Shown here: positions 1 to 64,000 of the stretch, one piece after another
How positions within the stretch are numbered: position 1 is the stretch's first letter
How the letters are laid out: each line of letters begins with the position of its first letter
Origin: Eledone cirrhosa
Lineage: Eukaryota
Direction: 5' to 3'
Length of the DNA: 64,000 nucleotides
Assembly: GCA_964016885.1 (NCBI GenBank)
Contig: OZ024740.1
Span: forward strand, 212,102,001 to 212,166,000
The notes under the pieces: generated by a model
Database searches by the model: none
What the model saw: the letters and a program-made list of their open reading frames with translations, nothing else
Told to the model about the DNA's origin: nothing
Position numbers and translations under genes: made by a program

Positions 1-2431
1 CAACAAAATCACGATCCGGTCTTTGGCGGACCACGATGGGCGCATGCTACTCGGTCCCGGGCAGATGTGTGTGGCTTTTCAGTGACACTTTGTGGTTCGG
101 GGGCAGCGGCGGGCCGGATCGCGGGATGGACTTTAATGCCTACCTCGACAGACTGCTGTGGCTCTTGGCCACTGAGGCGGAGTGTTGCGAAAAGCCGATA
201 ACAGCTGCTGAAGTACGGGAGGAAATGACTGAGTGCACAATGGGTAAATCACCTGGTTTGGAGGGTCTGCTCTACGAACTTTACGTACAGATGTCAGACT
301 TGTTCGGAGACCTCTTGGCGGACATCTACTGCAACTGGCAACAGAACGGGAGAATTCCCAGCTCTGTGAGCCGAGGAGCGGTGGCACTGCTGAGAAAAGA
401 TCCGAACAAGGGGGATAACATAGATAATTTCAGGCCCATAACTCTGCTAAACACAGAGTTCAAGATTTTGGCTAAGGTGCTAGCAAAGAGGTTGGCGTTT
501 GTCGTCGGTGGTCTGGTGGGAGAGGCGCAGACATGCGGCATTCCAGACAGATCCATCCTCATGCGATACATTGTGGAGAGGGTAGCTAGGGAACCTGGCC
601 CTGGTGGGTCCTTGATCAATTTAGATCAGTCTAAAGCTTTTGATAGGGTTGACCATCACTATCTGGTGGCAGTCCTGAGGGCGGCTGGCTTTGGGCCTGT
701 CTTCAGAAGCTGGATTGATGCCTTGCACAGCGACATCTGCTCTGTGGTGAGAGTGAATGGTCACCTTTTGGAACCATTTAACATCATGTGCTCTGTCCGC
801 CAAGGATGTCTTCTCTCATCCCTGTTGTACGTTTTGACTCTCGAGCCATTACTGCACAAACTGGAGACGTTGAGGAGGCGAACTGGGATGCGTAAGAACC
901 ATGTCAGCATATGCAGTTGACGTGACTGTAGTGGTGTTGAATGCCAAACACATCGAGGCGATCGGCACCTTACTAAGAGAATACGAGGCGGTGACAGGAA
1001 CAATGATCAACCAGGAAAAGTCAGTGGGTCTGCAGCTCAGCACCTGGAGAGGCAGGTCCATGCTGTCCAACAGCATCGTCGGGCGCTGGACAGACAGACC
1101 AATTAAATTGCTAGAGGTCTGGTTCAGTCTGGACCTCCAGACGGACAAAATCTGGGACGAGGTGACGAGCAGGGTGGCCTCTCTCACCCAGAAATGGGCT
1201 GAGAGGAACCTATCCCTGAAAGGTCGAGTGGAGGTGGCGAATGCGTACATCGCGTCATTCATCTACTACCGCCTGACCATCGTGCCTTGTCCTAAGCCTC
1301 GCCTGACTGTGTTGAAGCGTTTGCTCTTTCACTTTTTGTGGAAGGGACGTGCTCTGATGATCAGACATGCGCTCAGGCACGGCATCTCCACCTCTTCCTC
1401 GACGGTGATCAGGTGTGTCGCCCTTTGCTAGACGCGTGTTTCTCCAGCCCATCTCCTTGGCGGAGTTGAAGTCCTGGGTCAAGCGAAGACTGAGAGGAAG
1501 CGTTTGGTGACTGGAATGTCTTCAGGCACTTACAGCCCTCAACCAGCCGAGCAATACGATCGGTGGAAACTCCACCTTGGTGTTCTATAGAGGGTTAGTG
1601 GCGGGAAAGAGCGATGACGTCCTTGGGGAGGCTCTGGGTGTCGACGATGAAAACCAATTAGCCAATCTCTTCGGGAGAACTTTCGGGCTGGGGCCCATCG
1701 ACAACTTCCAGAAATCCCTGGCCTGGCAGTGCTACTGAGGAGCCTTGCCAGTTCGGGATAAAGTCTACAGGCATGGAAGTGCCCTCAGCTGGGCCTATTC
1801 GAGATGCGTGCAGGGCGATGAAACTGTCCTGCACGCTTGTGGCCAGTGTCCAAGCATTACTGACTCGTGAGTTTATGTCAAACACCTGCTGTCACGTGTA
1901 GAATGGATCTGGCTATCAGCTGAGTCCATCATGAGGATTTGCCCAGACGCCTTCCTTTAACCTGGTGGTCATGGTAAAAGAGATCGTATGGTGGACACGT
2001 CTGAAAGAGTTGAAGATGGGTACTTTCCTCTTCGGTGACACCCTCATTAACTTTTTCAGGGTTCACCTGAAAAGGAAAATCAGGGTGGAGAGGGAAGTGC
2101 TGCCTTCCAGCCAGTTTGTTAAAAGGTGGGTGAGATAGGCTAGAATGGCCCATGTGAATGGGCCTACCCTGAGTGTGTGCCTGTAGCATAGTGGGAGGAA
2201 AGCTGGAAGAGGGCACTTGCCCTAGTGGTCAGGGTAACCGTGACGTTCTCCATGAGCGAACCTTGGAAGTCCTGGGGAATTTTTCATTGTTTCCTTTTTT
2301 TGTTACATCCTCTGTTTTTGTTTTTTTAAACACAGAAATGCCCATTTGTACCGTCTTATATTGTACTGTGTTGTCCTTAATGTTATACTTTGTTTTTGTC
2401 AACCCTTGTAGTTAATAAAGAAAGAAAGCAT
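1..2431 (+). mobile_element. L1/Tx1-clade LINE, degenerate ORF2 (RT and C-terminus) plus 3' UTR; runs off the 5' edge of the window
   Basis: ORFs 36-920 and 901-1431 carry RT motifs (KSPGLEG, NFRPITLLN, DQSKAFDRV, VRQGC, degenerate YAVD). Colinear with the near-intact copy at 19640-22180. Ends with AATAAAGAAAGAAAGCATT. Confidence 0.92.
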
Positions 2432-2625
2432 TGGCAGTATCGCTAGAGGGTCGGACACAATGCTTTGACGCATAGAGTTACCGCCCTTGCCATTCTGAGT
2501 TCAAATCCCACCGAGGTTAACTTTGCCTTTCATCCTTACGGGGTCGATAAAATAAAGTACCAGTCACGCACTGGAGTCAATTTCATCGACTTTTCCCTCC
2601 CCCCAAAATTGCTGGCCTTGTGCCT
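2429..2625 (+). mobile_element. tRNA-derived SINE with Meta/MESC-like central domain, lacking its first bases and its tail
   Basis: B-box GAGTTCAAATCC, central GCCTTTCATCCTTACGGGGTCGATAAAAT and 3' GCTGGCCTTGTGCC; same family as 23108-23294. Confidence 0.85.
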
Positions 2626-5600
2626 AGAGAGAGCGCTGTCAGACAACACAGAGAGAGGGAGACTTTGTCAACACATCAAGACAGCGTTCTAGCGAAAATA
2701 AATATAAAAGAAAATATTACGAAGGAAAAGAGGAACAATAGCATTTTTAATGATATTGTTACAGATTTAAAATTACCAAACATTTCTAACACAAACAACA
2801 CCAACAACAACACCATCAATAACAGCAGCTACAACAAAAATAACAACGGTAAGGTCGAGAACGACAATAACAATGACAATAACAGCCACAACAACAATAA
2901 TAGCAAGAACAATATCAACAAAAACAACAATAATAACAACAGCCACAATAACAGTAACAACAACAACAGTATCAACGAAAACAACAACAACAACAACAGT
3001 ACCAATGAAAACATCAACAATGACATCGATACCTGTCACAGCGATCTCAGCACCACCAGTAAGACCAGTAGCGGCAGCAATAGTGGTGCTGCTGAAAAAA
3101 GGACCACTTCTTTTGCAGGTGTCGCCCGAAATATCGAAACAGTGTTAGTCACAGAGGAGGAGGTGGCAGTCACAAGGGCCATGGTGACAAGAAACGCCAA
3201 TAGAGTCTCCCTGAAACCTCCACCCGATTTTTTTCAAGGACCAGCAGCTTCGGACGGTGACTTACCGTACCGTAAGCAAAATGTCACATCGGGTGGAGAG
3301 AGCCATGGAGGCTCATCCAAAAGGGCTTGGGGTGCGTCTGGGCATGAAAACCCACATCACTCGAGGCAGAAAGTACGCCACAGTAGACATACTTTTCGCC
3401 ACCCCAAGAAGCGAAGTCTCACTTTTTGGAAACCCTAAAGAGCGAGGAGATAGTCTTGGTGTCCTCCTACTGCGGGCAGAAAATTGTGAAGGTCAAAGTG
3501 ACCCAGATCCCACCTGACGTGCCCATACCTTGGCTGGCCGCATCTGTCCTTGTTGGAATCGAGGACAGGACGACCATGCTGCAAGTAGAGAAAATAAGGA
3601 GAGAAAACTAGTCAGGTATAGGCATGCAAATGCTTATACAAACTGACCAGGAATGTATCGACGCTATCCCCGATATCATAGACATTGAGGAAGGACTCCA
3701 ACTCCCTATAAGTGTGGAAGGAAGACGGCCAAAATGTTATCTCTGTGGATCAAAGGGTCACCTCAGGGCCTTTGCCTGCAGAAGACAGCAAAGAAGAAGG
3801 CCCCTCTCCTTCCAATACCTGGTCCGCTGCTACTAAGAGCAGGGCAGGCAACAAACGCAGAAGCCCCTTCCACGGTAAGTAGGAGGGCAACGTCCGTGGC
3901 ACCCGTACCAAGGCCACGGACAACTAAAGCAGCAGCATCAGTGGCGGCAACACCAGTAGCTACATTTCCAGTAGCTGCACCAGCAAAAAAATCGCTGGAG
4001 AGGGCTCCACTACCACCACCAACAGCTGTGGAGCACATACCCCTCCCAGACGTCATGGAATCTGATATGGAGTCTGAGGCGGGAGTGAAGTGGCAAACGG
4101 TCTGCCACAAAAAAGAAAAAAAACCCTTAGGTTCACCCTCCAAAAGCGAAGGCACACAAAGAGGGGTAAAGGATGTAAGGAGATTTGCAACAACACCATC
4201 ACCATCACCACCACAAGCACCACCACCAACAACAACCCACACCACTACCAGCATCACCAAAAACACCAACGCAAACACAACAAAACACACACACCAAACA
4301 GCAACAAGAAGAAAACAGCAACAAAATCACCCCTCTCCCCAAAACGTACACAGCCATAAACAGCAAATAAAGAACTCATACAATATATAAAGCAGCACAC
4401 AGACATCACAGGAAAAAACTACTACACCCCTCCAACACCAAGAACTCTCCCGACAAACATAAACATCATTGATGTCAAAATAGAACAGTACAAAACTTTA
4501 AAGCAAAAATTCTCCAACACAGTTGGAGACTTCAGAGGGTCGGTTACCAGGAGGTTATACACTGACATCCTCTTGGAAACACCCATGACCAGCGAAAGGG
4601 ACGGTTCTACTGTCCCTTCACCACACGATCAAGGTAAGTCACCCTTTCTTACTTGCCCCGTTTCTCATCCAACATGGCCGTACTTAGAATAGGCAGTATA
4701 AATGCACGTGGCCTGAGGTCATCTTGGAAGCAGGGACACCTGCTCAACAACTTCAGGTCACTAAACATAGATGTGGTGGCCATCAGCAAGACCAGAATCT
4801 CCAAAGCACGAGCCTTCACACCGATCTTCGGCGGCTACGATGTATACGCATCTCCCAGCCGTCCAGGATCGGGGGGAGGGGTTGCCATCCTTTTTCGGAG
4901 TGGCTTGGATCTCACCACACGGGCCATCTTCCTAGACCCAGAAGGTAAGTCGGTGGTGCTGGACATGACCGGCAGCGAAGGCAATGCTTTCAGGCTAGTA
5001 GCCGTCTACGCCCCAACTGGGGTAGGACGGCCAGATTTCTTCAGACATCTAGATACCTTTCTTGGAATGTCCCGCTCTTTAGTGTTAGTGGGCAACTGGA
5101 ACGGTATCTTGGAAGCACGCTGGGATTGTGTGGGGCTAGTGGATAGGAGAGGAGGGTGCAAGAGCCTCACCAACCCGCTCAGACGTTTTGAACTGTCTGA
5201 CAGGTATCGACTGGATCACCTGAATGTGCCAATGTAGATATAGACAAACCGCATCGGGTTATCCAGATCGTATCTCAATAGGGTATTCTGCAGAGAACTA
5301 GATAAAAATAGTATAAGTTGTCCATAATTTAAAATAGTCGACTACACAGACCACAAATTTGTGATCTGTGAGATCGACATAGACAGACTTCATAGACAAG
5401 GACCTGGTTACTGGAAGCTGAACGCGTCTATCCCGGCGCGCAAAGCCTACAGAGACCGGATTAGCATATTAGGTAAGCGGGCATTGACAGGAGCGGTCGT
5501 CAATAACAGGTGGTGGTGTCGAGCACCAGACACATCCAGATACTCGGCACCGCTCTCAAGGAATACGAAGCGATGACAGGAGCAAAGATAAACCAGGAAA

Positions 5601-6378
5601 AGTCGGTGGGCTTACAGCTCGGCACCTGGAGAGACAAGTCCATGTTGTCCGACAGTGTTGTGGGGCATTGGACGGATAGACCGGTTAAATTGCTCGGGGT
5701 CTGGTTCGGACCAGACCTCCAGATGGAGAAAAACTGGAGCGAGTTGACGAGCAGGGTGGCCTCCCTCACCCAGAAATGGGCCGAGAGGAAGCTGTCCCTG
5801 AAAGGCCGGGCGGAGGTGGCGAATGCGTACATCGCATCCATCGTCCCTTGCTCCGGCCCAACTCTCACCAAAATGGAGCGCCTCCTCTTCCGCTTTTTGT
5901 GGAAGGGACGCCCTCCCATGGTCAGACGATCCATCTGCTGTCAACACCCATTGCATGGAGGACTGGGCATGCCAAGGCTGATGATGCGCAAACATGCGCT
6001 GCGGCTGCTACATCTCTGGTGCTTCCTTGACGGTGAACAGGTGTGGTCGCCGTTTGCCAGGCACGTTTTCCCACAGCTCGTCTCCTTGACGGAGCTGCAG
6101 TCCTGGGTCAGGAAAAGACCGAGGGATAGCGCTTGGAAACTGGAATGTCTCCAGGCACTCACCCCCTTCTGCCAGCTGGGCACCAGTATCGGTGGAACAT
6201 CCACCTCGGCGTTCTATAGAGGACTAGTGGAGGGGAAGAGCGACGATGTTCTCGGAGAGATCCTGGGCGTCGAAGAAGATCAGCTGTTTGCTCTCTTCCG
6301 GAGAACTTTCAGCCCAGGGCCTATGGATAACTTCCAAAAATCCCTGGCCTGGCAGTGCTACCGGGAAGCGTTGCCGGA
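2626..6378 (+). mobile_element. L1/Tx1-clade LINE (second subfamily): frameshifted ORF1, APE endonuclease, RT core deleted, 3' truncated
   Basis: ORF1 pieces with poly-Asn and a zinc knuckle (RRPKCYLCGSKGHLRA). APE motifs SINARGL, VYAPT, GNWNG, TDH. Sequence jumps at ~5515 from the post-APE linker to post-YADD sequence. Confidence 0.9.
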
Positions 6379-6379
6379 T

Positions 6380-7655
6380 GTAACTCTGGTGGCTGGATAG
6401 CTGGGCGTGGTGGCGATGGCTGGATGTCAAGCGATGTCAGGTTGGGTGATGGTGTCATTTGTAGATCTGTAGGATTTTGAGGATCTTTGGTGGTGTCCTT
6501 TGTAAGCAGGGGGCTCCAGAATAAATGGTTGGCGGAGCAAGAAAGACATACCTTGTTGTCTTTGTTGGGATCATTGGGGTAAGTCGTCTGATAAGGTGAT
6601 CTGTGCCTTCGGTGGAAGAACATTTCCAGTTTCGAAGGGCCACTCTGCCCGATTCATCCATGTGTATGACATACTGATCAAACTGACGAACTTCAATCAC
6701 ACAGCCTGTTTTGTCCCATTTTAATGGTTGAGGGCCTGTTTGATTTTGTATTCGCACGAGATCTCCAATAACAAGGGGTGGTAATTGCCTGGTGTGTTCA
6801 GAAAGGCGTTCTGCAATCTTCATGTGCCTGTTTCTGAGGGCATCTTCTCTCAAGGCAAGTGTGTCATGCCAGGTGTCATGAGGCTTGTAGCGGCCGGGAA
6901 GGATTGGAATGAAATCCTTAATGGGTCTACCAAAGACAAACATCACAGGGGATAACTTGGTGTGTCTGTCTGGGGTGTTTCTGTATTGCAGCATGGTGCG
7001 TTGCAGTGAGTCCGTGTCTAACTCGTCGTTGGGTCCCGTGTTGTCTATAACGAGACGTTTCACAGTTTTAACACCAACTTCTGCCCAACAGTTGCTGTGG
7101 GGGAAGGTGACTGAAGAGAGTCGATGATGGACACTCCAGTTTTTCAAGAAATCCCTGGCTGCTGAGGCTGTAAACTCAGGGCCACCATCTGAGGACATTT
7201 CGTCTGGAATTCCAAAAGTGACAAATGTACGGCGTAGACTGTCAATTAGGCCTTTGGCACCTTTCCGAGATCTCTCTACAATCGGCCAGTTGGAGTATCT
7301 GTCAACAATGACCAGATAGTTCACCCCTTTGTAGTGGAAGTAGTTAGCGCAAATGCGCTGGAAGGGATAAACAGGGTATACTGGTGGGGTAGGTGGAGCA
7401 CATGGTTGAGACGGTGCCATCCGATTGCAGTGGGCACATGTATTCCTGAACTCTGTGATTGCTGTTGTAATTCCAGGCCAGAAGACAGACGATTCAGCCC
7501 TTGACATCATAGAAGATACGCCTTGGTGGGCGGAGTGGAGTGCTGTTAGAATGTCATGTCGGAGTGATGGTGGAATGACAATGCAGTCTTTGTAGAGAGC
7601 CACGCCATCCACTGAGTGTAGGTGCTCTCGGAATTGATGATATTCACGAAAGACA
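6380..7655 (-). mobile_element. Ty3/Gypsy pol fragment (integrase)
   Basis: ORF 6455-7612 has the HHCC finger (HSAHQG...CAHC), a DDE core (ANYFH with D>N, SDGGPEF, HSNCWAE) and the GDLVRIQ/KW GPY-F-like region. No LTR seen. Confidence 0.92.
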
Positions 7656-7754
7656 TTACAGATGGCACAGGATGGTACAGGACGGTACGATGTGGGTTTT
7701 GTGCGTGTAAAGATTTTTATTATTTATTTAAGAAAAGAAAAAGAAAAAGACAGA

Positions 7755-7793
<39 letters not shown>

Positions 7794-7860
7794 CGTAAAA
7801 TAAGAAAATATTTTTTAAAAAAATTTTTTAAAAATTTTTTACTTACTTACTTAAATTTTC

Positions 7861-7942
7861 ACTCCAACTAATTAGTTTCTGCAATGGGATAAAGACAGTT
7901 ACATAATCCAACTGTCGAGAATTCATTGCGTCATCAGGGAGT
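7861..7942 (-). ncRNA. Type I hammerhead ribozyme (copy 3)
   Basis: Direct repeat of 8415-8496. Confidence 0.8.
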
Positions 7943-8414
7943 CTATTCTCAGCTGAGCCTCCAGGCAATGCGCGGACACTGGCGGCTCATATAAAAATAA
8001 TAATTCGGTAGAAAGAACAGCTAGGCGAGGACTGGATTCTATATACTGAAATTCTCACTGCTTCCAGTCAAATGGCCGATTCTAAAGAATCAATCACGTG
8101 ACATAGAGGCTAGTTAGAAGGAATGGGATGGTAAGATGACTGACGCCTACTAACACCCCAAAAAAAATTTTGAAGTGGTTTTGGCAGGTTTGCTCGACAA
8201 ATCAGTGATTTGGAGATAAATATAGATAATTTAATATATCAACTAACATAGGCGCACAGATGCACGTCCATGCCAGCAAATACACAGGTTATGTCATAGT
8301 ACCTAGGTGGTTCAATGCAGGAGGGTGCAGAACAATAATATAAAAGACGTAAAATAAGAAAATATTTTTAAAAAAAATTTTTTTTAAATTTTTTACTAAC
8401 TTACTTAAATTTTC

Positions 8415-8496
8415 ACTCCAACTAATTAGTTTCTGCAATGGGATAAAGACAGTTACATAATCCAACTGTCGAGAATTCATTGCGTCATCAGGGAGT
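8415..8496 (-). ncRNA. Type I hammerhead ribozyme (copy 2)
   Basis: Reverse complement of 8512-8593. Confidence 0.8.
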
Positions 8497-8511
8497 CTAT
8501 TCTCAGTCTAG

Positions 8512-8593
8512 ACTCCCTGATGACGCAATGAATTCTCGACAGTTGGATTATGTAACTGTCTTTATCCCATTGCAGAAACTAATTAGTTGGAGT
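8512..8593 (+). ncRNA. Type I hammerhead ribozyme
   Basis: actcc-CTGATGA-c-gcaatg..gacagtt/aactgtc..cattgc-a-GAAA-ctaattag-TT-ggagt. Stem I actcc/ggagt; palindromic stem III ACTAATTAGT; GUU cleavage triplet; C-A mismatch at the base of stem II. Confidence 0.8.
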
Positions 8594-8783
8594 GAAAATT
8601 TAAGTAAGTAAGTAAAAAATTTTTTAAAAATTTTTTTAAAAAATATTTTCTTATTTTACGTCTTTTATATTATTGTTCTGCACCCTCCTGCATTGAACCA
8701 CCTAGGTACTATGACATAACCTGTGTATTTGCTGGCATGGACGTGCATCTGTGCGCCTATGTTAGTTGATATATTAAATTATC

Positions 8784-8804
<21 letters not shown>

Positions 8805-8814
<10 letters not shown>

Positions 8815-9525
8815 AATAAAAATGAAAATTGAAACAATGAAAAATTCCCAGGTGGGCTCCTTTTTGGCACGGAAGGAGCGTCTTAGTGTTAGTTCCTGTG
8901 TGTTGGTCAGGGAGGGTGTTAGGCAGGATGCTGGGGTAGGTGTTGTGCTACTTTTTTTTAATGTAGTGTGGCAGGCTAAGGCGGTCCTCTAGTTTAGTCA
9001 TGTTTTCAGCGCTTTTGGTGGCTTCTTGAACCTTGTTCCAAGTGATTGATTGGAGTGAGTTGATGGATGACACGGCTGAGGGGAAGGTTCAAGAAGCCAC
9101 CAACAGCGATGAAAACATGACTAAACTGGTGGATATGATAGAAACAGGGATGCCAGAGGACCGCCTTAGCCTGCCGCACTACATTCAAAACAAGTAGCAC
9201 AACACCTACCCCAGCACCCTGCCTAACACCCTCCCTGACCAACACACAGGAACTAACACTAAGACACTCCTCCCGGGCCAAGAAGGAGCCCACCTGGGAA
9301 TTTTTCATTGTTCCAATTTTCATTTTTATTGTTTATATATTTATGTTTCTATGTCTTTTTCTTTTCTTATATAAATAATAAAAATCTTCACACGCACAAA
9401 ACCCGCATTGTACCATCCTGTACCATCCTGTACCATCCTGTACCCTCCTGTACCCTCCTGTACCGTCCTGTGCCGTCTGTAATGTTTTTCTTGATGTCAG
9501 CCCTTATGGCCAATAAAGAGATCAT
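8805..9525. repeat. Inverted duplication of a chimeric Gypsy-pol / Tx1-3'UTR segment
   Basis: 8805-9033 is the reverse complement of 9084-9340. The + arm reads KVQEATNSDENMTKLVDMIETGMPEDRLSLPHYI and later the Tx1 3' UTR, ending AATAAAGAGATCATT. Confidence 0.8.
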
Positions 9526-9631
9526 TGAGGTTAACTTTGCCTTTCATCCTTACGGGGTCGATAAAATAAAGTACCAGTAATGTACTGGGTAATTGCTGGC
9601 CTTGTGCCAAAAGTAGAAACAATTATTATTA
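9526..9631 (+). mobile_element. SINE 3' half with (ATT)n tail
   Basis: GAGGTTAACTTTGCCTTTCATCC...GGCCTTGTGCCAAAAGTAGAAACAATTATTATT. Confidence 0.85.
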
Positions 9632-12110
9632 TAGTTGCATTTATCTTGCTTTATGTTCATACGAGTTATCACCAAGTCACAACCAGTGACCTCAAGAGAC
9701 AACAAGGTCCGCCATGTTCAAGAAAGAACATACATACACACACATGCATCTTTAGGTGTTAAGACTTGTGATGTACTTATATTGACAGAATCTTCCTTAG
9801 TATATGGACAGTTCCCATTAGTACTATCTTTTGTATTTCTCCTATACGCGGGTTTCCTGGGATTTGCGATAAGTAATCATTAGACCCCTTAGGTATCATT
9901 CCTAGAGCGCCTACAACCACTGGTATTGTTTTAGTTCTCAATTTCCACATTTTTCTAATTTCTATCTCCAGATCCTTATACTTGCTCAATTTTTTTAATA
10001 TTTTTATAGATACATTCTTGTCTATTGGAACAGACATATCAATTAACAGGCATACCCTCTTTTTAAAGTCCTTCAGTATTATATCAGGTCTATTTGCATC
10101 TATTTTTCGGTCTGTTTGGATGCTAAAGTTCCACAAGATTGAGATGTGATCTTTTTCAAGTATGGGAGGTGGTTGATGCTCCCACCAATTCTTTAATTCT
10201 TTTGATGGGGCAGGTCAAAATGCTTACACATTATCCAATGTATGTATTGTGCAGCTCTGTCATGCCTGTTTAGGTATTTGGTTGGAGCTATAGGACTGCA
10301 CATTGAAATTATATGATCAATAGTCTCTTGTTGTTTTTTACATACACGGCATAATGGGTTGCATCCATTTTTTATTATGTTGGCTTGGTAATTTTTTGTT
10401 GGCAGACACTGATCTTGTGCTGATATAATCAGTCCTTCAGTCTCTGATTTCAGTCCAGAGGATATCAACATCAAGATTGTTAGCTCTTTCTGGGTATTTT
10501 CCATATAGAGGCTTTTCTTGCCATTTCTTAGCCAGTTTCTGTAGCAGTTCTTTCTTTGCAGTTACTTTTACCTGCTTTGCTTTTTCTGTGTTTTTTATTT
10601 CAGCAGTCATGGAACTTCTGAAATTTGTAGGCCATTACTGTATCTTTGTGCATCTTTTGTAATGGAATATGATCTTTTGATGCTTTCGTGTTTCAAAACG
10701 AGTTTGATCATCCAATCATGTGATTCCCTTAGATAATCCAATTGTTGCAGTTTTCAACGCAATATCTAACTGGATTAACCCACATCCTCCTTCTTTCCTA
10801 GGGAGATATATTCTATCTGTATCTGCCTTAGGGTGATGCATTCTGTGCATGGTTAAGAATTTTCTAATTTTTGTATCGAGCCTACGGATCTCTGTGCTTG
10901 ACCAGTTGATGACATTGTAACTGTAGGTTACTACTGGTATGGCAAGCGTGTTTATGGCATCGATCCTATTCCTTGCATTCAATTCCGTTCTTAAGATTGC
11001 TCTTACTCTGTGGTAACATTCCTTTCTTATCCTTTCCCTCATTGTCGAGTGCGTTGCTTCAGTTCCTCTATGATAATATTTAGCTTTTTCCTCCTAGTTT
11101 TGTACTTTATTTCCAGTCTATTTTTAGTGTCTATGTTTTTTAGTGTCCCATTCAGTAGGGACTCAAGCTTTCCAATGTAATTTCTCATTTCCCTGATTTG
11201 ACCATTCAGTCGTTTCTTCCACCAAGGTTCTGATCTTTCTTGTTTGTTGTTTCCTTTCGCTTTTATGCCAAGTAATTTCCTCACCGCATTTGCTGTTGCT
11301 TTGAGGATATTGTTGCACTGGTGAAGGCTCCTCGCATCAAGGTATGGGATGACTTTGTTTACCTTAGCTGTTGTTTCTTTTAACTTTTTCCTGTCTACAA
11401 ATCTTAGGTTCATAGGTTTCCCACTATCATTGTTCATTTCATCTACCACTAAGTTTAGGATATCAACCAAATCTTGTCCTAGCCCGTCAGCATTCATTTC
11501 CTCAATGGCCGTATCTTTGTTCCAGGTATTATTTATTTCAGCTTTCAGATCATTGTCTGCTTCGGATGGTTCCTCCGTTCTCTCAACCTCTTCACCTTCA
11601 TTTCCCACTGGCTCGTTTGCCTGGCATACTCCACTCTCCATTTCCAACCTAATCTCTCTGCTCAGTTCCTCCAGTTCCAGCTCGTTTATCCACCCATTAG
11701 TTCTTATTACCTGAGCCTGCCTGGCCAATTTTTGTTCATCTAATTTATATAGACCAATCTCGTTCCAGATGTTATGCATCCGTTTCCTATAGCCTTTCTC
11801 CTTGGGGTTACTCTTCAGGTAACATTGCATAACAGTTTTATTCAATTCTTTCGTCCAGTTGGTTCTGGTCCCTTTCCTTCTTCTTCTTCCTCCAACACCA
11901 GCAGTATTTGGATGACAGCCAGGTCCATGCTGCTGGGCCAGGGAGCACCTGCTGGGTGAGAGTCTGTCACATGACATTCCAGTCTACACTTCACCATTAT
12001 TCGAACTGTTTAGGTTCGACATTTAAGCACTCATATCGAGGATTGGTGAATGTATGGTTACATAACTACCGGTGATTTCATCACCCCCGGTGATTTTAGC
12101 GTGGCACCAT
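9632..12110 (-). mobile_element. R4/Dong-like RLE non-LTR retrotransposon, RT domain internally deleted
   Basis: N-terminal ORF 11039-11977; thumb region 10716-11042; CCHC (CRVCKKQQETIDHIISMC) followed by RHD; RLE motifs RPDI, IDMSVP, KKLSKYKDL. The 3' end abuts (TAA)n. The 5' boundary is approximate. Confidence 0.85.
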
Positions 12111-12660
12111 CATGCTGTAGACGAACATAAACAAACAAACAAACCAAACAAACAAACAGACAAAAACCTAAAAAAACAAAAACAAACACAAGTTTCATTG
12201 TAATGTTTGAATGTCTGACTTAGTTTCTCTTTCTCTTTCCTTTCCTGTCCGTTTGTTTTTTCCTTTGCGTTTTTAGTTTTACAAGGCCAGTAACATTGGT
12301 TACTAGTGTTGTTGTTGCTGCTGCTAAGGGAAGTAGGGGTTGTTGTGTTCAAAACTTTTGAAACCTGTGCCTGTTGTTGCGTTTGCTTCTGTCTGTGTTC
12401 TGTTCTATAATTTTTCGACTATAATTTTTTTCCTTTCATCCCTACGGGGCCGACACCACATTAAATATTAAATTAAATATTAAATATTGGAGCCTTATGC
12501 CGTAATGTGATGCGTTGCCACTTCCTGAGAGTTAAGACTGATATCTTACGTTCCATTTGTAATAAGAATTATTCTATCACAATTGTTTTAAATATGTAAA
12601 AAATCAAAAACTTACGGGAGCGATTCCATAATACCCTATCCAACATGTGTGTGTCTTCCC

Positions 12661-12699
<39 letters not shown>

Positions 12700-12701
<2 letters not shown>

Positions 12702-14142
12702 GTGGGGCATTGGACGGACGGACCGGTTAAATTGCTCGGGGTCTGGTTCAGACCAGACCTCCAGATGGAGAAAAACTGGAACGAGGTGACGAGCAGGGTG
12801 GCCTCCGTCACCCAGAAATGGGCCGAGAGGAAGCTGTCCCTGAAAGGCCGGGCGGAGGTGGCGAATGCGTACATCGCATCCGTCATCTGCTACCGCCTCA
12901 CCGTCGTCCCTTGCTCCGGCCCAACTCTCACCAAAATGGAGCGCCTTCTCTTCCGCCTTTTGTGGAAGGGACGCGCTCCCATGGTCAGACGATCCATCTG
13001 CTGTCAACACCCATTGCATGGATGACTGGGCATGCCATGGCTGATGATGCGCAAACATGCGCTGAGACTGTGACATCTCTGGTGCTTCCTTGATGGTGAA
13101 CAGGTGTGGTCGCCGTTTTCAAGGCACGTTTTCCCACAGTTCGTCTCCTTGACGGAGCTGCAGTCCTGGGTCAGGAAAAGACCGAGGGATAGCGCTTGGA
13201 AACTGGAATGTCTCCAGGCGCTCACTGCTCTCTGCCAGCTGGGCACCAGTATCGGTGGAACATCCACCTCGGCGTTCTATAGAGGACTAGTGGAGGGGAA
13301 GAGCGACGACGTTCTCGGAGAGATCCTGGGCGTCGAAGAAGATCAGCTGTTTGCTCTCTTCCGGAGAACTTTCAGCCCAGGGCCTATGGATAACTTCCAG
13401 GCACGGAAGTGCCGTCAGCCGAGCCTGTCCGAGATATGCACAGAGTGACGAAACCGTCGTGCACGCACTCGTTCAGTGCCCAAGCATTGCTGACTTGTGG
13501 AGCTATGTCGAACAGTTGCTGTCGCGTGTAGGACTGATCCGGTTGTCGACTGAGTCCATTGTGCAGATGGTCTCGCCGTCTTCCTTCGAGGAGGAAGGGC
13601 AGGCAGTTTTCATCTGACTGGTGGCTATGGCGAAAGAGATTGTGTGGTGGATAAGGGTAAAAGGGTTAAAGACAGACACTTTCCTCTTCGGCGAATCCCT
13701 AATTAACTTTTTCAAGTTTCACTTGAAGAGGAAAATCGGGGTGGAGAGGCAAGTGCTGCTTTCTAGCAAGTTTGTTGAAAGGTGGGTGAATGTAGCGAGA
13801 ATGGTCCGAGTAAACAAGACCACTCTGAATATACGTCTGTAGTTTGAGAGATGGAAAAATTGAGAGAGGGCACTTGCCCTGGTGGTCAGGGTGGCCGTGG
13901 TGTTTTGTGTGGTTTTCGCCATGAGTAACCCTCGGAGGTTTCCCCCTATTGGGGAATTTTTCATTGTTTCAATTTTCATTTTTATTGTTTATATATATGT
14001 TTCTGTCTTTTTTTTCTTTTCTTATATAAATAATAAAAATATTTACACGCACAAAACCCACATTGTACCGTCCTGTACCGTCCTGTGCTGTCTGTAATGT
14101 TTTTCTTGATGTCAGCCCTTGTGTTCAATAAAGAAATCATTA
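12700..14142 (+). mobile_element. 5'-truncated Tx1-clade LINE flanked by (ATT)n on both sides
   Basis: Near-identical to 5658-6335 and continues through the CCHC region and 3' UTR. (ATT)n at 12661-12701 and 14140-14160. Confidence 0.9.
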
Positions 14143-14160
14143 TTATTATTATTATTATTA

Positions 14161-16253
14161 CAGTTGCATTTATCTTGCTTTATGTTCATACGAGTTATCA
14201 CCAAGTCACAACCAGTGAACTCAAGAGACAACAAGGTCCGCCATGTTCAAGGAAGAACATACATACTCACACATGCATCTTTAGTGTTTAGACTTGTGAT
14301 GTACTTATATTGACAGAATCTTCCTTAGTATATGGGCAGTTCCCATTAGTACTATCTTTTGTATTTCTCCTATACGCGGGTTTCCTGGGATCTGCGATAA
14401 GTAATCATTAGACCCCTTAGGTATCATTCCCAGAGCGCCTACAACCACTGGTATTGTTTTAGTTCTCAATTTCCACATTTTTCCAATTTCTATCTCCAGA
14501 AAGTTTTGTCAACATCAGGATTGTTAGCTCGCTCTGGGTATTTTCCATACAGAGGCTTTTCTTGCCATTTCTTAGCCAGTTTCTGTAGCAGTTCTTTCTT
14601 TGCAGTTACTTTTACCTGCTTTGCTTTTTCTGTGTTTTCCATTTCAGCAGTAAATGGGACTTTTGAAATTTGTAGTCCATTACTGTATCTTTGTGCATCT
14701 TTTGTAATGGAATATGATCTTTTGATGCTTTCGTGTTTCAAAACGAGTTTGATCATCCAATCATGTGATTCCCTTAGATATGTAGATAATCCAATTGTTG
14801 CAGTTTTCAACGCAATGTCTAACTGGATTAACCTACGTCCTCCTTCTTTCCTAGGGAGATATATTCTATCTATATCTGCCTTAGGGTGATGCATTCTGTG
14901 CATGGTTAAGAATTTTCTAATTTTTGTATCGAGCCTACGGATCTCTGTGCTTGACCAGTTGATGACATTGTAACTGTAGGTTACTACTGGTATGGCAAGC
15001 GTGTTTATGGCATCGATCCTATTCCTTGCATTCAATTCCGTTCTTAAGATTGCTCTTACTCTGCGGTCACATTCCTTCCTTATCCTTTCCCTCATTGTCG
15101 AGTGCTTGATTCCGTCTCCTTCATAAACACCTAGATATTTGTAAGTTTTTTCTTGATCAAGTTCTCTTATCACGTTCCCCCGATCAAGATTAATGTCTGA
15201 ACTCTTCAGCAGCTTTCCTCTGGTGAACGTTGCTTTGGCGCATTTATCTAGTCCAAACTCCATTTTAATGTCATCACTGAACTGCTCCACAGTGGATAAT
15301 TGCCCTTGCAATTGTTCATCATTTTTTGTAAATAGTTTCAGGTCATCCATATAGAACAGGTGATTAATGGTTTTGTCATAGACTTTATATCCATGTTTTG
15401 TTTCATTGAGCATTTTACTTAATGGTATAAGTGCGATGCAGAATAAAAGCGGTGATAAAGAGTCACCCTGAAAAATTCCACAATTAATATTAACTTCTCC
15501 AGCTTCCAGTGATTTTGTTTCACTATTCAAAAGGAGTGTCGTTTTCCATGTCTTCATACTGAATGACAAAAACCTCCTGACAACGGGGGATATTTTGAAA
15601 ATCTCTAAACATTTTTCAATCCAACTGTGTGGCAAACTATCGAATGCTTTTTTATAATCTATCCAAGCAATCGATAGATTTTTGTGTCTATTATGACAAT
15701 CTTCCAGTATCATTTTGTTAACCAGAAGCTGATCCTTACAGCCATATGAGCCTCGTTTACACCCTTTCTGCTCAATGGGAAATAGGTCATTTGTTATCAG
15801 GTGGTCATATGTGTATTCAGTTAGGACTGATGTTAAAATTTTATACATTGTGGTCAAGCAAGTTATCGGTCTGTAATTTTTGGGATTGTTTGTCTCATCA
15901 TTCTTCGGAAGCAGGAATGTAATGCCGTTAACTAGCCATGATGGTATCTTTTCTGGCTCCTTAACTATTTCATTGTAAAGTTGGGCTAACAGCTCATGAG
16001 ACTCTGTGAAGGCATTTATCCAAAAGTTTTGTATTTTGTCTTTTCATTTGCTGGTTTTTCTTAGAGCCAAGCGCAACTGTTCAACTGTTATATTTTCCCA
16101 TGTTTGTTCCTCAAGGTGAGCTGTATCTTTCATTTGTCTGTCTATCCATGGGGCATGTATGTTATGAACTTTTTCTTCGGCCCAGATCTTTTCCCAGAAT
16201 TCTTGCACTTCCTCCTTGGGTGGTATTGATTTAGCAGTTATTGTTGACTTACC
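14161..16253 (-). mobile_element. R4/Dong-like element, 5'-truncated, RT present, CCHC/RLE deleted
   Basis: ORF 14490-15857 has WIDYKKAFDS, GIFQGDSLSP and FYMDD. 3' UTR matches 9632-9970. (TAA)n on both flanks. Confidence 0.9.
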
Positions 16254-16278
16254 AATTATTATTATTATTATTATTATT

Positions 16279-19200
16279 GGCGACCTACGTAGTAAATCGT
16301 ATTATCGTGAGCTCCGCAAAGGTTTGTTATTTCCGTTTGTTAAAAATTGCCATTTATGGAAAATTTTATTGTTAACTGTTTATAAGCACACATACATTGT
16401 TTTCCGAAAAGGACACCCAAAAAGATTGGGGCCTTGTGCCCAAAATTTTAACTTTTATTATTATCCAAAAATTTCTTTGAAAAAAAATGGCTAATTCCCC
16501 TCTGCACGAAGCAGCTGAAAGCCTTCCTCACAAAATAACACCTCACACCGACACCACCATTGTAAATGTTACTACGTTTGCCAACACAAAAAAAAAATAT
16601 AAGCAGTAGCAATATTTTAAATTTGTCTCAGGCAGACATTCATTTCCCGCCATTACCAATGACTGCAGGTGTTAAAGCCTCCACCACCACCACCACCGCG
16701 ACAACCACCACCCCCACCACCACCGCGACAACAGAAACAAAAGAAGAAAAAAATAAATTAACTTGTGATGTCGAAATGAAATTAAGCAAGATGGACTCTT
16801 CCGCAGCAAAGACGACTGACGTCACCACCACCACAACTGAAACTAAAATTAAGATTAACACAAATAACGATAGCAACAACAACAACAATGACATTATAAA
16901 ACCGACCCTCAGTTTCGCCATCGTAGCAAAACAATTCGAAGCGTTCACGGTAACTCAAGAGGATTTAGAAAATGCCAAACAAATGGTAAAGAAAGATGAG
17001 TACAGGGTCAGCCTCACCCCCCCCCCACCTAATAAAATGGAGCATCGGCGCCTATGCACCGTGTCGTATAAAACAATAAATGTAAAATCGCGCTGAGTGG
17101 AACGGGCATCCGAGTCCCAAATCCAAAAAGCTTTGGGACATGTGTGGGCAAGAAAAACCCACATCAGACGTGGGTAAAAGTATGGAACCGTGGATGTGTT
17201 CTTTGAAACACCAGAGGAGGCTAGAGAACACTCCATGGCCCCATTAAAAAGTGACGACTTCACACTCGTCCCAAGCTATTGTGGCCAGAGACTCGTAAAG
17301 ATCAGGGTGACCCACGTTCCACCGGCCATCGAAATTCCCTGGCTAATAGCGGCTGTCCTCGCCGGCATCGAAGCCAACACGAAAATAATAGCAATAGCAA
17401 AAGAAAAGCAGGAAAACTGGTCCGGATCTGGGATGGAGCTCCTAATCCAAGCGGACCAAAAAAGCATTGAGGAGATCCCAGAGGTAATAGACCTCACTGA
17501 CGGCAGCCACCTCACGGTAATTGTCGAGGGCAGAAGACCTAGGTGTGTCGTTTGTGGTGAAGGAACCCACCTAAGGGCTTTCTGCCCTCAGGCTAAAAGG
17601 TTGAGGCCACCTCTCCTACCCACCCCAGTGACACAACCATCAACACCACCAGTAGCAGAGATGGCAGCAACAACAGTAGCAGCAACAACAGAAGCAACTA
17701 TAACAGCAACAACCCCAGCAACAGTAGCAAAACCAACACCACTACCACCACCAGCAAAACCAACACCACCACCACCCAATGCTTCAGAACTAGCACCAGC
17801 GCCTACACCATCCACCACGCCACAACCAAAACTAACGGCTGTGGAGGATTTTCCACTCCCCGGCCTATCACAACTGGAGACAGATTGTGACGACAAGGAG
17901 TGGGAAACGATATCCGGAAAAAAAAAAGAAACCAAAAAAGAAAAAATTCTCTTCCTTCCCCCTCCAAAAACAAAATACAGAGGGAAACAAATAAATTAAG
18001 AAACAAAAAAGTTAGGACAGATATGCCACCATCCACACCAGCATCACCAACCCCATCAACCCAAACACCAACACCATCACCATCATTAACCCCAACACCA
18101 CCATCACCTACACCACAAAAGTCACCAAAATGCGAAACAGAAACAAACCCACAACAAACGCAAACAAAACAAAACAACCAAAACGATACACACTACACAG
18201 CATTAAATTTGAACAACAAGCAATTATTACACTACATCCAACACAACACCAGCATCACAGAAAAAGACTACACAACAACCCCAAAATTCACACCACCTCC
18301 ACACATACAAATCACTCGCATCACACAGAAAACGTACATGACACTAACAAAAAATTCCCCAAAGACATCGGAGACTTCCGACAAGCACTCTCCAGGAGGA
18401 TTTATAAGGACATCCTTCCTGAGGAGGCCACAAGCAGTGAAAAGGATGGAAAAACCGTCCTTCCCCTACGAGAAGTAAGGTAAGTGGTCTTTCCCATCTT
18501 TTCCACTCCTTTTCAACATGACCTCACTCAGAATAGGCAGCATAAATGCGCGTGGCTTGGGGTCGTCATGGGAGCAGGGCCACCTGCTCAACGACCTCAG
18601 GTCACTAAACATAGATGTAGTGGCCATCAGCGAGACCAGAATCTCCGAAGCACAGGCTTTCGCACCGAACTTCGGCGGCTACGATGTGTACGCATCTCCC
18701 AGCCGTCCGGGATCGGGGGGAGGAGTTGCTGTGCTTTTTCGGAGAGGTTTGGATCTTGCCATACGGGCCATCTTCCTGGACCCAGAAGGTAAGTTGGTGG
18801 TGATGGACGTGACCAGCGGAGACGGGCAAGCTTTCAGGTTAGTGGCCGTCTATGCCCCGACAGGAGCAGGGTGGCCTGATTTCTTCCGGCGTCTGGAGAC
18901 CTTTCTTGGAACGTCCCGCTCTTTAGTGTTAGTGGGCGACTGGAACGGGATCTTAGATGCACGCTGGGATTGTGTGGGATTAGTGGATAGGGAAGGAGGG
19001 TGCAAGAGTCTCACCAACCCGCTCAGACGTTTTGAACTGTCTGACAGGTACCGAATGGATTTCCCGAATGTACCAATGTGGACTTGGACAAATCGCATAG
19101 GGTCATCCAGATCATAACTAGATAGAGTATTTTGTAGGGAAATAGATAGGTCCAGCATAGGCTGTCCACAATTCAAGATAGTCAGCTACACGGACCACAA

Positions 19201-22180
19201 ATTCCTGATCTGTGTGCTTGACTTAGATAGGCTTCATAGACAAGGACCCGGCTACTGGAAGCTAAACGCGTCCTTACCAGCGCGCAAGGCCTACAGAGAC
19301 CGGATTAGCGAACTAGTTAAGCGGGCGTTGACGGGGGCCATCGTCAACAACAAGTGGTGGTTTGCTCTGAAAAGAGCAATTAGAATACACTCCATTAGGT
19401 TTAGTAAGACTTTAGCAATAGAGAAAAATAGAGCAGAGGGAGAATTAGTTAGAAAATTAGATGAGGCGCTTAGCAAAGGCATCGCGACCGACGTACTTGC
19501 GGCGAAATTGGCCCTTAACCAATTCTTCAATGCAGAGCACGAAGGCTGTGTTGTCAGAGCTAGGGTGCGTGCTCTCAGGCACAAGGGGACAAAAGCCGTT
19601 CAATGGGCCCGAGTGGTGGAGGCGCGTCGTGGCAACAAAGCCACGATCCGGTCTTTGGTGGACCACGACGGGCGCATGCTACTCGATCCCGGGCAAATGT
19701 GTGAAGCTTTTCAGCGACACTTCACTCAACTGTTCGGGGGCAGTGGCGGGCCGGATCGAGGGATGGACTTTAGTGTCTACCTCGACGGACTGCCGCGGCT
19801 TTCGGCCACTGAGGCGGAGTATTGCGAAAAGCCGATAACAACCGCTGAAGTACGGGATGCAATGACTAGTTGCACAAGGGGTAAATCGCCTGGTTTGGAT
19901 GGTCTGCCCTATGAACTTTACGTACAAATGCCAAACTTGTTCGGAGGCCTCTTGGCGGACGTCTACTGCAACTGGCAACAGAACGGGAGAATTCCCAGCT
20001 CTGTGAGCCGAGGAGCGGTGGCGCTGCTGAGAAAGGATCCGAACAAGGGGGATAACATAGATAATTTTAGGCCCATAACTCTGCTAAAGACAGAGTTCAA
20101 GATTTTGGCCAAGGTGCTAGCAAAGAGGTTGGCGCTTGTCGTTGGCGGTCTGGTGGGAGAGGCACAGACATGCGCCATTCCCGACAGATCCATCCACGAC
20201 AACCTCCACCTCATGCGATACATCGTAGAGAGGGTAGCTAGGGAACCTGGCACGGGTGGGTCTTTGATCAATTTAGATCAGTCGAAAGCCTTCGATAGGG
20301 TCGACCATCGTTACCTAGCGGCAGTCCTGAGGGCGGCTGGCTTTGGGCCCGTCTTCAGAGGCTGGATCGCTGCCATGCACAGCGACATCTGCTCTGTAGT
20401 GAGAGTGAACGGTCACCTTTCGGAACCGTTCAACATCATGCGCTCGGTCCGCCAAGGATGTCCCCTCTCGTCCCTATTGTACGTATTGACTCTCGAGCCA
20501 TTACTGCACAAACTGGAGACGTTGAGGGGGGTCCCGCGCGAACTAGGATGCGGGAGATCCGTGTCAGCATATGCCGACGATGTCACCATAGTGGTGTCGA
20601 ACGCCAAACACATCGAGGCGATCGGCACTACACTAAAGGAATACGAAGCGGTGACAGGAGCAATGATCAACCAGGAAAAGTCAGTGGGCCTGCAGCTCGG
20701 CACCTGGAGAGGCAGGTCCATGCCGTCCAACAGCGTCGTCGGGCGCTGGACGGACGGACCGGTTAAATTGCTAGGGGTCTGGTTCGGTCCAGACCTCCAG
20801 ACGGACAAAAACTGGGACGAGGTGACGAGCAGGGTGGCTTCTCTCACCCAGAAATGGGCCGAGAGGAAGCTATCCCTGAAAGGTCGAGCGGAGGTGGCGA
20901 ATGCGTACATCGCATCCGTCATCTACTACCGCCTGACCGTCGTACCTTGTCCTAAGCCCCGCCTGACTGCGCTGGAGCGTTTGCTCTTTCGCTTCTTGTG
21001 GAAAGGATGCGCTCCGATGGTCAGGCGGTCCATCTGCTGTCAACACCCGCTACGTGGAGGGCTGGGCATGCCATGGCTGATGATGCGCAGACACGCGCTC
21101 AGGCTACGACATCTCCACCTCTTCCTCGACGGTGATCAGGTGTGGTCGCCGTTTGCTAGATGCGTTTTTCCCCAGCTCGTCTCCTTGACGGAGCTGCAGT
21201 CCTGGGTCAAGCGAAGACCGAGAGGGAGCGCTTGGAGACTGGAATGTCTTCAGGCGCTCACAGCCCTCGACCAATCGGGCAATGTGATCGGTGGAAACTC
21301 CACCTTGGCATTCTATAGGGGATTAGTGGAGGGGAAGAGCGACGACGTACTTGGAGAAACTCTCGGCGTCGACGAAAATCAACTAGCCAATCTCTTCGGA
21401 AGGACTTTCGGGCCGGGGCCTATGGACAACTTCCAGAAATCCCTGGCCTGGCAGTGCTACCGAGGAGCTTTGCCAGTTCGGGATAAACTCTACAGGCATG
21501 GAGGTGCCGTCAGTCGGGCATGTCCGAGATGCGCGCAGGGCGACGAAACCGTCCTGCACGCACTCGTCCAGTGTCCGAGCATTGCTGACTTGTGGGTTTA
21601 TGTCGAACACCTGCTGTCACGTGTAGGACGGATCCAGCTATCAGCTGAGTCCATCGTGAGGATTGCCCCGCCCCCTTCCTTTAGCCGGGAAGGGCAGGCA
21701 GTTTTTATCTGTCTGGTGGCCATGGCGAAAGAGATAGTATGGTGGACACGTTTGAAAGGGCTGAAGACGAGCACTTACCTCTTCGGTGATGCCCTGATTA
21801 ACTTTTTCAAATTTCATTTGAAAAGGAAAATCAGGGTAGAGAGGGAAGTGCTCTCTTCCCAGCATTTTGTTGAAAGATGGGTGAGAGAAGCAAGTATGGC
21901 TCGAATGAATGGGCCTTCTCTGAGTATGTGTCTGTAAATTAAAGGTGGAAAACTGGGAGAGGGCACTTGCCCTGGTGGTCAGGGCCACTGTGGTCTTTTA
22001 ATGGGCTTTCTCCACAAATGTCCCTCGGAAGTCTCCCCCCTATTGGGGAATTTTTCTTTGTTATTTTATTTCATCCTCTGTTTTTTTTACACGCAGAAAT
22101 GCCCATTTGTACCGTCCTGTATTGTCCTGTACTGTCCTTAATGTCTACTTTATGTAAACCCTTGTGGTTAATAAAGAAAA

Positions 22181-22182
<2 letters not shown>
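16279..22182 (+). mobile_element. Near full-length L1/Tx1-clade LINE
   Basis: 5' UTR, disrupted ORF1 (16566-18483) with CVVCGEGTHLRAFC knuckle, ORF2, and a 3' UTR ending AATAAAGAAAACATT(ATT)n. (ATT)n also lies 5' at 16255-16278. Confidence 0.95.
18518..21937 (+). pseudogene. Tx1 ORF2 (APE-RT-CCHC), single premature stop
   Basis: ORFs 18518-19117 and 19214-21937 are in the same frame; the only interruption is TAA at 19115-19117 (SRS*LDRV). Motifs GDWNG, TDH, QGCPLS, YADD and CPRCAQGDETVLHALVQC are present. Confidence 0.93.
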
Positions 22183-22217
<35 letters not shown>

Positions 22218-22516
22218 TCAGGTAAGAATCAAGCATAAAGATTTGTTAAAAAGCGAAAGACAATTTAGTGAAAATGGAACCTAAACTGACATTTGGAATT
22301 GATGACAACCTAAACCTAGAGGTAATTCTTTGTTGTATTTGCATTTGACAAACACAGACATCTGTACAGAGCCATTGAGAGAAATTTTGTAAGGTGGAAT
22401 AAGAGAGATTTTTGTAAAGTGGAATAAGAATGCTTTAGAGCCCTGGGAAGGTGGGGGTCTGCTCACATTCAAGGGTGTTCAGAGGTGTTATTTTTCATGG
22501 AAAGGAGGGTGTCATA

Positions 22517-22602
22517 TATTTCCAGACATTTCTTTGGTTCTCCAGGACCCAGACTAACGTATTTCCAGACATTTCTTTGACTCTCCAGGACCCAGACTAA
22601 CG
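22517..22602. repeat. Two-copy tandem duplication, ~43-bp unit
   Basis: TATTTCCAGACATTTCTTTG..TCTCCAGGACCCAGACTAACG occurs twice. Confidence 0.85.
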
Positions 22603-22959
22603 CACTGACTGAATTCCACTGTTACAGGTCTAACATCTTTGTGTATATTTTGGTTAGTTAATCCCATTCCATTTTAAAACATTCAGAACTTATCACAATA
22701 GCAGGAACAGGAACAGCAGAAAGAGTAGCTGTTGTTATTGTTGTTTCCCTCAAGGCATTGTGTAGACCTATAATCAAAATCATTCCAGCCTTGACCATCC
22801 TGTATTATTGGAGCCATCTAAGATTCCATTGTTTAACTATTTCTTTTACCATATTTCTAACAAAAGATACTGCTTATGATTTACAATTAATTTTGAAAAT
22901 AATCAAGAATTTTGAAGTATTTAGTAATATATCTAACTTGCTTATTATTAAGCCTGTGT

Positions 22960-23026
22960 ACCCCCAATGTCCCCATCTATTGTCTTGTCCGCTATATGTA
23001 GGCTCTTGTGGCCAATAAAGAAATTG
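22960..23026 (+). mobile_element. Extremely 5'-truncated Tx1-like 3' end with 15-bp TSD
   Basis: CTCTTGTGGCCAATAAAGAAA resembles the Tx1 termini. TTATTAAGCCTGTGT is duplicated at 22945-22959 and 23027-23041. Confidence 0.65.
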
Positions 23027-23107
23027 TTATTAAGCCTGTGTGATACAGATGGAGTGACAGAATTGTTTGAGTGTAGGAAAAAGTTTTTGCATTATTTAGT
23101 TATGACT

Positions 23108-23294
23108 AAGGGCGGTGGATTGGCAGTACCGGTAGAGGGTCGGACGCCATGCTTTGACGCATAGTTACGGCCCTTGCCATTCTGAGTTCAAATCCCACCC
23201 AGGTTAACTTTGCCTTTCATCCTTACGGGGTCGATAAAATAAAGTACCAGTAATGTACTGGGTAATTGCTGGTCTTGTGCCAAAAGTAGAAACA
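23108..23294 (+). mobile_element. Young tRNA-SINE inserted into an older copy of the family (~23050-23468)
   Basis: A box TGGCAGTACCGG and B box GAGTTCAAATCC. TSD ATTATTTAGTTATGACT at 23091-23107 and 23295-23311. Confidence 0.9.
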
Positions 23295-23489
23295 ATTATT
23301 TAGTTATGACTCTCTATATTCTGAGTTCAAATCCAGTGAAGGTCAACTTTGCTTTTCATCCTTTGGGATTCAATAAAATAAAATACCAGTTAAGTACTGA
23401 GTCGATATAATCAAATTTCCTCCTCCCCTAAATTTCTAACCTTGTACCATTGTTAGAAAGAATTATTAAGCTGGTATTTGGAACATAAC

Positions 23490-23830
23490 TCAACAGTGGA
23501 GACTTCTGGTGTCTTTGGCCCTAAGACCACCTACCTGCTCACACCATCAACCCATAGTTGGCTACCCGTAGCAGTGGAGACTTCTGGTATCCTTGACCCT
23601 AGGACCAACTCGCTACTCACCACCATCGGCACAGAGTTGGCTACCCATAGCAATGTAGTTTTCTGGTGTCGTTGGTCCTAGGACCAACTCCCTACTCACC
23701 AGCATTAGCACGTAGTTGGCTACCCACAGGTGGGAAGCTCACCAGCTGGAATGGCTGCTCTTCCAGTGCGTCTCCCTCACCATCCTCCTGGGAAATTCCT
23801 TCTCTATTTTGTCCACGGGGCTGCAGGGTG
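23490..23830 (+). mobile_element. CRE-like RLE LINE C-terminal fragment with internal tandem repeats
   Basis: VETSG(V/I)xxP motif repeated about three times, then LEWLLFQCVSLTILLGNSFSIL; homologous to 55345-55620. Confidence 0.6.
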
Positions 23831-24208
23831 GCCTGTGCATGGGCCTCCATTTGCTTATATTAGTGAGAGATGGGGAGAGCAAGAGAGATGGAGGCAGTGA
23901 CTATACCAGCATTGCTGAAGTATTTTGTAGATTTAAAGGTTAAGTAATTTTACACTAACAGTAACGACAGTAGTTCTTTAACTATCTCTATATGTGGAAT
24001 CAGATCAAAGCACTCAACAAAAGCTCATACATAAAATTATCATAGAAGGTTTTTAGATAAAAATAAACATTCATCTGAGATTTTTTAATATACACTGTGT
24101 TGTTATATATAATATACACTATGTTATATATAATATACACTGTGTTGTACATTACTAGTTATATATAATATATGTTATATATAGTTGTTATATATAATTA
24201 TTTTGAAG

Positions 24209-24280
24209 GTAGTTGATGTGACAAAAATCTGTGTATCCAGTGCTACTGACTCTCTTTTACTGAACAAGAATCGAATACGA
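24209..24280 (+). CDS. CCDC13: Host gene exon (CCDC13-like), phase 0-0: VVDVTKICVSSATDSLLLNKNRIR
   Basis: ttattttgaag acceptor and gtaagt donor; 72 nt open frame that joins the next exon in frame (NRIR|GLKDENGRL). Confidence 0.6.
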
Positions 24281-24312
24281 GTAAGTATTTGCATATATTA
24301 CTTTGTTACATA

Positions 24313-24729
24313 CTCTTGGGTCTCAATTAATCGTTCCCCTACCCTTATTCATTTTCAGATCCGCCCCCTACCCCGCCCCACTCTTTTATTCCACCCCATT
24401 CCAACCTACCCCTTATTATATTTTGCTAATCTATCTCCGGTGAAATTATATTTTAAGTGGTAGCATTCCTGTGACAATTAATTTTCTTTAGACATTAAAA
24501 AACATATGACATGACAAAGAGAAGTACATTACTAGAAATCTCATGTTATAATAAATAGGAAGGGTTGGGGTTTGAATATGTAAACTAAATGACTTATTCT
24601 GGTTTTTAAAAATATCAATGGAGAAAAATGACTGATTCCCCTCCACCTGTACACTTATTCCAACTCCCATGCTTATTCCACCCAACCACAACTTATTCCA
24701 AGCCACCCCTATTATTTGGGACCCGAGAG
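24313..24729. mobile_element. MITE with TA flanks; relatives at 41558-41930 and partially 32500-32740
   Basis: TIRs CTCTTGGGTCTCAATTAAT / ATTATTTGGGACCCGAGAG flanked by TA; shared internal TAGCATTCCTGTGACAATTAATTTTCTTTAGACATT. Confidence 0.75.
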
Positions 24730-25464
24730 TAGATAAAAAAAACTTTTGATATACAAAGGAGAAGAAACAGCATTGTAAGGGGTGAGAATTTGCTTCAACT
24801 AGAAATAGAAACTGTATTGTGGGCTAAATGCTGCTGCTGCCGCTGCTGCTGCTACCATTGCTGTTGTTGCTGCTGCTGCTTCTTTTCTTCTTCTTCGTCT
24901 TCTTCTTCTTCTTCTTCGTTTTCTTCTCATCATTTTAGTGATATCAGTTGTGCATTCTTGCAGTCGTTTCCAGGAGTTAATCAAATTTTGTAGGGTTGGT
25001 CCCTCACTGTATTTAGCACATTCCTCCTCCATTTGTTGGTCAATATCCTGATATTTTTGTTCATTGGAGGTAGCTCTTAATTTTAAGAGTTCTATTTCCA
25101 TATTCATTTTGTTGAGTGACATTTGTTCGCGTAGTTTCCTTTGTTGTTCAGGCTCATTAGTTATGGGTTTTATTTGGAATTTATGGGGTAAGATTAGTGG
25201 TGTGGAGTTGATCCAGTTTTCATAGATTCCAGCTTTGTTCATATTTTTCACCATATTCCAAAGAGTGAATTTTCTTGTTTTCAATTGTTTTTTTTTTTCA
25301 AAAGTGTCAGATTTTGTTTTTAATTAAGGTGTTCGCTCTAACATAGCTGTATATATCAATAGGATAGATTAAGCATGGCACAGTGTAAGATAAGACTGAC
25401 ATTTTTAATTTACAGGCACAATTATTTTTTTCCAGCTGAGTGGCTTTGAGTAACATGAAATAAT

Positions 25465-25653
25465 TGTTTCTACTTTTGGCACAAGGCCAGCTATTATTCC
25501 AGTGCATTACTGGTACTTTATTTTATCGACCCCGTAAGGATGAAAGGCAAAGTTAACCTCGGCGGGATTTGAACTCAGATCATAAAGGGAGGTAACTCTA
25601 TGCTTCAAAGCATGGCGTCCGACCCTTACCGATACTGCCAATCCACCGCCCTT
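25465..25653 (-). mobile_element. tRNA-SINE with 16-bp TSD
   Basis: AGTAACATGAAATAAT at 25449-25464 and 25654-25669; the paralogous site near 37385 is empty. Confidence 0.92.
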
Positions 25654-25695
25654 AGTAACATGAAATAATGTGTCTTGATTGTACCAGCTTAATGA

Positions 25696-28418
25696 AACTT
25701 AGTCACGTATTATACACCTCACAATATGTTCTATCAACTATAAACTTAGTCATGTATTACACACCTCACAATACTTTGTATCAACTATACTAATATAAAC
25801 AGTCATGTATTACACACCTCACAATACTTTGTATTAACTATACTAATATAAACAGTCATGTATTACACATCTCACAATACTTTGTATTAACTATACTAAT
25901 ATAAACAGTCATGTATTACACATCTCACAATACTTTGTATTAACTATACTAATATAAACTTAGTCATGTATTACACACCTCACAATACTTTGTATCAACT
26001 ATACTAATATAAACAGTCATGTATTACACACCTCACAATACTTTGTATTAACTATACTAATATAAACAGTCATGTATTACACACTTCACAATACTTTGTA
26101 TCAACTATACTAATATAAACAGTCATGTATTACACACCTCACAATACTTTGTATTAACTATACTAATATAAACAGTCATGTATTACACACCTCACAATAC
26201 TTTGTATCAACTATACTAATATAAACAGTCATGTATTACACATCTCACAATACTTTGTATTAACTATACTAATATAAACAGTCATGTATTACACATCTCA
26301 CAATACTTTGTATTAACTATACTAATATAAACAGTCATGTATTACACATCTCACAATACTTTGTATTAACTATACTAATATAAACAGTCATGTATTACAC
26401 ATCTCACAATACTTTGTATTAACTATACTAATATAAACAGTCATGTATTACACATCTCACAATACCTTGTATTAACTATACTAATATAAACAGTCATGTA
26501 TTACACATCTCACAATACTTTGTATTAACTATACTAATATAAACAGTCATGTATTACACACCTCACAATACTTTGTATCAACTATACTAATATAAACAGT
26601 CATGTATTACACACCTCACAATACTTTGTATTAACTATACTAATATAAACAGTCATGTATTACACACTTCACAATACTTTGTATCAACTATACTAATATA
26701 AACAGTCATGTATTACACACCTCACAATACTTTGTATTAACTATACTAATATAAACAGTCATGTATTACACATCTCACAATACTTTGTATTAACTATACT
26801 AATATAAACAGTCATGTATTACACACTTCACAATACTTTGTATCAACTATACTAATATAAACAGTCATGTATTACACACCTCACAATACTTTGTATCAAC
26901 TATACTAATATAAACAGTCATGTATTACACATCTCACAATACTTTGTATTAACTATACTAATATAAACAGTCATGTATTACACACTTCACAATACTTTGT
27001 ATTAACTATACTAATATAAACAGTCATGTATTACACACCTCACAATACTTTGTATCAACTATACTAATATAAACAGTCATGTATTACACATCTCACAATA
27101 CTTTGTATTAACTATACTAATATAAACAGTCATGTATTACACACTTCACAATACTTTGTATTAACTATACTAATATAAACAGTCATGTATTACACACTTC
27201 ACAATACCTTGTATCAACTATACTAATATAAACAGTCATGTATTACACACCTCACAATACTTTGTATCAACTATACTAATATAAACAGTCATGTATTACA
27301 CACTTCACAATACTTTGTATTAACTATACTAATATAAACAGTCATGTATTACACACTTCACAATACTTTGTATCAACTATACTAATATAAACAGTCATGT
27401 ATTACACACCTCACAATACTTTGTATCAACTATACTAATATAAACAGTCATGTATTACACATCTCACAATACTTTGTATTAACTATACTAATATAAACAG
27501 TCATGTATTACACACTTCACAATACTTTGTATTAACTATACTAATATAAACAGTCATGTATTACACATCTCACAATACTTTGTATTAACTATACTAATAT
27601 AAACAGTCATGTATTACACATTTCACAATACTTTGTATCAACTATACTAATATAAACAGTCATGTATTACACACCTCACAATACTTTGTATTAACTATAC
27701 TAATATAAACAGTCATGTATTACACACTTCACAATACTTTGTATCAACTATACTAATATAAACTTAGTCATGTATTACACACCTCACAATACTTTGTATT
27801 AACTATACTAATATAAACAGTCATGTATTACACATCTCACAATACTTTGTATCAACTATACTAATATAAACAGTCATGTATTACACGCCTCACAATATGT
27901 TCTATCAACTATACTAATATAAACTTAGTCATGTATTACACACCTCACAATACTTTGTATCAACTATACTAATATAAACAGTCATGTATTACACACCTCA
28001 CAATACTTTGTATTAACTATACTAATATAAACAGTCATGTATTACACACCTCACAATACGTTCTATCAACTATACTAATATAAACTTAGTCATGTATTAC
28101 ACACCTCACAATACTTTGTATTAACTATACTAATATAAACAGTCATGTATTACACACCTCACAATACTTTGTATCAACTATACTAATATAAACTTAGTCA
28201 CGTATTACACACCTCACAATACGTTCTATCAACTATACTAATATAAACTTAGTCATGTATTAAACACCTCACAATACTTCCTAACACACCTCACAATACT
28301 TTGTATTAACTATACTAATATAAACAGTCATGTATTACACACCTCACAATACTTTGTATCAACTATACTAATATAAACAGTCATGTATTACACACCTCAC
28401 AATACTTTCTATCAACTA
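25696..28418. repeat. 53-bp tandem minisatellite, ~51 units; ~4 more units at 29620-29838
   Basis: Unit AGTCATGTATTACACACCTCACAATACTTTGTATTAACTATACTAATATAAAC (starts at 25801 and 25854), with few variable positions. Confidence 0.97.
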
Positions 28419-29620
28419 TCATCATCATCATCATCAACATTTAATGTCCGTGTTCCACGCTTGCATGGGTTTGGACGGGGGTTTTCCCACTTGAGGCAAG
28501 AGTGATTGTCTTGCTCGCATAGGACTGTCTGGCAGGTTTTCTACAGCTGGATGCCCTTCCTAACACCAACCACATTTCCAGTGTGGGTCTGGGAGGTTTT
28601 TACCGTGTTGCCTACACGGCCACATTACAGCGTGGACTGTGTGTTTTTTTGTCGTGACACCTACACGATCTCATTTGTTTCGGCCTGGATGGTGTGGCAC
28701 CAACATAACTTTACATAGAAGGGGGCGGTGTGGATGGGGTGGGGGTGGTGGGACGGGGGTGTATTTTGTTAGAGATGCCTACTGACTGTAGTAGGTTTTA
28801 CTTTGTATTTAGGTAAGGCGGGTCTTCTCTATTACTGAGTACCGCCAAAGGTCTCGGTCCAGTGACATTGTCTTGGTGAGGTGTAAGTGTGTGAGGTCGG
28901 AGTTTATCAGCTCATCCCAGGTTTTTCTGGGTCTGCCTATTCCGTGGCTACCGTCTATCTTTATTGCCCTGCACTTTGTTATACAGCTATTGTCCTTCAT
29001 GCGCATCACGTGACCATACCAACGTAACCTTCTCTCGAGTAAACAACATCTGATCCCTCTTATTTCTAATTTTTTCCTTAGTTCGTTTATGCTTTGTCGT
29101 TCACGTATATTACTATTACACATCCAGCGGAGCATGCAAGCTTCGTTTCTCTCTAGTCTGCTTATATCCTCTGCACACAATGCCCAGGTCTCACTGCCAT
29201 GCAACATTGCTGTTCGTATGCAGGCATCGTACAACCTGCCTTTCATTTTTAGGGAGAACCCTTTAGCGGCTAATAGTGGTATAAGCTCTCTGAACTTTTT
29301 CCACCCAGTTCTGACTCTAGCTACTGTACTTTCAGAGCACCCTCCCCCACTGCTGATTTTGTCACCCAGGTAACGGAAGCTGTCCACTATTTCTATAGAA
29401 CCCTCTGCGCAGTTGAAAGAGCTAGTATTTTGTGGGCACTTGCTGTTACTTATTGCCCCAGAACACCGGCCACATGTAAAATCTATGTTCTTAGTTAGCT
29501 TACCTGTGATCCCACTAATTCTTTTATGCACCCAAACTTTGCATTTGGGACACAAAATGGAATTTCTACCTACGCCTTTCCTACACTCTGCGCATGGCCA
29601 CTTCCCAGAGGGGACCGCCA
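28419..29620 (-). mobile_element. 5'-truncated RTE-clade LINE inserted in the satellite
   Basis: ORF 28809-29621 has FRYLG, MLHGSETW, RLRWYGHV and GRPRKTW; (GAT)n tail at 28419-28435. Confidence 0.9.
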
Positions 29621-29904
29621 CTAATATAAACGTAGTTGTGTATTACACACCTCACAATACTTTGTATTAACTATACTAATATAAACAGTCATGTATTACA
29701 CACTTCACAATACTTTGTATCACCTATACTAATATAAACGTAGTCGTGTATTACACACCTCACAATACTTTGTATTAACTATACTAATATAAACGTAGTC
29801 GTGTATTACACACCTCACAATACTTTGTATCAACTATATCACTTTACTGTCAAATATATATTTCAGAGAAGCTTTATATGTTTACTCTGTCAGTAAAAAG
29901 AAAT

Positions 29905-31895
29905 CATCATGATCATCATCATTTTACGTCCACTTTTCCCTGCTTGCAAGGGTGCGATGGGAACTGATTCTGGCTTGATTTCTACAGCTGGATGCCCTTC
30001 CTAACACCAACCTCATTTACAGTGAGTGGTGGGTGCTTTTTTTCCATGGCGCCTACACATCCACTTTACAGTGTGGGCTGTGTGCTTTTTTGCCGTGGCT
30101 CCACCACGACCACTTTGCAGTGGGAGAGTGTGGGGGCATATTGCCTATATGCTTCAGCTTCGGCTTGTACCCGTGGGGGGTTGGGTCTTCTGTATTACTG
30201 TGTGACGCCAGAGGTCACGGTCGTGTGTCATCGCCTTTGAGAGGTGTAATTGGGTAAGGTCGGCTTTTATCACCTCATCCCAGGTCTTCTTGCATCTCCC
30301 CACTCCGCGGTTTCCATCGACTTCTAGTGCTCTGCACCTTTTTATGCAGCTGTCATCTTTCATACGCATCACATGTCCATACCAACGCAACCGCCTCTCC
30401 TGCACACAGCATTTGATTCCTCTTATGCTCAGTCTCTCTCTTAATTCATTTATGCTTTGCCATTCGGGTATATTACTATTACACATCCATCGGAGCATGC
30501 AGGCTTAATTTCTTTCTAATCTACACAAGTCTTCCACAGTCAGTGCCCAGGTCTCACTACCATGTAACATTGCTGTTCATATACATGCATCATACAGTCT
30601 GCCTTTCATTTTGAGGGAAAACCCTTTTGCAGCTAGCAGTGGCAGTAGATCCCTGAACTTCTTCCATCCCGTTCTTACCCTAGTTATTGTACTTTCTGAA
30701 CACCCACATCCGCTGCTAATTCGGTCACCTAGGTAGCAGAAGCTGTCTACTGTTTCTACAGAGCCCTCCCAGAGATTGGTGGTACTTGTTTCCTGTGGCT
30801 GTTTGCTGCTTGCTGTCCCAGCACAGCTGCTACATGTGAAGCCTATATTTTTAATTAAACTTCCTGAGATCCCACTATATCTCTTGTGTACCCATTGTTT
30901 GCATTTGGAGCAGAGAATCGAGTTCCTACCTACACCTTTCCTACATACTGATCAAGGCCATTTCCCTGAGGGGATCTGGGTTCTGTTTTCTCGTCTACTT
31001 ACAAGGACCTTAGTCTTTGTCAGGTTGACTTTGAGACCCTTTCTTTCTAGTCCCTGCTTCAAAGTTTGGAATTTCTTCTCTAGTTCTACCCTAGATTCAG
31101 CTATAAGTGCGAGGTCATCAGCATACAGGAGTTCCCATGGGCATCCGGTCTTAAACTCCTCCGTTATTGCCTGCAGGACTACGATGAACAGGAGAGGCCT
31201 AAGAACAGAGCCCTGGTGGACACCGACCTGTATGCTAAATTCCTCGCTATACTCATTGCTAATCCTAACTTTGCTGACTGCTCTCCTATACATGGTTTGT
31301 ACAGCTTTCACAAGCCATTCATCTTCTCCTAGTTTTCTAAGAGCCCACCAGATTATAGCACGGGGAACTCTGTCAAAGGCTTTCTCGAGATCGATGAATG
31401 CCAGGTAGAGTGGCTTACTTTTAGCTAGGTACTTTTCCTGTAACTGCCTCACAAGGAAGAGGGCATCAGTGGTGCCTCTTCCTGGCACAAACCCAAATTG
31501 CATCTCATCTAGTTTCACCCGGTCCCTAATCAACTGTGCTATAACTCTTTCTGTTACTTTCATGACCTGGTCCATCAGCTTTATACCTCTATGCTTCCTC
31601 TATCTAGTGCATCACCTTTACCTTTGTAGCAGTTGACAATGATGCTACTGCATCAATCCTTTGGTATGAGTTCTTCTAGTATTACCTGGTTAACAATACG
31701 TGTGGTTATAGTGTGACCTACTGATCCAGATGCCTTCAGCATCTCGGCAGCTATATCCGATGGACAGGTTGCCTTCCCCGTCTTCATATCTTTGATTGCC
31801 TTACTTACTACGCTGTTGCTGACTTGTACTGCCAGCCCCTCTATAGGGTCTACTTGGAGTAGGGTCTCTTCTTCCCATGCATTCTCCTCATTTAG
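29905..31895 (-). mobile_element. RTE-clade LINE, degenerate RT
   Basis: QFGFVPGRGTTDA, FIDLEKAFDRV, GVHQGSVL, LYADD; (GAT)n tail near 29905. Confidence 0.92.
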
Positions 31896-32067
31896 TAATA
31901 TATATATATATATATACACTTAATCCTCCTCCCATCCCCAAACTGTACCAGAACCTCGGCTCTGATAATAAAATATTTTATGAACTATTCCCAGGCTTTC
32001 CTGATTGGCTGAGTATTGATTATGTAAGATAATCTGTGAATACATATATTTATTTCTTTGTTCTTAG

Positions 32068-32173
32068 GGTTTGAAAGATGAAAATGGGAGACTCAGTCAG
32101 CTATTAGGGGAGAAAGAATTTGAAATACGACAGCTTCAGAAAGAACTTTTGACACAAAATGATACAGTAAGAT
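32068..32173 (+). CDS. CCDC13: Host gene exon (CCDC13-like), phase 0-1: GLKDENGRLSQLLGEKEFEIRQLQKELLTQNDTVR
   Basis: tttctttgttcttag acceptor and gtaagt donor at 32174. DENGRL..LL.EK.FEI resembles CCDC13 as I recall it (DENGRLYKLLKERDFEIK); not database-verified. Confidence 0.82.
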
Positions 32174-32744
32174 GTAAGTTTTATAACATTATTCTTTTAC
32201 TAAAAACAAAGAAAATTATTTAACTGAATTAAAATTTAGCTTCAGCATAGCTGTATATATATATATGAATATACATTTCATATATCTAAAAGTATATGGT
32301 ATGTTTGATAAATAAACATTTTGAAAGCCCAGCTATGAATATTGAAAGGCACATGGTCAGCGTCGTCTAGCTAGCAGATTCCAGCAGAAGCAAGGGCGGG
32401 GGGGGACAACTTTTTATGCACATTTCAAGCTTATAGCTCTCATCGGGACAGTGTCTCCCCTGCTCTCTTCTGCAACTTGAAAACAAGCAAAAGGTTGTAG
32501 CATCCCTGTGACAATTAATTTTCTTTAGACATTAAAAAACATATATGACAAAAAAATAACATTACAAAAAATCCCATATGTTGTAAAATAAATAGGATGG
32601 GTTAGGATTTCAATATGTAAACCAAACGACTAATTCTGGTTTAAAAAACAACAATCAAGAGAGACAACCTAGAAAAAATATAAATTTTTAAACACCCCCT
32701 CCCACTTTTTCCAAATCCCCTCTTATTTGGGACCGTAGAGGACA

Positions 32745-32885
32745 TCCTAACCCTGCTTCTCGTAAGAAGTGACTAAAATGGTTAATGTCAAGTAGGGCAT
32801 CTGATTGTAAAACATTACCTCAAAAAGCCCCATCCAACCCATGCTAGCGTAGAAAAGTGAATGTAAAAATGATGATGATGATTAT
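32745..32885 (+). mobile_element. RTE-type 3' tail fragment; others at 33277-33500 (-), 33750-33800 (+), 35505-35680 (+)
   Basis: GGGCATC...CCCATGCTAGCGTAGAAAA..AAAATGATGATGATG, shared with the RTE 3' UTRs in this window. Confidence 0.7.
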
Positions 32886-33515
32886 TGATGTATTATTGAA
32901 GTAAATAGAAAGTAATAAAAGAATGTGATGTGACACTGAGAATATGATAACGTGACAACGTGCTGTAAAGTTTGGCTTTGTGTGGACTCTAAAAATTGTT
33001 TCAGCTTTATTTATTTATTAGTTTGAGGAAAGACAGTATTTTATAAGCTTTTGTATATACAAACATAATGTTTATTTCTGTGTGTATATATATATATATA
33101 TATATACACTGTTGGTTAAAAATCCATAGGAATAGTTTCAAACAATTTACCCCCTTCTACAACAGTTTCTAGAACATTCTGTAGCAGTGTAGCATTGAAG
33201 CATAAAACAACAAAAAAGAAATGTTAATCCATAAGTAACTTATTTATTAACCTAGTAGGTTGTCAAGGAATATGTTATCATCATCATTGTTTAACATCCA
33301 TTTTCCACACTAGCATGGGTTAGACGTGTTTGTCCCATTAGAGGCAAGTTGGGTGACCATGTCTCGCTCATATAGAACTGTTTTTGGCTGGTTTTCTATG
33401 GCTGGATGCCCTTCCTAATGCCAACCACATTCACAGTGTGTGCTGGGTGCTTTTTGTTGTGACACCTATATGACAACATTACTGTGTGGGCTGGATGTTT
33501 TGTGGTACCAATATA

Positions 33516-33563
<48 letters not shown>

Positions 33564-33869
33564 TGATGATGATGTGTAAACTGGTTTCTGAAATATACTT
33601 GAGCTACCAGAAAAATGGGTTTGTAAGTAGTGTGAACAAATAAAGAAGGGGCTCAGTCACTGATGAAATCTCATCACACCTAAGTCCCCTTTTTTTCTGT
33701 CCACAGTGATATTGTATATACAGATTTGTCTAATCCCAGAAATGCAACAGCCCGTCTTAACCATACAAGCATAGAAAATAGATGTAAAATGATGATGAAA
33801 TAACGTGTTTACATTTGTCTATATGTACAATGCTGCGTAAAAATATGGATATATTTTAATAATAAATAA

Positions 33870-35282
33870 AAAAAATAAATAATAATAATGAGATTATTGT
33901 GTACAGTGCTCAGGTGCACTACAACTCATCAAAGGTACATGTATAGTACATAGAATAATTGTTTCTACATTTGGCACAAGGCCAGCAATTACCCAGTGCA
34001 TTACTGGTACTTTATTTTATCGGCCCCATAAGGATGAAAGGCAAAGTTAACCTCGGCGGGATTTGAACTCAGATCATAAAGGGACGTAACTCTATGCTTC
34101 AAAGCATGGTGTCCGACTCTCTACCGATACTGCCAATCCACCGCCCTATATAATTGTTTCTACTTTTGGCACAAGGCCAGCAATTACCCAGTGCATTACT
34201 GGTACTTTATTTTATCGACCCCCGTAAGGATGAAAGGCAAAGTCAACCTCGGCGGGATTTGAACTCAGATCGTTAAGGGACGTAACTATGCTGGAAAGCA
34301 TGGCGTCCGACCCCCTACCGATACTGCCAATCCACCGCCTCAAGTACATAGAATAATGTTCAAATGTCAGGAAAATGAATAGTGTATCAGTCATGATATA
34401 TATATGTGTGTATGTGTGTGGAGGGGGAATATTAGGTGTAGTGTTGGTGAATTTCAGGAAGCATGGAGGTTTTAAAGGATGCAGTGTCTCGACAGCTAAC
34501 AACTGATGCAGATAGTTTGTTCCATGCTTCAGCAACTCTGAGCGTGAAAAAATGTTTCCGAAAGTCATGGGTGCTGTGTTGTTTTCTGACTTTGTAGGTA
34601 TGCCCACGTGTGTTAGACATATGGAATTCAAAAAGGTGCTCAGGGTTGTTGTTGGCAAGATGGTTAATCATTTTGTGGGTGTTTACAAAGTTAGTTGCCA
34701 GACGTCAAAGTTTCAGTGTATCCATGCCCAGGGAAGCAAGGCATTCAGTGTATGGTAGATGCCTGGTGGAGGGTATTCGCTTGGTTGCAGGTCTCTGAAC
34801 AGTTTCCAGGAGGTTAATGTTCTGAGCAAGATAAGGGTTCCAGACTGGAGATGCAAATTCTAAGTGTGGCCACACCATAGCTATATACAGCTTTAAACAG
34901 ATAGCTAGAGGGCAGCTGACAAAGGTCTTGCTGAGTGATGCTAAGACACCCTCGACCTTCTTGACAATTTTAGAGACGTGTTTCGTCCAAAGCAAATCGC
35001 TGCTGACCGTAATGCCCAGATCATGTTCACAAGAAGACTTCTTGATATTAGTGTTGTGAAGGGAGTATGTGGATGCTGGGTTTTTACTCCCAAAATGCAT
35101 GGTGGTACACTTGTCCACAGCCAGCTTGAGTTGCCAGTCTGTGATCCATTGTTGCATTGTGTCCAGGTCTGATTGCAAGAAAGATCTATAGTGTTCAGGA
35201 TCTGTCTTTTTTATCTCAAGGTTCAGCTTGATGTCATCTGCATATTTCAGCACTGTGGCATTCTTTAAGTTGGCATCTATTT
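33870..35282 (-). mobile_element. CR1/L2-group LINE 3' fragment
   Basis: KYADDIKL, LQSDLD..QQW..DWQLKL..DKC, HLEFASPVWNP, TRGH, FFTLRV.EAWNKL. Confidence 0.88.
33960..34342 (-). mobile_element. Tandem SINE dimer enclosed by one TSD
   Basis: Two full SINEs (33960-34147, 34154-34342). AGTACATAGAATAAT at 33945-33959 and 34343-34357. Confidence 0.9.
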
Positions 35283-35757
35283 TGTAGTACAGTAAAACAT
35301 TGAAGAAAAACACTGTCAATGCCTCAGTAATTTATTAATTTAACTAGATGCCAAAAGTGCGCAAAGTCACAAGAAATAGTGAGTTTATAAACAGTATGTT
35401 TGTGGACATTTAAAGAGGGTACTCAATCATTGATAAAACTCCAACAGTAGAATTGAAACTATTCTATCTAATCCATATGTTTTCTTTCAATGAATATTTA
35501 TATATAGTCCACGCTGTAAAGTGGTTGGTGTTAGGAAGGGCATCCAGCCATAGAAATCAAGCTAGAAACAGTTCTGTGTGAGCAAGACTCAGTCAGCTGA
35601 TCTGACATCTCACAAAAGGACAACTCATCTAATCCCATGCTAGCGTAGAAAATAGACGGTAAATGATGATGATGATGATGTAAGTACTGGCCTATCTAAC
35701 GTCATGCAATAATAGAAAATAGATATTAAAAAGCGAGACAAATATCACATCTGTTTG

Positions 35758-35838
35758 TATAAATACTACTAGATAAACATATAAATACTACTAGATAAAC
35801 ATATAAATACTACTAGATAAACATATAAATACATAAAC
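35758..35838. repeat. 22-bp tandem repeat, ~3.5 copies
   Basis: TATAAATACTACTAGATAAACA repeated. Confidence 0.85.
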
Positions 35839-35999
35839 ATAGCACAGTATAATATTGACTTTAACCTCCTTAATTAAACAACAGTGTGTGGGGTTGTTAT
35901 CAGGGATCAATATCTATCATGTTGATACAAGATGTCTTTCTGTATTTAATATTGTCTTTACTTATTTAATCCTTGATTAATCTTATTTAATCCTTGCAT

Positions 36000-36125
36000 G
36001 GAGGCAAATGGCTTAGTGGTTAGAGCATTGGCCTTGCAATCGAAAGGTTGTGAGTTCAATTTTCAGACCGGGTGATGTGTTGTGTCCTTGAGCAAGACAC
36101 TTTATTTCACATTGCTCCATTTTAG
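36000..36125 (+). mobile_element. tRNA-headed CORE-like SINE 5' part; older relative at ~37315-37395
   Basis: A box TGGCTTAGTGG and B box GAGTTCAATT, then GTGTCCTTGAGCAAGACACTT (CORE-like). Confidence 0.7.
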
Positions 36126-36451
36126 TTAGCTATAGAAATGAGAGGATAGGACTGGGGTCCCTATCATTCCACTGCAAAGTGGTCGTGGAGGTACCACGGC
36201 AAAAAAGCACACAGCCCACGCTGTAAAGTGGACGTGTAGGCGCCACGGAAAAAAAGCACCCAATACTCACTGTAAATGAGGTTGGTGTTAGGAAGGGCAT
36301 CCAGCTGTAGAAATCAAGCCAGAATCTGTTCCCATCGCACCCTTGCAAGCAGGGAAAAGTGGACGTAAAATGATGAGGATCATGATGATTTCTTTTTACT
36401 GACAGAGTAAACATATAAAGCTTCTCTGAAATATATATTTGACAGTAAAGT

Positions 36452-36825
36452 GATATAGTTGATACAAAGTGTTGTGAGGTGTGTAATACACGACTACGTT
36501 TATATTAGTATAGTTAATACAAAGTATTGTGAGGTGTGTAATACATGACTAAGTTTATATTAGTATAGTTAATACAAAGTATTGTGAGGTGTGTTAGGAA
36601 GTATTTTGAGGTGTTTAATACATGACTAAGTTTATATTAGTATAGTTAATACAAAGTATTGTGAGGTGTGTAATACATGACTAAGTTTATATTAGTATAG
36701 TTAATACAAAGTATTGTGAGGTGTGTTAGGAAGTATTGTGAGGTGTTTAATACATGACTAAGTTTATATTAGTATAGTTGATAGAACGTATTGTGAGGTG
36801 TGTAATACGTGACTAAGTTTCATTA
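36452..36825. repeat. Short inverted copy of the 53/55-bp minisatellite (~7 units)
   Basis: Reverse complement of the units at 25696-28418. Confidence 0.92.
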
Positions 36826-37084
36826 AGCTGGTACAATATGGTAGAAATATATAAAAGGCAAAGAATGGCAAACAAAACAAAGTAATGTTTTTATCCAGTA
36901 TAAATGTAAAAATGAAGACGGTTCAAAACAAAACCAATGATCAATGTGTTCTGCTCTGTTTTTTCATTTGAAAAGAGGGTATTAGCCCTATTATTATGTT
37001 GATTTAATTAGCCCTAAAATATTATGTTGACTGAAACTTATCAGTCATTTATTACATATTTATGAGAGAATATTTTTCTTGCAG

Positions 37085-37224
37085 TACCAGAAATTACAAA
37101 TGATGCTGCAGCTATGAAAATTGTGGAACTTTCTAAAAACCTGCGTAAAGCAGTGTCATATCTTGAAGTTGAGAAAACAAAATCCAGAAATTTAACAAAA
37201 CTGTATGAAGAATTGAAAGAAGAG
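37085..37224 (+). CDS. CCDC13: Host gene exon (CCDC13-like), phase 1-0: (L)PEITNDAAAMKIVELSKNLRKAVSYLEVEKTKSRNLTKLYEELKEE
   Basis: tttttcttgcag acceptor and GAG|gtaact donor; phase matches the previous exon. DAAAMKIVELSK resembles CCDC13 DVVATKIVELSK (recalled). Confidence 0.85.
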
Positions 37225-37559
37225 GTAACTATTATCATGGCAACTACTAGTATACTATTAGTATATCAATGAGTTATTAGTAACAAAGTATATATATGAT
37301 GATGATGATGATTTTGTAGTTAGGGTGTTTTACTCAATTGTAAGGGCATCTGTTTGGTTCCCTGTGGCCTTGAACAAGACACATTATTTCATGTTACTCA
37401 AAGCCACTCAGCTGGAAAAAAATAATTGTGCCTGTAAATTAAAAATGTCAGTCTTATCTTACACTGTGCCATGCTTAATCTATCCTATTGATATATACAA
37501 CTATGTTAGAGTGAACACCTTAATTAAAAACAAAATCTGACACTTTTGAAAAAAAAAAA

Positions 37560-38930
37560 CAATTGAAAACAAGAAAATTCACTCTTTGGAATATGGTGAA
37601 AAATATGAACAAAGCTGGAATCTATGAAAACTGGATCAACTCCACACCACTAATCTTACCCCATAAATTCCAAATAAAACCCATAACTAATGAGCCTGAA
37701 CAACAAAGGAAACTACGCGAACAAATGTCACTCAACAAAATGAATATGGAAATAGAACTCTTAAAATTAAGAGCTACCTCCAATGAACAAAAATATCAGG
37801 ATATTGACCAACAAATGGAGGAGGAATGTGCTAAATACAGTGAGGGACCAACCCTACAAAATGTGATTAAATCCTGGAAACGACTGCAGAATTGATATCA
37901 CGAAAACGATGTGAAAAATCTGAAAACTGTTTCCTTAAATATGAAGAGGATTTCAAAAATACACATCACCCAGAAAACCTCTTTATAAAGAAATTAAACA
38001 AAACAAGAACCCCCACAGAAACATTCATACTGCCAACCCTAACACACATAAACCACAGACAAAACCTCACTCAACACAAACAAATACAACCAGCTACAGT
38101 AGAAGAAACATACCCAACCATCACAACATAAGTACCCACAAAAATATCTCCTACAGAAACCAACCCCAAAACAAGATAGAACTAACCCACAACATAAACA
38201 GCATATACTTCAGAAGAAATCCACCTGGACCACATGAAATCCCAACAAACTTTTCCCCACATTAACAACTGCAACAGGTATCACCCCTAACACTACAAAA
38301 AACAACCTTTTATCAACACTATGTATTCTAGATGAATCCACCAAGACCACACAAAACCACCACTGAACCCTTACACAACAACGACAACAATGGGTACCAT
38401 TCCCAACACTGTTAACCCTCGAAAGAAAACATCCTACAGATCCATACAAAACAGACTATAATTACACCCAAAATAACATTCCTTTTTTAGAACAAAGACT
38501 GAAATACCAGGACACCCGATGGCTCCTATACATGAAAAACTGAAGGTAATTAACCTTTCAAAGAAATCACTAACTAACACAAAAATTAACATATTAAGTA
38601 AGAGACTGAAATTTACACCCACACCACAAAAATCAAACTTTCCTGAAATGAAAGATGACATCATGGAATTTTGACAAAAACTCAGACTAACCGAATACTT
38701 CTCCAATGACACCAACACTGAAGACGAATCAATAGTGAGAAACAAAAGTGATTTCTGCCCACACAAATGAAGGAACTCAGCACTGGACACCTACTGCAAA
38801 CACATGATCAACTTTCCCTATGAGAAAATTGAAAATAAACACACAAAATCGAACCTCTCAAAACATGAACGGAAAGAATTATTCACACTGAGATAACACA
38901 GAAATAACCATCAAAGAAGGCGATAAAATA
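37560..38930 (+). mobile_element. Degenerate Penelope-like element, N-terminal ORF region
   Basis: INLSKKSLT..ILSKRLKFTPTP..KLRLTEYF and a terminal IKEGDK resemble the PLE pre-RT region (NLS...KGL.F.PTP...IK.ADK). Many stops. Confidence 0.65.
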
Positions 38931-39074
38931 TTTTATATATTTTATAAAAAAATTGTTCTCCTTTTTTCAATAATGTAACTTTGACAGATTAAAGAAGAAA
39001 AAAAGAAAAAAAGATTCTTTAAATATATTTATATGCTGTTTCCATTCTTACTTTTTTCTACACACACATATATA

Positions 39075-39433
39075 CAGTTGCCCCCCCCCCCCAGTATTCG
39101 CGGGGTTTATGTTCCTAGAGCACTCGCGAAGAGTGAAAAACTGCGAATATTGGACATAGTCCATAAAAATGTCTATAAATGTCAAAATATAATTAAAAGG
39201 GGGGTGGGGAGCGTCTTATGTGGAGGGGCGTCCAATAGGCCAGCAAATATGGTATATTGTTATTAATAATTTAGCATTAAAAAATATATATTGCCACGAA
39301 AAAAGCCATTAAAATATCGCGGAAGATATTTACGATTCTGCGAATATGCGGTGGATTGCCATGAACAATTATTAGTTAGGTTCTAATGACAATTCTGTAA
39401 ATAACTGGGACTGCGAATGTTGGGGGTACACTG
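39075..39433. mobile_element. Tc1/mariner-type (Tigger-like) MITE
   Basis: CAGTTGCCCCC..AGTATTCGCG / CTGCGAATGTTGGGGGTACACTG termini with TA flanks. Confidence 0.7.
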
Positions 39434-39704
39434 TATATATATATATATATTTAGTTATACCATATACGTGGTTTTGTCTTTGCGTGTAATTGTTTTCACT
39501 GAACCAAATAATGACGTATTATCTTCGTTTTTTTCCTTTCTTTGTAAGGGAACGTTTCCACAAACCAAAGTATCGTCTTCCTGTCTTCCTTTGGTTGCAA
39601 CGTTTTTTGAAATATTTACTTCTGCGTTCACAGATTGACTTTTTTAGTTTCAGAAGATCTCGTTAAGGGTGAAAGCAGCGATTCTTTGCTTAAACTTTAA
39701 TCTG

Positions 39705-39747
<43 letters not shown>

Positions 39748-39935
39748 ATGATTTAGTGTTAAAAAATAAAAATTAATGGTAAAATAAAATTACATCTTTT
39801 AAAATGTCCTCCACCCCACATCTGAGGGTGTGTGACCCTAAGCTATAGTTTATTTAGCTTATAGGTATGTCCAGTACTGTATATATAGTGTAAAAAACAC
39901 TCCCTGAGGTATTTTCCCTCAGCAATATTGTTTAA

Positions 39936-40131
39936 CCCTTTAGCATTTACATTACTCTATATATACTATTATATTTTCATGGTAAAGGCTTTATCTCACA
40001 TAATATCGAATCTATGAGATTTTGGTGTTCTTTATGTTGAGAACAATACCTTAACATCAGTATGAGTGGCCAGTTATGGCCGATTAGAACAGAAAGAGGT
40101 GAGAGAATTCTGGCTGGATAATGCTAAAGGG
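39936..40131. mobile_element. piggyBac-like MITE; second copy at 40917-41124
   Basis: TTAA-CCCTTTAGCATT ... AATGCTAAAGGG-TTGA; copy 2 ends AAAGGG-TTAA. Confidence 0.7.
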
Positions 40132-40223
40132 TTGAATTTATTTTCTTCTTGAATTTATTTTCTTAAATCTGAATTTTGTTGTTGAAATGTCTCATATTGT
40201 CAAAAAAATCTTGTTTTTCCCAG

Positions 40224-40262
40224 GGAAAGGATATTGTCCAAGAACCAAGAAATAAAACTTCT
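40224..40262 (+). CDS. CCDC13: 39-nt host gene micro-exon, phase 0-0: GKDIVQEPRNKTS
   Basis: cttgtttttcccag acceptor and gtgagt donor; open frame compatible with the preceding exon. Assigned by context only. Confidence 0.6.
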
Positions 40263-40500
40263 GTGAGTATTATTTGAAACTAGTAAAAACATATTGTTGT
40301 ACCACCAGTAAAATACACACACATACACACTCACATACATCACTCACACACACACCTACACACACACTCACTTTTTAAATGATTGATTTGTTCGCAACCA
40401 TGGAAAACACACTTTGTTGACTTCAGAAAACTTTTCCCACAGAAAGATATTGAAATATGTCAATTTGTTATTATGATGTCACCATATTTTTGGTTTAAAC

Positions 40501-40821
40501 CAGTGGTGTACAACATATTCCATTGGCAGGCCACTTTTGAACATTGGAACAACTATTAGGGCCATAAATATTTATCAAACACTATTCCAAAGATTCACCA
40601 CAACTTCTTTCCATAACATTGAACTGCGAAATTATAACACACATGACCCCATCAGTGAAGCCCTTTAGTATAGGGCAACTAACAGAAAATTGTATTACGG
40701 TTACAACAAAAATTCTAAATAAGCCTACAAGGTAAAAATTATAAAAAAAGTTATCACGGGCCACTCTGACTGGTCTGGTGGGCCGGATTGTGGCCCATGG
40801 GCCGCCTGTTGCACGCCCCTG
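40501..40821. mobile_element. hAT (Charlie-like) MITE
   Basis: TIRs CAGTGGTGTACAAC / GTTGCACGCCCCTG; 8-bp TSD GTTTAAAC at 40493-40500 and 40822-40829. Confidence 0.88.
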
Positions 40822-42179
40822 GTTTAAACTATCTTTCATACTTTCTTTCTCTCTCTCACTGTATTTCTCCTCAACAACAACAACAATCTGTCACTATAGT
40901 GAGAATTATTTTTTAACTCTTTGATATTTACATTACTCTATATTTACTATTGTATTTTTGTGATAAAGGCTTTATGTCACTTAATTAGCTCACATAATAT
41001 CGAATTTACAAGATTTTGATATTATTTATTTAGAACAATACCTTAACGTTGGTTATGAACGACTGGTTTGAACAGAAGCAGTTAGAGAATTCTGGCAGGA
41101 TCCAGCAGTTAAAATGTTAAAGGGTTAAAGTCTGTTATCATTTTAATTTTGCTATCATAAACAATCCACCTCTCTTCCACACACACTCTCTCTCTCACTC
41201 TGTTTCTCTCACAACAACGACTTTTCACTCCTCCACTTTTTCCCTTCTTCTACATATCAGTTTGTGAAAGACAGACAGATGAAGAAACAGCTCTCCTTTT
41301 ATAATATAGATCAGCAGTCTGAGAAACATGAACTGATTAACAATTTAATTTTTTTACTATTGTTAGATATGATATATCACTGATACTATAATATATATGT
41401 TTAGATATATGATATACACTGTGCATATACATAAGATATAGTGAGTGTAAAAAAGGATTATATAATATGGCAGCGGTATTTAATTTTAAAATGTGTATTG
41501 GGGGAGCTAGAGAGGATGCTGAGTTGTATGTAGGAGTCATGTGAAAATGTTTTGTTACTCTCAGGTTTCAGATAATGCCCCCCCCCCTCCTCCTTATTAA
41601 TGTTTCAGACCCCCCAATCCCGCCCACTTATTAAATTTTAGTCAATCTGTCACTGGTGAAATTTTATTTAAGTGGTAGCATTCCTGTGTCAATTAATTTT
41701 CTTTAGACATTAAAAACATGCAGTTGACAAAAAAGTACATTACTAAAATCCCATAAGTTATAAAATAAATAGGATGGGTTGGAGTTTCAATATATAAACT
41801 AAACGACTAATCTGGTTTTTCAAAAATATCATGGGACACAACAGAAAAATTACCGATTTTCCACCCACACACGTTAATTCGACTGTAACCCCCCACCACC
41901 ACACGCACACTAATATTTGGGACCCAAGAGTAGCTAGGAAACTGAGAAGGTAGATCATATTCAAAACAGTAGCTAGAGTGAATGAAGTTGAGGCAACTGA
42001 GTGGAATGTTGATGAGAGGAGTGTTGCTGGAAATGAAGAGAATAGTGTATACTTCATGTGTGAGATGTGAGCATGATTTGTGAGAGCAATGCATAGATGA
42101 CTGGAGGATAGGAGAGATAAAAAGAATGTGGAAGAGAGTAGAGGATGAGGAAGACCAAGAAGAACATTTCTAATAATAA

Positions 42180-43416
42180 AAAACACACAGTCCACGCTGT
42201 AATGTGGCCGTGTAGGTAACACGGTGAAAAGCTCCCAGTCCACACTGTAAATGTGGTTGTTGTTAGGAAGGGCATCCAGCCGTAGAAAACCTGCCAGATA
42301 GTCCTATATGAGCGAGACACGGTCACCCGACCAACCTTGCCTCAAGCGGGACAACTCCCGTCTAACCCATGCTAGCGTGGAAAATGGACGTTAAACGAAG
42401 ATGATGATGATGTTGGTGATGATTGGAGTAAGAAATGCAGTTTGGGTTTGTGCCAAGTAAAAGTACCACAGATGTTCTTCTTGTACGACAACTAGCTAAA
42501 AGTAAACCCATCTACTTAGCTTTTGTAGACCTGGAGAAAGCCTTTGACAGAGTCCCCTGCTCCATTATCTGGTGGGCTCAGCAATGTTACATGCAGTGAG
42601 ACATGGGTATTGTGTGCAGAGGATCTGCGCAGACTGGAAAGGAACGAAGTGTGCATGCTCCATTGGATGTGCAATAGTAATATACGCGAACCGCAAAACA
42701 TAAATGAACTAAGTGAGAAATTAGGAATAAGAGGGATCAAATGCTGTTTACTTAAGAGAAGACTATGTTAGTATGGTCACGTGATGCGCATGAAAGACGA
42801 CAGCTGTATAAAAAAGTACAGGGCGATCAAAATTGATGGAAGTTACGGAGTAGGTAGACCCAGATAAACCTGGGACGATCTAATAAATTCCGACCTTACA
42901 CACTTGCACCTGTCTAAGACAATGTCACTGGACCGAAATCTTTGGCGCCACGCAGTAATACAGAAGACACGCCTTGCTATGTACCAAGCAAAACCTAGTC
43001 AGTAGGCACCTCTTAACCAAATATACACCCCAACCCACTACCTCTACTCTATCCTCTTACTCCCACTAACATCACCCTCTCTCTGTAAAGTTGGTACCAC
43101 AACATCCAGTCCAAATTAATGAGATAATGAGTTTGAGATTGTGTAGGTGTCACGACAAAAAAACACAGTCCACGCTGTAATGTGGTCGTGTAGGTAACAC
43201 GCTAAAAAGTTGCCAGTTCCACACTGTAAATGTGGTTGGTGTTAGGAAGGGCATCCAGCCGTAGAAAACCTGCCAGATAGTCCTATATGAGCGAGACACG
43301 GTCACCCGACCAACCTTGCCTCAAGCGGGACAACTCCCGTCTAACCCATGCTAGCGTGGAAAATGGACGTTAAACGAAGATGATGATGATGTTGGTGATG
43401 ATTGGAGTAAGAAATG
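42180..43416 (+). mobile_element. Internally deleted RTE between two near-identical RTE 3' tails
   Basis: 42180-42436 matches 43157-43416. The interior reads MQFGFVP, DLEKAFDRV, then jumps to SETW. Confidence 0.85.
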
Positions 43417-43891
43417 GTGTTGTGTTATTGTTGAATGAGATTTCATGCTTGAATCCTCATTGCAGCATGTACATAAAGTCCAAGCTCATGTTGAGTTGCA
43501 TCTTTGGCAGGAGGTGTTGACATTGCACATAGATGGAGCCTATAAGTGGAAGGTGAGAAAGATAGTTAAGAATGGCATCATATGTGGAGGTTTTGCTACA
43601 TGTCACATCCAGTATGTTGCTAACATAAAGAAAAAAGCATCTGATAGATAAATGAACCATAAGGTATATCTAAATTGTTATAGTGATTTAGAAAGAATCC
43701 TCATAATATACTCTGAAAAAGGGATATGTGATTGTGGGATTCCTTAGAAAGGCAGCTTTGTCATATGTCTATAACAAAGATATATATATATATATATGTA
43801 TGTAAAAGGTAAACAGAAATAACAACACAATTGGTACAGTATATGGAAGGGATATATTAGGTTAACGCTTGATATAGCAGGAAGAGGAGGG

Positions 43892-43927
43892 TCTTAATGT
43901 TTCGGACACTAGTCCTTCATCAGAAGA
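43892..43927 (-). ncRNA. Minimal PLE-type hammerhead (partly decayed)
   Basis: tctt-CTGATGA-a-ggac(tagt)gtcc-GAAA-ca-TT-aaga; stem III is probably a decayed ACGT palindrome. Confidence 0.6.
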
Positions 43928-43937
43928 AAGAATGAGA

Positions 43938-44378
43938 TATATATTGTTATATTTGGGGACGGTCATATTGTTATGATATTGTCAGAAATAATAATAAAAC
44001 ACACTCACTGTTTGGTTTGGTTTGGTTTGGATTGGATTGGTTTTTGCTTCTGTGTCTTTTATATCTCCATAGTTAATTTATCTGGTAATCAACGTTTCTC
44101 ATTGATTGACCAACGGTTAAAAATATGGAGATATAAAAGACACAGAAGCAAAAACCAATCCAATCCAAACAGTGAGTGTGTTTTATTATTATTTCTGGCA
44201 ATATTATAACAATATGACCCTCAAGTATAACAATATTTGTTTCAACACACGATTCCATATAAAAAAACCTTGCATAACAAATATATATATATAGGTTTTT
44301 GATATGAAATCATGTGTTGAAACAAATATTGTTATATTTGGGGAGGGTCATATTGTTATAATATTGTCAGAAATATTG
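43938..44378. repeat. Alternating inverted copies of a PLE-terminal sequence
   Basis: 43938-44070 is inverted at 44123-44240; 44190-44270 is inverted at 44293-44378. Same motif family as 51590-51650 and 58430-58500. Confidence 0.8.
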
Positions 44379-44504
44379 CTATATATTTTTATATATTATT
44401 TTTCTTACCCTTCTTTCATATATTTTTTCCTTATGTATATTTGCCGTTATTTTTCTAGCCTCACTTCCAAATTTTAACAGATTTTAAATCTCATTTCATA
44501 TTTT

Positions 44505-44584
44505 CTATCCATAACATGTCTGATGACTGATCCAGATGTATATTAATATTGTCTGGGATCCAGAAACCTTTGGTAATGGAGTAG
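44505..44584 (+). ncRNA. Hammerhead-like motif
   Basis: CTGATGA-ctgatccaga..tctgggatcca-GAAA-cc(ttt)gg-TA-atgga; stems I and II imperfect. Confidence 0.5.
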
Positions 44585-44669
44585 TTAAATTTTGTGTTGT
44601 TCACTTTCTAATTAAATAGCTCTGTTCTATACATAGAGCACTCTTTTTCTTTTTCTTCGGAATTACCTA

Positions 44670-44730
<61 letters not shown>

Positions 44731-44857
44731 GTACTATATCATAAGAATAGTGGAGAAAATATTATGATATATATTATGTTAGATGCCTTAAACAAAGCGA
44801 AGCATGCTCAATGCCTAAAGATGCAATATTAAAGTGGAGTTAATATTTAAGGAGAGT

Positions 44858-47575
44858 TATCATCATCATCATCATTATCATCATCATTTTACGTCCGCTC
44901 TTCCCTGCTTGCAAGGGTGGGACGGGTCTTATTCAGCACAGCATCTCCCCACTTGTCACGGTCCTTCGTCATCTCCACCGTGAGCTTCAGCTATCTGAGG
45001 TCTGTTCTCACCACCTCTACCCATGTTTTTCGTGGTCTACCTCTACTACGTCTTCCTTCACCTGGCATTTCCTGGCACTTCTTCACCCATCGGTCATCCT
45101 CCATGCGCATCACATGTCCATACCACCGCAGTCTCCTTTATCGCACTAGTCACACTACATTCTGTCCCTCTCAGACAGAGTTTCTCTCTCAACACATTTA
45201 TGCTGGGTCGTTCACGCACATTTACACTGCACATCCAACAGAGCATGCTTGCCTCATTTCTCTCCAGCCGTCACATATCCTCTGCAGTTGCTGCCCATGT
45301 CTCACTACCATGCAGCATCGTGGGAGAAACCCTTCTTCGTCAGCAGAGGAAGCAGCTCCCTAAACTTCTTCCAACCAGTCCTTATTCTAGCTACTATGAC
45401 CTCGGAACACCCCTCTCCCATGCTAATCTGATCTCCTAGGTACCGGAAGCTATCCACCACTTCTATAGCGCCCTCCTGCATTTGAAAAATGTGTCTATCA
45501 ATGCGACTTCTACTGTCTAATTTCTCTGTACATCTACTGCCTACGTATTTCTCCCTACCTGTTAGTTTGCCTGCTATCCCACTACATCTCTTGTGTACCC
45601 AGGATCTGTATTGTGTGCATTTTATAGAATTTATGCCAGTTCCTTTTCTGCATATCGAACATGGCCATTTCCCTGACAGAATCAGAGTTTTGTGCTCTTT
45701 TCTACTCATCAACACTTTTGTCTTAGCTAGATTCACTCTCAGCCCTCTTGCTTCCAACTGCTGTTTCCATAGCCAGAATTTATTCTCTAGCTCCTCTACT
45801 GATTCTGCTATAAGAACCAGATCGCTAGCATAGAGAAGTTCCCATAGACAGCCAGTCTTAAACTCCTCTGTTATGGCTTGGAGGACTATAATGAACAAGA
45901 GCAGGCTGAGGACCGAATCTTGATGTACTCCTCCTTGTATCTGGAATTCTCTAGGTCAACAAAGGCTAAGTATAGTGGCTTATTCTTCTATAAGAATCTC
46001 TCTTGTAATTGTCTTACCAAGAAGAGGGCATCAGTTGTACTTTTCCCAGGCACAAAACCAAACTGCATCTCATCTAGTTTGACTCTTTCTCTAATTAGTT
46101 GTGCTAATATCATTTCTGCCACTTTCATAACTTGATCCATCAGTTTTATACCCCTATAATTGCTCCTCTCCAGAGCATCCCCTTTACCGGTGTAGCAATT
46201 TATGAGAATAGTGCTGCACCAGTCTTTGGGTATGACACCACCATATATAGCCTGATTGATGATGCTTGCAACCAGTTTAGTGCCTACGTCCCTTGATGCC
46301 TTCAGCATCTCAGCAACTATCCCCGACGATCCAGCAGCCTTACCATTTTTCATTTCCTTAATCGCCTCTTGGACCCTATATTCGTCAATCCCAATAGCTG
46401 GTCCCTCTGTCGGATCTACTGAAGGTAATTTCTCTCTCCCATTCGTTCTCCACATTCATCAGTCTCTCATAATGACATTTCCAGGCCTCCTTTTTCTGAT
46501 CATTCGTGACACTAAGTACCCGGCATCATTCCAGACACATTTATCTCCAACAACATCCTGATTTGCATTGACACACTACCTTGCAATGTGGAACACTGCA
46601 CGTCTCTCATCTTCCCATCGCAGAATCTGGCAAACCTCCTACTCTCAGCCTCCATGCGTGCTAAGTACACCTGACGTCTAGCCTCTCTCTTAGCGGCTGT
46701 ATATCCTTCTCTACTCCCACCCTTTTTCCAAGCCTTCCATGCTAGTCTTTTGTCTCTAATGGCCTTATCTACTGTGCTGTTCCACCACCAGGTCACTCTG
46801 TCTGGTTGGAGCTCTGCTCCAGCCACAAGTTTCATCAGTAGCCTGCAGTAAGTTGTCACGTAAGAAATTCCAGTTATTATCCATGTCATACGACTCTAAA
46901 TCGTCTTCTCTTTCGTCATACACATCTTGAAGGGCTTTCCTAAATTTGTATTTTAGTGAACGGTCTTTTAGCTTCCAGACCTTTCTTCTCCACACCTTCC
47001 TGTATGTTTCATTCCATCTCTTGCTTACTGAGATATCACTAACGACTAACCTATGCTGTGGGGTACATTCTTCCCCAGGGTATGCCTGGTATTTGACACC
47101 ATCAGCCTGTCCCGCTGCCTAACTAGTAAGAAGTCAATCTGACTTATGTGCTCACCTGATTTGTAGATTATTAGGTGGTTGGCAGGTTTCTGGAAGTTAG
47201 TGTTGCAAATGGTCAGTGTACTTGCATTACAAAATTCAAGAAGTCTCACTCCTTCTTCATTTCTTGAGCCGTAACTGTGCCCACCATGTACCCCAGTGTA
47301 ACTATCCTGGAGCTGTCCAACATGACCATTGATGTCCCCTGCTAGCATAATGATGTCTCCGTCCTCTGTCATTGTGGCTGTTTGTAAAAGTTGCTCATAA
47401 CAGCAGTCTTTCTCTTCTTTACCTAGGCCTGCTTGAGGAGCAGAGGCAGAGATCATTGTCAGTAGTCTCCTGCCTACAACTAATCTAAGCTTAATTATTC
47501 GATTATTAACTCGAACTACCTCTACCGTCTTATTGATCCATCTCTCAGCCAATATCAATATGCCTACTCCCAATA
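44858..47575 (-). mobile_element. RTE-clade LINE, degenerate APE-RT
   Basis: APE motifs (GVGIL, GDINGHVG, SQIDFLL, QHRLV); RT motifs (NYRGIKL, QFGFVPG); (GAT)n tail at 44858-44888. Confidence 0.9.
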
Positions 47576-47784
47576 TCAATACAAATCATTTAAGAAGAAA
47601 AGATAATATACATCACTTATCAAATTAAATAACAGGTCAAAATAAAAGGGTGTCGGATGTATTACAATACTAAAATGTTATTTGGAAGAGTACTTGATAC
47701 TTGGGATTGTAGAGTGTGACTACTAGCTGTTGAAACAGCAAGAGCTCAGTCGTCGGGCCCCATCACTTTCTTATATATATATAT

Positions 47785-47917
47785 ATTTATTAAAATAACA
47801 AATAAGCAAAGAATCGCTGCTTTCACCCTTAACGGGATCTTCTGAATTTCAGGAGATCCCGTTAAGGGTGAAGGCAGCGATTCTTTGCTTAAACTTTAAT
47901 CTGTTATTTTAATAAAT
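47785..47917. repeat. Near-perfect palindrome of a PLE-terminal-like sequence; single arm also at 39648-39710
   Basis: 47804-47846 is the reverse complement of 47848-47890 with two mismatches and a 1-nt centre. Confidence 0.88.
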
Positions 47918-48029
47918 ATTTGCTCTACGGTTCTTATATATTTGATATATATTTATTCTTATCGAGCCCTCTTTGGATTTTAGTCTTCAAATTTAATATT
48001 ATTACTATGTATGTATATATATATATATA

Positions 48030-49318
48030 AGATCAAAAGATGGTTAAAAGAGTTCCATGTATTTTATTATGCGCATTTCAAAAACAAATATCATCATGCG
48101 ATGACATTTACGTTTTCGTCAGATAAAATAGGGAGACATGATATGACGGTTAAAAAACACTTGTGAATAGTGCAGTTTTAAATCAACATATGAAAAGTAG
48201 TTTTAGATTGATGTGTGATATTGGGAAAAAAATGAGGAGGGTGGGGGTGGAAAGGATGAAAAAGAGGAGGAGATGAGAGTAAAGAATGGAGGGGGAGGAG
48301 TATAATAAGGAAGGATGAGATAGGAGGAGAGATGGGTGATAGAGAGAGAGATAGCTTTTATAACTGAGAAAAATATATTGTTTTACAGAGAGAGGTTAAA
48401 AAACCGTTGGAAGATAATATATAAATTAAAAGAATTTGAAAATTAACGAAGAGAAAAATTTAAGAATAATGTTAAATTAAGGTTTGTATATTGAAGGGTT
48501 TAATAATATGTGCGATGAAAAGAAATTGTTAATATGTATTGAGAATAATATTAAATTAAGGTTTGAATATTGAAGGGTTTAATAATATGAGCGATGGAAA
48601 GAAATTGTTGATATGTATTATTAAAAATAAAAATAAAAATAGTAATGTAATTAAGGATATATTCTGAAAAGAAGTAGAAGAGTGGATGAATTATGAATTT
48701 AGAGGAATTAGTTAGTGTTTAAGTTTATTTTTATGTAATGTAATATGTATGTGTAATATATGTAAATAGTTTGTTTACAAATGAGCGCAGAAAGCAAAGA
48801 AGGAGTTAGTGTTTAAGGAGAAGACCTTAACATCAAAATATGTATGTTTATGAAGTGTTTCCTAATGGTAATAATATAATGTAATAAAGGAGATTAGTTA
48901 GGGTTTAAGTTTGTTTTTATGTGTTGTGATGTGTAATATGTAGAAGTTAGACGAGCATGAAAGGGAGAAAAAAATAATGAATTGAGGATGAATAATCTAA
49001 CGTAAAAAAAAATGTTTATGTTTGCGAAGGATTTTTCAAGGTGATACTATAAAGTATTTAAAAGGGTAATAGTAAGTTTTATGGCCAGTGATAGGATGGA
49101 AGAAGGAAGAGTGGATATATTGTGGTGAGTAATAATGAGAATTGAGAAGTATCTAGGAAGAAAAGGTACAGATTAGAGGTTAGAAATTAAAAGAAAAAAA
49201 GGAAAAAAGGAAGAAAGGGAAGTGATAAATAGGAATGATATAGAATGAGTAACTAGTATTATATAATGTATAATTAATAACATTGAATTAAGGTAGAAAG
49301 ATGGGTATATTTTTAAAG

Positions 49319-49378
<60 letters not shown>

Positions 49379-50430
49379 GTGCCTTTGAGAAAAAGGATTT
49401 TAAATTGGTAAAGTATTAGATATTAGCTGTATACTTTATGGAATGTTCTGTGGAATTTATGCAAGCAGAGAGAAAACAAGTCAGTGCGTCTATTTATTAT
49501 AGAATCTAAATTAGATATAATGGTAAATTTCTCACATAAACAGAGATTACATGTTTTGGATAGAGAGGCATTCAAGTATGGAGAGGCAGAACAAACCTTC
49601 CTCCAAGAGATGTTATAGTTAATATTTTTGTCTTTCAAGGACCATGAGTTCTGAGAGTGCCGTGTTGGTTCTTTTAAGTTGGTATTTAAAAAACGAATGA
49701 TGATTATAAAGACGAGCTTTAAAGGAGGTGGAAGTGGAGCCAAAATAGGTAAAGGAATTGGTGTCAGTTATAACTTTACATTCATAGATTAAGTTTTTTT
49801 CAAGACAATGGTTGTTGAAAGGACATTTATTTTTAACAGGAGGGCAATTACAATTGCGATTAGAGAAATTAATAGAGTTATTAACAAGTGACCTGGTGTT
49901 ATCTATAGGAGGAATTGGATTGGAGAAGTTATTTACGATAGGAATAATAGTTTCTTGATTTAGATTGGGATTAAGAACATTTAACGAAGTTGCGTTTGAC
50001 GTTGTATTTGGGTTTGCAGAAATTAGCCTAGGGTTAACAATGACGTCAGGAGTACTATTACTATTATTATGATATTCAGTGTTGGAAGGAAGAGTTTTAG
50101 TATTTAGCATTTTATTGTTGTGTTTAGAGATAATGTTGGAGATGTTGGAGGAGGTCGAATAGGAAAATTTTATAGTGTGTTTGTTAAATATTTTACTATA
50201 GATATGTGAGGGAGGGAAGCATTTATTTAAGGCACTAAAGAATAATTTAGGAATATTATTATTAATAGAGATGGAGAAAGGAGCATTATACCAGATTATG
50301 TTTTTGTATCTATGTCTTTTATTAAAGTTATTGGAATAATCATGATTAATTATTTTACTGTAATATCTAGGATTTGTTTCTTTACTGTATTTGATTTTAT
50401 CAGGATAACCGGCTTTAGAAAGCGCGTTAT
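48030..50430 (-). mobile_element. Penelope-like element 3' part: GIY-YIG endonuclease, long 3' UTR, terminal hammerhead
   Basis: CNC..CPF..HC..NLIYECKV..TYFGST..FKARLYNH (frameshift) ..CNLCLCEK..INRRTDL; Cys-rich linker as in Neptune-group PLEs. Confidence 0.85.
48062..48128 (-). ncRNA. Type I hammerhead ribozyme, intact core
   Basis: ttttat-CTGACGA-(16-position stem II with one mismatch, gcat loop)-GAAA-tgcgca-TA-ataaaa; palindromic stem III ATGCGCAT. Confidence 0.85.
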
Positions 50431-50440
50431 TATAGTAATT

Positions 50441-50509
50441 GGTGGTGGATTGGCAGTATCGGTAGAGGGTCGGACGCCATGCTTTCCAGGATAGTTACGT
50501 CCCTTTACG
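50441..50509 (+). mobile_element. SINE 5' fragment
   Basis: GGTGGTGGATTGGCAGTATCGGTAGAGGGTCGGACGCCATGC, broken off before the B box. Confidence 0.8.
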
Positions 50510-51467
50510 TAAAAGTTTAACAAGGTTCATTGAATTAATCAATGAATAAAGTTTAATAACATCATATTTACTACATTTATAAGCTTTATGGTTAGTTAAT
50601 AACATTTTTAATTTTAATCTTTCTAACTAAATTATTGACTATATTTTTTAATTTAAATATACTCTTGATTACCCTTGGAATTATGTTAAATTATCTTTTT
50701 CACTTTAAATTATCTTTTTCACTTTATATTCGCTTTAACTTTGATATAATACAATAATATAGGTTCTTTTAAATATTATAGTCTAAAAATTTCAAGTTAT
50801 TTAATTAATTGTTTATTTCTAATTAACTTAATATTTGAAAAAAAACGGTCACGCATCATATACCTTGAATTTCCTTCTCCTTATGTAATTATATGTTACC
50901 ATACATATCTCCCTTTCTTTGTTTTTACTATCAAATCTCTTTCCTTTTCTCTCTCTCCTCTAGTTAGCTCTCTCGCTCTCTCATTTGATCTCTCTATAAT
51001 ACGGAGATACACATATTTCATTATTTAAATTTTTAACAGTTATGTGGTTTTATGTTTATATTTATTACTTGCCTTTATATAAAATTATTATATTTATTAT
51101 TATATATTTTTATACACATTTTCATACGTACCCTCTTTATTATATGTAGTTTTTCATGTTTCAACTTATGGTATATAAATATTGAGTTTTGTCATAACTA
51201 ATCACTGCCAAGACTGGATTTGAACCATCAGCACAGTCGAGGTATGTCAGACATGAATTTATTTTATCTGATGAGGACATATTGATGAAATAGTTCAGTA
51301 CCTCTGAAATATGTATAATAAAATATATTTGATCACATGAATGTCTATATTTATTAATATTTTGAAGTAATATTAATAACTTCAGAAAACCCCTATCAGT
51401 TGAGTGCTTCTAATCTCTTGTAAAACTTTATTCATTGATTAATTCAATGAACCTTGTTAAACTTTTA
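50510..51467. mobile_element. PLE-derived non-coding segment bounded by ~44-bp perfect inverted repeats
   Basis: 50510-50554 is the reverse complement of 51423-51467; contains the hammerhead at 51262-51323 and is followed by (TA)n. Confidence 0.65.
51262..51323 (+). ncRNA. Type I hammerhead ribozyme
   Basis: ttttat-CTGATGA-gga..tattga/tcagta..tct-GAAA-tatgta-TA-ataaaa; same family as 48062-48128. Confidence 0.7.
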
Positions 51468-51482
51468 ATTATATATATATAT

Positions 51483-51549
<67 letters not shown>

Positions 51550-51550
<1 letters not shown>

Positions 51551-53560
51551 TTCATTTTCTAATTTGTTTTGCAACATTTTTTATCTGAAAACGTGTGTTG
51601 AAACAGATATTGTTATACTTTGGGAGGGTCATGCTGCCAATAAAAACACGCACCTGTTGGTTTTCGCTTCAATTTATTATAAATTTCCAATTGATTGGTT
51701 AGTTCGATAACCAGATGATTGTTTATATATTGTCAAAGCTCTTTCGTCACACATTCTGTGACCTCTGCAATGACTAGGTTTTTATTTTGTCTCTCCTTTG
51801 TTCTGTCCTACACAATCTTATTTGTGTGTGTTGTGTGCTTAGTTTGTGCATGCGTTACATCCAGGTGTGTGAGTGTGTTTTTATTTATTTATTTAAGTGT
51901 TTATTTACTTGTCACTAGTTGTTTGTTTGTTCTATCTGTGTCTGTCTTATTTAATTTGTTAGTTTGGTTTTTGTGTGTGTCTGTATGTCTTCATTTTGTC
52001 CTTACTAGTTGTGGTGTTGCTATTCCACTCATGTTTTCGGTTGGAGTTTGTTTATGTTTGTCGCCTCTGTGATTTACCTGAGCATTGCATATTTTCTGTG
52101 TGGTTAAAATTTTTATCTCTATGTTCTCTAATGTGCCCCTATGTTCTATTTTAGCATGTTGGTGGAGTACTGATGAGTTTTTCCCATCCTGGAGTTCTCG
52201 CCAGTGTTCACTTATCCTTCCTTCTATGTTATGGGCTGTTTTACCTATGTATGTTATGTTCTTATTCCTTCACTGTCCCTCAGTACATCTTATGCTATAT
52301 ACTAGGTTCCTAGATTTGCATTTAGTTTGTGGGCTTAGCTTGCAGACTATGCATTTCCTATCAGTACAGGGGGTTATTTGAAATAAGTATGTTTTACTAA
52401 TTAGGGTTTTATGGGAATACCTGGTCTTTCAACTATCTTAATATTTGATTTGAGCTTGTCTAGGGCCCATTCTAAATCTTTAAATTAGTTCACCTCTGGG
52501 GGTTGTATTGATGAACATTACACTCTTGTATTTATTGCTATCATACCATGAGTTGATTTTATTTACCTTATTCCTAATCCTTTCTATTCTGTTCCAAAAT
52601 TTGCTCCTAGACATGGGGCAAGTTCCATTTGAATCATTTTTTACAATCTTTGCCCATTTGGTTCTAGCTCCTTTATATACCCTGATCTTGTCTCTCTGAT
52701 CGTATCTGATTGTATCATGCGGTGGATGAAGGGTTGTATTTATCTCCCTAATTCTTTAGGGTTGCACATGCGGGACACGTTCCTCATCACTCTTACTAAA
52801 TCCGCAATAAGTATGTTAATTTTTATATGATCCGAAACAGCAGAGTTTTGGTGGATCAGGTATTTGGAGGTCATAGGTTTGGCATAAGGTGAATGGAGGA
52901 TTTGCGTTCTATTACTAATAGTTTCCAACCAGAGTTCTGTGTCTAGTACGGGTAATCTATGGTTGGGGTGTTTATTTGGGTAGTCTATAGTAATTTTAAT
53001 ACTCTGGTGAATGGAGTTAGCTATTTGCTGGATGCTTTCATGGTGTTCTTCTCTAATTCCTGACTGTTCTTCTGTGGGGGTGTTTTTACTACGATATGTT
53101 CCTTAAGAGTTAGTTTTATACTGGCCCCCACCGCATTGCGATCATTTTCTTTAATTCATCATGGTTTCTGGGATCCGTATGGCTCTGGTCTGCCTGTTCC
53201 ATCTTTCTGTGTGTGTCTTCTTGGCCATTGAGGTAATGGTGGGTGCTCTGCCTCTCTCTGGCCTTGTGGTACAGAGGCTGCTGAGGTCATGTGCGCCTAA
53301 ATAATCCTTATTGTGTGTGAGTTTAAGTAGGAGTCCCAGCTGACTGGTATCAATCCATGGTATTCCACATTTCTCACGCTGATAATTTCTACGCATTTTT
53401 CCACAGCAAAATCAATGTCTATGGGTGGGTATAATGACACTACATCTATGCTACCTATTGTGCAGCCTGTTGGGTCCCTAGACAGATTGTATTCACTGAT
53501 TCCACTGAGGAGGTCCTCCATGCTGTCGCATATATCTGGGGACATTTCGATGATAGGGCA
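51550..53560 (-). mobile_element. Degenerate Penelope-like element (RT plus GIY-YIG)
   Basis: GSIDVVSLYP, LPVLDT and YAKPM; then CKSRNLVYSIRC..YIGKTAHNIEGRISEH on the minus strand; ends in (TA)n. Confidence 0.82.
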
Positions 53561-53596
53561 TTTTATATATATATGATACGTGTTTTATATATATAT

Positions 53597-54808
53597 AAAA
53601 CAAATTTACCTTGCTATTAGTCACTTGCAGTCAGTTATGCGCGGACTATTGTACAGTACTGACACTCTTTAAAAAACCTCTTTTTGGATCAATGGAAAAT
53701 AATTATTTTGAGATAAGATCGAATATCAAGTTTCTGGGGAAACTCAAATGGAAAGGGACACAGATTATGGAGGCTTTAGTTAAAGTTTACGGTACTACTG
53801 CTCCAAAGAAAACTGCTGTCTACAAGTGGATTCAGCGATTCAAACAAGGGAGAGACGACCTTGAAGACGAGCATCGCAGTGGAACACTAGGAACATCAAA
53901 AGATGACCAAAACGTTGAGGCTGCTCAGACTTTAATTGAAGAAAATCGAAGAATAACAGTTAATCAGTTAGCTAAGTTCCTAGACATTTCATATGGTTCG
54001 ACAAATTCAATTCTGCACGATAATTTGGGACTAAGCAACGTTTCAGCGCGATGGGTCCCAAAAGCGTTGCGCCCTGATCAACTGATTCTTCGAAGTGATC
54101 TGTCTTTGGCGATATTAAACAAAATTGAAGTTGATGAAGAGCATTTCCTGACCAGAATCATCACCGGAGATGAAATCTGGATCTACCAGTATGATCCTGA
54201 ATCCAAACAGCAGTCAAAACAGTGGCTTCCACGTGGATCGGGGCCAATCAAGTTCAAATCTCAAAAGTCGGATCAAAAAGTGATGGCCACCATTTAGATG
54301 AGGTGATACTAATAGATTATCTTGAAGGTCAAAGAACTGTGACAGGAGCTTACTATGCAAATGTTTTAAGGAAGCTGAAAGAGGCATTAGTCAAGAAACG
54401 AAAAGGGAAACTTCATGGTGGGATCTTGTTTGACCATGACAATGCACCAGCGCATTCTGCGCGGGTTGCAAAAGAAGTTTTTTGAGAATTTCGATGGGAA
54501 GTGCTTCCTCACCTGCCTTATAGTCCAGATTTAGCCCCATCAGACTTTTTCCTCTTTCCAAAACTCAAAGAATGTTAAAAGGAACCCGTTTTAGTGGTGT
54601 TGAAGAAGCTAAAAACACTGCCAACACATGGCTTCGATCAAGGCCTTCAACTTTCTTTAGAGACGGCTTACGTAGCTGGAAGCATCGCCTTGTGAAGTGT
54701 ATTGACCTGGATGGCAACTATGTAGAAAAATAAATTGAAGGTAAATCATATTTTTGGAAAAATAGAATATTTTCTGAAAAATTCCGCAAACTTTTTGATC
54801 CCCCCTCG
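53597..54808 (+). mobile_element. mariner (D,D34D) transposon, disrupted transposase, 5' TIR not seen
   Basis: WVPKAL, TGDEIW, HDNAPAH and YSPDLAPSD with 34 residues between the last two Asp; deletion/frameshift near 54295 and a stop near 54484; 3' TIR ...TTTTGATCCCCCCTCG-TA. Confidence 0.93.
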
Positions 54809-54833
54809 TACATACATATAAAGTATAGATATC

Positions 54834-54868
<35 letters not shown>

Positions 54869-55329
54869 GTGTTTGTGTGTTTTGTTTTGATGTTATCCGG
54901 CAATTGGCGAAATCAGGTGTGAAAGTATGTGTATTTGTGTGTGTGTGTGTTACTTATGCGAGCAACGACAGAAAAAGTGTGTGGGATACATACATTATTA
55001 TATTTGTCTGTATTTTCGTTCTGCAACCATTATATTATATTTGTATCCAAATGATTTTAGATGTATGTATTACCTTCTTGCCCGTCCCTCTGTTTCTCTT
55101 TCCCTGTCTCTCTCTCTCCTCTCTCTTTAGATGTGTGTGTGTGTGTAGTTTTCCTAATCTGTCTCTTTCACTCTGTCTCTCTAAGAGGGTTGCCTTTTGA
55201 TGTATGTATTACCTGCTTGTGTGTTGACCGAATTTTAAGGAGGTTATCCTTTTGAAATAAACATACATACGACGCTCATCTCTATGTTGATATATGATAT
55301 AAATAATGGGATTGATGAATTAATATCTG

Positions 55330-55620
55330 TATACAACAACAACAGTACGCGATGGGGCCCACCCACAGCCCCGGCGGGCAGAATGGAGAAGGCGTTTCCC
55401 CGGAGGACGGCAAGGGAGACGCGCTGAAAAAGCCACTCCAACTCGCAGGGCTCACACCTGCGGCTGGCCAGCTCAGCGCCTATGGTAGTGAGTAAGGAGG
55501 TAGCCCTGGGGCCCAGGACACCAGAAGTCTCCACTGCCAGGAGTACGACCGCAAACCTATCGGAGAGCGACCGGTATTTGAAGAGTTTGCCCCTCAGCCC
55601 GACGTGCAGCAGAACCTGGG
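55330..55620 (-). mobile_element. CRE-like RLE LINE 3' fragment
   Basis: KYRSLSDRFAVVLLAVETSGVLGP..LFQRVSLAVLRGNAFSIL. Confidence 0.7.
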
Positions 55621-56016
55621 TATATATTGATATATTGAAGGTAGATACGGAAAGTAAAAGAGTGTTGTCATATAGAGAGTGAAGAGAGACAGAGAGTAAA
55701 GCAGTTAAATTATAGAGAGTGTGAAAGAGGGAGAGAGAGAGACGACGCTCAGCTTTATAATATTTGAGAGTGAAGAGCGACAGAGAGAGTAAAGCAGTTA
55801 AATTATAGAGAGGGGGAATGATCTATTATAGAGAGAGGGAAGAGCGACGGAGAGAGTAAAGCTAAGAAATTATAGGGAGGTGTGTAGGATACATACATAA
55901 TACATACACACGACACTCAGCTTTATATTATATATATATGTATATATATAAATATTTGTATATAATATTATATATATATATATATGTATATAATATTATA
56001 TATATATATATGTATA

Positions 56017-56055
<39 letters not shown>

Positions 56056-56121
56056 ATATATTATATATATATATATATACGATATTAATAAATGGAAACT
56101 ATATTTATAAAACCATATTTA

Positions 56122-56182
56122 TTTCATTATACATATTTCAGGGATACCAAATTAAATTATGGTATGCCTTCATCAGACAAAA
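56122..56182 (-). ncRNA. Type I hammerhead ribozyme, intact core
   Basis: ttttgt-CTGATGA-aggcatacca(loop)tggtatccct-GAAA-tatgta-TA-atgaaa. Confidence 0.8.
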
Positions 56183-57060
56183 TACAATATATAACAGTTT
56201 TACAAATAAGCTTTGACGTACCCTATTAAATTGCAACCATTGTTTTTGGAAGTCATCCGGATAGTGAATTGTTTATATAACTTTAATAAGTCACAGTGTT
56301 AAGGACAATTAGAAAAAGACGGAGAGAAAGAAAAAAGACGAAGAGAAAGAAAAAACGTGGAGAAATATCGGAGATAGAGAGAGAGATGCATGGAGAAAAA
56401 AAAGAAAGAGATAAGTAAAGACAGGAGGAAAGGAAGAAAGAAGAAAAAAGGAAGAAATAAGAAAAACAGAGGAAAGCAACAGAGAGATATTAGGTCAACA
56501 GACAGATAGAAAAACTCAAGAGAGAGAAATGTTATATATAGAGAGAGGGAGATTATGAAAACTTTACGTCATGTCATGTTAAGTTGAGTTAACAATTCAT
56601 ATGAAATGAATAATAAAAATATAAATATTAATATTCATGAATGGGACATATATATAATATGAGAAATTAAACATTGTTTAATAATGACTATATGTTTAGT
56701 TTAAACCTTAAGATCAATATACCAAAATTTGGGTTTAATCTCCAAGATGTACACATTGCTAGAGAAAGACACACAAATATATATATATATCATAAAACGT
56801 GTCTATAGAATCAATCAGATATTAAAATATATACTATTTCTTCCTCTAATCAGCATAATTAACCATATACATAATCAAATCCAGCAAGCTTTAAGAGTAA
56901 ATTTTCTAACTGGGAAATCTCCGACAAATAATTGACCGCAGCCAGTTCGCGTTAACTCCGTTCCATTATTTATCAAACATTTCGGCAGCATGCAGAATCC
57001 GACCAAACACATCGTCAACCGCACATAATTAGTAGTAAAATTAAACTTAGAAGAAATGCG

Positions 57061-57097
<37 letters not shown>

Positions 57098-57369
57098 GCA
57101 CGTCCTGAAAATAGAAATTATATTTACTCAAGTCAACAGTATAAACATATAAAGCGCAGACGATTTCTCTTAATCACTGCTATACATTCGTTGTGTTATA
57201 AAAAGTTGACAGTATATATACACATAAATATATACGATTAACATTCATGACTTCGTATATATGATTACCATTCATGCATTTAACATTTCTGTAATCCAAA
57301 CTGCGTGGTTATGCAACATAACTTTTACCCACACATATACATACACACACATATATACATATACACCTA

Positions 57370-57622
57370 TATATGTATAAATAAATATATATGTATATAT
57401 ATGTATATAATATTATATATATATGTATACATATATATATGTATACATATATATATGTATATAATATAATATATATATATGTATATAATATTATATATAT
57501 GTATATATGTATATAATATATATATATATGTAAATAATATTATATATATGTATATATGTATATAATATATATATATATATATATGTATATATATGTATAT
57601 AATATATATATATAAATATATG

Positions 57623-57696
<74 letters not shown>

Positions 57697-58208
57697 ATAT
57701 TATATATATGTATATAATATTATATATATGTATATAATATTATATATATGTATATAATATTATATATATATATATATGTATATAATATTATATATATGTA
57801 TATAATATTATATATATGTATATATGTATATAATATTATATATATGTATATATGTATATAATATTATATATATATGTATATATATATGTATATATGTATA
57901 TAATATTATATATATATATATGTATATATGTATATAATATTATATATATATGTATATATATGTATATATGTATATAATATTATATATATATATGTATATA
58001 ATGTATGTATATAATATTATATATATATATATGTATATATATATATGTATATAATATTATATATATATATATGTATATATGTATATAATATTATATATAT
58101 ATGTATATATATGTATATATGTATATAATATTATATATATATATGTATATAATGTATGTATATAATATTATATATATATATATGTATATATATATATGTA
58201 TATAATAT

Positions 58209-58242
<34 letters not shown>

Positions 58243-58395
58243 TATGTATATAATATATATATATATATATGTATATAATATATATATATATATGTATATA
58301 ATATATATATGTATATATATATATATGTATATAATATTATATATATATATATGTATATAATATTATATATATGTATATATATATATGTATATAAT
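57370..58395. repeat. Compound (TA)n satellite with GTATATAATATTA cores
   Basis: Repeated ATGTATATAATATTATAT(AT)n. Confidence 0.95.
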
Positions 58396-58770
58396 TCGTT
58401 TCTGAATTTGTTTAGCAAGATTCTTTATCTGAAAACGTGTGTTGAAACCGATATTGTTATATTTTGGGAGGGTCATGTTGCCAATAAGAAACACACGCAC
58501 CAGTTGCTTTCACTTCAATTTATTATAATAAATTTATAAATTTAGGAATTTTTAAATTTCCGGTTGGTTGGTTGGTTCTACAACCATATGCTTGTTTATA
58601 TATTGTCAAAGTTCTTTCGTCACACATTCTGTGACCTCTTCAGAATCCCCAGTCACTGAATAGGTCACAGAATGTGTGACGAAAGAACATTGACAACATA
58701 TAAACATCCACCTGGTTGTGGAACCAACCAACCAACCGGAAATTTATAAATTTATTATAATAAATTGATA
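58396..58770. mobile_element. PLE terminal fold-back with two back-to-back hammerhead motifs
   Basis: 58515-58643 is inverted at 58656-58768. Arms contain CTGAA(G/T)AG-gtcaca(gaatg)tgtgac-GAAAG. Homologous to 51550-51770. Confidence 0.78.
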
Positions 58771-58774
58771 TTAA

Positions 58775-59194
58775 TGTATATATATAGATGTATATAATAT
58801 TATATATATATATATGTATATATGTATATATAATATTATATATATATGTATATATATATATAATATTATATATATATGTATATATATATATGTATATAAT
58901 ATATATATATATGTATATATATATATGTATATAATATATATATATATGTATATATATATATGTATATAATATTATATATATATATATGTATATATATATA
59001 ATATTATATATATATATATACATGTATATAATATTATATATATATATATGTATATAATATTATATATATATATGTATATAATATTATATATATATATATG
59101 TATATATGTATATATATGTATATAATATTATATAAATATATATGTATATATATATATGTATATAATATTGTATATATATATATGTATATAATAT

Positions 59195-59241
<47 letters not shown>

Positions 59242-59292
59242 GTATATAATATTATATATATATATATGTATATATATATATGTATATAATAT

Positions 59293-59325
<33 letters not shown>

Positions 59326-59662
59326 GTATATAATATTATATATATATATATGTATATATATATATGTATATAATATTATATATATATATGTATATATATA
59401 TATGTATATAATATTATATATATATACGTATATATATATGTATATAATATTATGTATATATATATGTATATATATATATGTATATAATATTATATATATA
59501 TATATGTATATATGTATATAATATTATATATATATATATGTATATATGTATATAATATTATATAAATATATATGTATATAATATTATATAAATATATATG
59601 TATATATATATATGTATATAATATTATATATATATATGTATATATATATATGTATATAATAT

Positions 59663-59695
<33 letters not shown>

Positions 59696-59706
59696 GTATA
59701 TAATAT

Positions 59707-59743
<37 letters not shown>

Positions 59744-60123
59744 GTATATAGTATTATATATATATATATTTATATATATATATGTATATAATATTATATA
59801 TATATATACGTATATATATATGTATATAATATTATGTATATATATATGTATATAATATTATGTATATATATATGTATATAATATTATATATATATATATG
59901 TATATATATATATGTATATAATATTATATATATATATATGTATATATATATATGTATATAATATTATATATATATATATGTATATGTATATAATATTATA
60001 TATATATACGTATATATATATGTATATAATATTATGTATATATATATGTATATAATATTATATATATATATGTATATATATATATGTATATAATATTATA
60101 TATATATGTATATATATATATAT
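58775..60123. repeat. Compound (TA)n satellite
   Basis: Same unit and orientation as 57370-58395. Confidence 0.95.
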
Positions 60124-60161
60124 GATAAAGAACACAAGGGCGTCTATAACATCAAAAACTT

Positions 60162-60220
60162 TTTATTGGCTTACAATGTTTCTTCCTTACGTAACCGTAG
60201 GATTCTTCAGAGCTATAAAA
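60162..60220 (-). ncRNA. Hammerhead-like motif
   Basis: gct-CTGAAGA-atcctacg(gtta)cgtaaggaa-GAAA-c(att)g-TA-agc; GUA triplet; mismatch at the base of stem II. Confidence 0.6.
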
Positions 60221-61304
60221 GGGGTTTGATTGGTGTTATGGACTCTACCAACCAAACATTCAAGAACAAAGAGTAAAGAGAGTAAAGAGCAAAAGCAGGG
60301 GACAATAAGTCTAATTTAGGTGCGGGAGGGTGGGCTGTGGGTCCTTGTTTACTAGCTGTGGTCATATTTATTCCCGGGAGTCGAGTGGTTAGTGGAGCCA
60401 TAGAAGGGGTGGCATTGATAGTAGGGTGCAGAGGGTGTGCAGAGGCTACACACACACACAAAGGGCATATAATATACATATAACGGAGGAGAAAGTACAT
60501 GAGGTAATTAGAAATGGAATAAGAATAATAATAATTTATAGTTAATAATGTATAAGGCATAGGGAAGATTACACTATAATAAGGTATAAAAGTAAGAATA
60601 AAATAAAATATAAATGAGGATAAAAATGAAAATAAGAATAAAAAAAAATATATATATATAAAAATATATAGAGAATATATAAAAAATATAAGCAAGTATC
60701 AGAAAGGGAAAAACACAATGTAAAAAAACAGATTTTGTTAAATAAAAATATAAATATGGGGGGAGAAAACGGGAGAGAGAAATATAATCATAATGTGAAT
60801 AGTTGAGAGAATATAAGATGATTATAAGTGTGTCAAGGTTATACATCTTAATAATAAATAATATGTATATCAGAGTTACACATTTTTCAATGCACTTGCA
60901 AGTCCAACCCACGTGGCATAGTCCATCGCTCATCTGTGCGGTCGTGTGTGTTTGTGTTTGACCACACAACAGATCCACAAGTTCGTAAATTTCAATGCAG
61001 ATAGAATTCTATTTGTGCTTAACCGGACATTGACGGAGGATCCAATATTCCCAGTTCATTGCCGACCAAATATGTGTTATTTTGGTCGCATAAATCAGTT
61101 ACTTGGTTCAATATTATGGAGTATGGTTTTCTGGTCTTCGATACACTATCAGTGGTTGTATATCTCGAACTCACAAGGATCACAGTACTCCGATTTGGTA
61201 TGATTATCGGTCATCCAACTATGTTGTCGGTGGTTGGATTCAAATCTATTGCCCAGAACGTAGAACTTTGGTGTTGATTGAACATTATATATGTATATTG
61301 AACC

Positions 61305-61324
61305 TTTATGTATGTATATAATAT

Positions 61325-61358
<34 letters not shown>

Positions 61359-61417
61359 TGTATATAATATTATATATATATTATATGTATATATATATAT
61401 GTATATAATATTATATG

Positions 61418-61470
<53 letters not shown>

Positions 61471-61975
61471 ATATTATATTATTATATATATATATGTATA
61501 TAATATTATATGTGTATTATATTTATATATATATGTATATAATATTATATATATATTATATGTATATATATATATGTATATAATATTATATGTATAATAT
61601 ATATATATATATGTATATAATATTATATGTATAATATATATATATATGTATATAATATTATATGTATATTATATATATATATGTATATAATATATATATG
61701 TATATAATATTATATGTATATTATATATATATATATGTATATAATATATATATGTATATAATGTTATATGTATAATATATATATATATGTATATAATATT
61801 ATATGTATATTATATATATATATATGTATATAATATTATATATGTATATATGTATATAATATTATATATATATATATATGTATATTATATATATATGTAT
61901 ATAATTTTATATATATATATGTATATATATATGTATATAATATTATATATATATATATATATGTGTATATAATAT

Positions 61976-62008
<33 letters not shown>

Positions 62009-62105
62009 GTATATAATATTATATATATATATGTATATAATATTATATATGTATATATATATGTATATAATATTATATATATATATATGTATATGTATAT
62101 AATAT

Positions 62106-62136
<31 letters not shown>

Positions 62137-62147
62137 GTATATAATAT

Positions 62148-62185
<38 letters not shown>

Positions 62186-62197
62186 TGTATATAATAT

Positions 62198-62231
<34 letters not shown>

Positions 62232-62235
62232 ATAT

Positions 62236-62267
<32 letters not shown>

Positions 62268-62271
62268 ACAT

Positions 62272-62304
<33 letters not shown>

Positions 62305-62315
62305 GTATATAATAT

Positions 62316-62349
<34 letters not shown>

Positions 62350-62397
62350 TATGTATATAATATTATATATATATATGTGTATATATATATGTATATA

Positions 62398-62428
<31 letters not shown>

Positions 62429-62592
62429 TGTATATAATATTATATATATATATGTATATATATATATATGTATATAATATAATATATATATATATGTATA
62501 TATATATATGTATATAATATTATATATATATATGTATATATATATATATGTATATAATATTATATATATATATATATGTATATATATAATAT

Positions 62593-62631
<39 letters not shown>

Positions 62632-62698
62632 GTATATAATATTATATACATATATATATATATACATATATATATATATGTATATAATATTATATATG

Positions 62699-62735
<37 letters not shown>

Positions 62736-62754
62736 GTATATAATATTATATATG

Positions 62755-62785
<31 letters not shown>

Positions 62786-62965
62786 GTATATAATATTATA
62801 TATGTATATATATATATATATGTATATAATATTATATATGTATATATATATATATGTATATAATATTATATATGTATATAATATTATATATGTATATAAT
62901 ATTATATATGTATATATATATATATATGGTATATATATATATATATGTATATAATATTATATATG

Positions 62966-63001
<36 letters not shown>

Positions 63002-63135
63002 TGTATATAATATTATATATGTATATATATATATATGTATATGTATATAATATTATATATGTATATAATATTATATATGTATATATATATGTATGTATAT
63101 ATATATATATGTATATATATATATGTTTATAATAT

Positions 63136-63225
<90 letters not shown>

Positions 63226-63237
63226 ATATTATATATG

Positions 63238-63288
<51 letters not shown>

Positions 63289-63408
63289 GTATATAATATT
63301 ATATATGTATATATATATATATGTATATAATATTATATATGTATATATATATATGTATATAATATTATATATATGTATATATATATATATATATGTATAT
63401 AATATTAT

Positions 63409-63452
<44 letters not shown>

Positions 63453-63728
63453 GTATATAATATTATATATGTGTATATATATATATATGTATATAATATT
63501 ATATATGTATATATATATGTATATATATATATATGTATATAATATTATATATGTATATATATATATATATAATATTATATATGTATATATATATATATGT
63601 ATATAATATTATATATGTATATATATATATATGTATATAATATTATATATGTATATATATATATATGTATATAATATTATATATGTATATATATATATGT
63701 ATATGTATATAATATATATATATATATT
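61305..63728. repeat. Compound (TA)n satellite
   Basis: Same unit and orientation, ~2.4 kb. Confidence 0.95.
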
Positions 63729-64000
63729 CATTAGTTAAGCACAACAAGACCACAAATTTCACAAGGAAGACATTATTAAAAGATTGTCAACATATTTTAG
63801 TTTGATGTAAGGAATGTAGAGAATAATAATAATAATAATAATAATATCCGTTTACAATTGTTTCGCTACTCCATATAATATTTCTGGATCAGATGACTAT
63901 ATATCATACTTGATCTGGTTCAGTTGAAAATAATTAACATATATCAAAGACAGAGCGGCACATCGGTATTTCAAAGGAATATAAATTAAAATAATGAGAG

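Follow-up and report, generated by a model that had tools for sequence, protein, structure and literature searches.

The locus at positions 7790-8789 of the window (the whole stretch of 64,000 nucleotides that was analysed) is an ordinary member of a large repeat family. It is probably an insertion of a non-coding hammerhead repeat that was mobilised in trans by an endonuclease-bearing Penelope-like element (PLE), with both nicked strands at a (TA)n target priming separate cDNAs at different fixed sites. The most informative feature of the family is a pair of fixed 3' ends, which was absent from the initial annotation of this DNA.

The limits of the insert were located at 7784-7789 (left) and 8788-8792 (right) and are blurred by a TATAT common to the insert and its flanks. 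The full repeat unit, from cut site to cut site, is the minus strand of 7866-8419 (554 nt, 37% GC, non-coding) and is numbered such that position 1 is the base following the predicted cut. The left arm (7784-8506, minus strand) contained unit positions 468-554, one full unit and positions 1-82, ending at the short fixed 3' end. The right, inverted arm (8509-8792, plus strand) contained positions 475-554 and then 1-200/204, ending at the long fixed 3' end. The arms are joined by a 9-nt loop (8500-8508), of which 7 bases belong to the left arm and 2 are extra. Three type I hammerhead motifs were identified: motif 1 (7860-7943) and motif 2 (8414-8497) on the minus strand, with predicted cuts at 7866/7865 and 8420/8419, 554 nt apart, and motif 3 (8511-8594) on the plus strand, with a predicted cut at 8588/8589. 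The initial annotation had described three identical hammerheads, and the 84-nt motifs did match letter for letter. It had also given a monomer period of 554 nt and an inverted repeat of about 280 bp with a 9-nt loop, both of which were recovered by a repeat scan as a direct repeat (179 nt, spacing 554, 96% identity) and an inverted repeat of 8216-8499 and 8509-8792 (284 nt, 98%, arms 9 nt apart). Its remarks that the insert lacks a credible ORF and sits in (TA)n were likewise borne out: the longest ORF from ATG in the circularised unit has 63 codons, and an (AT)15 tract (7758-7788) and a (TA)14 tract (8784-8811) lie on the left and right sides, respectively.

Arm mapping covered 50 top-scoring loci and the complete set of 59 position-ordered loci, the latter holding the first 100 pattern matches on contig 1. 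In both sets the 3' ends clustered at unit position 82 and at 196-204, and arms ended at exactly 82 or 204 in 73 cases in the top-scoring loci and in 74 cases in the position-ordered loci. Templated sequence at the long end in fact reaches about 200, and TATAT terminates both end sites. Each of the 59 inverted loci in which both ends were resolved had a short and a long end (29 top-scoring and 30 position-ordered), and no short-short or long-long pair was found among these 59; two remaining inverted loci had only one end resolved, and three loci were cut by the fetched edge. Locus L129, a candidate short-short locus, was rejected as a false pattern match. Uninverted loci ended short in 27 cases, long in 17 and elsewhere in one. 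The window copy is the standard case, with the left arm reaching 82 and the right arm about 200.

The ends of the element are unit-internal positions and not LTRs. One end at about 82 and the other at about 200 is the one-sided 'tail' signature of PLEs, here of about 118 nt (8671-8788, plus strand), present at only one of the insertion's ends and predicted to form two hairpins. A one-sided tail is described for PLE insertions (PMC3846280, PMC8557442), and for PAc the tail is described as lying between two internal sites at which RT starts (PMC11167929). The two fixed points likely mark where copying starts. The same short/long pairing was observed in other hammerhead families of the genome, among them the ORF-bearing inverted PLE loci L101 and L110, with tails of about 55-145 nt.

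To see how the inversion forms, 55 simple two-arm inverted loci can be compared. Arm starts lay within 15 nt of each other in 6 of them (3.1 expected by chance) and were unrelated in 49, and in 22 the long arm was longer than the short one by an amount greater than the tail. Under twin priming of the L1 type, the long arm would be expected to end at the short site, but it ran past this site in 45 of the 55 loci. The same variant was found on both arms in 703 of 712 cases, where an independent draw would have given 574 mixed ones, and this is best read as one template lineage having been primed twice, in separate events. The inverted loci are most simply explained if two cDNAs were primed on one RNA, or on RNAs that share a source, and their ends were then joined. 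Fold-back self-priming, in which one cDNA (or an antisense template) loops back and makes the inverted arm, was proposed for the rotifer Penelope (PMC3846280) and would suit the window copy, whose arms start 7 nt apart around a palindrome, and the 6 hairpin-like loci. However, it does not account for the 49 loci with unrelated arm starts or for the fact that either arm can be much the longer, and it leaves the constant stop of the second arm at the other fixed site unexplained. Fold-back is improbable and largely refuted for most loci; a hairpin-like minority may have formed in this way.

Because the arms stop at two different fixed points, the mirror shape is likely a by-product of the insertion, produced by two priming events, and the window hairpin is one of the few cases in which two ends meet at a palindrome. 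The initial annotation had counted the antisense hairpin among the element's own features and had proposed that long dsRNA masks one ribozyme, so that the inverted third hammerhead would act as a functional antisense. Read-through RNA of 8216-8792 is predicted to fold with 95% of its bases paired. However, arm starts match in so few loci, the geometry varies so much from locus to locus and inversion is so often lacking (26 of the 59 position-ordered loci) that neither claim could be upheld, and the inverted arrangement showed no sign of selection. A masking function is thus very improbable, and the predicted dsRNA could be a side effect that feeds small-RNA silencing.

Nearly every mapped 3' end was followed by (TA)n or (CT)n(TA)n. 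The host site of the window copy is a TA run in the 3' UTR of a LINE, the left part of which lies at 7644-7757 (minus strand), and 21 empty copies carried about 2-9 TA repeats at the site, compared with the 15 and 14 that flank the insert. In a sister subfamily with CTCT at its long site, internal copies had at most 2 CT in 27 of 27 cases and terminal copies had 4-57 CT in 23 of 34 cases, the sorting into internal and terminal sites being heuristic. From these sequences, the terminal repeats would result from reiterative copying at RT initiation; the alternative is later growth of the microsatellite. No description of reiterative synthesis by a PLE RT was found in the literature searched, which lay mostly outside subscription journals. 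The host region 7644-9494 is itself an inverted duplication (arms at about 7644-9034 and 9084-9494) and a chimera of Gypsy-like sequence and LINE 3' UTR, and its uninserted arm keeps the short TA target. A degenerate (AT)n tract of 6.4 kb is located at 57351-63727.

Other genomic copies had been expected, and a 29-nt piece of the motif of this subfamily gave 4,189 exact matches in the 3.0-Gb assembly holding the window, while the reversed control gave 0; the motif is therefore not due to chance. Together with two sister subfamilies (units of about 535 and 525 nt), 9,487 exact motif matches were obtained, and the whole unit of about 525-555 nt is kept in the three subfamilies. A search with the unit returned 1,302 first-look candidates, of which 39 were scored and gave 217 matches, many in tandem. 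Among those listed, 108 matches spanned unit position 1-7 to 554 with 97-100% identity, in agreement with the young age assigned to the element. Since the first 100 matches fell in 59 loci, roughly 2,000-2,500 loci can be extrapolated, a figure that is inflated by large arrays. Divergence between loci was 1.0% in the top-scoring and 6.8% in the position-ordered set, which indicates a young burst on an older lineage. The tandem arrangement and the PLE-type insertion marks already noted for this locus were also recovered.

Head-to-tail repeats carried the hammerhead in at least two consecutive units, and copies within a locus shared one variant in 1,116 of 1,138 locus-site cases. One satellite-scale array of more than 130 kb with a 541-nt period (L405-L409, G000:C28:8.79-8.92 Mb) had mostly intact hammerhead cores in five 10-kb samples. 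Two further arrays of this kind were observed (L410-L411 and L412-L413): one measured at least 25 kb and had an inverted short arm at its end, and the other was about 19 kb long and delimited by (TA)n and by a short end. Such long arrays (19 kb to more than 130 kb) probably grew after insertion, and array length is therefore not purely a record of RT. No description of this repeat family was found in the mostly non-subscription literature searched, and similar families may be listed in the supplements of 10.64898/2026.07.22.740005.

The motif is composed of stem I (ACTCC/GGAGT), the core CTGATGA, a two-part stem II of 51 nt, GAAA and a palindromic stem III, ACTAATTAGT. In motif 3 (plus strand), the core is at 8517-8523, stem II at 8524-8574 and GAAA at 8575-8578, with the palindromic stem III completing it. 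The cleavage triplet is GUU and stem II is opened by an unpaired C and A at its base in all three copies. The type I core (C3-U4-G5-A6-N7-G8-A9, G12-A13-A14, A15.1-U16.1 and H17) is complete in the three copies, H17 being U, with an A variant in one sub-lineage. GUA replaces the GUU triplet in a sub-lineage of a sister subfamily (L265, L269, L272, L274, L281, L283 and L293). The aligned variants were chosen on the core, so its invariance is no independent evidence. Covariation was scored in 24 variants picked as recurrent among 171 distinct ones: 94.4% of cells were paired, compared with 34-47% in slid controls, both sides had changed at 8 of 21 pairs, and the covariation score, which relatedness of the sequences can inflate, was reached by 0 of 500 shuffles. 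The covariation is confined to the two parts of stem II; stems I and III are nearly invariant and hence uninformative. It supports a three-stem fold around the core that opens at stem I.

The pair 10.1-11.1 that would close stem II was absent, with C·A in 24 of 24 variants from three subfamilies. Genome-wide, A11.1 was present in 9,487 motifs and absent in 62, and the 30 of these 62 that were inspected were mostly point mutants or junctions. The C·A mismatch had been suspected of being damage that could impair the ribozyme; given this invariance, it is a family state and not decay, and it may slow cleavage. Other PLE-type hammerheads of the same genome have U·U at the base of stem II, and U·U at 10.1-11.1 is described in natural, active hammerhead variants (PMC3088659, PMC7229834).

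The Rfam Hammerhead_1 search suggested by the initial annotation gave no match, either in the window at the gathering score or in 7700-8900 at E≤10. The 51-nt stem II likely explains this miss, and the hammerhead call therefore rests on the core sequence and covariation. The best predicted fold of the monomer is inactive, with the core paired to stem III (-22.8 kcal/mol; the active fold has -18.1 kcal/mol), and a self-duplex of -9.0 kcal/mol is predicted for the palindrome of stem III. The predicted misfold and self-duplex would fit a weak, dimer-dependent ribozyme, and such hammerheads are described for PLEs (PMC4209133). Several ORF-bearing PLE families (L096 after 4809 on the minus strand, L067, L077 and L113) have a hammerhead-like fold at their termini with U3-A8 for C3-G8, read by eye as TTGAAAA or TTGATAA ... 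GAAA CCGG TA/TC. Folds of this U3-A8 type are missed by a standard CTGANGA scan.

Arms longer than one unit made up 52 of 110, and most templates were therefore circles or uncleaved multimers. In a strict rolling-circle retrozyme, efficient double cleavage would yield a 554-nt monomer that is ligated to a circle and serves as the usual RT template. The arms exceeding one unit, the uniformity of units within arrays, the conserved core and the covarying stem II all agree with this scheme, and circular RNAs were shown for coral, mussel and axolotl repeats (PMC7229834). However, linear read-through of uniform source arrays gives the same pattern, the monomer is predicted to misfold, and 8 of 9 Xenopus dimers are given as uncleaved in vitro (10.64898/2026.07.22.740005). 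Furthermore, a locus with both arms beginning at the cut site implies that the 5' end was linear. We consider the rolling circle a plausible route, somewhat short of an even chance.

In nine loci both arms started at G1 or within a base or two of it (five among the first 30 matches, three among 20 non-randomly picked and one earlier locus), and four of the nine consisted only of 1-82 joined to 1-200. Genome-wide, 84 matches had a non-T base before position 1. Junctions accounted for 15 of the first 30 matches at position 1, the cut site; for position 3 they were 10 of 30 (Fisher P=0.29). The 5' ends at the cut site numbered 8 of 80 in the top-scoring loci (2.9 expected) and 5 of 88 in the position-ordered loci (3.2 expected), so a general excess of starts there is not established. 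Head-to-head match pairs occurred 4 times among the 84 matches for position 1; for position 3, the 100 listed of 104 matches contained 0. These junctions suggest that some RNA was cut where predicted, through occasional cleavage in vivo. A cluster of 5' ends at 460-490 was considered as a transcription start and rejected for now (14 vs 4.5 in the top-scoring loci, 3 vs 4.9 in the position-ordered loci).

The genome contained 10,597 GIY-YIG first-look candidates, and long unbroken RT+GIY-YIG frames of 938 and 1,096 aa were found. These frames carry a CxxC linker motif, as given for Neptune and Nematis (PMC8557442). No PLE sharing the unit sequence or its hairpin was found in the 50 GIY-YIG loci examined, and BLAST of the unit against these 50 detected only two neighbouring sister-family insertions. 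A tblastn search of PLE proteins against 294 other loci and the window gave scattered neighbours with no fixed junction, no unit-to-ORF junction was present in the 294 loci or in 30 more, and a pattern search for motif variants at 11.1 and 11.2 yielded point mutants and junctions but no new ORF-linked family. Fragments resembling PLE N-terminal regions are located in the window at 24967-25284, 37563-37880 and 38483-38869. The unit might be a pseudo-LTR, solo or in tandem, belonging to an autonomous PLE that escaped detection, and not a self-standing replicator: retrozyme families of vertebrates frequently match PLE ends, and 24 of 57 Xenopus retrozyme families are reported to match known TEs, nearly all of them PLEs (10.64898/2026.07.22.740005), and the 50 loci are a small share of the PLEs of this genome. 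This is unlikely given the missing unit-to-ORF junctions, the perfect head-to-tail units without an ORF and the whole unit kept in three subfamilies.

A bulged hairpin motif, GTTCTG...GAACCAC (8674-8701, plus strand), lies just past the short end and was also found, right after a TATAT, in two unrelated families of non-coding hammerhead repeats (459 and 483 nt). This hairpin is a candidate protein-recruiting signal, judging from its recurrence. The 459-nt and 483-nt tandem families (L097:6700-7400; L041:300-900, L226 and L253) have a long stem II and a palindromic stem III.

Mobilisation in trans by a PLE would proceed as follows. The unit would be transcribed, and its hammerhead would likely cleave slowly or sometimes, as a dimer or aided by protein. 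By analogy with the biochemistry of PAc, the PLE protein would likely bind the structured tail and nick both strands of a short TA run. One strand would then prime at about unit 82 and the other at about 200, where the arms were found to end, with UAUAU at each site pairing with the target. The RT would likely stutter on dinucleotides before elongation, leaving the terminal repeats that were observed. Each cDNA, of a length that varied among the mapped arms and often covered several units, would be made on a circle or an uncleaved multimer. Its end would be joined head to head with that of the other cDNA, or one end to target DNA, to give inverted or uninverted copies. In vitro, PAc is reported to nick and extend both strands, with RT starting at two internal sites, one on each side of the tail (PMC11167929). 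Several results count against the mechanism: the tail of about 118 nt exceeds the 30-40 bp usually described for PLEs, the PAc start site is described as not target-homologous (PMC11167929) whereas both sites here share TATAT with the target, no unit-sharing PLE was found in 50 of the 10,597 candidates, Rfam had no match to the motif, and the best predicted fold of the monomer is inactive. A more detailed reading, which we advance tentatively and regard as rather doubtful in full, is that the family records PLE integration, in which a PLE dimer primes the strands asymmetrically at two tail-flanking sites on one RNA, telomerase-like stutter lengthens (TA)n, run-off occurs occasionally at the hammerhead-cut 5' end, and the GTTC...GAAC hairpin is a portable mobilisation signal of several unrelated ribozyme repeats.

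On its sequence features, the family would join, as a new member, the class of animal non-LTR retrozymes / non-autonomous PLEs, and its mechanistic record is unusually clear. It is non-coding, has a GC content of 37% (below 50%), no LTR structure and tandem hammerhead units, as in non-LTR retrozymes, and it has an inverted 5'-truncated copy, a one-sided tail (59 of 59) and (TA)n targets, as in PLE-mobilised elements. Animal non-LTR retrozymes are similarly described as non-coding, low-GC tandem repeats with one type I hammerhead per unit and thousands of copies, from monomers to long arrays (PMC7229834; 10.64898/2026.07.22.740005), and stem II of the axolotl HHR_Amex2 is likewise mismatched (U·U) at its base (PMC7229834). 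The unit of 554 nt is longer than the 150-450 nt of one account (PMC7229834) and falls inside the 51-972 range of the other (10.64898/2026.07.22.740005). The long two-part stem II, the C·A opening and the GUU triplet differ from the retrozymes in these accounts (PMC7229834; 10.64898/2026.07.22.740005), and the parts of them compared made no mention of inverted arms, two fixed ends or TA targeting.

Insertions of endonuclease-bearing PLEs, as described, share partial tandems, head-to-head inversion, a tail at one end, a palindromic stem III and (TA)n targets that hide target duplications, but the family differs in having no ORF, a tail of about 118 instead of 30-40, and up to dozens of perfect units (PMC3846280, PMC8557442). 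In contrast to the self-priming model for PLEs (PMC3846280), the data here favour two priming events. PAc (Poseidon, green anole) is alike in its two tail-bounding RT starts, in the nicking and extension of both strands and in its AT-rich targets, and its template in vitro was mostly uncleaved RNA (PMC11167929). However, its sites are close together and non-homologous to the target, the text consulted reports no strand-to-site asymmetry, and none of its RNA reads began at the cut site (PMC11167929), whereas both arms started at or next to the cut site in nine loci here.

Tandem hammerhead repeats are already known as retrozymes and have lately been tied to PLEs; the value of the present family is its sample size. 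It bears on how PLEs integrate, why inverted ends form and what role the hammerhead has in vivo, and its predictions can be counted: initiation should fall at two sites about 118 nt from each other, short and long ends should pair strictly, the two arms should carry one template variant, dinucleotides should be stuttered, and cDNAs should run off at the cut site. If the stutter is true, the many (TA)n tracts of this 3-Gb genome may be due in part to PLE activity.

Other features of the window were a Gypsy-type integrase fragment (rve, Integrase_H2C2) at 6458-7723 on the minus strand and a LINE ORF2 stretch of 939 aa (RVT_1, zf-RVT) at 19118-21937 on the plus strand. A 53-55-nt tandem repeat with about 48 copies at 95%, and with inverted relatives further on, was also found (25739-28419, 29620-29838 and 36454-36820).

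Follow-up and report, generated by a model that had tools for sequence, protein, structure and literature searches.

How LINEs of two unrelated families came to lie on opposite strands in one series of ATT repeats, and whether the Tx1-type family among them targets ATT, are the questions raised by this locus of Eledone cirrhosa. In this study, the whole 64-kb stretch of DNA that holds the locus (the window) was analysed. The stack was found to span 9632 to 22217 and to consist of Dong/R4(-), Tx1-type(+), Dong/R4(-) and Tx1-type(+) copies. The only separators between the stacked LINEs are ATT tracts of 7-14 units each, and the whole stack adjoins the ATT tail of a SINE.

Organization of the stack

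The SINE, the stacked LINEs and the tracts are as follows.

9527 to 9631, + strand: 3' half of a SINE, whose end consists of a CUUGU hairpin, 12 nt of spacer and (ATT)3 as the tail; 96-99% to the copies at 23201-23300, 25459-25560 and 33954-34054
9632 to 12660, - strand: Dong/R4-type LINE copy 1, with 5' UTR, N-terminal region, deleted RT, CCHC finger, RLE motif and 3' UTR; 5' end probably at 12660
12661 to 12701, no strand: (TTA)13.7 tract, bordered by the 5' end of Dong 1 and by the truncated Tx1 (Tandem Repeats Finder, junction print-out)
12702 to 14138, + strand: 5'-truncated Tx1-type copy, with the end of ORF2 and the 3' UTR; its 5' junction has 2 nt in common with the tract
14139 to 14160, no strand: (ATT)7.3 tract common to the tails of Tx1 and Dong 2 (Tandem Repeats Finder, junction print-out)
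14161 to 16254, - strand: Dong/R4-type LINE copy 2, 5'-truncated, RT present, internal deletion of ~500 bp near 14500
16255 to 16278, no strand: (ATT)8 tract, bordered by the 5' ends of Dong 2 and the long Tx1 (Tandem Repeats Finder, junction print-out)
16279 to 22181, + strand: long Tx1-type LINE, with a broken ORF1, an ORF2 of APE-RT-zf-RVT and a 3' UTR with a polyadenylation hexamer
22182 to 22217, no strand: (ATT)12 tract that closes the stack, with a low-depth flank beyond (Tandem Repeats Finder)

An earlier, sequence-only reading had described LINEs of two families stacked in ATT repeats with no unique DNA between them, and this was borne out by the junction print-out, which gave 0 spacer at 4/4 tracts; all four tracts were 100% matches in Tandem Repeats Finder. 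The order of three LINEs that it gave was also recovered, but the stack is longer and likely comprises four LINEs, because Dong copy 1 (9632 to ~12660) appears to reach the first tract. Moreover, this Dong copy was said to end in the (ATT)n tail of a SINE, and its boundary at 9632 indeed adjoins the SINE at 9631. The first insertion of the stack likely landed in this SINE. Local tandem duplication was ruled out as the origin, because the two Tx1 copies belong to different subfamilies (79-83% identical); the two Dong copies carry different deletions. All Tx1-type pieces with ORF sequence lie on the + strand and both Dong copies on the - strand, and no piece of either kind was found in the rest of the window beyond 23100. 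A foldback with arms 97-99% identical occurs at 7.8-8.8 kb.

The Tx1-type copies

The long Tx1-type copy had been called full-length, a description that did not hold. Its ORF1 (~16566-18478) contains two stops and a frameshift, and its ORF2 (18518-21937) contains one stop, which lies in the endonuclease. ORF2 matched PF03372, PF00078 and PF13966 (APE, RT and zf-RVT), and the combination of APE endonuclease, RT and C-terminal zinc finger is that of the L1/Tx1 group. A CX2CX4HX4C zinc knuckle was seen in the translation of ORF1, as in the type I ORF1 of this group (a CCHC knuckle, not Transposase_22), type I being defined by an RRM plus a CCHC knuckle (PMC5203782). ORF1 gave no Pfam match, and its Atlas matches of 0.90-0.92 to CCHC clusters and 0.88 to ZCCHC3-type RNA-binding clusters serve as a lead only. 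The closest named protein was from Argonauta hians (69%), and the endonuclease could be aligned with human L1 endonuclease structures, its catalytic positions being conserved. In an RT tree built by a quick method with only unnamed or generically named relatives, a group of three rows included the Argonauta protein and stood apart from the Dong-like RTs, which supports the earlier statement that the two families are unrelated.

The 5'-truncated copy encodes protein 73-82% identical to the long-copy ORF2; the copy itself is 83% and 79% to the long copy and 93% to 5658-6336. Further Tx1-type or similar pieces in the window are listed below.

1 to 2432, + strand: Tx1-type copy with one ATT at its 3' end, where a SINE without its first ~14 nt is attached; 88% and 80% to the long copy
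2625 to 6375, + strand: long chimeric Tx1-type copy of other subfamilies, whose 5' end (approximate) is joined to a SINE 3' end without spacer and tail; 3' end lost
9296 to 9526, + strand: Tx1-type 3' UTR piece with one terminal ATT, joined to the 5'-truncated SINE
22945 to 23041, + strand: 67-bp LINE 3' end (LINE at 22960-23026) with the Tx1/SINE terminal motif

The piece ending at 9526 lies inside a Gypsy-like fragment. The 67-bp copy sits at a (TTA)3 site and is flanked by a target duplication of 15 bp (22945-22959 and 23027-23041); it matched none of the Tx1 3' UTRs in BLAST and was not linkable to a Tx1 ORF. (ATG)n tails were seen on further LINEs of the window, which are not stacked. In public runs the Tx1 family was very deeply covered, a depth that is not equal to copy number. 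The long Tx1 differed by 1-4% from the best-matching public contigs and Dong copy 2 by ~1% from contigs of public runs, these figures coming from few contigs and from runs with differing organism labels. A pile of loose ends at 19521 in the public reads was set aside as an AATT site and likely a restriction-library end. Pattern and protein-based scans of metagenome, viral and prokaryote collections revealed no further copy; of the 102 loci picked up by pattern (77 metagenome, 25 viral), 0 matched Tx1, Dong or SINE DNA in blastn.

The Dong/R4-type copies

Pooled over the two copies, the Dong/R4 architecture comprises an RT, a CCHC finger and an RPD..D..K motif, collinear with relatives of ~1,200 aa; we take the motif to be RLE. 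In copy 1, tblastn with P0123 covered aa 796-1237, with 95-97% to copy 2, and 12000-12750 was deeply covered in reads and contigs. Copy 2 covered aa 416-1004 and 1174-1237 of P0123, contained the RT (PF00078, E=1e-29) and was 58-64% identical to single-ORF proteins with RT and RLE. Its gaps are the absent 5' part and ~500 bp with the zinc finger and the RLE core. Among the 120 matches listed, none was a named Dong or R4 reference. Read on its own strand, each copy carries (AAT)n 3' and a tract at the 5' end, which is the probable end in copy 1.

These features resemble those of known Dong elements of the R4 clade from silkmoth, mosquito and snail, which have a single ORF with RT, CCHC finger and RLE and are bordered by (TAA)n at both ends. 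Unlike known Dong, both copies are deleted, and no HDV-like ribozyme was detected at the probable 5' end of copy 1, either by Rfam or with a loose descriptor that had no positive control and was applied to a decayed copy; the fold at this end had z = -1.3. The searched text of PMC3774820 describes an HDV-like ribozyme in silkmoth Dong. Dong-R4 elements are abundant in octopus genomes (PMC13282606, PMC8967140, PMC10294476).

The SINE and the shared 3' end

The abundant SINE of the window has a Tx1-like 3' end, namely a CUUGU hairpin with compensatory stems, a 12-nt spacer and ATT. The hairpin in the long Tx1 copy is the following.

22157 to 22169, + strand: predicted 3' hairpin with a 4-bp stem and a CUUGU loop, common to the Tx1 ends and the SINE

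RNAalifold was run on nine window ends, leaving out three rows that had been picked by a search pattern and were present in an earlier pair count; one hairpin was predicted, with changes on both sides in 3/4 pairs. A loose hairpin pattern found 10 sites, all of them element ends, a weak result given that 100 shuffles had a mean of 4 and a maximum of 10; a stricter pattern, built after seeing the data, found 8 versus 0 in 100 shuffles. In global alignments, the SINE end and five Tx1-type ends scored only 13-19, approximately the top 0.3-1.5% of window 26-mers. A spacer equal in length to that of the SINE was present in three of five Tx1-type ends. Furthermore, the first ATT is likely element-encoded as part of a predicted Tx1 3' RNA stem, because in 4/5 folded Tx1-type ends the terminal CAUU is paired with a UAAUG further upstream; one z-score alone among these ends reaches -2.

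Alignment of eight SINE pieces yielded three insertion events with both flanks, and all three had target duplications of 15-17 bp starting with ATTATT. An empty paralogue near 37381 represents one SINE site before insertion. Since the 3' end is common and the duplications start with ATTATT, Tx1 may be the partner LINE of the SINE. However, an unrelated LINE in metagenome contigs ends in the same CUUGU-type 3' motif, and the partnership is therefore weakened. A tRNA scan for the head of the SINE returned 0 genes.

Pairs of SINEs and LINEs with a common 3' stem-loop are known, and in these, as here, hairpin, spacer and repeat tail are alike at the ends of SINE and LINE; the partners named for mollusc SINEs in the searched text are CR1 or L2, whereas the candidate here is Tx1 (PMC4824008, PMC4758252, PMC3747384). 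The SINE-LINE literature searched yielded no octopus SINE with a Tx1 partner. In crocodilians, Tx1-mobilised SINEs are known (SINEU, PMC4494074). The new observations in this study are the sharing of the Tx1 3' end by the SINE and the duplications starting with ATTATT.

Target preference of the Tx1-type family

The sequence-only reading had proposed an ATT-targeting Tx1 family. In its favour, both Tx1 5' junctions of the stack lie in ATT tracts; the strict form of microsatellite targeting was not supported, given the Tx1 3' ends near 2430 and 9526, where a single ATT is followed by SINE sequence. The 5' end near 2625 and that of the piece ending at 9526 have no ATT run. Thus, of the four readable Tx1 5' junctions in the window, two lie in ATT tracts, both being the pair that defined the finding; PMC4494074 calls a Tx1 family target-specific when more than 20% of flanks are in one target type. 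Strict microsatellite specificity accounts for these data less well than a relaxed, tail-primed preference for ATT. ATT at the 5' junctions cannot separate an ATT-specific endonuclease from tail-primed site selection, because both mechanisms place ATT at the 5' side through target duplication.

A strict specialist like Kibi or Koshi, whose endonuclease would recognise (AAT)n and whose single-ATT junctions would be secondary products of template switches or later rearrangements, appears unlikely, although several points favour it. Both Tx1 copies of the stack are flanked by long tracts on two sides, each single-ATT end continues into a 5'-truncated SINE, a shape that suggests template-switch chimeras and not primary insertion sites, the copy near 2625 starts ~12 nt short of the expected SINE tail position, and Tx1-clade microsatellite specialists are known (PMC4494074). 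The 67-bp copy and the SINEs, however, occupy sites of 2-3 units only, and the very deep coverage in public runs, though a depth and no copy number, fits a dispersed family. The hairpin loop of the Tx1 endonuclease also argues against it, having the length of the promiscuous human L1 loop and two residues fewer than the loop of site-specific Tx1L. The role of this loop is treated in PMC1950540, where, in the searched text, modular swapping of target specificity failed, making loop length a weak predictor.

It is quite improbable that Tx1 has no ATT preference, ATT being only a templated tail and the stack having arisen from Dong and SINE targeting of such tails, together with Tx1 hits by chance or with deletions from one tail to another. 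A tail accounts for 3' junctions alone, and a deletion between tails does not put a 5' end at a tract, whereas both Tx1 5' ends of the stack adjoin tracts. Runs of at least 5 ATT/AAT units are absent from 23301-57000 and take up 25 bases in 23301-64000 (no more than 0.06% of the background), versus four tracts in the stack, a contrast that is not an independent test, as the stack was picked for this pattern; runs of at least 3 units make up 0.27% of 23301-57000. What speaks for a templated tail is that the first ATT is likely element-encoded, that Dong is a known TAA specialist (PMC3812793), that outside the stack neither of the two readable Tx1 5' junctions has an ATT run and that the (ATG)n-tailed LINEs do not stack.

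The arrangement of the stack rests on the assembly, and an artefact in which reads of repeat copies were joined through common ATT tracts is very improbable: the foldback and the lack of a junction-spanning read or contig among the matches listed, which omit those at repeats, would agree with it, but every piece carries a truncation and deletion of its own, the tracts measure just 22-41 bp, and the right flank is identical to a public contig (22225-22904, 0 differences, depth 23).

Proposed mechanism

Beyond the observed order, junctions, domain content and copy differences, we favour the reading that the four copies of two unrelated families were probably stacked by successive target-primed insertions, each of which likely left more ATT target. 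The Tx1 endonuclease would nick the AAT strand with relaxed preference, and the end of the Tx1 RNA, a hairpin followed by CAUU(AUU)n, would pair with the freed 3' end, so that sites with ~2 or more ATT units would be selected. A second nick ~15-17 nt downstream would duplicate the target; we infer these nick positions, since tail and target overlap. Dong would be the mirror image, with a (UAA)n tail on the other strand, and such priming would impose opposite orientations on Tx1 and Dong in one tract. Tail, duplication and slippage together may lengthen the tract after each insertion. The stack tracts sum to ~44 units versus ~2 units in SINE tails elsewhere in the window, which fits target regeneration; to this extent the self-reinforcing landing pad suggested earlier is supported. 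By divergence, the likely order was the SINE tail, then Dong 1 and the short Tx1, then the long Tx1, with Dong 2 last.

We regard it as possible, although on balance doubtful, that a Tx1 lineage with an ATT tail powers the dominant octopus SINE (by a common 3' hairpin, possibly tail-swapped from another LINE clade) and that, together with Dong, whose unrelated enzyme would cut the other strand, it would turn every SINE tail of two units into growing ATT pads, multi-kilobase stacks and much of the AAT microsatellite load.

Comparison with known systems

Microsatellite-targeting Tx1 families have been published (PMC4494074; PMC3812793). As described in these two papers, Kibi, Koshi and the crocodilian Tx1 families are, as here, two-ORF APE-type elements of the L1/Tx1 group in microsatellites; they insert into (TC)n, (TTC)n, (TTCC)n and (TTTC)n, whereas the target here is ATT and the preference looks relaxed, a comparison made by description. 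An AAT/ATT-targeting Tx1 family may already be listed in earlier surveys of site-specific elements. Convergence of APE and RLE elements on one target and TAA targeting by Dong are already published. Keno (APE, Tx1 clade) and Utopia (RLE) share one U2 snRNA site, and there, as here, unrelated endonuclease classes converge on one target; the U2 site, however, lies at a fixed position in a gene and is consumed by insertion, whereas the ATT tract would be regenerated with each insertion and holds its families on opposite strands (PMC4640811).

Under the favoured reading, ATT would join the Tx1 targets and a very abundant SINE would gain a named partner. If it is general, part of the uneven octopus transposon landscape would be a self-feeding loop of SINE tails, microsatellites and two LINE clades; octopus transposon hotspots are reported in PMC13282606, with no target analysis in the text searched. 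Moreover, a natural pair of APE and restriction-like elements on the two strands of one repeat offers a test of nuclease versus RNA-tail priming in target choice.

Results

The stack at 9632-22217 is real and offers a tidy case of nested LINE insertions directed by a repeat. The sequence-only reading had placed Tx1 and Dong/R4 elements in one ATT microsatellite with no unique DNA between them, and the junction sequence bore this out, with spacer DNA absent at all four tracts, each of them pure: (TTA)13.7 at 12661-12701, (ATT)7.3 at 14139-14160, (ATT)8 at 16255-16278 and (ATT)12 at 22182-22217. Its "full-length" Tx1 copy, however, is not intact, as ORF1 carries two stops and one frameshift and the endonuclease of ORF2 carries one stop. 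Moreover, the stack is likely longer than was supposed, with four LINE copies over 12.5 kb within a single SINE tail, because a first Dong-type copy (Dong 1, 9632-12660, minus strand) appears to reach 12660, directly against the first tract. The features discussed are as follows.

12702-14138, plus: short Tx1 copy, 5'-truncated, of a different subfamily from the long one
14161-16254, minus: second Dong-type copy (Dong 2) with RT, collinear with proteins of about 1,200 aa at aa 416-1004 and 1174-1237
16279-22181, plus: long Tx1-type element; ORF1 with CCHC knuckle, ORF2 with APE, RT and zf-RVT
22960-23026, plus: LINE 3' end of 67 bp with the same terminal motif as Tx1-type ends, inserted at a (TTA)3 site with duplication of 15 bp
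53599-54297: fragment of a mariner-type transposase (HTH_48 and Transposase_1 matches)

The five tracts total about 44 units, and the other aligned SINE tails have about 2. Runs of at least five units were absent from 23301-57000, and no Tx1 or Dong match was found in the window beyond 23100. On the right flank (22215-22226), TTTCAG followed by GTAAGA forms an acceptor-like site directly before a donor-like site, which we take to resemble a recursive splice site motif and which could be chance.

The window DNA is animal and repeat-rich, and the closest named relative of ORF2 is an Argonauta hians protein (69% over 71% of the query), which points to an octopod genome. Identity of the short Tx1 copy to the long one is 83% and 79%, and to the piece at 5658-6336 it is 93%. 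Tx1-type and Dong-type sequences fell fully apart in a quick RT tree of 43 rows picked from hit lists, made up of unnamed or generically named relatives.

Dong 1 retains the N-terminal region, a CCHC finger and a motif taken by us to be RLE-type, and has lost the RT; its 3' tail abuts the SINE tail at 9622-9631. Upstream, about 670 bp, deeply covered in public runs, lie between its ORF and 12660, which we infer to be the true 5' end. An HDV-like ribozyme was not found at this putative end, unlike in silkmoth Dong, where one is located after the TAA repeats (PMC3774820). Within the putative 5' UTR, 12432-12456 contains a match of about 23 nt, on the opposite strand, to the SINE central conserved segment, and the neighbouring stretch is predicted to pair with the first 17 nt or so of the putative 5' end.

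A second plus-strand stack occupies 1-6375: a Tx1 copy and a truncated SINE are followed by a long Tx1 from another subfamily, to which the 3' part of a third subfamily is joined near 5510. A Tx1-type 3' UTR piece, present twice in mirror image, interrupts a Gypsy-like integrase fragment (6455-7723, minus). The foldback region at 7644-9526, with palindromes at 8216-8792 (97%) and 8793-9352 (80%), may be a true rearrangement or an assembly artefact.

Discussion

An ATT-targeting APE-type Tx1 family had been proposed from the stack. Both Tx1 5' junctions there lie inside ATT tracts, and these count for targeting because a tail cannot account for a 5' junction. Divergence from the best contigs (about 1% for Dong 2, 1-4% for the long Tx1) weakly suggests that Dong 2 arrived last and did not generate the tract that the Tx1 5' end adjoins. 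Outside the stack, however, the proposal fared less well: the Tx1 copy near 2625 begins on a SINE end without spacer and tail, the piece ending at 9526 begins within a Gypsy-like fragment, and neither shows an ATT run, while a single ATT, followed by a 5'-truncated SINE, closes the Tx1 3' ends near 2430 and near 9526. Of the four Tx1 5' junctions readable in this one window, two thus fall within tracts, namely those from which the proposal arose. The duplication of the 67-bp LINE end at its (TTA)3 site also speaks for targeting, but this piece gave no BLAST match to the Tx1 3' UTRs and may not be Tx1.

Tx1 itself appears to encode the first ATT, because an upstream UAAUG is predicted to pair with the terminal CAUU in four of five Tx1-type ends folded (z-scores -2.0 to +0.9, singly weak). 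The endonuclease hairpin loop, which is linked to target choice yet not modular (PMC1950540), has as many residues as the human L1 loop and two fewer than the Tx1L loop. On this evidence strict ATT specificity is unlikely, even with the in-tract pair in its favour; ranked above it, and probable, is a relaxed, tail-primed preference for sites with at least two ATT units.

Read on their own strands, Tx1-type and SINE ends give ATT and Dong ends give AAT. If the RNA tail of each family pairs with the nicked target strand, as drawn from standard target-primed reverse transcription, Tx1-type and Dong elements in a shared tract would have to face opposite ways.

Known microsatellite-targeting Tx1 elements include Kibi (TC), Koshi (TTC) and crocodilian families (TTCC, TTTC) (PMC4494074), whereas the putative target here is ATT. 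TAA is the Dong target in silkmoth, mosquito and snail (PMC3812793). As proposed here, APE and RLE elements (Keno and Utopia) converge upon one site (PMC4640811). Dong-R4 and L1-Tx1 are abundant in Octopus vulgaris, recently active families among them (PMC13282606), and PMC8967140 and PMC10294476 likewise record Dong-R4 as abundant in octopus genomes. The available parts of PMC13282606, PMC8967140, PMC10294476 and PMC9115989 gave no target preference for octopus Tx1, and those of PMC4824008, PMC4758252 and PMC3747384 did not name Tx1 as the partner of any octopus SINE; general background and ORF1 types are covered in PMC8869645, PMC9004415 and PMC5203782. An ATT- or AAT-targeting Tx1 was not found in the searched literature, which does not establish its absence from print. 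Nor does that literature seem to describe the ATT target or a possible partnership with the SINE, while every ingredient has precedent, including mobilisation of SINEU by Tx1 (PMC4494074).

SINE and Tx1-type ends have in common a 4-bp stem, a CUUGU-type loop, an A-rich spacer (12 nt in 5/5 SINE and 3/5 Tx1-type ends) and then ATT. RNAalifold predicted exactly that hairpin from nine window ends, with two-sided changes in three of four pairs. Among eight aligned SINE pieces, both flanks are present for three insertion events, whose duplications (15-17 bp) all begin ATTATT, one of them borne out by an empty paralogue near 37381. The joining of two Tx1 ends to truncated SINEs would be consistent with template switching inside one RT complex. 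Against a Tx1-SINE partnership, raw similarity between the SINE and Tx1-type ends is modest, and the loose hairpin pattern is non-specific. Furthermore, the same hairpin and hexamer occur on repeat 3' ends in the metagenome contig loci L013, L019, L027, L045, L064, L071 and L076 and, in L061 and L068, follow the C-terminus of an unrelated, non-Tx1 LINE; the protein relative of this LINE, P0293, shares only about 27% identity with Tx1-type RTs and has no zf-RVT. This hints that the 3' motif is common to several LINE clades, and the true SINE partner could be some other octopus LINE with this tail.

Young SINE copies (23109-23480, 25458-25670 and 33950-34359) lie in or beside older repeats at ATTATT sites, one locus being a tandem pair sharing a single duplication. 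Several LINE copies of other clades (28380-46500; RT and PHD matches) have (ATG)n tails and, unlike the ATT-tailed ones, are unstacked. A satellite of 53-55 bp units occurs at 25739-28419, 29620-29838 and 36454-36820, with a main array of about 48 copies, and related shorter arrays adjoin LINE tails.

Follow-up and report, generated by a model that had tools for sequence, protein, structure and literature searches.

A young inverted copy of the two flanks of an exon, lacking the exon itself, in an upstream intron of a CCDC13-like gene of Eledone cirrhosa

In a stretch of 64,000 nucleotides of the Eledone cirrhosa genome (assembly GCA_964016885.1, contig OZ024740.1, positions 212,102,001 to 212,166,000; hereafter the window), the sequences flanking a coding exon occur a second time, in reverse orientation, in an intron upstream. 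How did such a copy arise without the exon, and can the pairing that it permits remove the exon from the transcript? The original prediction proposed that the pre-mRNA loops the exon out, with exon skipping, back-splicing and ADAR editing as consequences. Here, U denotes the inverted copy (24939-30123, in the intron before exon A) and D denotes the flanks of exon B (36169-36837 and 37375-37900); the features are collected in Table 1. We consider it fairly probable that a template switch between opposed repeats, during replication or repair, gave rise to U as a real young copy, and that U is a near-neutral passenger and not a splicing switch.

Table 1. Coordinates of the features of the locus, as positions in the window
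Feature	Position	Strand	Details
First coding stretch found, CCDC13-like gene (exon start not fixed)	22274..22321	+	tblastn with O. vulgaris CAI9720696.1; GT donor
Exon 2	24209..24280	+	72 nt, phase 0-0; tblastn and splice-site check
U, reversed counterpart of 37900-37383 (right arm of D)	24939..25464	-	4 substitutions and 2 insertions (7, 1 bp) in 526 columns
SINE-type repeat inserted in U after the duplication, 8 bp from the junction	25465..25669		205 bp; 16-bp target duplication 25449-25464 / 25654-25669
U junction	25670..25694	-	8 bp (37382-37375) abutting 17 bp (36837-36821), at 25677/25678
53-bp minisatellite, expanded in U	25695..28419		47.7 + 2.6 copies; TRF
LINE 3' part inserted in U array	28420..29619	-	1.2 kb; 277-codon open frame
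Remaining U minisatellite	29620..29838		4 copies; TRF
U, inverted copy of 36453-36169	29839..30123	-	10 substitutions/285, E 1e-132; 2 in inner 189 bp, 8 in outer 96 bp
Decayed LINE into which U continues	30124..31890	-	3 stops/266 aligned codons, one frame change; probable resident template-switch partner
Exon A	32068..32173	+	106 nt, phase 0-1; inside 6-kb loop separating U/D arms
High-copy SINE in D	36000..36390	+	Pol III A-box-like head (A box at 36009), LINE-like 3' tail
D left arm	36169..36837	+	SINE tail, 63 bp unique, 367-bp minisatellite, 17 bp unique
Absent from U	36838..37374	+	537 bp = 247 bp intron + exon B + 150 bp intron
Exon B	37085..37224	+	140 nt, phase 1-0; O. vulgaris CCDC13-like identity 80%
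D right arm	37375..37900	+	SINE remnant followed by multi-copy sequence that precedes decayed retroelement frame (38528-38881)
Exon C	40224..40262	+	39 nt, phase 0-0

The host is an octopod CCDC13-like gene with five intact plus-strand exons, collinear in order with the O. vulgaris and O. sinensis proteins and, for three of the five, with that of O. bimaculoides; the organism guess behind the original prediction is thereby borne out. The short exons 2 and C give weak protein matches (E 0.1-2), and A and B are present in all three proteins of the named Octopus cluster; the coordinates first given for A and B were correct. Since exons 2, A, B and C all retain their GT/AG ends, frame and plus orientation, no inverted segment lies between the arms. 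CCDC13 is a ciliary gene, and in a Drosophila study Ccdc13 was reportedly required for the central microtubules. A word-index search with exon B as query found no match, Pfam returned nothing above the cut-off for the exons or for protein P0001, and Rfam, over 22000-42000, gave a single match on an AT run that was judged to be due to chance.

Self-BLAST and alignment of the window yielded four matches between U and D, with E values down to 0.0, and bear out the claim that both flanks of exon B are reversed in the upstream intron. The right arm alone scores 904 bits (E 0.0 in self-BLAST), far beyond chance, and ragged similarity extends it to 24921/37918. Positions 25654-25677 of U are the reverse complement of 37398-37375 (24/24), and 25678-25738 match 36837-36769 with two substitutions and an 8-bp gap. 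The two flanks are joined directly at 25677/25678 (GTGTCTTG abutting ATTGTACC), as had been read; the joint is blunt, with zero shared bases and no microhomology, and the end of U at 24921-24984 is ragged. The segment with exon B is absent from the copy, again as first described. The inner parts of U are about 99% identical to D. Among the inverted pairs found from 22322 onward, U/D has the highest identity (97% and 96%; no other pair exceeds 91%). A gene segment has been copied in reverse orientation inside its own gene: U is a genuine and young reversed duplicate of both flanks of exon B. The copied flanks amount to 1.2 kb, but the original prediction overlooked that U is interrupted and 5.2 kb long: with a SINE, a minisatellite and the 1.2-kb LINE inside it, U spans 5185 bp, and both arms are mostly repeat DNA.

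Could U be an artefact of repeat assembly? The arms are rich in repeats, U holds a 2.7-kb array, and the read pieces compared cover the D side; this explanation is nonetheless highly improbable, given that U has private substitutions and a private SINE bounded by a target duplication. A contig from public run X1 (possibly the same sample as the window itself) matches 37032-37412 without a difference, runs through exon B and across 37374/37375, and ends at the last 31-mer not common to U. In X4, a second sample, one contig begins at 37513, the first shared 31-mer beyond the U/D difference at 37512, and a second breaks off by clipping at 37862, where the final 31-mer common to both copies precedes their difference at 37863; over the 175 and 154 bp that they cover in the right arm, these two X4 contigs show no differences. 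Three contig ends, two of them from the second sample, all on the D side and chosen from the 24 pieces listed of 339,813, sit exactly at U/D differences, which makes misassembly unlikely. The summed read depth of the minisatellite in X1 (1900 at 36666, against about 22 in single-copy pieces) supports an array of tens of units. Counts of A>G/T>C were 69/74 in X4, resembling the 82/106 of X1, and all 15 read joints listed (beside 7401 further ones) lie within repeats. The private substitutions and insertions of U, and the contigs ending at U/D differences, indicate indirectly that U is present in the genome and not merely in the assembly.

The contents of U give an order of events: the copy came first, and a SINE, a LINE and 2.6 kb of minisatellite were added to U afterwards, with no such gains in D. 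Relatives of the SINE at 23090, 33948 and 34150 are 89-94% alike, and the minisatellite has about 54 units in U versus about 7 (367 bp) in D. The LINE inserted in the array, which we take to be an RTE element, has relatives that are single proteins with endonuclease, RT and PHD. Its 277 codons contain no stop, as against the three in the resident LINE into which U continues, and the latter is thus probably older than the duplication. Downstream of D, the decayed retroelement frame at 38528-38881 is presumably Penelope-like, and a search of Atlas with the 123-codon frame in the right arm gave no usable match. The SINE tail at 36169-36390 makes up the outer end of the left arm that was duplicated. 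Thousands of reads show the join of SINE head and tail; in X6 (RAD reads) a G is inserted behind 36148 in 8507 of 12494 and 6718 reads join 36156-36171 to 36221, and in X1 70 loose ends at 36149 read as family variants, patterns which mark the join as a family trait. By its head and its LINE-shared tail, the only parts compared, 36000-36390 resembles the LINE-tailed SINEs, including Ceph-SINEs, as they are described in PMC5786205. The segment 36143-36168, considered as repair filler, belongs to this high-copy SINE.

The outer junction bears on the origin of U. At 30123/36169, D runs on as the high-copy SINE head and U as the decayed LINE, with a 3' tail common to both, so that the junction lies in two opposed homologous repeats. 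Such a joining of the D SINE tail to the 3' end of a resident LINE points to template switching between opposed repeats. A strand end in the LINE 3' end would have invaded the opposed SINE tail some 6 kb away, crossed over within the shared tail, inward of about 30028, and copied D backwards before rejoining near 24921-24939; the 537 bp with exon B would have been lost by chance, through the blunt jump or a later deletion. Differences between U and D cluster in the outer tail, with a change point at 30028 that was reached in 13 of 300 permutations, and affect 4 of 667 inner against 8 of 98 outer positions (Fisher p 2e-5, for a split picked after looking). Three of the eight are CpG transitions and two are adjacent pairs, so mutation after copying can explain part of this excess, and the subfamily of the resident LINE has no other member in the window against which the crossover could be checked. 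A gap of about 53 bp in the tail is common to U and D and absent in five of the six other aligned copies of the window (the sixth aligns poorly there), which makes U and D mutually closest across the whole tail and counts against the proposed switch.

That copying ran from D to U is suggested by parsimony alone, with three junctions versus four. The fourth would be required by two reciprocal events, in which the left arm was born at U beside the LINE and passed to D, and the right arm went the opposite way, from D to U. This would suit the running of the left arm of U into the longer, older LINE, and no exon deletion would be necessary, but the arms would have to meet at 25677/25678 by chance, and we regard it as very unlikely. 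Inspection by eye showed no target duplication at the SINE of D. An inversion with staggered breaks was rejected, as exon A keeps its plus orientation and frame and U is the reverse of the left and right flanks in D's own order; so was a spliced RNA intermediate, 36838-37374 being bounded by AT..AA on the plus strand and TT..AT on the minus strand, not by GT-AG.

Two published cases bear on the template switch. In MANBA, a 13.1-kb intragenic inverted duplication of exons 8-11 is reported to cause disease, with exons 8-9 or 8-10 skipped in cDNA, and template switching between opposed Alus was proposed (Blomqvist 2019, PMC6549551). The present locus shares with it an inverted copy in its own gene and one junction within opposed SINE copies that is taken as a template switch; it differs in being 1.2 kb, exonless, based on a SINE tail and a LINE instead of two Alus, aged by insertions and known from DNA alone, and the pre-mRNA hairpin proposed in MANBA corresponds here to a folding prediction. 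In CHM, the inverted duplication of exon 12 is reported as 1752 bp long, exon-containing and downstream with a 274-nt loop; it has microhomology at both junctions, its hairpin pairs with the exon itself, and skipping was seen (Fadaie 2021, PMC8756506). Similar size, an inverted exon region in an intron of its own gene and a proposed replication-error origin are common to both loci, whereas here the exon is absent, the 6-kb loop encloses a different exon, and the inner joint is blunt. A partial literature search found no publication on the locus or on an exon-omitting inverted duplication.

Was the exon omitted by chance? A random 537-bp gap in the 1732-bp donor holds the entire exon in 398 of 1196 positions, about a third, in keeping with loss by chance. 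The copy might instead once have held exon B, pairing with and blocking the real exon, until a favoured deletion rescued splicing and later insertions weakened the pairing. The gap does take the exon with both splice regions (247 and 150 bp), every later size change falls in U, and exon-containing inverted copies are described as pathogenic in CHM and MANBA (PMC8756506, PMC6549551); yet 350 of the 1196 possible placements of a random gap would also take in the exon with its splice signals, an exon-containing allele was not seen, and a single locus cannot demonstrate selection. We find this history doubtful.

The loop-out proposal stood in part. Pairing between U and D is possible: cofolding of 24939-26080 with 36430-37900 predicted 894 inter-arm pairs and left exon B out, and addition of the distal left arm brings the predicted total past 1 kb, in keeping with the duplex of over 1 kb with a bulge of about 540 nt that had been envisaged. 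Unlike the CHM and MANBA copies, U does not include exon B, and in the predicted fold it pairs with only 3 of its 140 nt. Complementary arms lie on either side of exon A, as claimed: the left arm flanks A and the right arm A and B together, B alone being flanked only via a shared partner in intron 2. The special role, by contrast, is disfavoured by spacing, frame and other pairs. The arms sit in different introns, separated by 6.0 and 11.9 kb, which, with the reported decay of editing in human Alus on a scale of about 800 bp and its weakening across gene segments (PMC4066801), counts against it. So does the frame shift on skipping B alone; skipping A alone also shifts the frame. Of 29 inverted-pair matches, 7, 17, 13 and 12 bracket exons 2, A, B and C (overlaps and the two U/D arms counted), and the bracketing of each of the four internal exons by other pairs argues in the same direction, as do U's two insertions and large array expansion since its origin. 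In Octopus vulgaris, circRNAs are reported to be low overall and splice sites rarely altered by editing (PMC9699675), which weighs further against such a role.

A working switch, by which U/D pairing would bring marked skipping, mainly of A and B together, a 246-nt circle and ADAR editing in the arms, is thus unlikely in our view, for all that the outer arm is about 99% identical over 0.5 kb and brackets A and B, whose joint loss (246 nt, 82 codons) is in frame and whose circle has a frame without stops. Young repeats are reported as the main editing targets in animals (PMC9989829), and inverted Alu pairs as over-represented up to 5 kb from exons that can be skipped (PMC13019027). The resemblance to such pairs is that reverse-complementary intronic sequence brackets A and A+B; here the arms derive from the copying of a segment and exceed Alu pairs in length, identity and spacing, and exon B would be a one-strand bulge instead of a hairpin loop (PMC13019027, PMC4066801). 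Besides the spacing and the frame, the presence of A and B in all three named Octopus cluster proteins and the threefold disruption of U speak against a switch. Quite improbable is a further proposal, that a copy spared the exon and splice signals escapes CHM/MANBA-type harm while its 0.5-kb, 99% arm holds introns 2 and 4 together, giving a lineage-specific, in-frame CCDC13 lacking A and B and a stop-free 246-nt circle tuned by ADAR editing. By analogy with MANBA (13.1 kb) and CHM, whose long inverted duplications cause skipping, a real splicing effect may be conceivable, but U is probably near-neutral. Under the template-switch account, intron 2 would mostly be spliced out first, and some transcripts may pair U with D with low-level editing, A-B-C inclusion still being the main product.

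The locus offers an example of octopus intron growth, in which a local inverted copy was followed by SINE, LINE and minisatellite growth whose sequence can be dated. Can co-transcriptional splicing be outrun by a long inverted pair of near-perfect identity, 6-12 kb apart, in a high-editing animal? For this question, too, the locus provides a natural test. Were the skipping of A and B or their circle abundant, a single copying accident would have created a new isoform of a ciliary gene; were exon omission common genome-wide, selection would be seen to filter such duplications.

The original prediction described an inverted copy of the sequences flanking exon B of the CCDC13-like gene, and matches of both arms confirmed it: the source (D; left arm 36169-36837, right arm 37375-37900) recurs in reverse orientation in intron 2 (U, 24939-30123). 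Over 526 aligned columns the right arms are separated by 4 substitutions plus 2 insertions; in the distal left arms, 10 of 285 positions are substituted. The inner junction of U at 25677/25678 is blunt. U falls within the class of intragenic inverted duplications. A spliced-intron origin of the omitted 537 bp was rejected since GT-AG ends are absent on both strands, and an inversion was rejected because the orientation of exon A is unchanged.

Rather than a clean 1.2-kb copy, U is a 5185-bp stretch enlarged by an inserted 205-bp SINE, which lies 8 bp from the junction and has a 16-bp target duplication, by a 53-bp minisatellite array (about 54 units versus 367 bp in D) and by part of a LINE, 1.2 kb long, whose 277-codon frame is unbroken. 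The corresponding sites in D are empty and the insertions are thus later than the copying. We take the LINE to be an RTE element; the relatives found were single proteins combining endonuclease, RT and PHD. Of the exact matches found to the minisatellite of D (36445-36837), the longest (136 bp) sits in the U array at the end away from the junction (28190-28325). On the junction side none exceeds 72 bp, and the first unit has changed more. This far-end position may reflect the order of array expansion or later gene conversion.

Four of the eight listed public sequencing runs were compared with the window over 31950-40300, among them X1, possibly the source sample of the window, and X4, another sample of the same study. 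Three informative contig ends were picked from the 24 pieces shown. An X1 contig (37032-37412, 0 differences) ends at the last 31-mer absent from U, one X4 contig begins at 37513, the first shared 31-mer past a U/D difference, and a second is clipped at 37862, beyond which another such difference ends the run of shared 31-mers. Given these ends and the private changes carried by U, it is highly improbable that U is an artefact of misassembly. The summed X1 depth of 1900 at 36666, against about 22 in single-copy pieces, is compatible with an array of tens of units, to which copies elsewhere could contribute.

The coding pieces of the gene are collinear, form an open frame when spliced together and show 52-83% identity per exon to octopus CCDC13-like proteins.

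Coding pieces of the CCDC13-like gene
Feature	Position	Strand	Evidence
First coding piece	22274-22321	+	tblastn; GT donor
Exon 2	24209-24280	+	tblastn, weak match; AG/GT ends
Exon A	32068-32173	+	tblastn; 106 nt; AG/GT ends
Exon B	37085-37224	+	tblastn; 140 nt; AG/GT ends
Exon C	40224-40262	+	tblastn, weak match; AG/GT ends

The best of four matches to exon B was an Octopus vulgaris protein (80% identity, E 6.6e-10) in a cluster of three, named CCDC13 or CCDC13-like, from O. vulgaris, O. sinensis and O. bimaculoides. The per-exon identities would fit a source octopod distinct from those three species. No further CCDC13 exons were found 3' of 40262 within the window. At P0001 residues 1-52, the first coding exon has two matches in the O. 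vulgaris protein and two in that of O. sinensis, which suggests a tandem repeat of this exon in the gene models of those species; the window has one copy.

Chance is enough to explain the omission of exon B. A random 537-bp gap in the 1732-bp donor encloses the whole exon at 398 of 1196 positions, and the exon with its splice signals at 350 of 1196. Exon-containing inverted copies accompany skipping and disease in the human genes CHM and MANBA, so such copies could be harmful and only an exon-free one retained; however, a single locus cannot demonstrate this filter, which we regard as unlikely.

U and D diverge at 30123/36169. On the U side a decayed LINE follows, reaching about 31890 (RT domain; 3 stops in 266 codons), and on the D side a SINE head that bears what we take to be an A-box-like motif at 36009. 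The decayed retroelement frame downstream of the D right arm (38528-38881) is presumably Penelope-like, the match found being a weak RT relative. The head-tail join of the D SINE is a family trait that recurs in thousands of reads: of 12494 reads of the RAD run X6, 8507 vary at 36148, and 6718 join 36156-36171 to 36221. The two arms therefore terminate in repeats of opposed orientation, that of D in a SINE tail and that of U in the 3' end of a LINE. Within the distal left arm, the inner 189 bp have 2 differences and the outer 96 bp have 8, of which 3 are CpG transitions, a change point matched by 13 of 300 permutations. This clustering would fit a crossover within the shared tail. PMC6549551 proposes the same mechanism, with opposed Alus, for MANBA, and one U/D junction is compatible with such an opposed-repeat switch. 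A gap in the tail is common to U and D and absent from other copies in the window, and the direction of copying was assigned by parsimony. The outer end of U (24921-24984) is ragged and adjoins (CTT)n and (TGC)n runs; its 64 bp contain 6 substitutions and insertions of 7 bp and 1 bp, compared with 2 substitutions in the adjacent 480 bp. That the arms of U and D arose separately, in two events, is very unlikely. On balance, U is a real and young copy, likely to have originated by template switching and likely to be without function.

Other repeats in the window include a 260-bp direct repeat (42179-42437 and 43157-43416, 97%), a LINE 3' end flanking rearranged LINE pieces; palindromic elements at 8216-8792 (577 bp, 97% self-complementarity, MITE- or foldback-like), 43933-44375 and 47783-47919; a decayed mariner-type transposase at 53599-54750 (Mos1 HTH match); a LINE at 19118-21934 (939-codon open frame, RT and zf-RVT) with kin at 1-2423, 4670-6375 and 12700-14160; and degenerate (AT)n over about 6.4 kb at 57351-63727.

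It had also been proposed that the pre-mRNA forms a long duplex leaving exon B out. Cofolding of two pieces 10 kb apart, U's initial 1142 nt and 36430-37900, gave 894 inter-arm pairs with 3 of the 140 exon B bases paired to U; at equilibrium the two pieces by themselves could hence adopt this structure. Its formation in the pre-mRNA appears doubtful, as the arms lie in different introns with 6045- and 11918-nt loops between them, compared with a 274-nt hairpin loop in CHM. Pairing with the exon, which defines the CHM type, is nearly absent here. Inverted-repeat loop-out (PMC13019027) could apply to U/D, which matches it in geometry alone. For human Alus, PMC4066801 gives an editability that decays over roughly 800 bp and is reduced for pairs spanning gene segments, a trend that may not be transferable to longer, purer octopus arms. 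Nothing on this locus or on exon-omitting inverted copies was found in the papers searched.

U/D is the most identical of 29 inverted matches of at least 50 bp from 22322 onward, of which 7, 17, 13 and 12 (overlaps counted) bracket exons 2, A, B and C, respectively. The SINE family inserted in U also has two head-to-tail copies at 33948-34359 (93% alike), and with an opposed copy at 23090-23301 it brackets exon 2 and exons 2+A. In O. vulgaris, editing falls mainly within introns and 3' UTRs, circRNA levels are low and splice sites are rarely altered by editing (PMC9699675); low-level editing of the U/D arms would thus be ordinary.

It seems improbable that the duplex would work as a splicing switch. 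Loss of exon A or B singly shifts the frame, which is kept when both are lost (246 nt), and a circle of A+B would hold one stop-free frame. If the duplex does act on splicing, the in-frame result would be the loss of A and B together or the 246-nt circle, and not the loss of B alone.
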